64,000 bases of DNA, taken from Antedon mediterranea. Taxonomy: Eukaryota; Animalia; Echinodermata. The notes beneath the pieces were generated by a model. It had not been told where the DNA came from and made no database searches. It saw only the letters and a list, made by a program, of their open reading frames with translations. Shown here in pieces: positions 1 through 64,000 of the stretch. The position numbers and the translations under genes are program-made. Each line of letters opens with the position of its first letter. Position 1 is the stretch's first letter. The DNA lies in contig NC_092672.1 of NCBI RefSeq assembly GCF_964355755.1, positions 7,068,001 through 7,132,000 on the forward strand, given 5' to 3'.

Positions 1-2688
1 ACATGCATAGTTAATTGAAGGTAGTGCTATAGTTTTCCACAAGATATTACCAAAATAAATCCTATTAAAATCTTCTTGCTCATTAAAAATGGACTTGATA
101 TATCCAATTAATCTATTTCCTTTTCTAACTACATCATTAACATGTATACTTTCGGAGAAGTTTCTTGAAATATTCACTCCCAAGTATTTGTAACAATCTA
201 CTTCTTTGATGAAGTGGTTTACAAGAGGCCATTGTTTAGTTTTATTAGTACGTTTACCAACAACCACAACATTTGATTTGTCATAATTAAAGTTAAGTTT
301 CCATTTTTTGGAGAAAATTCCAGCGATAGATAACATTTTCTCCAGATCATTTTCATCTTTAGCAATCAAGACAACGTCGTCAGCCCAAAAAAGACAGCTA
401 ATTTTTGTGCCTAAAGTATGACATCCGACATTTTCATTATATAACATTTTGGAGAGTTCATTTATAAAAATACAGAATAAGGTCGGTGATAATACGCAGC
501 CTTGCTTAACCCCTTCATCGACATCAAAATAATCAGTTACAATATCACCAAACTTAACATTACATTTGACGTTTGTATAAAGTTTATCAATAATTTTCCA
601 GACTTTACCACGGATACCAGTATTCCATGCTATTGACAAAAGGCCATTACGCCAAACCGTGTCAAAAGCCTTACGGAAATCCAGGAAGGCTAAGTATGTT
701 AACTTATTTTCCGCATTTCGCGTAGCCAATATGCTTTTAAGTGTAAATATGTGGTCCTCACATCTATGATTTTTCCTAAAGCCTCCCTGGATTTCCGTAA
801 GAATACTATTACTCTCAAGAAATTCTGAGATACGATCACAAATAATACGATTGAAAATTTTAGCAACACATGATGATAATGTGATACCTCTATAGTTATT
901 TAAATCGTTCTTGCTACCTTTTTTATGGATAGGTATAATGATCCCTTTATTCCACTCGGTGGGAATTTTCTCTGATTTAACAAAATAGTTAAAAAGATAT
1001 GTAAGTGACCTAATAAGGCAGTCACCTCCGTTCTTTAACAATTCGTTAGTGATGCCATCAACACCAGGTGCTTTATTGTTTTTAGAACGAAGTATTGAAC
1101 TTTTAACATCTTCAAATGAAATTCTTATATCATCCAGTACTTTTTGTGGATCATCATTAACATAATTTATATAATTTTCCCTAATATCAGAAACATGACT
1201 ATTGATAACTATATCATTATAAGTATTGACACCAGTTTGATTACCCAAGTTACTCCAATAAATTTTAATCAAGTTAGCCATAACCTGTTTGTCTGAGGTA
1301 ACTTGTGTAGAGTCGGGAATTTTTAGGTTAGAAGGAACAATTACCTTCTTAGGCCCCCTTAATTCGTTCCAAAAGTCTTTAGAACTCTGACCACCTGCTT
1401 TCGCTATGGCAACACTTTTGTCAACTTTCAATTGCATCATTTTATTTTTTATTACATTTTTCGCTTGAGTTTTTTTCATTTTATAATCCTTCCATAAAGC
1501 ATCCCCCTTATCAAGATCTGCCCTATTATGTTTAGACCATGCACGATGCTCCTTACAAGCACGTTTACGTTCTTGAATGGCAGTGTCTATTGTCTTATCC
1601 CACCATTGTTTACTTTTGCTTTTAACATCCTTAAAGCCAATTGTATTATTAGTAACTGAAATAAGAGTATCTTTCCATTTTTCCCAACCATAATTTATAT
1701 CACTAATATCCTCAAGGTTATTATTAAACCAAATGTTGTCAAATTTATCAATAATTGAATTTTTGTAAGCAGACCAGTCTTGATCGCTTTTAATATTCCA
1801 AACTTGTCGTTTATTATCATTCGAATTTTTTACATTAGTATTATATTCAAATTTAAGATAGGCTAGTAGCACATTATGGTCACTACCCATGTGGTAGTTT
1901 CTTTCCTCATCGATGACCATTTTATGTATAAATTTATCGACACTACACGAGGAAAGCACATAATCAATGCAGCTTGAGTGTGGGTGTCTAAACCAAGTTA
2001 TCTTTCCAAAACATTTTTGTGAGCAGTTTAGAATATTTAGCCCTGTGTCAATACTAAAATTTATCAAACGCTCCCCATTAGAATTAATTATGGGATCACC
2101 ATTACTTACATTATTACCTATTCTGCCATTAAAATCGCCTACAATTAAGATAAGTGGGTCACAATTTTCAACTTCATTTTCAATTTGAATTATTTCAGAG
2201 AGTAGTTGGTTATATAGTTCATCAGCAAGGTCAGGATTAGACCCCTCTACTGGAAAATATACCACAGCAATATTAAGCAATTTATCACAAATTTTAACAA
2301 AAATCCAACATCTCTCAATGTCATCACAAAACGAATCATAAAGATTATCATCTAAAACAGTTACTTTATCTGAGACAAGTAGGCCAATACCTCCTCCCCC
2401 TTTTCCTACTCTATTTTTACCATACCATTTAAAACCATTTATCCTTATAGACTCATTTGATTTAAGAAAAGTTTCGGCAATACCAAATATGTCAATTTTA
2501 CAATTAATTAAAAAATTCTTAATTTCATATAATTTGTTTTTGATTCTGTTAACATTATTGAATGCAATACTTATGCCAATGTTAGAGTTAGTATTAGTGT
2601 TAATATTTTTACGGTTACCACGCCTAATCCGTTTTTGTTTAGCATTAGTATGCCACCTGTTGTTGTCTTTGATATTGCCGGCATAATC
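1..2688 (-). CDS. LINE-A ORF2: apurinic endonuclease plus reverse transcriptase (partial, runs off the window)
   Basis: Manual translation in one frame gives ISIAFNNVNRIK..DIFGIAETF, GGGGIGLLV, IVGDFNG, IDYVL, GSDHN (EN) and AFLDFRKAFD, GVKQGCVLSP, FWADDV (RT). The ORF track lists no terminated ORF in this frame, consistent with it being open to position 1. First Met is only at 1920. Confidence 0.92.
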
Positions 2689-4131
2689 CTATGTCCGTAC
2701 TTGACGCTGAATGCTCATCTGGCGGCATAAATAAGGTCGTCGTCCAGGTATGAAGGATTTATGACCAAATTCATGACAGGTATGACATTGTACTGGTTCA
2801 GAGTGTCTACATTCATCAGTTATATGGTTCGAAAGTCCACAAAAATCACAGCCATGTTCAATGGGCCTGGCGAAATTACCAGTATGATATGTATTCCAAC
2901 TGTCCCTGGAATCCTCAACATTGTATTGCTGTTGTCTGAATTGCTGATTATAGTAGCTATTAACTTCCTCATTATAATGCTGCTTGTATGGATATTGAGA
3001 GCCATAATCTTCACTGTATTGCTGGTTTGGGCGAGATCGCCGATGATGTTTAATCCGCCGTTGTCTCTTAGTTTTTGAAGGAAAGCGAGTCTCTTTACCT
3101 GAACGATGCTCAGTAGGGTTGTCACTAGAATTATACAAGTCTTGGCGTGGTTTGAGTATGGTGTGTGCTTTATTAATGTTACTTAGCAATCTACTTGTAC
3201 CTACTTTGGTAAGGTGAAGACCTCTTTTGTCTAGAGTAGACCTGTCAGCATCATTATTCTTTAGTTTGAAGGTTTCATCGTTATCGATTAGTGTGCAAGC
3301 ATGTTGATTCGCAATATGTTTAAGCCCAGTATTAAACTTGTCAACTCTTTCTTGATGCGCGTTGTCATCAGTACGAGGGCATACTGTTGAGAGCACTTTA
3401 GTTACAGAGGGTGCGGCTACATTTAGTTTAGTAATGAGATCGTCATATTCAGTTAATCCTAATACAACATTGTCGTCTTCAGTGCAGTCATTTGTTCCAA
3501 CATGTATAATAATAGATGAGAGGTTCTCTACAGCGACAGATTCCAACTGATTACGAATACCCTTAACTTTGCCACCACGTATACACATAATATTTATAGT
3601 GTTGTCTAAACCTTGTTCACGAACGTCACGAATCATCGAGTCTCCAATTAATAAGTGTTGGATAACTGGTTGAGACATAGGCTCTGCATTATTGCCCTTG
3701 GCTTCCATTGTGGGGTATTGTACTTGTTGGTCATCAACATGTTTAGCCTCCATTACTTTGATGACATCTTGTAGGGAATTTACTTTGACCAGAATATTTC
3801 TAATTTGATCTTCTTGCACTTCAACTATCTTAGTAAGGTTCTTGACTAAAGATGGCAGAGATTTACATGTTTTACATATCCAAGCAGATGGCTTCTTTGA
3901 TTTAATTCCAACGCATTCCCTGTGAAACATCTCCTTACATAGTGTGCAATCGATCATTTGATTCACTTCACGATGATCATTAAAACAGCCCTCCACACAT
4001 TCAATAATCGTAGAAGTTACCTTAGTTTTTGAAGTACTGGTAGAATTATCCTGCGATGAGATCCCATTAGATATGGAACCTAGGCCCATATTTGGGTCCA
4101 CTTGGCTTGTTTGAGGTACACAGGAAGCCAT
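2689..4131 (-). CDS. LINE-A ORF1: PHD finger, coiled coil, SGNH/GDSL esterase, CCHC zinc knuckle(s)
   Basis: MIDCTLCKEMFHRECV..WICKTC (PHD); IGDSM, HVGTND, GLHL (SGNH blocks); CDFCGLSNHITDEC. The track's ATG at 4242 lies in host flank, so M38 (4131) is the likelier start. Confidence 0.88.
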   Translation of the reverse strand: MASCVPQTSQVDPNMGLGSISNGISSQDNSTSTSKTKVTSTIIECVEGCFNDHREVNQMIDCTLCKEMFHRECVGIKSKKPSAWICKTCKSLPSLVKNLTKIVEVQEDQIRNILVKVNSLQDVIKVMEAKHVDDQQVQYPTMEAKGNNAEPMSQPVIQHLLIGDSMIRDVREQGLDNTINIMCIRGGKVKGIRNQLESVAVENLSSIIIHVGTNDCTEDDNVVLGLTEYDDLITKLNVAAPSVTKVLSTVCPRTDDNAHQERVDKFNTGLKHIANQHACTLIDNDETFKLKNNDADRSTLDKRGLHLTKVGTSRLLSNINKAHTILKPRQDLYNSSDNPTEHRSGKETRFPSKTKRQRRIKHHRRSRPNQQYSEDYGSQYPYKQHYNEEVNSYYNQQFRQQQYNVEDSRDSWNTYHTGNFARPIEHGCDFCGLSNHITDECRHSEPVQCHTCHEFGHKSFIPGRRPYLCRQMSIQRQVRT

Positions 4132-4628
4132 TCTTTGTGCATACAATGCTGATACAATAGGCAAACAATGGCCTAGGGAGCTGAGATAAACAACGTCCAC
4201 TCTGTTTGGTGATCTAATACACAAGTCTGAATGGTTATTCATTCATTCACTATTATTGCCATAAATAAACGACAAGAAAAAAAACCAGATAACACCAACT
4301 TATAAAATGGCGATATGAGGTTATTGGGTTGATAAAACTGATTCTGTGTCTTTATTATAGGCCTATGGTAATTTATTTTGGTTTGTTGTAATTTATCAAA
4401 ATCTCTTCTTAATTCGGTTCCTAACCGATTAACAACCAATAATGCTTGTAATAATTATTAATCAGAAATTGATTACTGTGTACATGCATACGTTCAAAAT
4501 TAAGGAAATTAACACTTCACTGCATTATATCACAACTTATGAAATAATGTTTACAATAGCATTTTTGTTTGCGGTGTGTCAAGACCGGAATTCAGGTTTT
4601 ATTTTCTGTGTGTGCTGAGAATTGAATT

Positions 4629-4718
4629 TTTCTCATTTATTATCTATTATTTTTAGAAAATGTTAACTGTTTTTTTGTGTTTTTATTTGAGAAATAAAAA
4701 TTATTGATTGATTGATTG
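4629..4718 (+). mobile_element. Severely 5'-truncated retroposon tail with TSD
   Basis: Absent from the paralogous site (~43740). Ends AATAAA..(ATTG)n and is flanked by direct repeats attgaatt (4621-4628 and 4719-4726). Confidence 0.7.
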
Positions 4719-4941
4719 ATTGAATTCAGAGGGAGTAATGTCATTTGATAAGCTTAACTGACTATCGCAAGTCATCTAGTCACTAGTATGGTGTATTACG
4801 TAATTTTAATACATGTTATATGTTTGATGGACGGCCATTGTCTTATAATATCCAAGCGCAAAATTCATATTATTCTAAAATAAACTTATTCTGAATAGCT
4901 ACATATTACGATAAAGTTACTTGTTTCTCCACAGAAGTGTA

Positions 4942-5011
4942 ATGGCAGCTTACCGTCACGCTATAAAGTTGATTATGCTGTTTACAACTATAACGTCAAG
5001 TGCTAGCAATG
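4942..5011 (+). CDS. Signal-peptide exon of GPCR copy 1 ([23 protein letters not shown])
   Basis: Acceptor ttgtttctccacag upstream; phase-1 donor G|gttcgt joins in frame to ag|AT at 17092. Conserved at 43991-44060. Confidence 0.75.
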
Positions 5012-5216
5012 GTTCGTGTATTATTTCTATACCTTTTTCAAAAGAGATCCTATACATCATCATCATCATCAAGTAGCATAATTGTGAAACCTTGATGGAT
5101 TATTTGTAATATACCCTGCTTACTACATTCATTCTTTCTTGGAGATCCAAGAAACATTTATTATATATGGCCTTTGGCCCAAATAATATACAATGTAATA
5201 CAATATTAAATAAATA

Positions 5217-8200
5217 TCAGTTGAGTGCGTTTAAAAATTCTGTTCTACGTTTAAATGAAAAAATTAAATATTTTCCAAGTTTAACAATAAGATCAGTATT
5301 TGTGCCAGACATAAGATAAATATATTTTAATTTAGTTGGGTTGTTTGTATAAAAGGAAAACATATATTTAGTTCTAATATCTGAATAAAATGGACAAACT
5401 AAAGTGAAATGATATTCATCTTCAATTGATTGTAAAGCACATAATTTGCATAATCTTTCATTTCTATTTATACAATTCCATCTTCCTTTTTCAATTACTA
5501 ATTCTAAAATTCCTAGTCGTATCTTAGTCATAATTTGTCTATGTTTGTAATTTGTTACTTTTGTTAGATATTCTTCAATTCCAAACTTATATTTAATGTG
5601 CTTGTAATATTGGAGCTTAGAGTGTAGCCTAGTATCTTCGTAGAATTTCTGTCGTTCAATGTCTGTAAGCCTTTGTTTAAAATTTGAAATAAAAGTATAT
5701 ATATTATTAACCTGTTGTGAGTACCATATGTTACCAAATCCATTTATGCATAGTATTTGTTTTACGTCATTGGCCCAACATTGCTCATTTCTTTGAGCTT
5801 TTCTATATTGAAAATCATAACATTGTTTAATAAATTTGTCATTATCCATTTGGATTACTCTTAGCCAATAACGAATTATATTAATGATAATTTGAATTTG
5901 GATAGTGAATCTTCCACATTCTCCTCTCACTGCAACACTTGGTGCAGAATTACCTATTCCTAGAATGTATTTACAGAATCTTAGATGAACTTTCTCTAAT
6001 ACTGATATATCATTTAAACCCCATATTTCGCTACCATAAAGTAAGATTGGCATAATCTTAACATCAAATATATGGTTCCATATATTAACTTAGAGGTTAC
6101 CAAAACGCCTATGGGTCAATCCTTTTAATGTGAACAAAGCCTTATTAGCTTGTTGACAATTGTATTCTTTGGCTTTATTCCAATTACCATTTGAGTTGAA
6201 AACAACTCCTAAATATTTAAAGGATTTGACAATGTCAACTGTATTTCCATTGTAATTCCATTTTTCAAATTTGTTAAGATTACCACCATTCTTAAACACC
6301 ATAATATTACTCTTGTTAACATTGACAGTTACATCCCATCTTGTACAATAGGTAGATAACTTGTTTAAATAATATTGTAGACCATAAACGGTATCACCAA
6401 ATAACATAAGGTCATCTGCATAGAGTAAATGATTAATTTTTAGATTTCCTATTTGGATTCTATGCTCGTCGCCTTCCTCATTTAATGTTTCACTCAAATC
6501 ATTAATAAAAACATTAAATAAAAAGGACGAGAGTGGCGAACCCTGTTGTATACCTATTAGACATTTGAAAGAATTACTAATATTGCCGTCGACCTTAACA
6601 TGTGCTGATAACTTATTGTACATTGAATTAATAACGTTTAACATTTTTCCTTTTACTCCTCAATTTTTTAGTTTTATGTGAAGATATTGATGTCCTACGG
6701 AGTCAAAGGCTCGTTTAAAATCAATGAAAGCAACATATACTTTCCCACGTTTTTTTCCTAGGTATTTATTAATGATTGTGTTAAGAATAAATACATTATC
6801 CGATGTTCTGAACCCCTTTCTAAAACCGGCTTGTTCCTGATGTAGAATGTTATTATCTTCTGCCCAAAATTGTAATCTTTTATTAATAATATGTAAGAAA
6901 ATTTTAGCAAAAACAGGAATAAGTGATATTCCTCTATAATTCTCTGGTTGTTCTTTGTCACCTTTTTTAAATATTGGGACAATAAGGCTGGTTGCCCATT
7001 GCTGTGGAAACTGTCCTGTATTATAAATTATATTATATGATTTTGTTATTAGATTGATTACATTTTGAGATGAGTGTATAAAAAGTTCTGGTAATAATCC
7101 ATCGATTCCAGGTGATTTACCTGTTTTTTGGGATTTAATGGCATGAATTACCTCATCTACTGTAATGTCATTATTTAGGTTAGGTTCGTTTTCATTTACA
7201 GCAGGTTCATCATTAATGATACTTTCTACATTTTGATTATCTCTATTTTCATTATTATGAAATAAGGATTCGAAGTGAGTGCGCCATGTATTAATACATA
7301 TGTTACTTGGAAAATTTGGTTTTGTTTGTTTTAGTTTAATCCAGAATGATTTGGAGTTTTTTTCTCCTAATGATCTAATCAATTCTGTACGTGATCTTTT
7401 AATATAGCTGTATTTCTTATTTTTTATTAATGTTTTATATTCTTTTTTTATTTCCAGGTATGCATTAAGCAATGTTTGTGTACGATTGTGTCGGAATCTA
7501 TTTAAACTTCTTCGAACTTTGTTTTTAAGTGCAAGACATTGATTGTCATACCATGTGTCTTTAGCTTTAGTTGTTTTATTGTTGGATTTCCTATGGATAA
7601 TTCCTTTACATGCATATTCATACAATCTACCTACAGTTGAAACAGCTTCATCAATTAGGTTATCATTAATCAAGTTAGTTATTTCATTTTTAAGTTCATC
7701 GATTTTATTATGCTGTAATCTTAATTTAAATGTTTCAGTATATGTTTCTGACCAATTCAGTGGGACAGCCAGTCGACAAATCGTGTCAAATTTCGACTCG
7801 GAGAGGGCGCCCTACTTTTCTAATTTAGTTCAAAATTGCTAAATTTTAGGGTGTTGGAAAAACACAATATTTGTAAATTTAGCTGATTATCGGAAAAATA
7901 TTGTATGTGAAATAAATTCATAAATGGTTTTAATATATTGTCATGTAAAATTAAATGTATTTGAACAAAACGATAATCTGTAATTTAACGGCAAAATCAA
8001 CCAATGTCTTTTTTTCGAAATTGTACCCTAGAAAATCATTAAAATAAAATATTTAGAAAAATTGAACAGTCCTGAATTTAAAATCCCTGTTAGAAAAATT
8101 AATAATCTACAGAATACGATATTAAGATACAAAATTCGGTGGTTGGGATGCAGCTCCGACTATTCAAACTAAAGGTACCACTATTTGTTCCATCGAAAAC

Positions 8201-11117
8201 TAGCGAAACCGCCATTTTGTAAACACATCGTCATCGTGTTTATGAATTTATTTATATCGAACGATATACGCGATGTTTATAATTGTCCGCGTATAAGAAT
8301 TCATATAAATAAATACATTCCAATACAACGTATATTATTACTTGTTTATTTATCACAGTATACATTTTAGTTGAGGAATATTTATCATAACTATTATAAT
8401 AGCTTTTATACGAGTCCGAGGCCTAGCCCTATTAGCGACCGATTGTTCCAGGGGCGGAAAGTCACTTAGTGACGTTGTGATCGGGCGCGTCGGGCCTAGC
8501 TAATATTAATAATATGACCTGAAATAAGCGGCTAACAAGAACTGTTATATACTTGCTTACAATTGTTTTGTTATTGATGAACAAACAAGCAATTAGATTG
8601 AATAACAAATTATTTATTCATTTTTTTGGGGTAAAAACATGTACAAACTAGTACTGTATAATAGAAATTATAATAATAGTAATTTTAAACTAATACAGTA
8701 TTAATAAAATATAAAATAGGCCTAAAATACAATAAATATTCAATTTTTAAGGTCTACCACATGACAATAACATAATTTACAGAGTATAGTGTAGTAGGTT
8801 TGCATTCAACATAAATATTTGTATGTATTGTAATTCATCTAAATCCTCTGCAACATACATATATATTTGTAATTCAACATGTTGTTTTAAATAATTAAAT
8901 TATAGTTTGGGTATGACAATGTCGATAGGTACCGGTGTCATCTTTTTATCCACTTCACTCTCAGTTTGAAGTCACAAAGACAAAGAACTCTGCATCATCA
9001 ACGATTTGAGTCCTGAAAGTGTCAGAAAAAATAATAAACATTATTTTAAAAAAACGTTAATGTCTGGTTGTATATATAATTATAATATAATATTATATGA
9101 TGACATAAAAGTAAGGCAAATGGAAGCTGTATTTTATTAATTAAATTACAGTATTTACTATTATTATTTATATAATCTAGGCCTACTACTAGTACTAGTA
9201 GCCTGCTAGGCATCTATTGAGCCTAATAAATCAAATAATAAATGAAAAATAAAATAATAATATTAATACTGATTGAAAAAAAGTTTTTTTTTTTGCGGGG
9301 ATCAGATCACCAGGCTAGGCCGGCCAGGACCAATGATACTCGTAATCAGTACAACTTAACGACTATCGGATCAGCATCAACACAGTACAACACACGTCTC
9401 GCTATCGCCTATATACTGACACACGTGTCTCGCGTTGCCGAAACCACGCTCACAGCTAGAAAATGTACCTACCTTTCGAGGCCTGAGAATACACCAACAA
9501 ATTTTGAACAGGATAGAAATATATCATACTCGATTAAACTAATATTATTCTTGATAAAACAATTGATTATAATTGTTTTAATTTGTTGGGATGCACCTCC
9601 GACTATTCAGAAAATGGACAACAAAACAGTAGTCAAATCGTACCACATTTATAAATTTCACGAGTCCCGACTTCAGTCGCCGAATGTATTGTATTAGCTT
9701 CGGTTTCTTTGAAGGAAACCGATTGGTTATTCAATAATACTTATTAGGAAATGCTTTAACCATAATAGGTAATGTTGGGCGGGTCTTAAATATTTATGAG
9801 AGCTTAAAATAAAACAGCACTTATTTGCTAGGCGACGAAAAATCGTGGTTTCAGTTTTCAACGATAGGTGGCGCTTCAAAATCGTCAATGCGGAAGTAAG
9901 TCGATTTTACACGATTTAACGGTCAAAACGCGAAGTGGCTTTCCCACTGAATTGAATTTAGTTTGTTTGGGACAATTTTCAATATTTAATTTTTTTATTT
10001 TTATATTATCTTTAGTTAGTAGGCCTAATTGAAACGTAATTGGCATATGATCAGATTCTATTCTATTTTCTACTTTCAAATCTGCTATGTACCTGAAGTT
10101 ATCAGCTTTTGTCAATATATAATCGACTACGCTTTTGCCTTGTTGTCCTATGAAAGTGTAGCTTTTACTATACATTGGGTTAATTCTGCCATTAGCAATT
10201 CTTACATTTGTTTCTTTACAAACATTGAGAAGATCTATGCCATAAGTATTCGTGACGTCATCTTCATTAATTCTAATTGTTACATTATCTTCATCATCTT
10301 CAATATATAATTCGTTATCCCAATCTATTGGGCATACATCGTTGTTGACATAATCCAATAAATCTCCTGTTTTACCATTGAAGTCTCCAACAATGAATAT
10401 TTGATTTTTATTATTATATTTATATAAATATTCAGCGTATTCGTTTGTAAGTATTTCATATAAATTGTTATTATTAGCATATGGGGAGTTTTGTGGTGGT
10501 CTGTAAACTACAGCCATTATTATAGAATCGTTCTCCGTTTTGATTCGTAACCACATAATATACTTAGATAAGCTAGGTAATTCTTTAACTTTGATATTAG
10601 TTTTATAATATATCATAATTCCACCTGTATTTCTACCACGGTGTTGTAACTTTTCTTGCATTTTACTTATACAATTATATCCCTTAATATAGTAGTCATC
10701 ACTAAAAGTTGTCCAAGTTTCAACCAAACATATTACATCGAAATCACAAATAAATTTTATAAATTCACAATCACTAAAATTACTTTTTAAACCATTTATA
10801 TTCCACACAATAGTCTTTAAAGAGTAGGACGTGTAAATACTTTTACTTATATTTTTATTTGTAACATTGGTATATATATTGTTATTATTGACGTTGTTAT
10901 TCCTATTATTAACGTCGGCGTTTATGTTATCGTTATCTATACCATTAGTTTGACCATTATTAGTTGTATTGTCAATATTTTCTTTTTCATGATTTTCGTT
11001 ATTATTCTCACCTTTATTATTATTATTATTGTCATTTACGTCATTATCAACAATTGTACCAATAATATTATTACATTTGTTGTTTATTTGATATGTGTTT
11101 GGGCCATGGCCGGACCC
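5217..11117 (-). pseudogene. LINE-B ORF2: endonuclease, RT and C-terminal Cys/His motif, disrupted
   Basis: VWNINGL, CLVETW, GDFNG, SDH (EN); FIDFKRAFD, QQGSPLS, YADD (RT); CKLC..EDEYHF..C. All pieces share one frame once the 7758-9949 insert is removed (KTKFN-like junction reads QTKFN|WSET). In-frame stops TGA at 6660 and TAA at 6090. Confidence 0.9.
7758..9949. mobile_element. Non-autonomous TIR DNA transposon with 4-bp AATT TSD (Sola1-like)
   Basis: Termini CAGTGGGACAGCCA and TGGCTTTCCCACTG; AATT at 7754-7757 and 9950-9953; removal restores the LINE-B ORF2 frame. No transposase seen; superfamily inferred from the AWWT TSD. Confidence 0.8.
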
Positions 11118-12104
11118 CTATCTAGGTTTATATCTACTATACTTAACTACTTTATCATTATCTATATCATATGTAAAAGTTTCGTCATCAATAATGAGTT
11201 TATCGTATCTTATTTTGAACGGTTTTCCGCTTTTAATAGCTTCATCTATTTTTGGTTGTAAATTTTTTCTGATCTTACGAACTCTTGCTGTGTAATCTTC
11301 GCTGATAGTAATTTGTTTCCTTCTTTCACCCCGGTCTTCATTTTTGTTCATTTTTCGACGTTGTGTTCTACTTGCTTTTAGAACATTTTCTTTAGTTTTG
11401 TAATCTTTGAATTTCACAATGATCGGTCTCGGTTTAAATCTTGCGTTGAGCCTATGTGCCCTCTCAATCTCAATATTCTCCCCACCAATACCGAGATCAT
11501 TTGTAAAGTGTTCTTTTACTTTCTTCTCACTCTGATCCCAATTCTCATGTTCGCTATCTACCACTCCATATACTATTAAGTTGTTACGTCTGCTTTGACC
11601 TTCAATTTTGTCTATATGTTTGATTAATTGTAAGTTCATTGTTTTAAGTTGTTGATTTTCTTCTTCTATTATTGTCATTCTTTCGTTTAGTGAGTCCATG
11701 TTGCTATTTAGTGTATCAATTTTTTCTTTTACGCTTTTAACATCTCCTGAAATGTCATCCATTTTCTTATTCAATTTCGTGTTCATTGTTTGTAGTTGTA
11801 TTAATATATTTTGTATTGAAGGTTCATTTCCTCCCGCATTCAGCGCAACTTGTGTTGTTGCGTCTTCCGTTGTGGGTTTACCAGTAAGTTCATCCAATGT
11901 AGCTTGTCTAGTGTAAACTGGACCTGGATTGCTTTCAATATCGCCGGCCAAAAAAAGTAACAAGCATAACGCAGATAGTCGTAGTGTAGGCCTAGTTCTA
12001 ATGACTGCACCTAAAGAACCATGACATTTTATGCGCTTTTGTTTATTTCGTTTTCCTCTCCAATATAGTCCTATTCTTAACCGGTAATTATCAATGTCAA
12101 TCAT
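11118..12104 (-). CDS. LINE-B ORF1: N-terminal 2A-like peptide, coiled coil, RRM and CTD (L1-ORF1/transposase-22-like)
   Basis: LLLFLAGDIESNPGP; heptad-rich helix; SRRNNLIVYGV, IERAHRL, PRPIIVKF, ISEDYT motifs. Confidence 0.9.
   Translation of the reverse strand: MIDIDNYRLRIGLYWRGKRNKQKRIKCHGSLGAVIRTRPTLRLSALCLLLFLAGDIESNPGPVYTRQATLDELTGKPTTEDATTQVALNAGGNEPSIQNILIQLQTMNTKLNKKMDDISGDVKSVKEKIDTLNSNMDSLNERMTIIEEENQQLKTMNLQLIKHIDKIEGQSRRNNLIVYGVVDSEHENWDQSEKKVKEHFTNDLGIGGENIEIERAHRLNARFKPRPIIVKFKDYKTKENVLKASRTQRRKMNKNEDRGERRKQITISEDYTARVRKIRKNLQPKIDEAIKSGKPFKIRYDKLIIDDETFTYDIDNDKVVKYSRYKPR
11919..11963 (-). other. 2A/StopGo ribosomal skipping motif (GDIESNPG|P)
   Basis: Exact D(V/I)ExNPGP consensus preceded by a Leu-rich helix, at residues 55-62 of ORF1. 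Confidence 0.85.
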
Positions 12105-13063
12105 ATTGATGTAGGAGTTTAAGTGTGATTAGACGTGTAGTTATGTAAGCCAGTGCGTGCTATGTTGAGGTATTGTAGAACCAGAAGCAACTGGTTTCGG
12201 TAATGTGACGTGGCGTTTTTCGATCAAGTCCGGTCATGTGACTTGAAAATTCCGTTGAAGGGCAATATTTATACTGAAGTTATAGATTAAGTTAATGTAA
12301 CGAAAATTTATAAAGTGAAATTGATATAACTTGTGGTATTTACTATTGAGTTATTACAATAAACCAAACAAAAGCAACTTATCTTGGTTTGACAGGCCTA
12401 TGTCGTGGGCCTGCCGCTTAACAGCTGCTCTGGAATGTCGCCATGAGTTATGTTAATCCAACAAGTAAAAAAATCAGTTCCAATCGGTGTTTAAAAATCC
12501 CGCCGCTTAATTGCGGCTTACACAGGTAGTTTACAGTAGCTGTATATAACGTTAAATGTAGTTTCCGATGAGAAGGCTGTATAAAAAACGGTTGTCGTAG
12601 GCCTAGTATATTGATACTAGTGTACAGCGGAAAACATCGGGGTGTCGTGTTGAGATAGTATGAATAGACCGGGCTAGGGAGCACCGAACAAACACGTCTT
12701 CACTCGACCGCACTCACTCACGTAGCCTACTACGTTAATCTATATATAAATTTACGTAAGGGCAAAATTCGATAAATCGCTGTTTATTTCTAGAATTTTT
12801 ATTCGATGGTATATAAAGTTGGTTCGTACTTTCGGTACTGATTTTAACCACCTGATGTAACCCTGTTTACTAATTAAATTGAGTTAGATAATTAGTTGTT
12901 GACGATTAAAACGAATTTAGGTTCAACGATTTGCCCCAAATAGGGGTGTTTTCCGATCGTGGTATACACTGTCTAATGGATGTCCAACTTGAAAAATACC
13001 CGCACACAATAATACTAGGACGCTTCGCATTTTCCTATCTCCTCCTACGATAATTGTTTTTAA

Positions 13064-15621
13064 CTAGATGGTACGCTCGCTTCGCTCGCGTACCATCTAG
13101 GTCGTGCCCACATAATGGTTCTCGAATACATAGTAATTTCAGCGTAAAAAAAACTGGCGATTTCAAAATTTAGGCCTACGTACCGCATGACTATAAAACA
13201 TTTATTTATGTATTATGTAGTCAACCAAAATTAGCACCGTGCGAATTACTTCCAAAAGAGAAACTTCTCACAAAATTAGTCCAAATGTTTGATTTGGACT
13301 CATTTAAACAAACCCAATTTGTGTTTTGTATCTAACATTATTGAGGGTTGGTTTTTTTTAATAGGCCTATAAATAATATAACACTACATAGAGTAAAACA
13401 TTTCCGATTTAATAACTGTTAAAATTGTCACTGTCATAGTCGATTGAAGCAGTAAAAGTACATGTAACGATACACCACCACGACGTTTATATTTTTTTGT
13501 AATTATTAATTAATACAAACGTTGAGAAGCAACTGTCAGTAATAAAGTATTATATTATTTATGTGTTTATAATCTAAAAGTAGGGGCTACCCACACTCAC
13601 AGTAATAAAGTTTATTAGTATATTTGTTTATACTAGAGGGTGAGCTCGCTTCGCTCGCTCCCCCTCTAGGAAGTGTAGACGATGGTTCTCGGAATGATAA
13701 TGTTCTCCTTATACATTTTCTGTCGGTTACCATTATTGAAAATGCTTGACATTCGTAAAACTGAACTACTTTGTTTCACAGTGTTTTAGATGATTAATAA
13801 CATTTTAAAGTATAGTTTTTATTGTTTGGTAGGGCCCTTTGGGGAGGCGGAGGTCATTTGAGGGAGGTGCTTATTCGAGGGATATATGTTAAATTTTTTA
13901 GTTCTAATAATATGTTAACATTTATAATCAAATGAAATCCTCTCATAGATATGAAAAGTGGTAAAAAAGAATAACAAATGCTTGGTAAATTGCAGATAAC
14001 AGTGCGGTGAATTCTACTACAAATAGTATAATTGTGTTATTATAAATATGTGGATGGACGTTTATTAGATAGTTGGGTTGTGGTGGTGGGGGGGGGGGGG
14101 GGGGTTATTATTCAAAGTGATGTTTTATTGGAGAGGCGTTTATTCAAATGAATACCATCCTAATAATTATTAATACATTATTTAATTTAATCATCTTTTG
14201 AAACTAACTGCCGTGACAGAGTGGGCCCAAGAAAGAAGACATTACGGCTTGCAACATGGGCAGACATCTCGGTCCTAACGGGACACAGGAAGATAGCCTA
14301 CAGTTATTCCTGCAAGCTTACTCAATGAAACTCAGCTATCGGGATTTCACTCGAAAAATGTCTTATCAAATCTCCCTATGTAATTTTATAATACTATTCC
14401 CCACAATATATTCTGATTCTTTATGGCATATATTTAATTTGATCTTTATTAATTTGCAGTACAATTCCTATTATTTAACTACTGTACCTTCACACACGTG
14501 TGGTATGTTTTAAAATAAACAAAAAACTGAAATGGCTATGATTAATGGCCAATTTTTTTTTCGTCTTCCAAAGGGACACTGTATTGATTGATGGAAAGTG
14601 CCTGTTTCCAGTCACCTTTAGGGTCAAATCTATTATTTTAACTGCTCCCTTGTGTATAAAAGAGAGAAAATATTTGAAACTAAGGTGAACTTATCTTAAA
14701 CCCGGAAATTACTTTGACCGGGAAGAATTGAAATTGAGAGGAAAATCCAATGTTGAAATCATAAATGTTGTTAAAAAACTCTTTATAATATCTTCCTAAG
14801 ATATAAATATGGAACAATAGCGTCGGCGTGCACACTAATGTTATCAAATCTACGTTTCGCGGTACATCTCGGATAGATAAGGTAGGTATCCAAGGCGGAG
14901 ATTTGTAGAGAAGTTTTTGCATTGTGCTCGCCTATGTCAGAATTAACCATAATTTATATATAGATTATAATAAACAGTAGGCCTACAAACACACACAATA
15001 AGAAATTTGCGATTCAAATGGCTATCAAAAGTGGTTAATACCTATTTACAGTATTGTATAGCTTTACAATACTATTTATGTTTATTCTCAAAGGGCCCAT
15101 AAATTGACCTACTTGTGTTAAATCATGGAGGTATGCAAGCATGGTTAAACCAAATAATTTGGAATGTTCCATTCATCGCAAATCAATACATTTGTATAAA
15201 CTTATATTAAATCTATCAAAATAGTATTTTTTAAAGAAAATCGGCCTGTCTTCAACATTATGATACTGTACTCGAGCTGTTCAACCGGTTTTCAGCTATT
15301 AAAAACAATTATCGTAGGAGGAGATAGGAAAATGCGAAGTATCCTCGTATTATTGTGTACAGGTATTTTTCATGAGGACATCCATTAGACAGTGTATACC
15401 ACGATCGGAAAACACCCCTATTTGGGGCAAATGGTTGAACCTAAATTCGTTTTAATTGTCATTAACTAATTATCTAACTAAATTTAATTAGTAAACAGGG
15501 TTACATCAGGTGGTTAAAATCAGTACCGAGATTCTAACCAACTTTATATACCATCGAGTAAACATTCTAGAAATAACGCGCGATTTACCGAATTTTGCCC
15601 TTACGTAAATTTATATATAGA
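13064..15621 (-). mobile_element. Helitron family H1, inverted copy nested in the outer copy
   Basis: CTAG hairpin at 13064-13100 and reverse TCTATATATA ending at 15621. It splits the outer element at tttaa|tagctg, whose intact form is visible at ~15290-15310. Confidence 0.88.
13633..14964 (-). mobile_element. Helitron family H2, innermost nested element
   Basis: CTAG hairpin at 13633-13669 and reverse TCTATATATA ending at 14964; A|T target gtttata|ttata, uninterrupted in the H1 copy at ~36610. Confidence 0.82.
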
Positions 15622-16624
15622 TAGCTGAAAACCGGTTGAACTGCCCGAGTACAGCATCATAATGTTGAAGACAGGCCGATTTTCTTAAAAAAATACTATT
15701 TTGATAGATTTAATTTACGTTTTTACAAATGTATTGATTTGCGATGAATGGAACATTCCAATCTCTCAGTCTGCCAGTTTGGTTTAACACAAGTAGGTAA
15801 ATTTATGAGCCCTTGGAGAATAAACTTGCAATACTTTGACAATACAGTACTGCAAATACCTATTAACCATTTTTGGTCGTCATTTGAATCGAACATTTCT
15901 TACTGTGAATACTGTTAGATGTAAAAAAATATATACAAACATTTCTTACTGTGAATACTGTTAGATGTAAAAAATATATACAATAAACTTTATTACTGTG
16001 ATTATGGGTAGGCTCTACTGTAGTGTTAGATATATAAACACGTAATATACAAATAAACTTTATTACTTCTCAACGTTTGCATTAATTAATAATTACAAAA
16101 AATATAAACGTCGTAGTGGTGTATCGTTACATGTACTTTACTATTTCAATCGACTATGACAGTGACAGTTTTAACAAAGTATTAAATCGCAAATGTTTTA
16201 CTATATTTAGTCACCGGCCGTTAGTGGTATATTATTTATAGGCCTATAAAAAATGAAAACAATATTTCGTTACTGACGTGGATAAAGAATATATTTAAAA
16301 ATTGTTCCTCTTTCCCATCCCTTAACCCTAATTGGGTTTCTTAAAATGAATAAACAATTTGGACTCATTTTGTGGTAAGTTTCTCTTTCGGAAGTAATTC
16401 CCAGGGTGCTAATTTTGGTTGACTACATAAATCATTGTGTCTACTTATTCGTTTCTGTAAACGGCAATGTATTATAGTCCTGCGGTACGTGCATTTAAAA
16501 TCGCCAGATTTTTTACCCTGAAATTACTGTGTATTCGAGAACCATCTGTGGGCACGACCTAGATGGTACGCGAGCGAAGCGAGCGTACCATCTAGTTGTT
16601 ATAATTCAGTGAAAGTTAGACAGC

Positions 16625-16975
16625 GTCTTCTTCTTCTTTTCTTCTTCATGATTTAACAGTCCACTACAGGATATCGCTCCTCCAAATCTCTCCATTTACT
16701 TTTCTCTTTTGCTATTCTGAACCAGTTGTTTTCTCATGTCATGTCATGTCATGTCATCCCTCCATCTCCCTTTGAGTTTGCTTCTTTTCCTTTTCCCTAT
16801 CCTTGTCTGCCAAACTGTATAGTCCTGCTTGTCCACATGTTTTTGCTTGAAGTAGATCTCTGTTTATTATATCTTTCCTTTTGCATGGTACCTTGTTCAT
16901 TATTGTTATGCCAAGTATTTTCCGATCTATTGCATACTGGGTTGATCTTAACTTATCCTTCTTCTCAGTAAGTCT
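16625..16975 (-). mobile_element. Degenerate RTE-type LINE 3' fragment (also at ~44225-44585)
   Basis: KLRSTQYAI(D/E)RKILGIT resembles the RTE post-RT TQRAMER..LG motif; (GAA)n-like tail. Confidence 0.55.
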
Positions 16976-17091
16976 CAAAGTTGAAAAGAAGAGAAAGAAG
17001 AAGGTTATTACACACTTCATCTAAATTATAGTGAATGGAGTAATATTATAGAAAAATGTGATCTAATGCAAGGCTCTTCGGTTTATTTCAG

Positions 17092-17567
17092 ATTCAACCT
17101 TGTATCCCGATCCAACTTTGTACCCAGATTCAACCTCGTATCCAGATACAACCTTATATCCAGTTTCAACTTCATATCCACATTCGACCTTTTATCCAGA
17201 TACAACCTCATATCAAGATTCAATCTCATATCCAGATACAACCTCATATCCAGATACAACCTCAAATCAACATTCAACATCATATCTAGATACAACCTCG
17301 TATTCAAATTCAATCTCAAAGCCAGATACAACCTTATATCCAGATACAACCTCATATCAAGATCCAATATCATATCCAGATACAACATCATATCCAGATA
17401 CAACCTCATATCCAGATACAACCTCAAATCCTCATACAACTTCATATCCAGATTCAATCTCATATCTAGATACAACTTGGTATCCAGATTCAAACTCATA
17501 TCCAGATTCACCCTGGTATCTAGATCCAAGCTCATATTCAATATTTTCTTCAGAATATTATTACTCT

Positions 17568-17600
<33 letters not shown>
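17092..17600 (+). repeat. Coding 18-bp minisatellite (YPDTTS, ~24 units) plus (TAC)n poly-Tyr
   Basis: tatccagatacaacctca units inside exon 2. Confidence 0.9.
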
Positions 17601-20600
17601 GAATATTTGTATTGTGAGTTTAACGAATATTATTGATTTTTTTTTTCAGCTATTTGTTTAATAAGTATCAACAATTATGATTACAAGCAAATATACCTGT
17701 CCTGGGATGGGTTTCAAATAATATAGTTTTACATTCATTTTAGAAAAAATGTATAGATTATTTAGACCAGTTGTCATAATCACATTGTAATCTATTTTCC
17801 AGATAACAATGAAGTTATAAATCTTGTTGGTGGCAATGTAAAACGAGAAGGTCGACTTGAACTGAAAGGTGATATTTCTGGTACTGTTTGTTCTGTTGGC
17901 TGGACCGAAGCAGATGCTGCATTAGTCTGTAAGAGTCTTGGTTATGAAGGTGTTGACGAATATTTGGTGTATAGCTTTGGAGAAGGGAATGGGACAATTT
18001 GGTCGAATATTAATGGTTGTATTGAACATCCTACGTGTAATCCAACGGATTCAACAGAAGATCCACAATGCACTCATGCAAATGATGTCGGGATAGTATG
18101 TTCACCTTGTAAGTTAACAGGGAGCTTCGATTTGTTACGACCAACCTAGGCCAGGTCAACCGATGTGTCGGCGGTCCCTCGCCTGAACACAGAAACCGTC
18201 AAATCTGTGTCGAGGTGGAGATCGCGGACACACGTCCAAATAATTTCCTCATGGTCGCCGGTCGTTTAAAAGCGAAAGCTTCTAATATTAAATTGTAATT
18301 TCAAAAAATCATGCATGTACCACTTTGAAGCTCAACTTGTTTACCCCTTTTTTAAAGTGACAATTCGACTTGTTGGTGGTGATAATCTGAATGAAGGGCG
18401 TGTAGAGTTTAATTATTTTGGTGAGTTTTCAACAATAAGTGATCTACATATCAGCGAAGCCGACGTCATTTGTCGTTCGCTTCCCTTTCCTTCTGCTGAG
18501 TTCTCGGATTGCTGTGGAATATATGGTACTGCCTTTGACCTGCCTTCTTATCAAGTCGAATGTAAAGGAAATGAGAAAGAATTATCTGCCTGTTCGATAT
18601 ATACTACCTATGATATTGACCAACAATCTGGGATTAGATGTTCAACTGGTAAGAATATGCAATGCAATATTGTTTGCCAAAAGGTATCTGATGAGTTTAG
18701 AATTTCTTTATAACATTTCTATCTATTTCTTTGTATATTAACATTTGTACTAAATTTAACCCGCACTGATTATGTCAATGATAATAAATGTATGACAATT
18801 ATTATACATTAAATAGTATTTTCTTAAAACAATTTAGTGTACTTAAAAGTCTTATTTCACAATATATTATTATAACACCAGCTCCTCAATTTTAGAGGTT
18901 TTCTTTTAAAGAAACATGTACTAGGCCTACATCTTGTAAATGTATTAAAGGGCGGAGAGAAGATTCTGGGTGGGTATTTTAATTATTAATTTATCTTTTA
19001 ATAGTGGTTATGATATTTCCTCAGATGGCGTAAGATTAACTGGACAGTTTGAATCAGATGGACCACTTGAAATCTTTACAAGCTCTGCTTGGCATAAAGT
19101 ATGTTCGGTTGATTTTAACATTGAAGTTGGCGAAGTAATCTGCAGTCAACTCAACTTTGATGGTGTTTTAAATGTCACTGACATTGACAGTGACAACGGA
19201 ACAACAACCATACGAGAAATTAATTGCACAGGAATGGAGAGAAAATTTGAAGAATGCTCTTTCAATATTGTGCCTGAACAAATGTGCACAAGTTTTGTGA
19301 AGCTGTCATGCATTGGAAGTAAGCAAATACAGTACTTAAATATACATTATTAAGCAGGGACAAATTCTTGATATACAAACATTAACTTTCCCTAAGTTGT
19401 TATATATTATCTTTTTATATTAATCCACACGTCGACGTTTCGAATTTGTCTGAAAAATTTCGAGCTCAGGTATTATAAGTATGAAACGCCATGTGTGCCA
19501 AAATATTTATGTTTTACCAATATTATATTCAGCCTATAACCAAGACATTTGACATTAGAACGTCTTCTTTGGGACACTCTATTTAGATAAACACCTTTAC
19601 AGAAAACATCCTTTTCAGAGGAAACCTCTTTTCATGGACATTTAGGCCTCCGGGTAAAACGAGGGGCAAACATTGTATATTAATACTGTTGACAGACTCT
19701 CAGTTGAATCTCTAAAGTTTCCCTTTAATATGTGTCCATTGTTGTAAACATAAGATATTCTTCATCCAGCTACGAAATTTATAGTAAAAAATGACTGACC
19801 TTTAATCAACAAAATATTGTTTTCTTGACAGAAAAAATGTTTTAATAATGACATACTGCAGCTAATAATCGTAAGCCATTTGTCTATATTAATTTGTATT
19901 TATAATAATATTTACAGGTGGATCAAGATTTGCTGATGGGTATACTAGGAATTCAGGGTATGCGCAGGCATACATTAATAGCGAATGGAATTATATTTGC
20001 GACAGTGAAAGAAGAGTTACTGAATTTATCTGCTTACAAGAGCAATCAACTGGTGTTCACTTAGTACGAAACCAATACCCATTCTACATTTCTGACGAAT
20101 ACGCTGATTGTGACATCACACCCGAAAACAGTCTACAGTGTAGTCAAAGCTTGGTTGATTGTTTTCCTTATCTTATTTATACGGAATGCTCAACGGGTAT
20201 GTAATTTTTGTTTTATATGCCATCCCTGAGTTCAAATCCTTCATCTAATTTAAGCCTAATTAACCCTTCATAAAATGCATGTTGAATTCAATAAATGGTA
20301 GGTCTATAGGTCTAAATCTGTGTTAAGTGTTAATTAATCGTTTCTAAAAGAGTTGTTTCTGACGGTACTTAATGCTTGGATAAATATTTTGCAATAACTG
20401 CTTTAAAATCAGAACGTCCATCCATACTATTTGTCATGTCATCCGCATTATTACTATGATGTCCGTCAGTTATAAGCCTCTGATGACAAATGCAAATAAC
20501 GATCGACAATCATCTAAATTCATCCATTCTTTATCTACAACACATCTTCTTCACAATAGTATAACATACACTGGTCTCCAGTACCATGAACCCCGAATAC

Positions 20601-23600
20601 CAATTCCACGTTCTTGGTATTTATGCCGTTTGTTCATTACGTCATTCTATTAACTAGTCAAGCACAGCGGGGAGTAACTAGTGCCATCATTTTGTTTTAA
20701 AGATGAGCTTATGAGATAATACTGTACCGCAATTTATATTTAGATGTTGTACGAATCAAGGGAGGAGGTCATCGTGGATTTGTTCAAATCTTCAAAGATG
20801 GCAAATGGAATTATATTTGCAGTGAAAACTGGAATGTTCAGACTACTGAGCTTGCTTGTAAAGAACTCAACTTTCGCTCCACTTCTACAGTGACTGGTGT
20901 TGGTGTAAACACAACCGCCGTAGTACCCGATGCTCAGATCATTATGTGTGATGGAAGTGAATCGAGTTTGCTGAATTGTCAATTTGATACCAACATGCAA
21001 TGTAAACGTCATGCTGTACAAGTCACGTGTTCTGACGGTGATAATTTGTGCTTTTTTGCTACACTACTATTGTCCTATTATTGTATTATTTTTGTATAAA
21101 TTAATTAAATTTGTCTAGACCTATCTATACTTACTTTTTCACTGCCACATTCGTGATTTTATGATAGGAGTATTGGGTATTTAGCAAGAATAGGATTACC
21201 TGTAGTAACTAGTGCTGATAAGTAGCGACATCTTTCTTTTATCTTACTCTACAGTTGGTATACGTCTTAGAGGATCGCCAGTAAAGCATGCTGGTCGTGT
21301 GGAAATATACAACAACAACCAGTGGTGGACGGTTTGCGATGATTATTGGGATACCAATGACGCGAACGTGGCATGCATTATGGCGGGTTATTCTGGAGCT
21401 ACCAGAGGGTATCGTGAGGCAGCGTTTGGTGAAGGGGTTGGTCCTATTTTGCGCTATGATTTTTTTTGTGACGGTGATGAAGACGACTTATTTGATTGCC
21501 CATTTGGTACACATTCCGATGGATTCTGTTCACATTACGAAGATGCAGGAGTGATTTGTTCTACAGGTACGTTTCAGATCTTTGTATATGTGTACCAAAA
21601 TAATCCAAAGGCATAACACCATAAAGGAGTATAACTGGGTTTACATGCAAAATTCACACATTTTTATACTTTTTATACAATAAAAAAAACACTACAAGAC
21701 CTTGAGATTTAGTGTTCAGATTCAAATTCATACACATTAATTAGGTTATTTGACAATAACTAGGGCCCGCACTAGAAGCAATAGCTTGTATCATGAGGGC
21801 CCCTACAAAATAAATATAAATATGCAAAATAAATAAAAAGAAACATCCCGTCTTAATGTCTGCCCTTTCATGTTATCGTCGCGTAATTGATGTTATTGTG
21901 CCGTGATTGTAATTTGTACGATTAATTAAAATGAATGTCTTGTTCCTTGTAACAGATATAATTCGTCTTTCTGATGGAAGCCCATCTGCCGGTCGGGTTG
22001 AACTATTTATCAATGGCCAATGGGGAACTATTTGTGACGATAACTGGGACATAAATGATGCCATTGTTATTTGCCGACAATTAGGGTTTGACAGAGCTGC
22101 TAACGCATACGACATGGCTAGATTTGGTCCTGGCAAAGGTCCAATACATTTTGATGAAGTTCAGTGTGCGGGAAGCGAAACCGATATCTTACTGTGTAAC
22201 ACTAAAATTATTCATGATTGTGAACATTCTGAAGACGCAGCGGTGTCCTGTGTTTCTGGTAAATATTGAACAAAATATATAAGTTAGAGTTTTTTTTTCA
22301 CAGTAGATTTTCCGTCAGATGTTACACACAGTTGTTTATCTTTTTCATCTAGTCAGACGAATATGTGGTGAATATTAATTTACAACATTTTGTTGTTCCA
22401 TATTTTTTTTTGGACCAATTAGTTTGTGGCGAGTTAAACTGTGGCCGAGTTTACTTGGGGTCGAGTTATGTATGGTAGATAAGATAGATGATTAAATATC
22501 AAATACCTATCATCAATACGTTAGGCAATAAGGAGTATCTAAACATTAAATTGAAGCTCCCTTAATAAATCAACATTATTTTCATTGTAAGCTGTACTCT
22601 TTTCCTATTTAGACTCATCTGTGACTCCGTCATGGTTGAAACCATTTAACAGTATTCTGACAAAGGGTAAGTTACCATAAGATCAGTAATAACAAAGTAA
22701 ATGTTATATTAATGAACAATGGACAGAGAATAAGAAGTATTATTCTCATCTGCCATATTCTATAATAAAAAAGAAACGAAAATGAATAAGAATGCAAGCA
22801 AAATCATAATTTATCGAATAAGATAGTAAGATTGAAATGAAAAGATAATATCAAGAGTAATGAAACATAAAAGAGAGAAAATTATTACATTTGATTTTTA
22901 ATTTAACAAAATAAAAATAACCTATACTAGCAGTAATGATAGCTTTGATAGAAGCTCTAAGATGATAGACGATACAATTGTTATTTCTAAGAGCTATAGT
23001 GTATAAACGGAGTATTTAATCGAACGTTCCGATCTTTATTTGAGATCTTTATCAACTCACTGCTTGTTGAATCCAATAGATTCAGGATCAGTTAAAAAAT
23101 AAAATTATTGTTAATTTAAATGAAGCGAATAAGCAAATCACCCGTCGTAAACATTGAATTTTCAACAAAGTGTTCAATTTTTGTTTGCAGGTTGTAAAGA
23201 CTATTGGTTTCAAAACGATAATTCTTGTCTAACAGTTATACATACAGAGCATAGTACTACGCTTTCCGAATTGTCTTGTCCAGAAGGATCGTCAGTTCTT
23301 TCAGTAGACACAGAAGTAGGCATGTTAGGAGAATATCTTCGAATAATTTATTACTATTATGAAGAAATCACTCTTAAACTATTTCTTTGGCAAGATGGTA
23401 AATCAAAAACTTGCACTTTTTTTAATCGTACTGGTGATAATGGAGACACATGGGATGTGATTAGTGTACCGGCAATACAGTGTAACGACGTCTATGCTTA
23501 TGTTTGTAAAATGGATATTAAAGGTACAGTATTTGTAATGTCTCTATGCCATTGTACAATTGTTCTGTATTTAATCATCTACTCAATGATAACATTAATG

Positions 23601-26600
23601 AACGAGTCTTGTGGTTAATCACGTGTGAAACCAAATTTTATAGAGAGTGGTTCAGTACAACATACAGTATTTGTTAAATATACATCATCACATACCTAAC
23701 ATTTTAAAGTATTTATTTGATTAATTCAAACAAATTAAATTTTAGATCAGTCTCAAACATGTTCAAACAATCAATTCAGATGTTTATCTGGCGCTTGTAT
23801 TCTAAAATCATTACAATGTGACGGAAACTTTGATTGCCCTGACAACAGCGATGAAGATGAACAATATATTCAAGGTAATATAGTAGGCCTATATCAGTAT
23901 TATTCTCGAGATATTCTCGTGTATTTCTGGTGGAATTTCTCTCGTTTTCACGACGTAGGCATCCGCGGTCTAAAGGGAATTCTTCTGCGCAGACAAAAAA
24001 GTACAGGCCGAATGAAGATAGTTACCACCGGTAAAGTACTATAGGCCAGGAATGAGTAGTTCTTTTTTCAAAACCAAAAATTAGTGAAACTAACCTGCTT
24101 GACAGCTTCTTTAGAAGAATGGCTATAGGCTATAGGCTTCGCATATTCCATATTATGTATCAATAATATTGCGGTTTTTCTTATTTTAGAGTGTTCCGAT
24201 TCGTTGGACGGCCACGGCTATCGGGGGACAAAGAACAAGACAACAAATGGAATACGTTGTATAAAATGGACAAGTAATTTCAAAGGAACTGATGCGATAT
24301 ATCCAGTAGATTACATTGGTAAAGGTATTGGGGATCACAACTTTTGTCGGAATCCAAACGGAAGACAACAGCCATGGTGTTATACAGAGGATTTTTATGA
24401 AGTTGAAGATTGTGAAATTCCATTATGTGGTGAGGAAATGAATATCAGAGTCTATTGTATGCAGTATTTGTTTCAAACAATCTCTTATGGCCAAATCAGA
24501 CAGCGTCGTATGACGAGGCGGGAAAACATTAAACATGTTTAAAGTTCTCGTGACGACCTAAAAACTGCACCTGAAGCTAGCTCAAGACGACTCGTTTCGT
24601 CGGGATTCAACTCAGACAGCACCGACGAGTCAAGACGTTGCGTTTCACTAAAACCTATTCCAAAGTTTTGGTAACAAGTTGTTATTATTTGGGTTATAAC
24701 ACTATATCATTTTTTTAGATCAAGTTTCAGATGCAGATTTAAACAATTGTCCAATCACAAGCTTCCAGTGTTCAACAGGTCATTGTATTTCCTATTCATT
24801 CCGTTGTGACCATAAACCAGACTGCCCAGATAGCTCAGATGAACAAGATTGTAGTAAGTTTATGTTCACATGACTGTTATATTGTTATTTTGGATAAAGA
24901 TTTGTGCAAAAAAAAGAAAAATAAATAATGTATACGCTTTGTACTTTGTGCATAGCGCACCGCATAGTCACTTGTTAGGCGCACTCACTGGGCCACTCAG
25001 TGCTTTAAAATGCGCATAATACATGTTTTTTTTTAATGGTAGTATTCAGGAATTGCACCGATGTCGAGTTTTCCTGTGATAATGGACGCTGTTTACAATC
25101 TTCATTGCAATGTAACATAATTAAAGACTGTTTAGATGGAACAGACGAACTAAAATGTGGTAGGCGGTTTTTTTCCTGAATAACATGACATAACATTAGC
25201 ACAACATTTTATTGTAAGGGGAGTTTACAGTTGGAGAGATTTTTTTGGATATATTGTCTTACAGTGCATTATGCCTCATGTAATGTATACAACAACAAAA
25301 GACTGATAGGTTGTAGATACAAAATGGGAAGATCTTTAATGTATGGAAAATTAGACGTTAAACTAGTCGTTGAAGGTGAAGCCTAGAACGTGCCACACTG
25401 CAACTGCAATTGTATTAAAATAATTTCGCTCGAGTAACAAAAGTGCTGTATATATCCATTTATTTTTTCCGGTGCAAGTGTCACTTAATACAGTTATCTT
25501 TACCAGGTGAATGCAGCTCAGGTTTTTTACGATGTAGTGATGGTAAATGTTTGCACCCAAAATTCAAATGTGATCGAATAAGAGATTGTCCAACAGGAAT
25601 TGATGAGCCCATGGATGAGCCAAATAATTGCCGTAAGTAGTAGCAATCAAATAGCCTAATCACTAACATTTCACATTTCATTGAGTTTAGACAGGTATTT
25701 GAAGCAAGTTTTTCTTAAGTGAACATATAAATGATGACAGTGACAAAACTAGACTAGCTTTATCATTTGGAGGCAAGTTATCGCTAATTCTTAACTTGTG
25801 TTGTCATTCCTATTATAGAATATACTGATACAAAATCGTTATGTAATAAAACAGAGATGGTATGCGAAAATGGCATTTGCATCGATCAGCGTCACCTGTG
25901 TCTATTAGACTACGATGTGTATTCAGACGACGTTATAACAGGTTGTCGAGATCGTAGTCACTTACAACATTGTGGTGAGTTGAGTTGTTTCATGTGTTGT
26001 GCAACCTTCGTATTTATTCAATATTATAATCATACAACGATCCTGTTTATTCAGGAACGATGGTACTTGACAAAAATGTATAGTTTAACTTTGTATAACA
26101 TAAAGGTTTCAATTGCTTTGTTTATCGTGCATTTTCTACTTGTCAGAAGTTATGACACGCCATATATGCCTTTTTAAAAAATTAAGTCAAAACACCTGGA
26201 CCCGAAGACTGTCATATGAAAGTACTTTTCGTGAATAGGTGCATTTTGTAGGATTGTAGATAATAAATAAATAATTTTGTTTGAAAAATCCAGTAAAGTA
26301 ATTACTCACATTCTTTAGCTTTCGCCATCTTGGCTGACGGCTTGATCACAAGTGATCCGGTCCACGGCTACTTCCTGGAAATCTGTTGATTGTTTCTAGG
26401 TGACGTCATACTTTTTCGTAGCAATGATGTGTATACGTGATCGAGAAATACAGCTCCTTCGTCGTGGTTGATTGCGTTATACCCCACTCCTCTCTTTCTG
26501 ATTTGGATTGCTTTTACTTTGTAAATTATTTGTTTTATTTTTAAAGTGTGAATTATTTAAAGTACGATTGTTTTATTATTTATTATAAACAGTTTTCATT

Positions 26601-29600
26601 GGGGACCTACATGCAACATTATAGTAACTCAGCATTTATTTATTATATTTTGATTTGAAGACCCTTACAGAAGACTCGGTTCTCGGGCAAATTGTTCCAT
26701 ATATTGTTCCACTAACACAAGAACTTATGAGATAACTCTCCCTTTTTTGCAAAAGTTTCTAACGCTTTAAATCATACTTTGTCGTGTAGCTTCATTCGAG
26801 TGTCCAGCAAACACATACAAATGTCCGAGCTCGTACTGCATAACAATCAAAAGCCGATGTGATGGGCGAGATGATTGCGAAAATGGAGAAGATGAACAGT
26901 ATTGTGAGGATTATAACTGTCCAGGATACTTCAAATGTCAAGATGCGTCAAATTGTATTTCTCAAGATCTTGTGTGTGATGGCATCAAAGACTGTCTTCG
27001 TGGGGATGATGAACTTTTTTGCGGTAAGATGTGATTCAAAATTCAAAAAATATTAATACTAAATAAATAGAGAATCAGTCATAAAATAATAACACAAAGT
27101 GTCATCCATGTGTTCTAGATTATTTGGATACGTTGATTTAGGAAAAAAAAGAAACCGTAACTAATTGATCTATTTAAGATTTATACATTGTTGATAGATG
27201 TATGATCCTGAGCTTAATTTAACCCTCGGAGAAATATAATAGTCTCCTAAGAAGTTGTTACTACAGATTTACTTAGTACTATTTAATTTTGTCTTGCTAT
27301 GATTTTATATTTTTTTTCTAATAAAACTTACATCTACCAAGAAGTAGAACGTAAATGTGCGTAAGTTCTACTTGTGTGATGTGAATTACACTTGTGTAAT
27401 TTAATTGATTTACATTTCCCTTTCTTGCCTAAAATAATAAATTGTTTAAACTACTTTTTCATTGATAACGTCTGTCATAGATATACAGTGCCCTAACGGA
27501 TGTGTCTGCCAGGACCTTTCATACAACTGTCATGGAGTAGAATGGACAGCAGAAAAAGCTGCATTAATTTCGCCAGATGTACGATACTTGTAAGTATAAT
27601 AATTTATATTTTTATATATGTATTGTTTATAAAAAGAAACATTGTTTCCTTGCACACATAAGTCCATGTATATATATGCACGCGCACACGACACACATAC
27701 TATACATATACAGTCCATACAAAATTTGTCGCAGCCAATCAGAAGATCAAAGGACTGTTAGAACTTGGTCCTATTGGCAAGACGAGCTCAACATCATTTT
27801 GTTAGATTGCCTTGATATTAAATAAGTTTTTTATTTTCAGAAATCTAAGCAATGTATCTATAGTTCCTTCAGAAGACACGGGTGAAGATCTGCTATTCTT
27901 ACATCCCAGTATTTTCAAATTTAATTTTGTTTTGTAAGTTTAATTAAATAAAAAAATACACTAAGCTTGTTTAAGTAATATTTATGTCTAGAGATGAAAA
28001 CTATGAGTAGCTGCTGTAGTAGTTATCCAGTATATTCAAGTATTTTGTTTACACTTGTAGATGTAGTATAACTATTGTGCTTTTTCATGCATTTTCTTTT
28101 TATAGAGATATCTCTGGAAACAATATCAAGAAACTAGCAGGTGAAATGTTTTATCAGTTTGACCATCTGACAACTCTGTAAGTCATCATCACAATTTAGT
28201 AAACACATTTACACAGAGTTTTTAAAATTCGTTGCATCGTCAATAGACGTAATAGGGGCCGGCCACAACGCGGCACAATTCAACAAAATAAATGCACCCG
28301 ATTCTGTGGCTGTTACTAGACTCTCTGTGGAAGACTGTCTACCAGATACCTATCTAACTGTATTAAGTACTTTTAATACATGATATCTCTGACGTCATTA
28401 GGTTCCTATCTAGAGACAATGTATAACGTTATAATATGTATTCATCAAATGCACCAGAAAGCAGAATAGCAGGTTTATCGTAAATAAAACGAAATTATAA
28501 ACGTATATTTACCTATTCTAGATACATGCAAGGCAACAATATAGCATCATTGGAAGGTGATGTCTTTCAGGATTTAAAACAATTGAAATATCTGTAAGTA
28601 AACCATGTTAAACCTATATAGAGTAGGCTAGTTTTAGTTTTTTAGGTAAACGTTTGTGTTTATTTTTTCTAAAATTAATTTAAAGCTCATTAAACATGTT
28701 TAGTTAAATTTCTTTATACCGCTACAATAATAGTAGACTACATAATACTTTTACATAAAAAAGACTATGGAAACAGCAGAAAATTGCTGTACATTTTGGA
28801 ACTAATTGTTTATTTGTTTCATTAACAGTAATATCCATGGTAATGGATTGGAATCCATCGGCAGAGGAACATTTTTCGGATTATCAAAACTCGAGTATTT
28901 GTAAGTATAAAGTATTTTAGATGTACGTCATGGGTGACATTGTATGGGTTAATGGAGAGAACACCTTACAATTTAAATACAAAATAACAGAAAACGATAC
29001 ACAGCAATTTAATTCCTAAGTAAAAGTGTATATGTATAACAGAATGGTTCTGTGGTAACATTATTTATGTGTGCTCTATTTTAGAAATATGTCTGGAAAT
29101 AACATTGGTAACGTTGATAAATTGATATTCAAGGACTTGATGTCTCTTAAAACATTGTGAGTAATGTATATATAATCTTGTACTTTAGAAAATGGAAGTT
29201 ACAGTACAATAAATGTATGTCAATATTGTGTCAGAGTAGACTAGATATAGAGAGATGAAAGAGAAATACTCGTCTACAAAGTATATACAGTAGCTCTTGC
29301 TCTTATAGCGGTGTTGTGTCCATGTAGGAACCGAGCTTCATGAAGTAAATCTTTCATTTCAGAATATCTGATGATTATTCATTTTGCTGTTTGTTGGAAG
29401 ATGTTGGTTTTAACGACGTTGACTGTACGCCAGATGCAGACGTGTTTTCATCATGTGACAATCTTATGCAGAATGTGTACCTTAGAGCTTTCTTATGGTT
29501 ATTTGGACTGAGTGCACTTCTAGGAAACAGTTTTGTAATCTTATGGCGATGGATAAATTGGCCTGCAAAGAAAAGTCCATCTTACACACAATCGTTTCTA

Positions 29601-32124
29601 ATTACTAATCTTGCAGTTGCCGATATGCTTATGGGGTTGTATATGTTGATCATTGCCAGTGCCGATTCCTACTATCGGGAAGATTACGTCACACATGATA
29701 GCGAATGGAAGGCCAGTCGAATATGTACGCTTGCAGGAATCTTAGCCTTTCTATCCAGTGAATCGTCTGTGTACACTCTAACCGTCATTAGCTGCGACAG
29801 GTTTTTGCACATTGCATTTCCATTTCGCCGTTTCCATCTCGCCGTTTCCATCTTACACAAGAAACAGTACAATTTGCAGTGGCTGTCGGATGGTTTCTGA
29901 CCCTCGTCGCGAGTATTCTGCCAGCATTACCAATCCCGTACTTTAACAATGAGTATTACGGTGTCACCAGCGTGTGTCTTGCATTGCCATTGACGTCGGA
30001 AAAAGTGAGAGGTTGGGAATATACCACTGCGATTTTTATTGGTTTTAATTCTTTGTGCTTCTTGTTAATTTTTGTTTGTTATTCAGGTGTGTTCATTTTA
30101 ATAAAGATATCCAGTAGTAAAGTAAATCAAGCAGGACACATGAATTCTGACAAAAATAAGCACATTGCAATTGCTATACGAATGGCTGTTATTGTCGCTA
30201 CCGACTTCTGCTGCTGGGTACCAATCATAGTAATGGGTATTTTATCACTGACAACATCTGTTAACATACCCGCCACGGTATATGCCTGGGCTGCAGTCTT
30301 CATTTTGCCAATAAATTCAGCAATTAACCCATACTTATATACAATAGCATCTTTAAAGAAACTTCAAAGGCAACTAAAACCTTCTAAACATGTATCGGAA
30401 AGTATGCCATCTACGGAGAGAACAAATGTGAAAATTGGTATGTAAAGAAAAATTATCTATTTCTTTATGTAATTAGGATGATTAATCTGTGACTACAGAG
30501 ATTATTAAAAAATTGTGTTTTATTCTATATAAATAGTTGTATCTAAATTTAAACGAATATTTGTTTTGGGTAGCCCTCTCAGTAATAATAATAAACCCTG
30601 TTTTTCCAAGGAGCCCTACGATACTTATTTTATAATTGATTGTTAAAATTTTTGTCCAAGGAATTATTATGTATGTCCCAGAAAAGTAATGTCATCCGTC
30701 ACGACGTCACATTGTCTCTCTCCACCTAGTTACAGTAAGAACAAGTCATTATTATAGTCATGCTTTTAACTCCAGTTTTTGTCATTGTTTACTCAGAAGG
30801 TGTAAACATCCCACGAAATCAAAAAGAGCAATCTACAGTTGAGAAAATAGAAGCTATGTTATCAAATGGAACAGATAGACATGGGAAAGAACTTGATGCA
30901 GACGTACGTAAACACCTTTCAATGGCGTTGAGATTTGCTAAGCAGCAACAAGCTGGTATTGTACAAGTAAGAACGTTTATTTATATTCTTATGCAAGTAC
31001 ACATAAAAAAAATAGAAATATTTCTGAATAAAATTACAATGCGACGGGTAGGCCTGTCAGTAGCTGGATCTCAATGTAGATTCAAATAAAATATGCAAAA
31101 ATATAAATCTGAGTTTTGCTAAACGTTATAATCATTCGTCAGTGCAAGTATATTACATAAACTAATGTGTTGTGAGCAAGTTGCTTATCTTATTATATTA
31201 CAATAACGTCATTAGATGAAGACGACACACTTTTTCAGCATTAAATGGCAGTTCCAAAATAATATCGTCCGAACAATATCATTGTCTCTTTCATTAGTTA
31301 ATGTTAAAAATGTTTTATTCTGAACAAATATGTTTGTACAATTTTTTGGTTGGATATGTCATTTTTAATTTACAAATACTTTATAAAAATGTTTTCATGT
31401 AGTAAATTAAGTTCAGTTATATTAGATAATGCAAGTCGTTCCTCTGTTGTATCTAAAGGAACAAATGATATGTCGTATAAATGACAATAAAGATGTATTT
31501 ATTGTTCTGTTTGGTTTCTTGCAGGTTGAGGTTGAGGATTGTGTGGAATTCGAAGAAAGCACACAAGAAGAATCTGAAGACAATACACAAAATCAATCTC
31601 AAGACAAAACACAAGAACGAAGCGAATACTGTATAGGAGTGTCTAATCCTGCCTACGATAACGAATCATACGTCACTAGAAGTCTCGCCTATGAAGACGA
31701 CACATTTTTTCAGCATTAAATGGCAGTTCCAAAATAATATCGTCCGAAAAATAATAAGTATGTCTCTTTCATTACTTAATGTTAAAAATGTTTCTAGCTA
31801 TTCTTCGGGTCATTAGAAAAGTCTGGAAAATCGCGAAAATGTCTAGTAAACACACTTTGTAAATAAATCGTAAAAAAAGAGAATTTTCCGAAGCATATAG
31901 GAAAATAGTTTTGTGTCACTTAGCAGACAGGTATAATTGTAATTCCTGATAGAGGGTGTTTCATTTGCCAAGTCATGCATAACATATCGCTGGAGGGGCT
32001 TTCATTCCCATTCTTCCCCCGTTTTACTTTGGCTGGGCGCTGACACTCTTATCTACAGCCAATTTCATATTTTATTGTATTTTAATCAGACTCAAGTAGA
32101 TTTATAGATATATTTGATGCTTAA

Positions 32125-33703
32125 AGGGGGATTCTGGGTTTAAAATTGCTTTTAAATATCGTTTATTTCTTAAATAAAAAATATTATAACAATATAGACA
32201 TTTCAGAATGAAGAAGTAATAACGAGAAATTAAAAAAATTAAATTTCATATACATTTTAGGGTAAATTCATGGAAAGTCTGTTTTTTAGCAGCTTAGGGA
32301 AGCTCATTAATATTCATGAGATATTCACAAAATCACGTCACCAGTGGATTCCAAACTCGCGACGTCATGTACGTTGTGTTTGTCAACTAATTTACATCTC
32401 TCTCCCCTGTCAAACGACGACCACCATTGTGATCATTGTGAAATACATTTTTTTTAGATTTTCTAAGCTAGGCCTAAAGTGTAATAATAACAGTAGTAGC
32501 ATATATTTATTTGACATTTAATGAAATACAAAATTTAGTACAGATACGGAGTCATAAATTATACTATTTTTATACCTCTATAGTACAGATCGTATTATCG
32601 GCTTCACGTACAATACTACTCTAGGCCTAGCCTAATAATAATATATATGGGCGAGAGCCATTCTGACTAGGGATTCCATGCCACGATGGCTACGTTAAAA
32701 CAATGGGGCCCATGGGCCTAGCTAGCCTACTACTAGACGATTGGCCCATAAATAACAAAACCCATCCTATCAACCAAACTCCTAAACAATCTAAACCTAA
32801 AACATTCTACAAAATCGGCTGTAAATATTGAAGCAAAACAAGGTCCGATCGCCGTCCACACGTATGGTGTCCCGATCGTCTAAGTAGGCCTAAAATAAAT
32901 AGGTTTAGTTTACTCTCCAAAAAAGCGGATACTCATGCATCAAGCAAGTAGACCAGGTAGTAGGAAGGAGACCTAGCCGATCCGGCCCAGTTAAAAATTG
33001 AGCTAGTAGTGTAGTAGACCCTATGCGAATTGATACTACCAGGCCTTTTACGATAGGCTGTACTACACAAATATTCCAACTCTCTCATTCGAGCTATATT
33101 ATCTATACCATTCCGGTAGGTCGAGTCGACCTTCAATCAAATACTGTACATCGTTCATGTTGTGATTATAGACGGGGTATACTCGACCCGACCAGTTTGG
33201 TGTTGTTGTATCTGCTTATCACGTGACGATGCCAGGCATGGGCAGCAGAGAGAGCACGTGTATCGTCGTCTCGCTCGATCCTCAGCAGGAATGTACAGTA
33301 TACGTTACGCTTCATTGATTTTGATTTTTCCCTAAGTCGGTGCGAAAATCGGCAAACGTAAAGTGCAAACATATCTAATTTTTCACTGTTTTGATGAATT
33401 TTCATAAAAAATTGACTTTATAAATGGGAAGACCGACTAAAATTACATCAGATAAGTATAATTTTACAAAAGTAATTGATATGGTTTATGATAACGAGTC
33501 GTCGGAAGATGGACCATTTCACGAATTTCCTATTTTGTAACCACAGTGTGATTTTGCCGTAGCTGCACTTGTAATCTGGCCTGATTTCACAGCCTTCGTT
33601 CTGCTTCACTGGGCGCTTATATAAATTGAAACTTTTACCGTTCAAGAGACAAACAAATATATTTTACATTTTTTACTATTCATTTTAAACCCGGAACCCC
33701 CCT
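32125..33703. mobile_element. Non-autonomous Kolobok-like DNA transposon
   Basis: 22-bp TIRs with 20/22 match (agggggattctgggtttaaaat), TTAA on both sides, purine-purine termini. Confidence 0.8.
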
Positions 33704-34718
33704 TTAAGTCAAATTTTGTTTAACCTAATATTAAGTACTGTTTAGTAAGTAGAGTTTAATACTTTGATTTATACTTTGTTTAAATATTCTGATTACTGAT
33801 ATCCGTTATGCAGTATTTGATTTATGGTTCCAGATGACATAACGTATAGGGCGTAACCCCTTTTTATATTATGTAATATAATTAAGTTTTATACTAGAAG
33901 TGATATGTCATCTATGTTTTACCAATATACAGGTTTTAATATTCGTCATTTTAATAAATGACATTTCCATCCAATGATGGTTTATCTGTGTTTGTTTGTT
34001 GTCCTGTCCGGTCGCTAGCGTAACACAAATATAAATGCTGATTTTTTTTTTATTGTTTCTTTTGCTTATCTGGATAATGAAGTGTTTTTTAAAAATACCA
34101 GGCTAAAAATTTTGGCAAATTTAAGCCTAAAACAGGTCAAATAAGCAATTGAAGTGACGGTACCTATCGTTTGTATATGAACTACAGTAAAAACTCATGA
34201 CGTAAATGTTACGATGCACCTGTGACGTCTTAGCAATTTACGGCTGTACGGCGAGCGCGTGTAGCGGTATCCTTAATCTCTCGATTTTTCTGAAATTACA
34301 TATATATAGTTCTCGTCAAGTTGTCCTTTAAATAGTAGGACCTGTAGATGGAGCCAGATTTCCACTTTAAACATCTATTTTACTTTGATGGACCGTTATG
34401 TTGCATAGCGTGTATTTGTCTATTCTCTATTTTTTGTAATCAGTGTAGGCCTATTTATAATACAAAAGACAATATGACGAATGCCATACTCTAGAAAAGT
34501 AACACATATTACAGTACAACATTTTTTGAATGATGTCAAAATATCATACGATCCCAAAAACGACGGTGTTAACGTTGAAATCTTAGAGCATCTTTTATGG
34601 GTCTAACTAAGAAGTATAATACTGACATTTCACAGGTAGTTGAGTATGATTTTAATCGAATATCCTTCGAAAAAAAACAAAGTTTTTGCTGATTTTGTTC
34701 ATGGTCATGGTCATAATT

Positions 34719-34901
34719 AAGGTTTATCGCAAATAGTTTGCGCGAAGCACTGTGGGAAGGATTTGGGAACAAACGTCACGATATCTACGTACGTGATTTG
34801 TTGCTTGTATGTATACGTAGTGACGTTTGCTCCCAAACCCTTCTCACCGTGCATTGTGCAATGACGTTCCTCACGAAATCAGGCTATTTGCGATAAACCT
34901 T
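34719..34901. mobile_element. MITE-like foldback element (also at ~62209-62391)
   Basis: TIRs aaggtttatcgcaaatag and ctatttgcgataaacctt, plus an internal imperfect inverted repeat. Confidence 0.6.
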
Positions 34902-35560
34902 TTTGGCCTAAAAAAGAAGGATTGTGAATCATATGTTTTTCCGGTATTTTCGCCTAACTTTGTTAATGTAATAATTAATCTGTGTATTTTGTGAATTATT
35001 TCTGGGTTTTTTTAAAAATTAGATTGACGTTAGAAATCGTTTACAGCCTAACATAGTAACGACAACAACCAAGTTATAAATATTGTAAATGTAAATGTAA
35101 TTAGTCGATGCTGCTTTATTTTTCGCATATTGTTTAATGTCGACGACGAAGATAGATTAAACGAGTCATGGTACTATTTGTAGATTGAATTGTTAATGTA
35201 TAATTTAATTGTTGTTATTGTTAAACACTAATCGAATTTTTTTTTTTTAATGTGACAATCATTTACGTAGGCGTAAAAGTGTATTATAGATACATAACTT
35301 GTATTTTTAAGGGAGGAGTTAGTTCACTTGTTATATTACGTACAGCCTGCAGCATTGTCTGCAGACGTAAAGATCGCTTCGATTCTTATGCATATTTATT
35401 AATGTCTTTATATAATACGTTTACAATAGTACAAAACAAATATGTATATTAGTTTAATTATTCAATCCTTTAGAAACAATATTGTTGCTCTATATAAATA
35501 GTAGACAATGACACTGAATTTAAAGTCTCGTACAATATAGCTAGTGTATTTTGTTGTAAT

Positions 35561-35640
35561 AAACCGACACCGATTGTTTTGTAGCCGCACCATACATTAG
35601 AAACCGACACCGATTGTTTTGTAGCCGCACCATACATTAG
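35561..35640. repeat. 40-bp perfect tandem duplication (also at 63051-63130)
   Basis: aaaccgacaccgattgttttgtagccgcaccatacattag occurs twice in a row. Confidence 0.9.
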
Positions 35641-36224
35641 AAAGCGTGTATAATATAATTATCCTAGTTGTATTTACCCAGCTTCTGGGAATACTTATTA
35701 TAACTACTGCACGGTAAAGTACATCTCATGAATTATCGTATGTTAGGCTGAGGTGGTCTCGATGAACAAATTTGACTACGTCGTATGTTTTCAATTATTT
35801 CGTGGAATGGTTTGTGGCATAACATACATCGACGTTTACATGTTTTTCCGTGAATACATAAGTAATTCAAATCTCTGTACAATGCCGGTACAATAGAGAA
35901 TAAAGTTGGAATTTCCCTTTTCATTGTGTTGCTGTGTTGTTTCTAACAACGTCACTATAAAAACTCAAATCAAATCCGGGCCTAGAACCAGCAGAAAACA
36001 AGAAGAAAAGTAATATATGCCACGCGTAATGTTATTTGATTTATATTGGCTTAACTGGCAATTGAAATAGACTAAGCAAGATTTCTCTGGTTGGTAACGT
36101 TGCTACCAAGGTAAGCGTTTTCGATTGTTAACCCCGAGACCGAGTTTGCTTTAACCGACTAAACCTGTTCCACGATAAAAGCCTCATCGTCAAAAATCTC
36201 ATATTCCAAATTAATTTTTTATTT

Positions 36225-37265
36225 TTTGACTCATTTAAAAAAAAACACTTTGTGTTTTGTATGTAACATTAATGTTGATGGAAGTTACAAAGAGGAACAA
36301 TTTATATTTATATACAACAATACATTCTTTATCCACTCAACAACGAAATATTTTGTTCATGTTTTATAGGCCTATAAATAATATACCACTAATAAATTTA
36401 ATACTTTGTTAAAACTGTCACTGTCATAGTCGATTGAAATAGTAAAGTACATGTGACGATACACCACTACGACGTTTATATTTTGTTGTAATTATTAATT
36501 AATACAAACGTTGAGAAGCAACTGTTAGTAATATAGTTTATTTGTATACTATGTGTTTATGATCTAACAGTAGGGCCTCCCACACCCACAGTAATACAGT
36601 TTAGTATATGTTTATATTATATCTAACAGTAGGCCTACCAAACACTCACCTCACAGTAAGAAATTTGCGATTCAAATGGAGACCAAAAGTGGTTAATATG
36701 TATTTACAGTATTGTATAGTATTGCAATACTATATATTAAGGTTTTAAGTTTATTCTGTAAGGGCCCATACATTTACCTACTTGTGTTAAACCATGGAAA
36801 GATACCTCCATGTTTAAATAATTAGGAATGTTCAATTCATCGCAAATCAATACAGTCGTATATTAAATCAATCAAAATAGTATTATTTAAAGAAAATCGG
36901 CCTGTTTTTAACATTATGATGCTGTATTCGAGCTGTTCAGTCGCTTTTCAGCCATTAAAAACAATTATCGTATGAGGAGATAGGGAAATGCGAAGCATCC
37001 TCGTATTATTGTGTGCGGGTATTTTCAAGATTGACATCCATTAGACAGTGTATACCACAATCGGTTTGGGGCGAATCGTTAAAACTAAATTCGTTTCAAT
37101 TGTCAATAACTAATTATCGAACTTAATTTAATTAGTAAACAGGGTTACATCATGTGGTTAAAATCAGTATCGAGATTCTAACCAACTTTATATACCATCG
37201 AGTAAACATTCTAGAAATAACGCGCGATTTACCGAATTTTGACCTTACGTAAATGTATATATAGA
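36225..37265 (-). mobile_element. Helitron family H1 copy lacking its 3' end
   Basis: Colinear with 13290-13630 plus 14965-15621; ends in reverse TCTATATATA. Confidence 0.8.
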
Positions 37266-37432
37266 TTATTATTATTTAATAATTTAATATTAATATATTC
37301 TATTTTCAGGATAGTTGTTTCATTGTTTAAAAAAATAAACAGGATACAACTTGTTTGGTGAATACAACCTATCATGACTTATATGGTTATTCAATTTGCA
37401 TATTAGGCCTATAATAGGTTTTTAACGTCTAA

Positions 37433-37536
37433 AGCTCTGTCTACACTATCAAAAAAAGTTTAATAAAAAGTCCATGTCCATATATGGGCACATCACATTT
37501 TTTTGTCATATAAAGTCTTATAGTGTAGACAAAGCA
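37433..37536. mobile_element. Short MITE
   Basis: TIRs gctctgtctacactat and atagtgtagacaaagc. Confidence 0.6.
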
Positions 37537-37568
37537 TAATGTGTGTGTATTGATGTAAATTTACAAAA

Positions 37569-37870
37569 CTAGATGGTACGCTCGCATCGCTCGAGTACAA
37601 TCTAGGTTGTGCCCACAGATGGTTCTCGAATACACATAGTAAATTCAGCGTAAAAAAACTGGCGATTTCAAAATGTATGTACCACAGGACTATAAATACA
37701 TGTTTACAGGAACGAATAAAAGTTGATTCGTATGTAGTCAACTAAAATTAGCACTCTGGGAATTACTTCCGAAGAGAAACTTGTCACAAAATGATTAAAA
37801 TTTAAACAAACCGAACCTGTGTTTTGTAAAGGATGGGGATTGGTGCTTTTATCCTCTAAGTAACGAAATA
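37569..37870 (-). mobile_element. Helitron family H1 3'-end fragment
   Basis: Degenerate hairpin ctagatggtacgctcgcatcgctcgagtacaatctag; flank matches 13064-13330. Confidence 0.75.
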
Positions 37871-38713
37871 TTATGATGATGATGATGACAATTTAACAAG
37901 CATTTTGATAATTGTTACTGTATTTTATCACTTCTTGATATTGATTGTGTTATGTTTTTCATATTCAGGGAGAAATTATTTTATTAGGCCTATACCTGTT
38001 ACCATTCGTTAAAAAATTAAACACCTCCCTTGAAAAAACCATGAAAATACAAATAATGTATATATCGTTTTTGAACATAATACCGCTCGCGTATCACATA
38101 ACGGTGTTCGAAATGCCATGAAACCTGATATGGATATTGATTGAACGTCAAATATCTGTTGATGAGAGGTTTTCATTATTATTTGCTGAGCCTAGTGGAA
38201 CAGCGGTGTACTTGTTTAGATTATCATTTGTGTGTTAAACTAATGGATTTGCCGGGTGAATGTAAATGGCATATTTCAATCATTGTTTAATTCAAAGCCC
38301 AAGTTAACTAATATAATACCCAGGATGTGCTAAGCCAACCGTGGAATATTTTTTACATTTTTCATTGCCTTTCCTCGATTAAACACAATTTCTACCACAC
38401 ACTATTCAAAAAATGTATTATTACTAAATACTGTAATATAATCATCTAATCCTTAACTAAATGAGCATGCGTGAGTTTTCGACTTGCGTGTGTTCAGTAC
38501 CTTTGCATAAAAGAAATTCTCCATGGTATAACAATTCTCCGATACATTTCATAATAATACCTGTTTCAAAAAGAAAATAGTCAATGCTAAGCTTCATTAT
38601 TCATCACAACCACTAGCCCATGCAATAACCTTAAATAAAAATACAGTATTGTTTACAAAGGAAACTGGTATTTTGTTTTTGTATTATTATAGTTCAGGAG
38701 ACGTGCATCGTCA

Positions 38714-41606
38714 TTAGGTTATATGCATGATATGCATATAACCTCTTGATTCTGTCAGAATCTTTATTTATTTCTTTATTTATTCTTTCCTTAGCACTAT
38801 TTTGTCCGTGAATTATCTTGATATCAGTTTCATCTATCTAAGTCAATTTTTCAGAGTATATTCCTTATGGCCAGGAATCGATGTGGTTATGTTTTCAGGG
38901 TGCGCAATCAAACATTACGCGGTCTACGCGCGATTTAACGAAATCACGTTTGTAATCATATCTTCACAAGCATGAATCACTTTTAAACAAAATTTGGTAC
39001 TCATAAATTTCAGGTCATATTTCATCATATGGCAATACAATTACGTGCGTAGCGCATATAACGCATGCGTACGCGCGCTTAGAATGTTGAAAATTGTCAG
39101 AATTTATTTTCGATGAAATTAGAATACGTTTCAGGCAATTTTAAGCGTTTAAAAAATTGCCATGAGTGCGCAGATTTTTGCACGTGCACTGCGCGTCAAA
39201 CGTTAATGCGCACTGTTTTTGTCCGATTACTGTTGTATAACCTTTCTTTAATAATATCATCATATTTTATTCACTTTTCAATGCGAAACAGCGTTATACG
39301 AGCACGTCAAAAGTGACAGGCTACGCACGTGTAAGTTAACAAAATGGTGAAAATATGCTAAATTTTAAAATTAATATATATCGTTAGAATGCTCGGGAAC
39401 ACCTATTTTTTATTTAATTTTCTTGAAGTGTATGTATCATATGTATGATTTCTTATCAAATAAAGAGAACAAAAGTTGATTAAGTCATCATTAATTGCAT
39501 ATTAAATTAAAAAAAAATAATTTCGACAATCAAACAAATTATGACATTCTCTTAGGCCAAAATAACAAACTTAACATTAACTTTCTTCCTTCAAAAATTC
39601 ATATATTAAAGTTAAAAGTATGTAGTTTGACAGTCCATCATTTGTATACATTTTAAAGATGTCATCATAGTAAAAAATTATAATTCATTTCGGTATGTAA
39701 TAATCTATTTGCATCAAACTGGTTACTGCATAGTAAATACACGGAGGAATTTTTCTACAACTTTTAGTCAGTTGTGTACGGCTCGGTGGTCTGTGCTCGT
39801 GTCTATGGCATTCAAGGTACCGAGATCGAGTCTCACCTTGGGAAACGAAATACGAATTTTTTTTTTTTATTATCCGTATTGTTTGTTCAAATTTATTTCT
39901 TAGTGTATAGATTATACACATGATTTATAATGAAATCTAGATAAAAATTAACTTATGTCTTTATTTTATTATGTAACAACAAATGTGGTTTATGACATTA
40001 TACGCAGATGGATCTTTGATCGGATTGTGATACCGGCTATGGTGTTCGCGTTAGCAAGGTCCTATCATATATTATAAATAATTAAAGATTCTGAGAAAAT
40101 CAATCAATCAATATATCTTTTAAAAATCAATTATCTTTATTTAAATCAAGGCATATAACCTATAATTCGTCATAGTGACGAATTAAATCTAGTTTATTTA
40201 TTCTTTCCTTAGCACTATTTGTCCGTGAATTATCTTGGCATCAGTTTCATCTATCTAAGTCAATTTTTCAGAGTATATTCCTTATGGCCAGGAATCGAAG
40301 TGGTTATGTTTTCACGATGCGCAATCAAAAATTACGCGGTCTACGCGTGATTTAACGAAATCACGTTTGTAATCATATCTTCACAAGCATGAATCACAAT
40401 TAAACAAAATTTGGTACTCATAAATTTCAGGTCATATTTCATCATATGGCAATACAATTACGTGCGTAGCGCATATAACGCATGCGTACGCGCGCTTAAA
40501 ATGTTGAAAATTGTCAGAATTTATTTTCGATGAAATTAGAGTACGTTTCAGGCAATTTTAAGCGTTTAAAAAATTGCCATGAGTGCGCAGATTTTTGCAC
40601 GTGCACTGCGCGTCAAACGTTAATGCGCACTGTTTTTGTCCGATTACTGTTGTATAACCTTTCTTTAATAATATTATCATATTTTATTCACTTTTCAACG
40701 CGAAACAGCGTTATACGAGCACGTCAAATGTGACAGGCTACGCACGTGTAAGTTAACAAAATGGTGAAAATATGCTAAATTTTAAAATTAATATATATCG
40801 TTAGGATGCTCGGGAACACCTATTTTTTATTTAATTTTCTTGAAGTGTATGTATCATATGTATGATTTATTATGAAATTAGAAGAACAAAAGTTGATTAA
40901 GTCATCATTAATGGCATATTAAATTTAACAAAATTAATTTCGACAATCAAACAAATTATAACATTTTCTTAGGCCAAAATAACAAACTTAACATTAACTT
41001 TCTTCCTTAAGAAGTTCATATATTAAAGGTAAAAGTATATAGTTTGACAGTGCATCATTTTTTTTCAATTTTTAAAGATGTCATCATAGTAAAAAATTAT
41101 AATTCATTGCGGTATGTAATAATCTATCTGCACCAAAGTGGTTACTGCATAGTAAATACACGGAGGAATTTTTCTCCAACTTTTAGTCAGTTGTGTATGG
41201 CTCAATGGTCTGTGCTCGTATCTATGGCATTCAAGGTACCGAGTTCGAGTCTCACCTTGGGAAACGAAATAAGATTTTTTTTTTATTATCCGTATTGTTT
41301 GTTCAAATTTATTTCTTAGTGTATAGATTATACACATGATTTATAATGAAATCTAGATAAAAATTAACTTATGTCTTTATTATTATGTAACAACAAATGT
41401 GGTTTATGACATTATACGCATATGGATCTTTGATCGGATTGTGATACCGGCTATGGTGTTCGCGTTAGCAAGGTCCTATCATATATTATAAATAATTAAA
41501 GATTCTGACAAAATCAATCAATCAATATATCTTTCAAAAATCAATTATCTTTATTTAAATCAATGCATATAACCTATAATTCGTCATAGTGACGAATTAA
41601 ATCTAG
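38714..41606 (+). mobile_element. Helentron-type non-autonomous element (HINE/DINE-like) with a tandemly repeated ~1.41-kb body
   Basis: 5' palindrome aggttatatgcat-gat-atgcatataacct and a T-rich microsatellite. Each unit ends with subTIR gcatataaccta, hairpin taattcgtca-tag-tgacgaatta and CTAG (at 40192 and 41606). Confidence 0.7.
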
Positions 41607-43019
41607 TTGGATATTGAAATACTACTTTCGTTTCAAAATCTTAGTGGTCTTTCAAAGAATATTTATTGTATTTTTATACTTTTATTTTCGAATGGAATAT
41701 GTAGGCCTAGTACGCCACTAACTCGAGGAAGTAACTGCAGGTAATTATCTTTCATTTCAATATTCCCCCTTATTTTCTTTCTACAAAAAAATGTTTCCAA
41801 AAATGTTGCTTAGTTTTTTTGAAGTCTTGGAAAGCAGTAGAACACCTGTAGATTGAGGAGAAACTTACAGCATGTAGCATTGGTACAAAGTCAGTGCCGT
41901 GGTACTCCAGATAATAATCCTATGGAGAGAGGTGCTGTGTGTGTGGTTTGAGGATTTGCCTTTCCCTCTTTTCAAACTAGATTTCAGCAGTAAAAATGCA
42001 TGACTCCTCATGACAAACCAACCATGTAAAACCCTACGGGCTTGGACTGAACAATCAGATTATTATAGGTGGATCATGGTTTGAGGGAGGGTATTTTTTT
42101 TTTTAATTCAAATTGGCTTTAAAACATTTCAGGCACACGTGCACATGTTATGAATGTTGAAAGTAACTAAAACAGTCGCGCTTTTCAATCGTGAAACACG
42201 TCACGTTTGTGTTCACCTCATTTCGAAAGAAACCCCCTTAAATAAAAATTACCAAATTGTTAATAAACATTCGGTCTAAACATGATGCAAAAAAATAAGT
42301 AAGTAAGCCGTAATCACATTTCTTAATAAATTGCAGCAATGAATCCCAAAAGCAGACCATATTAACTGCGGAAATTTAACTGTATTTTACGTCGTTATTA
42401 TAATATGCTGAATAACCATGGGTAAAAAGCATGTACAGTACATTATATAAGCATGTATGATGTTTAAGAATGTATACACAATCTCACATAATATCTTCCC
42501 TTCTATTGTCCCATAGGCATAACTCATATTGTACAAGATAAGTCTATTAAATCCAAAAGTATGCACATACAATTTATACTCCATTATGAGTCACTCGATA
42601 ATTACTTAATGAAATATTTACCGCGAAACCTATTACAATAGTGTTCAATATTTCTTTATTAGGAAGATATCATGGACGATTTAAAAACGAAATGTAGGGT
42701 TTCATCGGCGGTAAAGTTAGTTCCGGGTTCACGGTGAGTCATCACCTTGCAACTTCACGTGTTCAACTAAGTTGGCCGTTGGTGGCGATAGCCATTATAG
42801 TTGTTTGTTTATTTTCGAACCGCGTTTGAAAGTACATTAGTTAGCAAAATAAAAATTATACTGCAAATTAATAAAGATCAAATTAAATATATTCATAAAG
42901 CATCGGACTATATTGTGGAGAATAATATAAAAAAATACAAAAACAAATTAAATCGGGAGAACTGATGATAAGACCTTTTGTTTGAAATCGAATGAAACCC
43001 ACTGTTGAGTAAGCTGGCA

Positions 43020-43320
43020 GGACTGTGTCCCGTTAGGACCCTCTGAAACGTCTCCCTTCTTAGGACAAATCGCCCCACTGTGTCGCTGAAGTTAGTTTCA
43101 AAAGATGTTTAAACTAAATAATGTATTAATTATACCAAGAGGATGGTATTTATTTGAATAAACTATACGTTAAATTGTTATTAATCTAAGACTGTGAAAC
43201 ATTGACAACAGCAAGCATTTCAGTAATGGTAACCGACCGAAAACGTCCAAGCCAAGACTTCCTTCTAAAACCTTTTTACTCGAGTCATTATCAGTCCGAG
43301 AACCATCGTCTACACTTCCA
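43020..43320 (+). mobile_element. Degenerate fragment of Helitron family H2
   Basis: Reverse-complement matches to ~14270 (ggtcctaacgggacacag) and ~13670 (ggaagtgtagacgatggttctcgg). Confidence 0.55.
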
Positions 43321-43990
43321 TCAAAGTTAAGTTATAGCATGAGCAATGGTTATTCATTCATTCACTATTATTGCCATAAATAAACGACAAGCAAAACAAA
43401 ACCAGATAATATCAACTTAAATTGCAAAATGAGGTTATTGGGTTGATAAAACTGATTCTGTGTCTTTAATATATGGTAATTTATTTTGGTTTTTTCTATT
43501 TTAGACTTACAACCAATAATGCTTATAATAATTCATAATTAATAATCAGAAATTGATTACTGTGTACATGCATACGTTTAAAATTAATTAAATTAACACT
43601 TCACTGCATTATTTACTCAAATTTATGAAATAATGTTTACAATTGCATTTTTGTTTACGGTGCATGAAGTGAAAAGACGTGTTTGTCGATAATTTCAAGC
43701 CCAGAATTCAGGTTTTATTTTCTGTTTGTGCTGAAAAATGAATTCAGAGGGAATAACGTCTACTCTGATCAATCGATTTTGCAGCTGCCATTCGATAAGA
43801 TTAACTGACTATCGCCAGTCATCTTAGTCACAAGTATGGTGCATTACGTAATTTTAATACATGTTATAATGTTTGATGGACGGCCATTGTCTTATAATAT
43901 CCAAGCGCAAAATCCATATTATTCTAAAATAAACCTATTCTGAATAGCTACATATTACGATAAAGTTACTTGTTTCTCCACAGAACTGTA

Positions 43991-45124
43991 ATGGCAGCTT
44001 ACCGTCACGCTATAAAGTTGATTATGCTGTTTACAACTATAACCTCAAGTGCTAGCAATGGTTCGTGTATTATTTCTATACCTGTTTCAAAAGAGATCCT
44101 ATACATCATCATCATCAATTAGCATAATTGTGGAACCTTGATGGGTTATTTGTAATATACCTTGCTTACTACGTTAATTTTTATAATTCAGTGAAAGTTA
44201 GACAGATTTATGTGATAGACCTAAGTTCTTCGTCTTCTTCTTCTTTTCTTCTTCATGATTTAGCAGTCCACTACAGGGCATCCCTCCTCCAAATCTCTCC
44301 ATTTACTTTTCTCTTTTGCTATTCTGAACCAGTTGTTTTCTCATGTCATGTCATGTCATGTCATGTCATCTCCATCTCCCTTTGAGTTTGCTTCTTTTGC
44401 TGTTCGCTATCCTTGTCTGCCAAACTGTATAGTCCTGCTTGTCCACATGTTTTTGCTTGAAGTAGATCTCTGTTTATTATATCTTTCCTTTTGCATGGTA
44501 CCTTGTCCATTATTGTTATGCCAAGTATTTTCCGTTCTATTGCATACTGGGTTGATCTTAACTTATCCTTCTTCTCAGTAAGTCTCAAAGTTGAAAAGAA
44601 GAGAAAGAAGAAGATTATTACACGCTTCATCTAAATTATAGTGAAATGGAGTAATATTATAGAAAAATGTGATCTAATGCAAGGCTCTTCGGTTTATTTC
44701 AGATTCAACCTTATATCCCGATCCAACTTTGTACCCAGATTCAACCTCGTATCCAGATACAACCTTATATCCAGTTTCAACTTCATATCCACATTCGAAC
44801 TTATATCCAGATACAACCTCATATCAAGATTCAATCTCATATCCAGATACAACCTCATATCCAGATACAACCTCGTATCCAGATACAACCTTATATCCAG
44901 ATACAACATCATATCCAGATTCAATATCATATCCAGATACAACATCATATCCAGATACAACCTCATATCCAGATACAACCTCAAATCCTCATTCAACTTC
45001 ATATCCAGATTCAATCTCATATCTAGATACAACTTGGTATCCAGATTCAAACTCATATCCAGATTCACCCTGGTATCTAGATCCAAGCTCATATTCAATA
45101 TTTTCTTCAGAATATTATTACTCT

Positions 45125-45157
<33 letters not shown>

Positions 45158-48100
45158 GAATATTTGTATTGTGAGTTTAACGAATATTATTGATTTTTTT
45201 TGTTCAGCTATTTGTTTAATAAGTATCAACAAATATGATTACAAGCAAATATACCTGTCGGTCCTGGGATGGGTTTCAAATAATATAGTTTTACATTCAT
45301 TTTAGAAAAAATGTATAGATTATTTAGACCAGTTGTCATAATCACATTGTAATCTATTTTCCAGATAACAATGAAGTTATAACTCTTGTTGGTGGCAATG
45401 TAAAACGAGAAGGTCGACTTGAACTGAAAGGTGATATTTCTGGTACTGTTTGTTCTGTTGGCTGGACCGAAGCTGATGCTTCATTAGTCTGTAAGAGTCT
45501 TGGTTATGAAGGTGTTGACGAATATTTGGTGTATAGCTTTGGAGAAGGGAATGGGAGAATTTGGTCGAATATTAATGGTTGTATTGAATATCCTACGTGT
45601 AATCCAATGGATTCATCGGAAGATCCACAATGCACTCATGCAAATGATGTCGGGATAGTATGTTCACCTTGTAAGTTAAAAGGGAGCTACGATTTGTTAT
45701 GACCAACCTAGGCCAGGTCAACTGATGTGTCGGCGGTCGTCGCCTGAACACAGAAACCATCAAATCTGTGTCGAGGTGGAGATCGCGGACACACGTCCAA
45801 ATAATTTCCTCATGGTCGCCGGTCGTTTAAAATCGAAAGCTTCTAATATTAAATTGTAATTTCAAAAAATCATGCATGTACCACTTTGAAGATCAACTTG
45901 TTTACCCCTTTTTTAAAGTGACAATTCGACTTGTTGGTGGTGATAATCTGAATGAAGGGCGTGTAGAGTTCAATTATTTTGGTGAGTTTTCAACAATAAG
46001 GGATCTACATATCAGCGAAGCCGACGTCATTTGTCGTTCGCTTCACTTTCCTTCTGCTGAGTTCTCGGATTGCTGTGGAATATATGGTACTGCCTTTGAC
46101 CTGCCTTCTTATCAAGTCGAATGTAAAGGAAATGAGAAAGAATTATCTGACTGTTCGATATATACTACCTATGATATTGACCAACAATCTGGGATTAGAT
46201 GTTCAACTGGTAAGAATATGCAATGCAATATTGTTTGCCAAAAGGTATCTGATGAGTTTAGAATTTCTTTTAAATATATTAACATTTGTACTAAATTTAA
46301 CCTGCACTGATTATGTCAATGATAAATGTATGACAATTATTATACATTAAATAGTATTTTCTTAAAACAATTTAGTGTACTTAGTCTTATTTCACAATAT
46401 ATTATTATAACACCAGCTCCTCAATTTTAGATGTTTTCTTTTAAAGAAACATGTACTAGGCCTACATCTTGTAAATGTATTAAAGGGCGGAGAGAAGATT
46501 CTGGGTGGGTATTTTAAATATTAATTTATCTTTTAATAGTGGTTATGATATTTCCTCAGATGGCGTAAGATTAACTGGACAGTTTGAATCAGATGGACCA
46601 CTTGAAATCTTTACAAGCTCTGCTTGGCATAAAGTATGTTCGGTTGATTTTAACATTAAAGTTGGTGAAGTAATCTGCAGTCAACTCAACTTTGATGGTG
46701 TTTTAAATGTCACTGACATTGACAGTGACAACGGCACAACAACCATACGAGAAATTAATTGCACAGGAATAGAGAGTAGATTTGAAGAATGCTCTTTCAA
46801 TATTGTGCCTGAACAAATGTGCACAAGTTTTGTGAAGCTGTCATGCATTGGAAGTAAGCAAATGCAGTACTTAAATATACATTATTAAGCAGGGACAAAT
46901 TCTTGATATACAAACATTAACTTTCCCTAAGTTGTTATATATTATCTTTTTATATTAATCCACACATCGACGTTTCGAATTTGTCTGGACAATTTCGAGC
47001 TCAGGTATTATAAGTATGAAACGCCATGTGTGCCAAAATATTTATGTTTAACCAATATTATATTCAGCCTATAACCAAGACATTTGACATTAGAACGTCT
47101 TCTTTGGGACACTCTATTTAGATAAACACCTTTACAGAAAACATCCTTTTCAGAGGAAACCTCTTTTCATGGACATTTAGGCCTCCGGGTAAAACGAGGG
47201 GCAAACATTGTATATTAATACTGTTGACAGACTCTCAGTTGAATCTCTAAAGTTTCCCTTTAATATGTGTCCATTGTTGTAAACATAAGATAATCTTCAT
47301 CCAGCTACGAAATTTATAGTAAAAAATGACTGACCTTTAATCAACAAAATATTGTTTTCTTGACAGAAAAAATGTTTTAATAATGACATAATGCAGCTAA
47401 TAATCGTAAGCCATTTGTCTATAATAATTTGTATTTATAATATTTACAGGTGGATCAAGATTTGCTGATGGGTATACTAGGAACTCGGGGTATGCGCAGG
47501 CATACATTAATAGCGAATGGAATTATATTTGCGACAGTGATAGAAGAGTTACTGAATTTATCTGCTTACAAGAGCAATCAACTGGTGTTCACTTAGTACG
47601 AAACCAATACCCATTCTACATTTCTGACGAATACGCTGATTGTGACATCACACCCGAAAACAGTCTACAGTGTAGTCAAACCTTGGTTGATTGTTTTCCT
47701 TATCTTATTTATACGGAATGCTCAACGGGTATGTAATTTTTGTTTTATATGCCATCCCTGAGTTCAAATCCTTCATCTAATTTAAGCCTAATTAACCCTT
47801 CATAAAATGCATGTTGAATTCAATAAATGGTAGGTCTATAGGTCTAAATCTGTGTTAAGTGTTAATTAATCGCTTCTAAAAGAGTTGTTTCTGACGGTAC
47901 TTAATGCTTGGATGAATATTTTGCAATAACTGCTTTAAAATCAGAACGTCCATCCATACTATTTGTCATGTCATAAGCATTATTACTATGATGTCTGTCA
48001 GTTATAAGCCTCTGATGACAAATGCAAATAACGATCGACAATCATCTAAATTCATCCATTCTTTATCTACAACACATCTTCTTCACAATAGTATAACATA

Positions 48101-51100
48101 CACTGGTCTCCAGTACCATGAACCCCGAATACCAATTCCACGTTCTTGGTATTTATGCCGTTTGTTCATTACGTCATTCTATTAACTAGTCAAGCGTAGC
48201 GGGGAGTAACTAGTGCCATCATTTTGTTTTAAAGATGAGCTTATGAGATAATACTGTACCGCAATTTATATTTAGATGTTGCACGAATCAAGGGAGGAGG
48301 TCATCGTGGATTTGTTCAAATCTTCAAAGATGGCAAATGGAATTATATTTGCAGTGAAAACTGGAATGTTCAGACTACTGAGCTTGCTTGTAAAGAACTC
48401 AACTTTCGCTCCACTTCTACAGTGACTGGTGTTGGTGTAAACACAACCGCCGTAGTACCCGATGCTCAGATCATTATGTGTGATGGAAGTGAATCGAGTT
48501 TGCTGAATTGTCAATTTGATACCAACATGCAATGTAAACGTCATGCTGTACAAGTCACGTGTTCTGACGGTGATAATTTGTGCTTTTTTGCTACACTACT
48601 ATTGTCCTATTATTGTATTATTTTTGCATAAATTAATTAAATTTGTCTAGACCTATCTATACTTACTTTTTCACTGCCACATTCGTGATTTGATGATAGG
48701 AGTATTGGGTATTTAGCAAGAATAGGATTACCTGTAGTAACTAGTGCTGATAAGTAGCGACATCTTTCTTTTATCTTACTCTACAGTTGGTATACGTCTT
48801 AGAGGATCGCCAGTAAAGCATGCTGGTCGTGTGGAAATATACAACAACAACCAGTGGTGGACGGTTTGCGATGATTATTGGGATACCAATGACGCGAACG
48901 TGGCATGCATTATGGCGGGTTATTCTGGAGCTACCAGAGGGTATCGCGAGGCAGCGTTTGGTGAAGGGGTTGGTCCTATTTTGCGCTATGATTTTTTTTG
49001 TGACGGTGATGAAGACGACTTATTTGATTGCCCATTTGGTACACATTCCGATGGATTCTGTTCACATTACGAAGATGCAGGAGTGATTTGTTCTACAGGT
49101 ACGTTTCAGATCTTTGTATATGTTTACCAAAATAATTCAAAGGCATAACACCATAAAGGAGTATAACTGGGTTTACATGCAAAATTCGCACATTTTTATA
49201 CTTTTTATACAATAAAAAAAACACTACAAGACCTTGAGAGTTAGTGTTCAGATTCAAATTCATACACATTAATTAGGTTATTTGACAATAACTGGGGCCC
49301 GCACTAGAAGCAATAGCTTGTATCATGAGGGCCCCTACAAAATAAATATAAATATGCAAAATAAATAAAAAGAAACATCCCGTCTTAATGTCTGCCCTTT
49401 CATGTTATCGTCGCGTAATTGATGTTATTGTGCCGTGATTGTAATTTGTATGATTAATTAAAATGAATGTCTTGTTCCTTGTAACAGATATAATTCGTCT
49501 TTCTGATGGAAGCCCATCTGCCGGTCGGGTTGAACTATTTATCAATGGCCAATGGGGAACGATTTGTGACGATAACTGGGACATAAATGATGCCATTGTT
49601 ATTTGCCGACAATTAGGGTTTGACAGAGCTGCTAACGCATACGACATGGCTAGATTTGGTCCTGGCAAAGGTCCAATACATTTTGATGAAGTTCAGTGTG
49701 CGGGAAGCGAAACCGATATCTTACTGTGTAACACTAAAAGTATTCATGATTGTGAACATTCTGAAGACGCAGCGGTGTCCTGTGTTTCTGGTAAATATTG
49801 AACAAAATATATAAGTTTGAGTTTTTTTTTCACAGTAGATTTTCCGTCAGATGTTACACACAGTTGTTTATCTTTTTCATCTAGTCAGACGAATATGTGG
49901 TGAATATTAATTTACAACATTTTGTTGTTCCATATTTTTTTTTTGGACCAATTAGTTTGTGGCGAGTTAAGCTGTGGCCGAGTTTACTTGGGGCCGAGTT
50001 ATGTATGGTAGATAAGATAGATGATTAAATATCAAATACCTATCATCAATACGTTAGGCAATAAGGAGTATCTAAACATTAAATTGAAGCTCCCTTTATA
50101 AATCAACATTATTTTCATTGTAAGCTGTACTCTTTTCCTATTTAGACTCATTTGTGACTCCATCATGGTTGAAACCATTTAACAGTATTCAGACAAACGG
50201 TAAGTTAACATAAGATCAGTAATAACAAAGTAAATGTTATATTAATGAACAATGGACAGAGAATAAGAAGTATTATTTTCATCTGCCATATTCTATAATA
50301 AAAAAGAAACGAAAATGAATAAGAATGCAAGCAAAATCATAATTTATCGAATAAGATAGTAAGATTGAAATGAAAAGATAATATCAAGAGTAATGAAACA
50401 TGAAAGAGAGAAAATTATTACATTTGATTTTTAATTTAACAAAATAAAAATAACCTATACTAGCAGTAATGATAGCTTTGATAGAAGCTCTAAGATGATA
50501 GACGATACAATTGTTATTTCTAAGAGCTATAGTGTATAAACGGAGTATTTAATCGAACGTTCCGATCTTTATTTGAGATCTTTATCAACTCACTGCTTGT
50601 TGAATCCAATAGATTCAGGATCAGTTAAAAAATAAAATTATTGTTAATTTAAATGAAGCGAATAAGCAAATCACCCGTCGTATCAATTTTTGTTTGCAGG
50701 TTGTAAAGACTATTGGTTTCAAAACGATAATTCTTGTCTAACAGTTATACATACAGAGCATAGTACTACGCTTTCCGAATTGTCTTGTCCAGAAGGATCG
50801 TCAGTTCTTTCAGTAGACACAGAAGTAGGCATGTTAGGAGAATATCTTCGAATAATTTATTACTATTATGAAGAAATCACTCTTAAACTATTTCTTTGGC
50901 AAGATGGTAAATCAAAAACTTGCACTTTTTTTAATCGTACTGGTGATAATGGAGACACATGGGATGTGATTAGTGTACCGGCAATACAGTGTAACGACGT
51001 CTATGCTTATGTTTGTAAAATGGATATTAAAGGTACAGTATTTGTAATGTCTCTATGCCATTGTACAATTGTTCTGTATTTAATCATCTACTCAATGATA

Positions 51101-54100
51101 ACATTAATGAACGAGTCTTGTGGTTAATCACGTGTGAAACCAAATTTTATAGAGAGTGGTTCAGTACAACATACAGTATTTGTTAAATATACATCATCAC
51201 ATACCTAACATTTTAAAGTATTTATTTGATTAATTCAAACAAATTAAATTTTAGATCAATCTCAAACATGTTCAAACAATCAATTCAGATGTTTATCTGG
51301 CGCTTGTATTCTAAAATCATTACAATGTGACGGAAACTTTGATTGCCCTGACAACAGCGATGAAGATGAACAATGTATTCAAGGTAATATAGTAGGCCTA
51401 TATCAGTATTATTCTCGAGATATTCTCGTGTATTTCTGGTGGAATTTCTCTCGTTTTCACGACGTAGGCATCCGCGGTCTAAAGGGAATTCTTCTGCGCA
51501 GACAAAAAAGTACAGGCCGAATGAAGATAGTTACCACCGGTAAAGTACTATAGGCCAGGAATGAGTAGTTCTTTTTTCAAAACCAAAAATTAGTGAAACT
51601 AACCTGCTTGACAGCTTCTTTAGAAGAATGGCTATAGGCTATAGGCTTCGCATATTCCATATTATGTATCAATAATATTGCGGTTTTTCTTATTTTAGAG
51701 TGTTCCGATTCGTTGGACGGCCACGACTATCGGGGGACAAAGAACAAGACAACAAATGGAATACGTTGTATAAAATGGACAAGTAATTTTAAAGGAACTG
51801 ATGCGATATATCCAGTAGATTACATTGGTAAAGGTATTGGGGATCACAACTTTTGTCGGAATCCAAACGGAAGACAACAGCCATGGTGTTATACAGAGGA
51901 TTTTTATGAAGTTGAAGATTGTGAAATTCCATTATGTGGTGAGGAAATGAATATCAGAGTCTATTGTATGCAGTATTTGTTTCAAACAATCTCTTATGGC
52001 CAAATCAGACAGCGTCGTATGACGAGGCGGGAAAACATTAAACATGTTTAAAGTTCTCGTGACGACCTAAAAACTGCACCTGAAGCTAGCTCAAGACGAC
52101 TCGTTTCGTCGGGATTCAACTCAGACAGCACCGACGAGTCAAGACGTTGCGTTTCACTAAAACCTATTCCAAAGTTTTGGTAACAAGTTGTTATTATTTG
52201 GGTTATAACACTATATCATTTTTTTAGATCAAGTTTCAGATGCAGATTTAAACAATTGTCCAATCACAAGCTTCCAGTGTTCAACAGGTCATTGTATTTC
52301 CTATTCATTCCGTTGTGACCATAAACCAGACTGCCCAGATAGCTCAGATGAACAAGATTGTAGTAAGTTTATGTTCACATGACTGTTATATTGTTATTTT
52401 GGATAAAGATTTGTGCAAAAAAAAGAAAAATAAATAATGTATACGCTTTGTACTTTGTGCATAGCGCACCGCATAGTCACTTGTTAGGCGCACTCACTGG
52501 GCCACTCAGTGCTTTAAAATGCGCATAATACATGTTTTTTTTTAATGGTAGTATTCAGGAATTGCACCGATGTCGAGTTTTCCTGTGATAATGGACGCTG
52601 TTTACAATCTTCATTGCAATGTAACATAATTAAAGACTGTTTAGATGGAACAGACGAACTAAAATGTGGTAGGCGGTTTTTTTCCTGAATAACATGACAT
52701 AACATTAGCACAACATTTTATTGTAAGGGGAGTTTACAGTTGGAGAGATTTTTTTGGATATATTGTCTTACAGTGCATTATGCCTCATGTAATGTATACA
52801 ACAACAAAAGACTGATAGGTTGTAGATACAAAATGGGAAGATCTTTAATGTATGGAAAATTAGACGTTAAACTAGTCGTTGAAGGTGAAGCCTAGAACGT
52901 GCCACACTGCAACTGCAATTGTATTAAAATAATTTCGCTCGAGTAACAAAAGTGCTGTATATATCCATTTATTTTTTCCGGTGCAAGTGTCACTTAATAC
53001 AGTTATCTTTACCAGGTGAATGCAGCTCAGGTTTTTTACGATGTAGTGATGGTAAATGTTTGCACCCAAAATTCAAATGTGATCGAATAAGAGATTGTCC
53101 AACAGGAATTGATGAGCCCATGGATGAGCCAAATAATTGCCGTAAGTAGTAGCAATCAAATAGCCTAATCACTAACATTTCACATTTCATTGAGTTTAGA
53201 CAGGTATTTGAAGCAAGTTTTTCTTAAGTGAACATATAAATGATGACAGTGACAAAACTAGACTAGCTTTATCATTTGGAGGCAAGTTATCGCTAATTCT
53301 TGTGTTGTCTTTCCTATTATAGAATATACTGATACAAAATCGTTATGTAATAAAACAGAGATGGTATGCGAAAATGGCATTTGCATCGATCAGCGTCACC
53401 TGTGTCTATTAGACTACGATGTGTATTCAGACGACGTTATAACAGGTTGTCGAGATCGTAGTCACTTACAACATTGTGGTGAGTTGAGTTGTTTCATGTG
53501 TTGTGCAACCTTCGTATTTATTCAATATTATAATCATACAACGATCCTGTTTATTCAGGAACGATGGTACTTGACAAAAATGTATAGTTTAACTTTGTAT
53601 AACATAAAGGTTTCAATTGCTTTGTTTATCGTGCATTTTCTACTTGTCAGAAGTTATGACACGCCATATATGCCTTTTTAAAAAATTAAGTCAAAACACC
53701 TGGACCCGAAGACTGTCATATGAAAGTACTTTTCGTGAATAGGTGCATTTTGTAGGATTGTAGATAATAAATAAATAATTTTGTTTGAAAAATCCAGTAA
53801 AGTAATTACTCACATTCTTTAGCTTTCGCCATCTTGGCTGACGGCTTGATCACAAGTGATCCGGTCCACGGCTACTTCCTGGAAATCTGTTGATTGTTTC
53901 TAGGTGACGTCATACTTTTTCGTAGCAATGATGTGTATACGTGATCGAGAAATACAGCTCCTTCGTCGTGGTTGATTGCGTTATACCCCACTCCCGTCTT
54001 TCTGATTTGGATTGCTTTTACTTTGTAAATTATTTGTTTTATTTTTAAAGTGTGAATTATTTAAAGTACGATTGTTTTATTATTTATTATAAACAGTTTT

Positions 54101-57100
54101 CATTGGGGACCTACATGCAACATTATAGTAACTCAGCATTTATTTATTATATTTTGATTTGAAGACCCTTACAGAAGACTCGGTTCTCGGGCAAATTGTT
54201 CCATATATTGTTCCACTAACACAAGAACTTATGAGATAACTCTCCCTTTTTTGCAAAAGTTTCTAACGCTTTAAATCATACTTTGTCGTGTAGCTTCATT
54301 CGAGTGTCCAGCAAACACATACAAATGTCCGAGCTCGTACTGCATAACAATCAAAAGCCGATGTGATGGGCGAGATGATTGCGAAAATGGAGAAGATGAA
54401 CAGTATTGTGAGGATTATAACTGTCCAGGATACTTCAAATGTCAAGATGCGTCAAATTGTATTTCTCAAGATCTTGTGTGTGATGGCATCAAAGACTGTC
54501 TTCGTGGGGATGATGAACTTTTTTGCGGTAAGATGTGATTCAAAATTCAAAAAATATTAATACTAAATAAATAGAGAATCAGTCATAAAATAATAACACA
54601 AAGTGTCATCCATGTGTTCTAGATTATTTGGATACGTTGATTTAGGAAAAAAAAGAAACCGTAACTAATTGATCTATTTAAGATTTATACATTGTTGATA
54701 GATGTATGATCCTGAGCTTAATTTAACCCTCGGAGAAATATAATAGTCTCCTAAGAAGTTGTTACTACAGATTTACTTAGTACTATTTAATTTTGTCTTG
54801 CTATGATTTTATATTTTTTTTCTAATAAAACTTACATCTACCAAGAAGTAGAACGTAAATGTGCGTAAGTTCTACTTGTGTGATGTGAATTACACTTGTG
54901 TAATTTAATTGATTTACATTTCCCTTTCTTGCCTAAAATAATAAATTGTTTAAACTACTTTTTCATTGATAACGTCTGTCATAGATATACAGTGCCCTAA
55001 CGGATGTGTCTGCCAGGACCTTTCATACAACTGTCATGGAGTAGAATGGACAGCAGAAAAAGCTGCATTAATTTCGCCAGATGTACGATACTTGTAAGTA
55101 TAATAATTTATATTTTTATATATGTATTGTTTATAAAAAGAAACATTGTTTCCTTGCACACATAAGTCCATGTATATATATGCACGCGCACACGACACAC
55201 ATACTATACATATACAGTCCATACAAAATTTGTCACAGCCAATCAGAAGATCAAAGGACTGTTAGAACTTGGTCCTATTGGCAAGACGAGCTCAACATCA
55301 TTTTGTTAGATTGCCTTGATATTAAATAAGTTTTTTATTTTCAGAAATCTAAGCAATGTATCTATAGTTCCTTCAGAAGACACGGGTGAAGATCTGCTAT
55401 TCTTACATCCCAGTATTTTCAAATTTAATTTTGTTTTGTAAGTTTAATTAAATAAAAAAATACACTAAGCTTGTTTAAGTAATATTTATGTCTAGAGATG
55501 AAAACTATGAGTAGCTGCTGTAGTAGTTATCCAGTATATTCAAGTATTTTGTTTACACTTGTAGATGTAGTATAACTATTGTGCTTTTTCATGCATTTTC
55601 TTTTTATAGAGATATCTCTGGAAACAATATCAAGAAACTAGCAGGTGAAATGTTTTATCAGTTTGACCATCTGACAACTCTGTAAGTCATCATCACAATT
55701 TAGTAAACACATTTACACAGAGTTTTTAAAATTCGTTGCATCGTCAATAGACGTAATAGGGGCCGGCCACAACGCGGCACAATTCAACAAAATAAATGCA
55801 CCCGATTCTGTGGCTGTTACTAGACTCTCTGTGGAAGACTGTCTACCAGATACCTATCTAACTGTATTAAGTACTTTTAATACATGATATCTCTGACGTC
55901 ATTAGGTTCCTATCTAGAGACAATGTATAACGTTATAATATGTATTCATCAAATGCACCAGAAAGCAGAATAGCAGGTTTATCGTAAATAAAACGAAATT
56001 ATAAACGTATATTTACCTATTCTAGATACATGCAAGGCAACAATATAGCATCATTGGAAGGTGATGTCTTTCAGGATTTAAAACAATTGAAATATCTGTA
56101 AGTAAACCATGTTAAACCTATATAGAGTAGGCTAGTTTTAGTTTTTTAGGTAAACGTTTGTGTTTATTTTTTCTAAAATTAATTTAAAGCTCATTAAACA
56201 TGTTTAGTTAAATTTCTTTATACCGCTACAATAATAGTAGACTACATAATACTTTTACATAAAAAAGACTATGGAAACAGCAGAAAATTGCTGTACATTT
56301 TGGAACTAATTGTTTATTTGTTTCATTAACAGTAATATCCATGGTAATGGATTGGAATCCATCGGCAGAGGAACATTTTTCGGATTATCAAAACTCGAGT
56401 ATTTGTAAGTATAAAGTATTTTAGATGTACGTCATGGGTGACATTGTATGGGTTAATGGAGAGAACACCTTACAATTTAAATACAAAATAACAGAAAACG
56501 ATACACAGCAATTTAATTCCTAAGTAAAAGTGTATATGTATAACAGAATGGTTCTGTGGTAACATTATTTATGTGTGCTCTATTTTAGAAATATGTCTGG
56601 AAATAACATTGGTAACGTTGATAAATTGATATTCAAGGACTTGATGTCTCTTAAAACATTGTGAGTAATGTATATATAATCTTGTACTTTGGAAAATGGA
56701 AGTTACAGTACAATAAATGTATGTCAATATTGTGTCAGAGTAGACTAGATATAGAGAGATGAAAGAGAAATACTCGTCTACAAAGTATATACAGTAGCTC
56801 TTGCTCTTATAGCGGTGTTGTGTCCATGTAGGAACCGAGCTTCATGAAGTAAATCTTTCATTTCAGAATATCTGATGATTATTCATTTTGCTGTTTGTTG
56901 GAAGATGTTGGTTTTAACGACGTTGACTGTACGCCAGATGCAGACGTGTTTTCATCATGTGACAATCTTATGCAGAATGTGTACCTTAGAGCTTTCTTAT
57001 GGTTATTTGGACTGAGTGCACTTCTAGGAAACAGTTTTGTAATCTTATGGCGATGGATAAATTGGCCTGCAAAGAAAAGTCCATCTTACACACAATCGTT

Positions 57101-59210
57101 TCTAATTACTAATCTTGCAGTTGCCGATATGCTTATGGGGTTGTATATGTTGATCATTGCCAGTGCCGATTCCTACTATCGGGAAGATTACGTCACACAT
57201 GATAGCGAATGGAAGGCCAGTCGAATATGTACGCTTGCAGGAATCTTAGCCTTTCTATCCAGTGAATCGTCTGTGTACACTCTAACCGTCATTAGCTGCG
57301 ACAGGTTTTTGCACATTGCATTTCCATTTCGCCGTTTCCATCTTACACAAGAAACAGTACAATTTGCAGTGGCTGTCGGATGGTTTCTGACCCTCGTCGC
57401 GAGTATTCTGCCAGCATTACCAATCCCGTACTTTAACAATGAGTATTACGGTGTCACCAGCGTGTGTCTTGCATTGCCATTGACGTCGGAAAAAGTGAGA
57501 GGTTGGGAATATACCACTGCGATTTTTATTGGTTTTAATTCTTTGTGCTTCTTGTTAATTTTTGTTTGTTATTCAGGTGTGTTCATTTTAATAAAGATAT
57601 CCAGTAGTAAAGTAAATCAAGCAGGACACATGAATTCTGACAAAAATAAGCACATTGCAATTGCTATACGAATGGCTGTTATTGTCGCTACCGACTTCTG
57701 CTGCTGGGTACCAATCATAGTAATGGGTATTTTATCACTGACAACATCTGTTAACATACCCGCCACGGTATATGCCTGGGCTGCAGTCTTCATTTTGCCA
57801 ATAAATTCAGCAATTAACCCATACTTATATACAATAGCATCTTTAAAGAAACTTCAAAGGCAACTAAAACCTTCTAAACATGTATCGGAAAGTATGCCAT
57901 CTACGGAGAGAACAAATGTGAAAATTGGTTTGTAAAGAAAAATTATCTATTTCTTTATGTAATTAGGATGATTAATCTGTGACTACAGAGATTATTAAAA
58001 AAAATGTGTTTTATTCTATATAAATAGTTGTATCTAAATTTAAACGAATATTTGTTTTGGGTAGCCCTCTCAGTAATAATAATAAACCCTGTTTTTCCAA
58101 GGAGCCCTACGATACTTATTTTATAATTGATTGTTACAATTTTTGTCCAAGGAATTATTATGTATGTCCCAGAAAAGTAATGTCATCCGTCACGACGTCA
58201 CATTGTCTCTCTCCACCTAGTTACAGTAAGAACAAGTCATTATTATAGTCATGCTTTTAACTCCAGTTTTTGTCATTGTTTACTCAGAAGGTGTAAACAT
58301 CCCACGAAATCAAAAAGAGCAATCTACAGTTGAGAAAATAGAAGCTATGTTATCAAATGGAACAGATAGACATGGGAAAGAACTTGATGCAGACGTACGT
58401 AAACACCTTTCAATGGCGTTGAGATTTGCTAAGCAGCAACAAGCTGGTATTGTACAAGTAAGAACGTTTATTTATATTCTTATGCAAGTACACATAAAAA
58501 AAATAGAAATATTTCTGAATAAAATTACAATGCGACGGGTAGGCCTGTCAGTAGCTGGATCTCAATGTAGATTCAAATAAAATATGCAAAAATATAAATC
58601 TGAGTTTTGCTAAACGTTATAATCATTCGTCAGTGCAAGTATATTACATAAACTAATGTGTTGTGAGCAAGTTGCTTATCTTATTATATTACAATAACGT
58701 CATTAGATGAAGACGACACACTTTTTCAGCATTAAATGGCAGTTCCAAAATAATATCGTCCGAACAATATCATTGTCTCTTTCATTAGTTAATGTTAAAA
58801 ATGTTTTATTCTGAACAAATATGTTTGTACAATTTTTTGGTTGGATATGTCATTTTTAATTTACAAATACTTTATAAAAATGTTTTCATGTAGTAAATTA
58901 AGTTCAGTTATATTAGATAATGCAAGTCGTTCCTCTGTTGTATCTAAAGGAACAAATGATATGTCGTATAAATGACAATAAAGATGTATTTATTGTTCTG
59001 TTTGGTTTCTTGCAGGTTGAGGTTGAGGATTGTGTGGAATTCGAAGAAAGCACACAAGAAGAATCTGAAGACAATACACAAAATCAATCTCAAGACAAAA
59101 CACAAGAACGAAGCGAATACTGTATAGGAGTGTCTAATCCTGCCTACGATAACGAATCATACGTCACTAGAAGTCTCGCCTATGAAGACGACACATTTTT
59201 TCAGCATTAA
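43991..59210 (+). CDS. GRL101-like SRCR/CTL/kringle/LDLa/LRR GPCR, copy 2 (apparently intact, ~2,018 aa)
   Basis: Exons 43991-44060, 44703-45170, 45365-45670, 45919-46209, 46560-46853, 47450-47728, 48276-48569, 48787-49098, 49488-49790, 50146-50199, 50700-51032, 51255-51383, 51699-51938, 52228-52362, 52552-52668, 53016-53141, 53323-53478, 54294-54527, 54985-55093, 55345-55437, 55610-55681, 56026-56097, 56333-56404, 56589-56660, 56867-57927, 58288-58457, 59016-59210 sum to 6057 nt. The 7TM has LGR hallmarks [37 protein letters not shown]. Confidence 0.9.
44703..45157 (+). repeat. Coding 18-bp minisatellite (YPDTTS, ~21 units) plus poly-Tyr
   Basis: Same repeat as copy 1; the exon is 54 nt shorter. 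Confidence 0.9.
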
Positions 59211-59615
59211 ATGGCAGTTCCAAAATAATATCGTCCGAAAAATAATAAGTATGTCTCTTTCATTACTTAATGTTAAAAATGTTTCTAGCTATTCTTCGGG
59301 TCATTAGAAAAGTCTGGAAAATCGCGAAAATGTCTAGTAAACACACTTTGTAAATAAATCGTAAAAAAAGAGAATTTTCTGAAGCATATAGGAAAATAGT
59401 TTTGTGTCACTTAGCAGACAGGTATAATTGTAATTCCTGATAGAGGGTGTTTCATTTGCCAAGTCATGCATAACATATCGCTGGAGGGGCTTTCATTCCC
59501 ATTCTTCCCCCGTTTTACTTTGGCTGGGCGCTGACACTCTTATCTACAGCCAATTTCATATTTTATTGTATTTTAATCAGACTCAAGTAGATTTATAGAT
59601 ATATTTGATGCTTAA

Positions 59616-61193
59616 AGGGGGATTCTGGGTTTAAAATTGCTTTTAAATATCGTTTATTTCTTAAATAAAAAATATTATAACAATATAGACATTTCAGAAT
59701 GAAGAAGTAATAACGAGAAATTAAAAAAATTAAATTTCATATACATTTTAGGGTAAATTCATGGAAAGTCTGTTTTTTAGCAGCTTAGGGAAGCTCATTA
59801 ATATTCATGAGATATTCACAAAATCACGTCACCAGTGGATTCCAAACTCGCGACGTCATGTACGTTGTGTTTGTCAACTAATTTACATCTCTCTCCCCTG
59901 TCAAACGACGACCACCATTGTGATCATTGTGAAATACATTTTTTTTAGATTTTCTAAGCTAGGCCTAAAGTGTAATAATAACAGTAGTAGCATATATTTA
60001 TTTGACATTTAATGAAATACAAAATTTAGTACAGATACGGAGTCATAAATTATACTATTTTTATACCTCTATAGTACAGATCGTATTATCGGCTTCACGT
60101 ACAATACTACTCTAGGCCTAGCCTAATAATAATATATATGGGCGAGAGCCATTCTGACTAGGGATTCCATGCCACGATGGCTACGTTAAAACAATGGGGC
60201 CCATGGGCCTAGCTAGCCTACTACTAGACGATTGGCCCATAAATAACAAAACCCATCTATCAACCAAACTCCTAAACAATCTAAACCTAAAACATTCTAC
60301 AAAATCGGCTGTAAATATTGAAGCAAAACAAGGTCCGATCGCCGTCCACACGTATGGTGTCCCGATCGTCTAAGTAGGCCTAAAATAAATAGGTTTAGTT
60401 TACTCTCCAAAAAAGCGGATACTCATGCATCAAGCAAGTAGACCAGGTAGTAGGAAGGAGACCTAGCCGATCCGGCCCAGTTAAAAATTGAGCTAGTAGT
60501 GTAGTAGACCCTATGCGAATTGATACTACCAGGCCTTTTACGATAGGCTGTACTACACAAATATTCCAACTCTCTCATTCGAGCTATATTATCTATACCA
60601 TTCCGGTAGGTCGAGTCGACCTTCAATCAAATACTGTACATCGTTCATGTTGTGATTATAGACGGGGTATACTCGACCCGACCAGTTTGGTGTTGTTGTA
60701 TCTGCTTATCACGTGACGATGCCAGGCATGGGCAGCAGAGAGAGCACGTGTATCGTCGTCTCGCTCGATCCTCAGCAGGAATGTACAGTATACGTTACGC
60801 TTCATTGATTTTGATTTTTCCCTAAGTCGGTGCGAAAATCGGCAAACGTAAAGTGCAAACATATCTAATTTTTCACTGTTTTGATGAATTTTCATAAAAA
60901 ATTGACTTTATAAATGGGAAGACCGACTAAAATTACATCAGATAAGTATAATTTTACAAAAGTAATTGATATGGTTTATGATAACGAGTCGTCGGAAGAT
61001 GGACCATTTCACGAATTTCCTATTTTGTAACCACAGTGTGATTTTGCCGTAGCTGCACTTGTAATCTGGCCTGATTTCACAGCCTTCGTTCTGCTTCACT
61101 GGGCGCTTATATAAATTGAAACTTTTACCGTTCAAGAGACAAACAAATATATTTTACATTTTTTACTATTCATTTTAAACCCGGAACCCCCCT
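59616..61193. mobile_element. Kolobok-like element, duplicate of 32125-33703
   Basis: Same TIRs and TTAA flanks. Confidence 0.8.
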
Positions 61194-64000
61194 TTAAGTC
61201 AAATTTTGTTTAACCTAATATTAAGTACTGTTTAGTAAGTAGAGTTTAATACTTTGATTTATACTTTGTTTAAATATTCTGATTACTGATATCCGTTATG
61301 CAGTATTTGATTTATGGTTCCAGATGACATAACGTATAGGGCGTAACCCCTTTTTATATTATGTAATATAATTAAGTTTTATACTAGAAGTGATATGTCA
61401 TCTATGTTTTACCAATATACAGGTTTTAATATTCGTCATTTTAATAAATGACATTTCCATCCAATGATGGTTTATCTGTGTTTGTTTGTTGTCCTGTCCG
61501 GTCGCTAGCGTAACACAAATATAAATGCTGATTTTTTTTTTATTGTTTCTTTTGCTTATCTGGATAATGAAGTGTTTTTTAAAAATACCAGGCTAAAAAT
61601 TTTGGCAAATTTAAGCCTAAAACAGGTCAAATAAGCAATTGAAGTGACGGTACCTATCGTTTGTATATGAACTACAGTAAAAACTCATGACGTAAATGTT
61701 ACGATGCACCTGTGACGTCTTAGCAATTTACGGCTGTACGGCGAGCGCGTGTAGCGGTATCCTTAATCTCTCGATTTTTCTGAAATTACATATATATAGT
61801 TCTCGTCAAGTTGTCCTTTAAATAGTAGGACCTGTAGATGGAGCCAGATTTCCACTTTAAACATCTATTTTACTTTGATGGACCGTTATGTTGCATAGCG
61901 TGTATTTGTCTATTCTCTATTTTTTGTAATCAGTGTAGGCCTATTTATAATACAAAAGACAATATGACGAATGCCATACTCTAGAAAAGTAACACATATT
62001 ACAGTACAACATTTTTTGAATGATGTCAAAATATCATACGATCCCAAAAACGACGGTGTTAACGTTGAAATCTTAGAGCATCTTTTATGGGTCTAACTAA
62101 GAAGTATAATACTGACATTTCACAGGTAGTTGAGTATGATTTTAATCGAATATCCTTCGAAAAAAAACAAAGTTTTTGCTGATTTTGTTCATGGTCATGG
62201 TCATAATTAAGGTTTATCGCAAATAGTTTGCGCGAAGCACTGTGGGAAGGATTTGGGAACAAACGTCACGATATCTACGTACGTGATTTGTTGCTTGTAT
62301 GTATACGTAGTGACGTTTGCTCCCAAACCCTTCTCACCGTGCATTGTGCAATGACGTTCCTCACGAAATCAGGCTATTTGCGATAAACCTTTTTGGCCTA
62401 AAAAAGAAGGATTGTGAATCATATGTTTTTCCGGTATTTTCGCCTAACTTTGTTAATGTAATAATTAATCTGTGTATTTTGTGAATTATTTCTGGGTTTT
62501 TTTAAAAATTAGATTGACGTTAGAAATCGTTTACAGCCTAACATAGTAACGACAACAACCAAGTTATAAATATTGTAAATGTAAATGTAATTAGTCGATG
62601 CTGCTTTATTTTTCGCATATTGTTTAATGTCGACGACGAAGATAGATTAAACGAGTCATGGTACTATTTGTAGATTGAATTGTTAATGTATAATTTAATT
62701 GTTGTTATTGTTAAACACTAATCGAATTTTTTTTTTTTAATGTGACAATCATTTACGTAGGCGTAAAAGTGTATTATAGATACATAACTTGTATTTTTAA
62801 GGGAGGAGTTAGTTCACTTGTTATATTACGTACAGCCTGCAGCATTGTCTGCAGACGTAAAGATCGCTTCGATTCTTATGCATATTTATTAATGTCTTTA
62901 TATAATACGTTTACAATAGTACAAAACAAATATGTATATTAGTTTAATTATTCAATCCTTTAGAAACAATATTGTTGCTCTATATAAATAGTAGACAATG
63001 ACACTGAATTTAAAGTCTCGTACAATATAGCTAGTGTATTTTGTTGTAATAAACCGACACCGATTGTTTTGTAGCCGCACCATACATTAGAAACCGACAC
63101 CGATTGTTTTGTAGCCGCACCATACATTAGAAAGCGTGTATAATATAATTATCCTAGTTGTATTTACCCAGCTTCTGGGAATACTTATTATAACTACTGC
63201 ACGGTAAAGTACATCTCATGAATTATCGTATGTTAGGCTGAGGTGGTCTCGATGAACAAATTTGACTACGTCGTATGTTTTCAATTATTTCGTGGAATGG
63301 TTTGTGGCATAACATACATCGACGTTTACATGTTTTTCCGTGAATACATAAGTAATTCAAATCTCTGTACAATGCCGGTACAATAGAGAATAAAGTTGGA
63401 ATTTCCCTTTTCATTGTGTTGCTGTGTTGTTTCTAACAACGTCACTATAAAAACTCAAATCAAATCCGGGCCTAGAACCAGCAGAAAACAAGAAGAAAAG
63501 TAATATATGCCACGCGTAATGTTATTTGATTTATATTGGCTTAACTGGCAATTGAAATAGACTAAGCAAGATTTCTCTGGTTGGTAACGTTGCTACCAAG
63601 GTAAGCGTTTTCGATTGTTAACCCCGAGACCGAGTTTGCTTTAACCGACTAAACCTGTTCCACGATAAAAGCCTCATCGTCAAAAATCTCATATTCCAAA
63701 TTAATTTTTTATTTTTTGACTCATTTAAAAAAAAACACTTTGTGTTTTGTATGTAACATTAATGTTGATGGAAGTTACAAAGAGGAACAATTTATATTTA
63801 TATACAACAATACATTCTTTATCCACTCAACAACGAAATATTTTGTTCATGTTTTATAGGCCTATAAATAATATACCACTAATAAATTTAATACTTTGTT
63901 AAAACTGTCACTGTCATAGTCGATTGAAATAGTAAAGTACATGTGACGATACACCACTACGACGTTTATATTTTGTTGTAATTATTAATTAATACAAACG

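Follow-up and report, generated by a model that had tools for sequence, protein, structure and literature searches.

An in-frame UAG-G junction conserved among RTEX-like LINEs points to stop codon readthrough between ORF1 and ORF2

Two LINEs in the window

Two LINEs lie on the minus strand of the window (the whole analyzed stretch of 64,000 nucleotides), LINE-B and its distant relative LINE-A. Their features are as follows.

11118..12104, minus: LINE-B ORF1, 328 aa, ATG at 12104; hydrophobic N-terminus, coiled coil and L1-like RRM/CTD
11919..11945, minus: 2A-like (StopGo) motif GDIESNPGP within ORF1, putatively active (from sequence)
11118..11120, minus: ORF1/ORF2 stop TAG, with A at -1 and G at +4; predicted to be read through (from sequence, family contigs and 56 of 62 related families)
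11098..11117, minus: G-rich post-stop element; has a weak local hairpin, an out-of-frame AUG (11107) and, at 11106-11098, nine nucleotides whose complement lies at the 3′ end of LINE-B
10809..11117, minus: linker of 103 codons, Asn-rich, without Met, in frame with ORF1 and ORF2 (from sequence)
10047..10808, minus: APE-type endonuclease domain of ORF2 (Pfam PF03372, E 2.9e-08)
7758..9949, no strand assigned: subsequent 2.2-kb insertion; has terminal inverted repeats and an AATT target duplication, and disrupts ORF2 of this copy
5217..7757, minus: remainder of ORF2, with reverse transcriptase and C-terminal Cys/His finger; terminal TGA at 5219-5217
5157..5183, minus: 3′-terminal motif GGGCC-N3-GGCC, then AATAAA; may pair at long range with the post-stop element
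2689..2691, minus: LINE-A junction TAG-G; the stretch leading to the endonuclease is in frame and has no Met (from sequence)

LINE-B has the RTEX organization, in which an APE endonuclease (PF03372) and a reverse transcriptase (PF00078) are joined in ORF2 and ORF1 is separate and L1-like. A profile of the relatives of its ORF1 matched the L1 ORF1p structures 2YKP/2YKO at E 5e-6. The PF03372 match starts at VWNINGLK (10808), and the endonuclease profile was aligned to the L1 endonuclease from residue 7. The 2A-like motif follows the definition in a passage of PMC3708506; many relatives have a variant without the Asp. The 3′ motif GGGCC-N3-GGCC is common to L004, L087, L088 and L089. This copy bears two further nonsense codons (TGA 6662-6660 and TAA 6092-6090), as had been noted in the sequence-only reading that preceded this work. 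The 2.2-kb insertion was absent from that reading. LINE-A has an ORF1 of the PHD/esterase type ending in TAG-G, and esterase ORF1s are reported for RTEX in a passage of PMC3905857.

The RTEX clade of the RTclass1 set shares the APE endonuclease, the reverse transcriptase and the C-terminal finger (PMC3708506, in part). Two motifs located after the reverse transcriptase in the window, PILLYGSE (3 of 3 places) and LYGSEIWG (2 of 2), matched only RTEX entries of this set, while four of the six window motifs had no match in it. The RTEX assignment is therefore a probable one, made from these motif matches and a by-eye likeness to RTEX-1/2/3_NV; the trees were built without reference RTEX rows. Passages of the RTEX literature yielded no description of how ORF2 is translated, and an RTEX search of the PMC11203168 supplement gave no matches.

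The ORF1/ORF2 junction of LINE-B

ORF1 of LINE-B terminates in TAG at 11120-11118, followed by G. The same frame continues with GGG TCC GGC CAT GGC CCA and runs into VWNINGLK after 103 codons free of stops and Met, as previously claimed from the sequence. The linker is indeed rich in Asn and Asp (36 and 7 residues) and in A+T (73%), and its remaining two frames contain 6 and 29 stops. Its openness had also been taken as a sign of constraint. Only one of 20,000 mononucleotide shuffles was open, with a mean of 9.4 stops, but this null exaggerates the contrast, since AAT repeats readily leave one phase open. The out-of-frame AUG at 11107, in the GC-rich island after the stop, starts a 7-codon ORF.

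TAG is the family state. A contig of X1 (record 4, positions 10868-11500, depth 891.5) has it unchanged with two other letters and no gaps, and so does a contig of another study, X5 (record 5, whole 901 nt), with seven other letters and no gaps; X5 is possibly RNA and served here for the sequence state only. As these high-depth family contigs come from two samples, the TAG of LINE-B is not copy damage. Record 3 of X1 (depth 659.9) covers the LINE-A junction (2637-2822) with no other letters. Coverage of X6 and X9 excluded most of the LINE-B linker, and that of X5, X6 and X9 excluded the LINE-A junction. Record 6 of X6 joined the end of ORF1, through TAG-GG, to the start of the endonuclease with a 294-nt skip and was left out of the counts. 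A search for longer fused proteins returned five matches, all beginning at or near the endonuclease, which is weak evidence. A viral-contig scan had no matches.

Junctions of related LINEs

We surveyed 141 LINE junctions, whose members were picked by ORF1 or endonuclease similarity and not by the junction itself. For a TAG junction to be scored, the stop nearest upstream of the endonuclease in its frame had to be TAG and had to follow 100 or more open codons. G371, G253, G164 and G485 were added through genome searches of 380 and 401 prokaryote assemblies; G627 was excluded from scoring and L224 (from G485) had no usable junction. Of the 62 members of the RTEX-like group, in which endonuclease identity has a median of 29% and a maximum of 85%, 56 had such an in-frame TAG. 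The families share ancestry, so these counts are not independent, and 49 of the 56 families come from one assembly, G001. The single fused ORF with a sense codon at the stop, which the sequence-only reading had considered as the other possible state, occurred in none of the 62. Linker length varied from 6 to 549 codons and the frame was retained throughout. These comparisons largely favored the sequence-only reading. Against it, frameshifting deletions in the linker were present in one diverged contig of X1 (depth 101) and one low-depth contig of X9 (depth 2.9).

The six exceptions are of several kinds. ORF1 is out of frame in the damaged copies L007 and L104, where it ends in TAG-G, and in the damaged copy L111, where it ends in TAG-C. 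The contig of L128 lacks ORF1. L003 and L140 have an intact ORF2, TGA stops and an ORF1 in a different frame.

The nucleotides around the stop were also conserved. G occupied +4 in 49 of 56 families (background 27%) and was absent in seven, and A occupied -1 in 39 (background 25%). At least two G at +13 to +15 were found in 42 of 56, compared with 12.6% of background codons and 3 of 32 sites after ORF2 stops. Purines at +4 to +11 were modestly raised (0.62 versus 0.54). The choice of stop codon was different elsewhere in the elements. ORF2 in this group terminated in TAA, TGA and TAG in 22, 8 and 5 cases (n = 35), and ORF1 of other LINEs terminated in TAA, TAG and TGA in 26, 13 and 7 cases (n = 46). 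The TAG preference is specific to the ORF1/ORF2 junction.

Met was found at least five residues before the conserved Asn of the endonuclease in only 5 of 56 group members, compared with 63 of 79 other LINEs, and any in-frame Met from the stop to this Asn in only 7 of 56. Eight of the 56 did not have even a one-mismatch start codon at least five residues before the Asn. In ten families the stop sits six codons before the Asn; therefore, a start codon has no room, and the first endonuclease strand (L1 residues 8-14) begins directly after the stop.

The 62-member group comprises three lineages joined by unstarred support (80/79, 85/93). A separate CR1/L2-like lineage also had TAG-G in 8 of 8 members, with Met in the linker of seven. 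A single clade for all TAG groups was rejected (p-AU 1e-4). In the host assembly there are also LINEs that have a -1 overlap and UUUUUUA sites in phase, suggesting that LINEs use the full retroviral recoding toolkit.

RNA structure around the stop

The sequence-only reading had set a GC-rich self-complementary island abutting the stop beside the gag-pol arrangement of UAG-G plus downstream structure. The island exists, but its folding was not better than that of dinucleotide shuffles (z = -0.25 over 36 nt and -0.54 over 98 nt), and the proposal of an adjacent hairpin as a stable stimulator was not supported, its stability being no greater than chance. Across the group, local folding at +4 had a mean z of -0.39, and no strong local structure was found by pseudoknot-free folding. 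In 11-12 of 12 close relatives, positions +10 to +19 could form a 3-bp GGY/GYY hairpin, with no two-sided changes. Pairing of the post-stop element with the 3′ end of the element was marginally supported: P was 5e-5 overall but 0.05 and 0.02 within subgroups, and a control query (+22 to +39) also reached 0.039.

Readthrough and the alternatives

In a type III readthrough signal, UAG is combined with a 3′ G or purine-rich octamer and a 3′ structure (PMC3542737; PMC13517186 section 2.5, both in part), and the latter passage states that such contexts generally need the 3′ structure. LINE-B and 56 of its 62 relatives have the UAG and a downstream ORF in the same frame, and the G at +4 (49 of 56) agrees with the adjacent context. 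We infer that the UAG-G junction fits type III readthrough, which would yield an ORF1-ORF2 fusion. With a probability of about 0.85, endonuclease and reverse transcriptase of the RTEX-type LINE-B, whose ORF1 and ORF2 form one frame across a conserved UAG-G, are made by programmed readthrough as a minor ORF1-ORF2 fusion. The majority of ribosomes would halt at UAG and release ORF1p. A minority would decode UAG by a near-cognate tRNA and continue into ORF2, and the ratio of ORF1p to ORF2p would be high, like that of gag to gag-pol. The predicted signal, of the type III class, would consist of the conserved A at -1, the G at +4 and the G-run at +13 to +15.

In a rival mechanism, the AUG-independent termination-reinitiation that has been proposed for mammalian L1, ribosomes would stop at UAG and restart there or nearby on a non-AUG codon. 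Passages of PMC5972666 and PMC5009743 attribute reinitiation to L1 and SART1, the seven families with an in-frame Met would fit it, and an AUG or a one-mismatch codon lies at least five residues before the Asn in 48 of 56. However, reinitiation needs neither frame 0, nor UAG over UAA or UGA, nor G at +4, all of which are conserved. No restart codon of the L1 or SART1 kind lies between the ORF1 stop and the endonuclease in LINE-B, whose linker has no in-frame AUG; eight families have no candidate codon at all, and the compact families mostly have GTA, GTC, GTT or CTA directly after the stop. Scanning ribosomes would also be diverted by the AUGs of 29 of 56 linkers that have out-of-frame AUGs alone, including that at 11107. 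We therefore consider reinitiation improbable; these codon counts bear on restarts that need a particular codon and not on a fully codon-independent one. Since YAG/G is the splice acceptor consensus, the junction could instead be a 3′ acceptor, with ORF2 translated from a spliced RNA that takes up an upstream AUG; the TAG, the G and the absent AUG would all be accounted for. This seems very improbable, as there is no polypyrimidine tract (upstream pyrimidines 0.44 versus 0.46 background, n = 56), an acceptor need not coincide with the ORF1 stop, and CAG versions should yield fused ORFs, yet the 62 included none. No joint ending at 11117 was found in the contigs of four runs, none of them confirmed as RNA, although contigs drop rare forms.

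A-to-I editing could turn UAG into UIG, read as Trp, as at the amber/W site of hepatitis delta, and UAG is a preferred ADAR triplet, which would account for the retention of UAG alone. But the A of UAG was predicted to be less paired than average (0.41 versus 0.51), and neither G at +4 nor the G-run is explained by editing. L1 ORF2p prefers its own RNA. If the same holds here, edited RNA would be copied back as TGG and the stop lost, whereas the family contigs retain TAG and no fused member was found among the 62. Editing is thus an extremely improbable explanation. That the TAG is a nonsense mutation of this copy, which is otherwise damaged by two nonsense codons and an insertion, or that TAG is a sense codon in the host, is contradicted by the family contigs, by the absence of internal TAG from 32 ORF2s of relatives, each 1,100 codons or longer (37,529 codons together), and by the five of 35 ORF2s that terminate in TAG. 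We give these two readings practically no weight.

Comparison with known systems

Readthrough in LINE-B would resemble that of the gammaretroviral gag-pol of MoMLV (type III, UAG-G) and of the epsilonretrovirus WDSV, in which a structural or RNA-binding ORF is likewise followed by UAG-G and an in-frame ORF for a reverse transcriptase enzyme (PMC13517186 and PMC3542737, in part). The G-run of the LINEs begins about 9-10 nt past the stop, near the start of the MoMLV pseudoknot (+12) as given in such passages. Unlike MoMLV and WDSV, LINE-B belongs to the non-LTR elements and lacks a protease that could process the fusion, and its readthrough is predicted; pseudoknot-free folding showed no stable local structure at its stop. 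Tombusviridae (CIRV) have UAG-GGR and long-distance pairing to the 3′ end (a passage of PMC3542737). Similarly, LINE-B has UAG-GGG and, some 3.7 kb from the post-stop element when the insertion is discounted, a short sequence near its 3′ end that is complementary to that element; unlike CIRV, it lacks a large proximal stem-loop, and its pairing is marginal once kinship is controlled. In a tentative and rather unlikely extension, long-range pairing between the G-rich element after UAG and the 3′-terminal stem-loop, where ORF2p would begin reverse transcription, would switch readthrough and couple enzyme synthesis to the copying of that RNA, as in tombusviruses, and UAG-G readthrough would have arisen two or more times in the LINE clades of animals.

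Like LINE-B, mammalian L1 and silkworm SART1 have a bicistronic RNA that needs much ORF1p and little ORF2p, with a 63-nt spacer and an ORF2 AUG in L1 and an overlapping UAAUG in SART1 (PMC5972666, PMC5009743 and PMC3708506, in part). LINE-B has an ORF1 of L1-like fold but no spacer, no AUG and a fixed UAG-G.

In the Paramecium code, UGA is the stop. The LINE-B group has UAG as its stop, and its hosts are inferred to be animals. Non-LTR Group 3 of Paramecium tetraurelia, a separate ciliate clade with many TAA and TAG codons in ORFs listed in Table S3, likewise has one stop between an ORF1 and an ORF2 that share a frame; its consensus sequences had led to the suggestion of readthrough, and the passages of PMC5405496 describe neither a UAG-G context nor a test. 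The earlier statement that studied LINEs use reinitiation therefore calls for a qualification, as readthrough had already been proposed for this group. Our literature search, in which sources were covered in part, found no report of UAG-G for animal LINEs.

Implications

According to a passage of PMC3708506, it is unclear how LINEs other than L1 and SART1 produce the second protein. A lineage-wide UAG-G junction offers a concrete and cheaply testable answer for RTEX-like elements, and more than 50 natural, diverged type III contexts become available for the study of UAG decoding in animals. If readthrough is true, repeat annotation would score intact elements as broken or give truncated ORF2s. 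The implied ORF1p-ORF2p fusion would then be the equivalent of gag-pol in a class without protease, which bears on how ORF2p stays with its own RNA.

The ORF1-ORF2 junction of LINE-B

The ORF1 of LINE-B lies on the minus strand, starts at ATG 12104 and encodes 328 aa before its stop, TAG 11120-11118. The sequence-only reading had claimed that the same frame continues without a Met beyond this stop. We found this to be true for 103 codons past the TAG, reaching the APE endonuclease. The linker is 73% A+T and stayed open in 1 of 20,000 mononucleotide shuffles, a null that exaggerates the case for a sequence rich in AAT. Two further nonsense codons had been noticed in this copy; both are present, in ORF2, and the copy is dead. 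Its ORF2 is further broken by a 2.2-kb insertion, which looks like a non-autonomous DNA transposon.

The ORF1 is L1-like, and the profile of its relatives matches L1 ORF1p structures. It contains a 2A-like motif, of which many relatives have a variant lacking the Asp. In PMC3708506, such motifs are reported almost only at ORF2 starts, and outside the RTEX clade. Given this unusual placement in ORF1, the element may carry two recoding signals, both of them predicted.

Features of LINE-B
7758-9949: 2.2-kb insertion; terminal inverted repeats begin CAGTGGGA; AATT target duplication
11919-11945, minus strand: 2A-like motif GDIESNPGP in ORF1, canonical form, downstream of a hydrophobic stretch

We compared the junction with contigs (records) from public sequencing samples. 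Record 4 of sample X1 (depth 891.5) covers 10868-11500 with two other letters and no gap, and record 5 of X5, from the same organism but a different study, covers all 901 nt compared, with seven other letters and no gap. No difference falls on the TAG, as would be expected of a family feature, with the reservation that X1 may itself be the source of the window and that rare variants are lost from contigs. Frame and openness of the linker held in part. The checked linker substitutions (X1, X5 and X6) make no stop and three X6 contigs share a 6-nt in-frame deletion. Frameshifting deletions occur in two contigs, a diverged one from X1 (depth 101) and one from X9 (depth 2.9).

LINE-A, a second and distantly related LINE at 1-4242 in the window, has an ORF1 unlike that of LINE-B (PHD and SGNH esterase). 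This also stops at TAG-G (2691-2689, minus strand) in frame with the endonuclease, and 44 Met-free codons separate the stop from the conserved Asn. A bridging family contig, X1 record 3 (depth 659.9), has the junction unchanged.

A census of related LINEs

A search with the LINE-B ORF1 revealed 13 related loci at 26-41% identity, three of them in a prokaryote assembly, G001. This and two similar assemblies were searched with ORF1 and endonuclease profiles, and whole contigs were selected on their score and length, without regard to the junction. Endonuclease matches numbered 151 in G001 (150 of 266 candidates scored), 35 in G371 and 23 in G253. Many were near-intact LINE contigs, suggesting that the bins include DNA of a host animal. 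The census comprised 149 rows (115 G001 contigs, 16 from G371, 9 from G253, 7 metagenome loci and the 2 window elements) and omits L005, L008 and L009, which have no ORF2, and partial loci. Removal of eight rows (four without an endonuclease start, four open to the contig end) left 141 junctions. Membership of the RTEX-like group was set by an RT tree (53 rows) and by nearest-endonuclease placement for 12 rows without RT.

In 56 of the 62 group members, both window elements included, the in-frame stop nearest to the endonuclease on its 5′ side is TAG, with at least 100 open codons before it; endonuclease identity has a median of 29% and a maximum of 85%. These counts are non-independent, 49 of the 56 coming from G001, 3 from G371, 2 from the metagenome and 2 from the window. 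The ORF1 profile confirmed the upstream frame in 36, had no match in 19 and lay in a different frame in 1. The +4 base is G in 49/56 (background 27%), A directly precedes the stop in 39/56 (25%), and at least two of the three bases of the codon at +13 to +15 are G in 42/56 (12.6%). A Met at least 5 residues upstream of the conserved Asn occurs in only 5/56, compared with 63/79 LINEs outside the group; two further junctions have one only 3-4 residues upstream. Terminal stops of group ORF2s are TAA 22, TGA 8 and TAG 5 (n = 35), and those of ORF1 in other LINEs TAA 26, TAG 13 and TGA 7 (n = 46). The distance from ORF1 stop to Asn varies between 6 and 549 codons. At the ten shortest junctions, the strand aligning with L1 residues 8-14 starts at the first post-stop codon. 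The second post-stop residue is Ser in close relatives, through both TCN and AGY codons, as expected if the post-stop frame is translated. The in-frame TAG junction is real and conserved across a lineage.

Among the exceptions, L007 and L104 (TAG-G) and L111 (TAG-C) are damaged copies with the ORF1 stop out of frame, and the contig of L128 carries no ORF1. L003 and L140 genuinely depart from the layout: their stops are TGA, their ORF1 lies in a different frame and their ORF2s are long and intact.

Phylogeny

In the IQ-TREE analysis (55 of 128 RT rows), LINE-B falls inside a starred 20-row clade (99/96) with L003, L140 and L142; neither the node uniting it with the compact lineage (80/79) nor the one uniting it with LINE-A (85/93) is starred. 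We call LINE-B RTEX-type from motifs rather than from a tree with reference RTEX sequences. Of six motifs compared with the RTclass1 set, two match RTEX entries only and four match nothing. A search for RTEX in the supplement of PMC11203168 was empty.

A separate lineage (L151, L155, L158, L170, L174, L208, L209 and L212), which we take to be CR1/L2-like on the basis of RT motifs, shows an in-frame TAG-G in 8/8, after long ORF1s of 635-742 open codons, and a Met in seven linkers. TAG-G likewise occurs in L191 and L210, and TAG-C in L177. A single clade for all TAG rows (L177 left out) was rejected (p-AU = 1e-4) in a test devised after viewing the first tree. Readthrough in the CR1/L2-like lineage, if it occurs, possibly had an independent origin.

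RNA structure around the stop

The GC-rich island of LINE-B, proposed as a post-stop structure, folds no better than shuffles, and the mean z across the group is -0.39. The CR1/L2-like lineage has a small GGC-N6-GCC hairpin at +10 to +21 (pairs in 7/8, mean z -1.8). In LINE-B, nine post-stop nucleotides are exactly complementary to a motif preceding AATAAA; this duplex is predicted at -23.8 kcal/mol, compared with -8.0 and -8.6 for two local folds. In a comparison of 32 families, pairing of the post-stop segment is better with the 3′ UTR of its own element (P = 5e-5; controls from other segments, 0.55, 0.86 and 0.05). The signal weakened inside tree-drawn subgroups (P = 0.051 and 0.019), where a control, one among six, reached 0.039. 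Both motifs contain palindromic GGCC, and the true 3′ end may be missing from several contigs. Pairing of the post-stop segment with the 3′ end may be taken as a lead only.

L122, L131, L132 and L141 have a common conserved block 35-140 nt past the ORF2 stop, directly following the segment that pairs best with each post-stop sequence. It may be either a long 3′ UTR or a shared target site.

Other features

In eight G001 LINEs (L161, L167, L169, L173, L186, L190, L193 and L199), ORF2 is in the -1 frame and overlaps the end of ORF1, the endonuclease has no Met ahead of it, and a U UUU UUA heptamer lies in phase. Heptamer and overlap occur together in 8 of the 11 Met-less non-TAG elements having ORF1; a slippery heptamer is present in six Met-bearing LINEs too. 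These LINEs are candidates for -1 ribosomal frameshifting.

The window also contains two repeats. The longer includes apparent receptor-gene exons (e.g. 56853-57935) and could reflect either a real duplication in tandem or a haplotype left uncollapsed.

16624-36510 and 44231-64000: direct duplication, 19.9 kb, 98.6% identity
38775-41608: tandem pair, 1.4 kb

Probable readthrough and alternative explanations

Programmed UAG-G readthrough is the best reading of the LINE-B junction and probably correct (we put it at about 85%), judging from sequence comparison. It predicts the observed fixed frame, fixed stop identity and +4 base and the missing start codon. Reinitiation after the ORF1 stop needs none of these and seems quite improbable. 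Splicing at the junction is disfavoured, as no pyrimidine tract lies upstream of the TAG. Editing of the UAG is disfavoured as well, because its A is predicted to be less paired than average and no member has TGG. An altered code with TAG as sense is excluded by the absence of internal TAG from 37,529 ORF2 codons.

Type III readthrough is described, in PMC3542737 and PMC13517186, as UAG followed by G, with some structure on the 3′ side. The LINE junctions match this class in UAG and 3′ G, but the structural part is weak. The one precedent found is that of Paramecium Group 3 LINEs, for which readthrough was suggested on the basis of consensus sequences (PMC5405496). Full-text literature searches turned up no paper on UAG readthrough in RTEX or other animal LINEs; Repbase and Dfam, most of the subscription literature and supplements on bioRxiv fell outside this scope and may already note the junction. 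The junction would represent retrovirus-type recoding, a known kind, here in animal LINEs.
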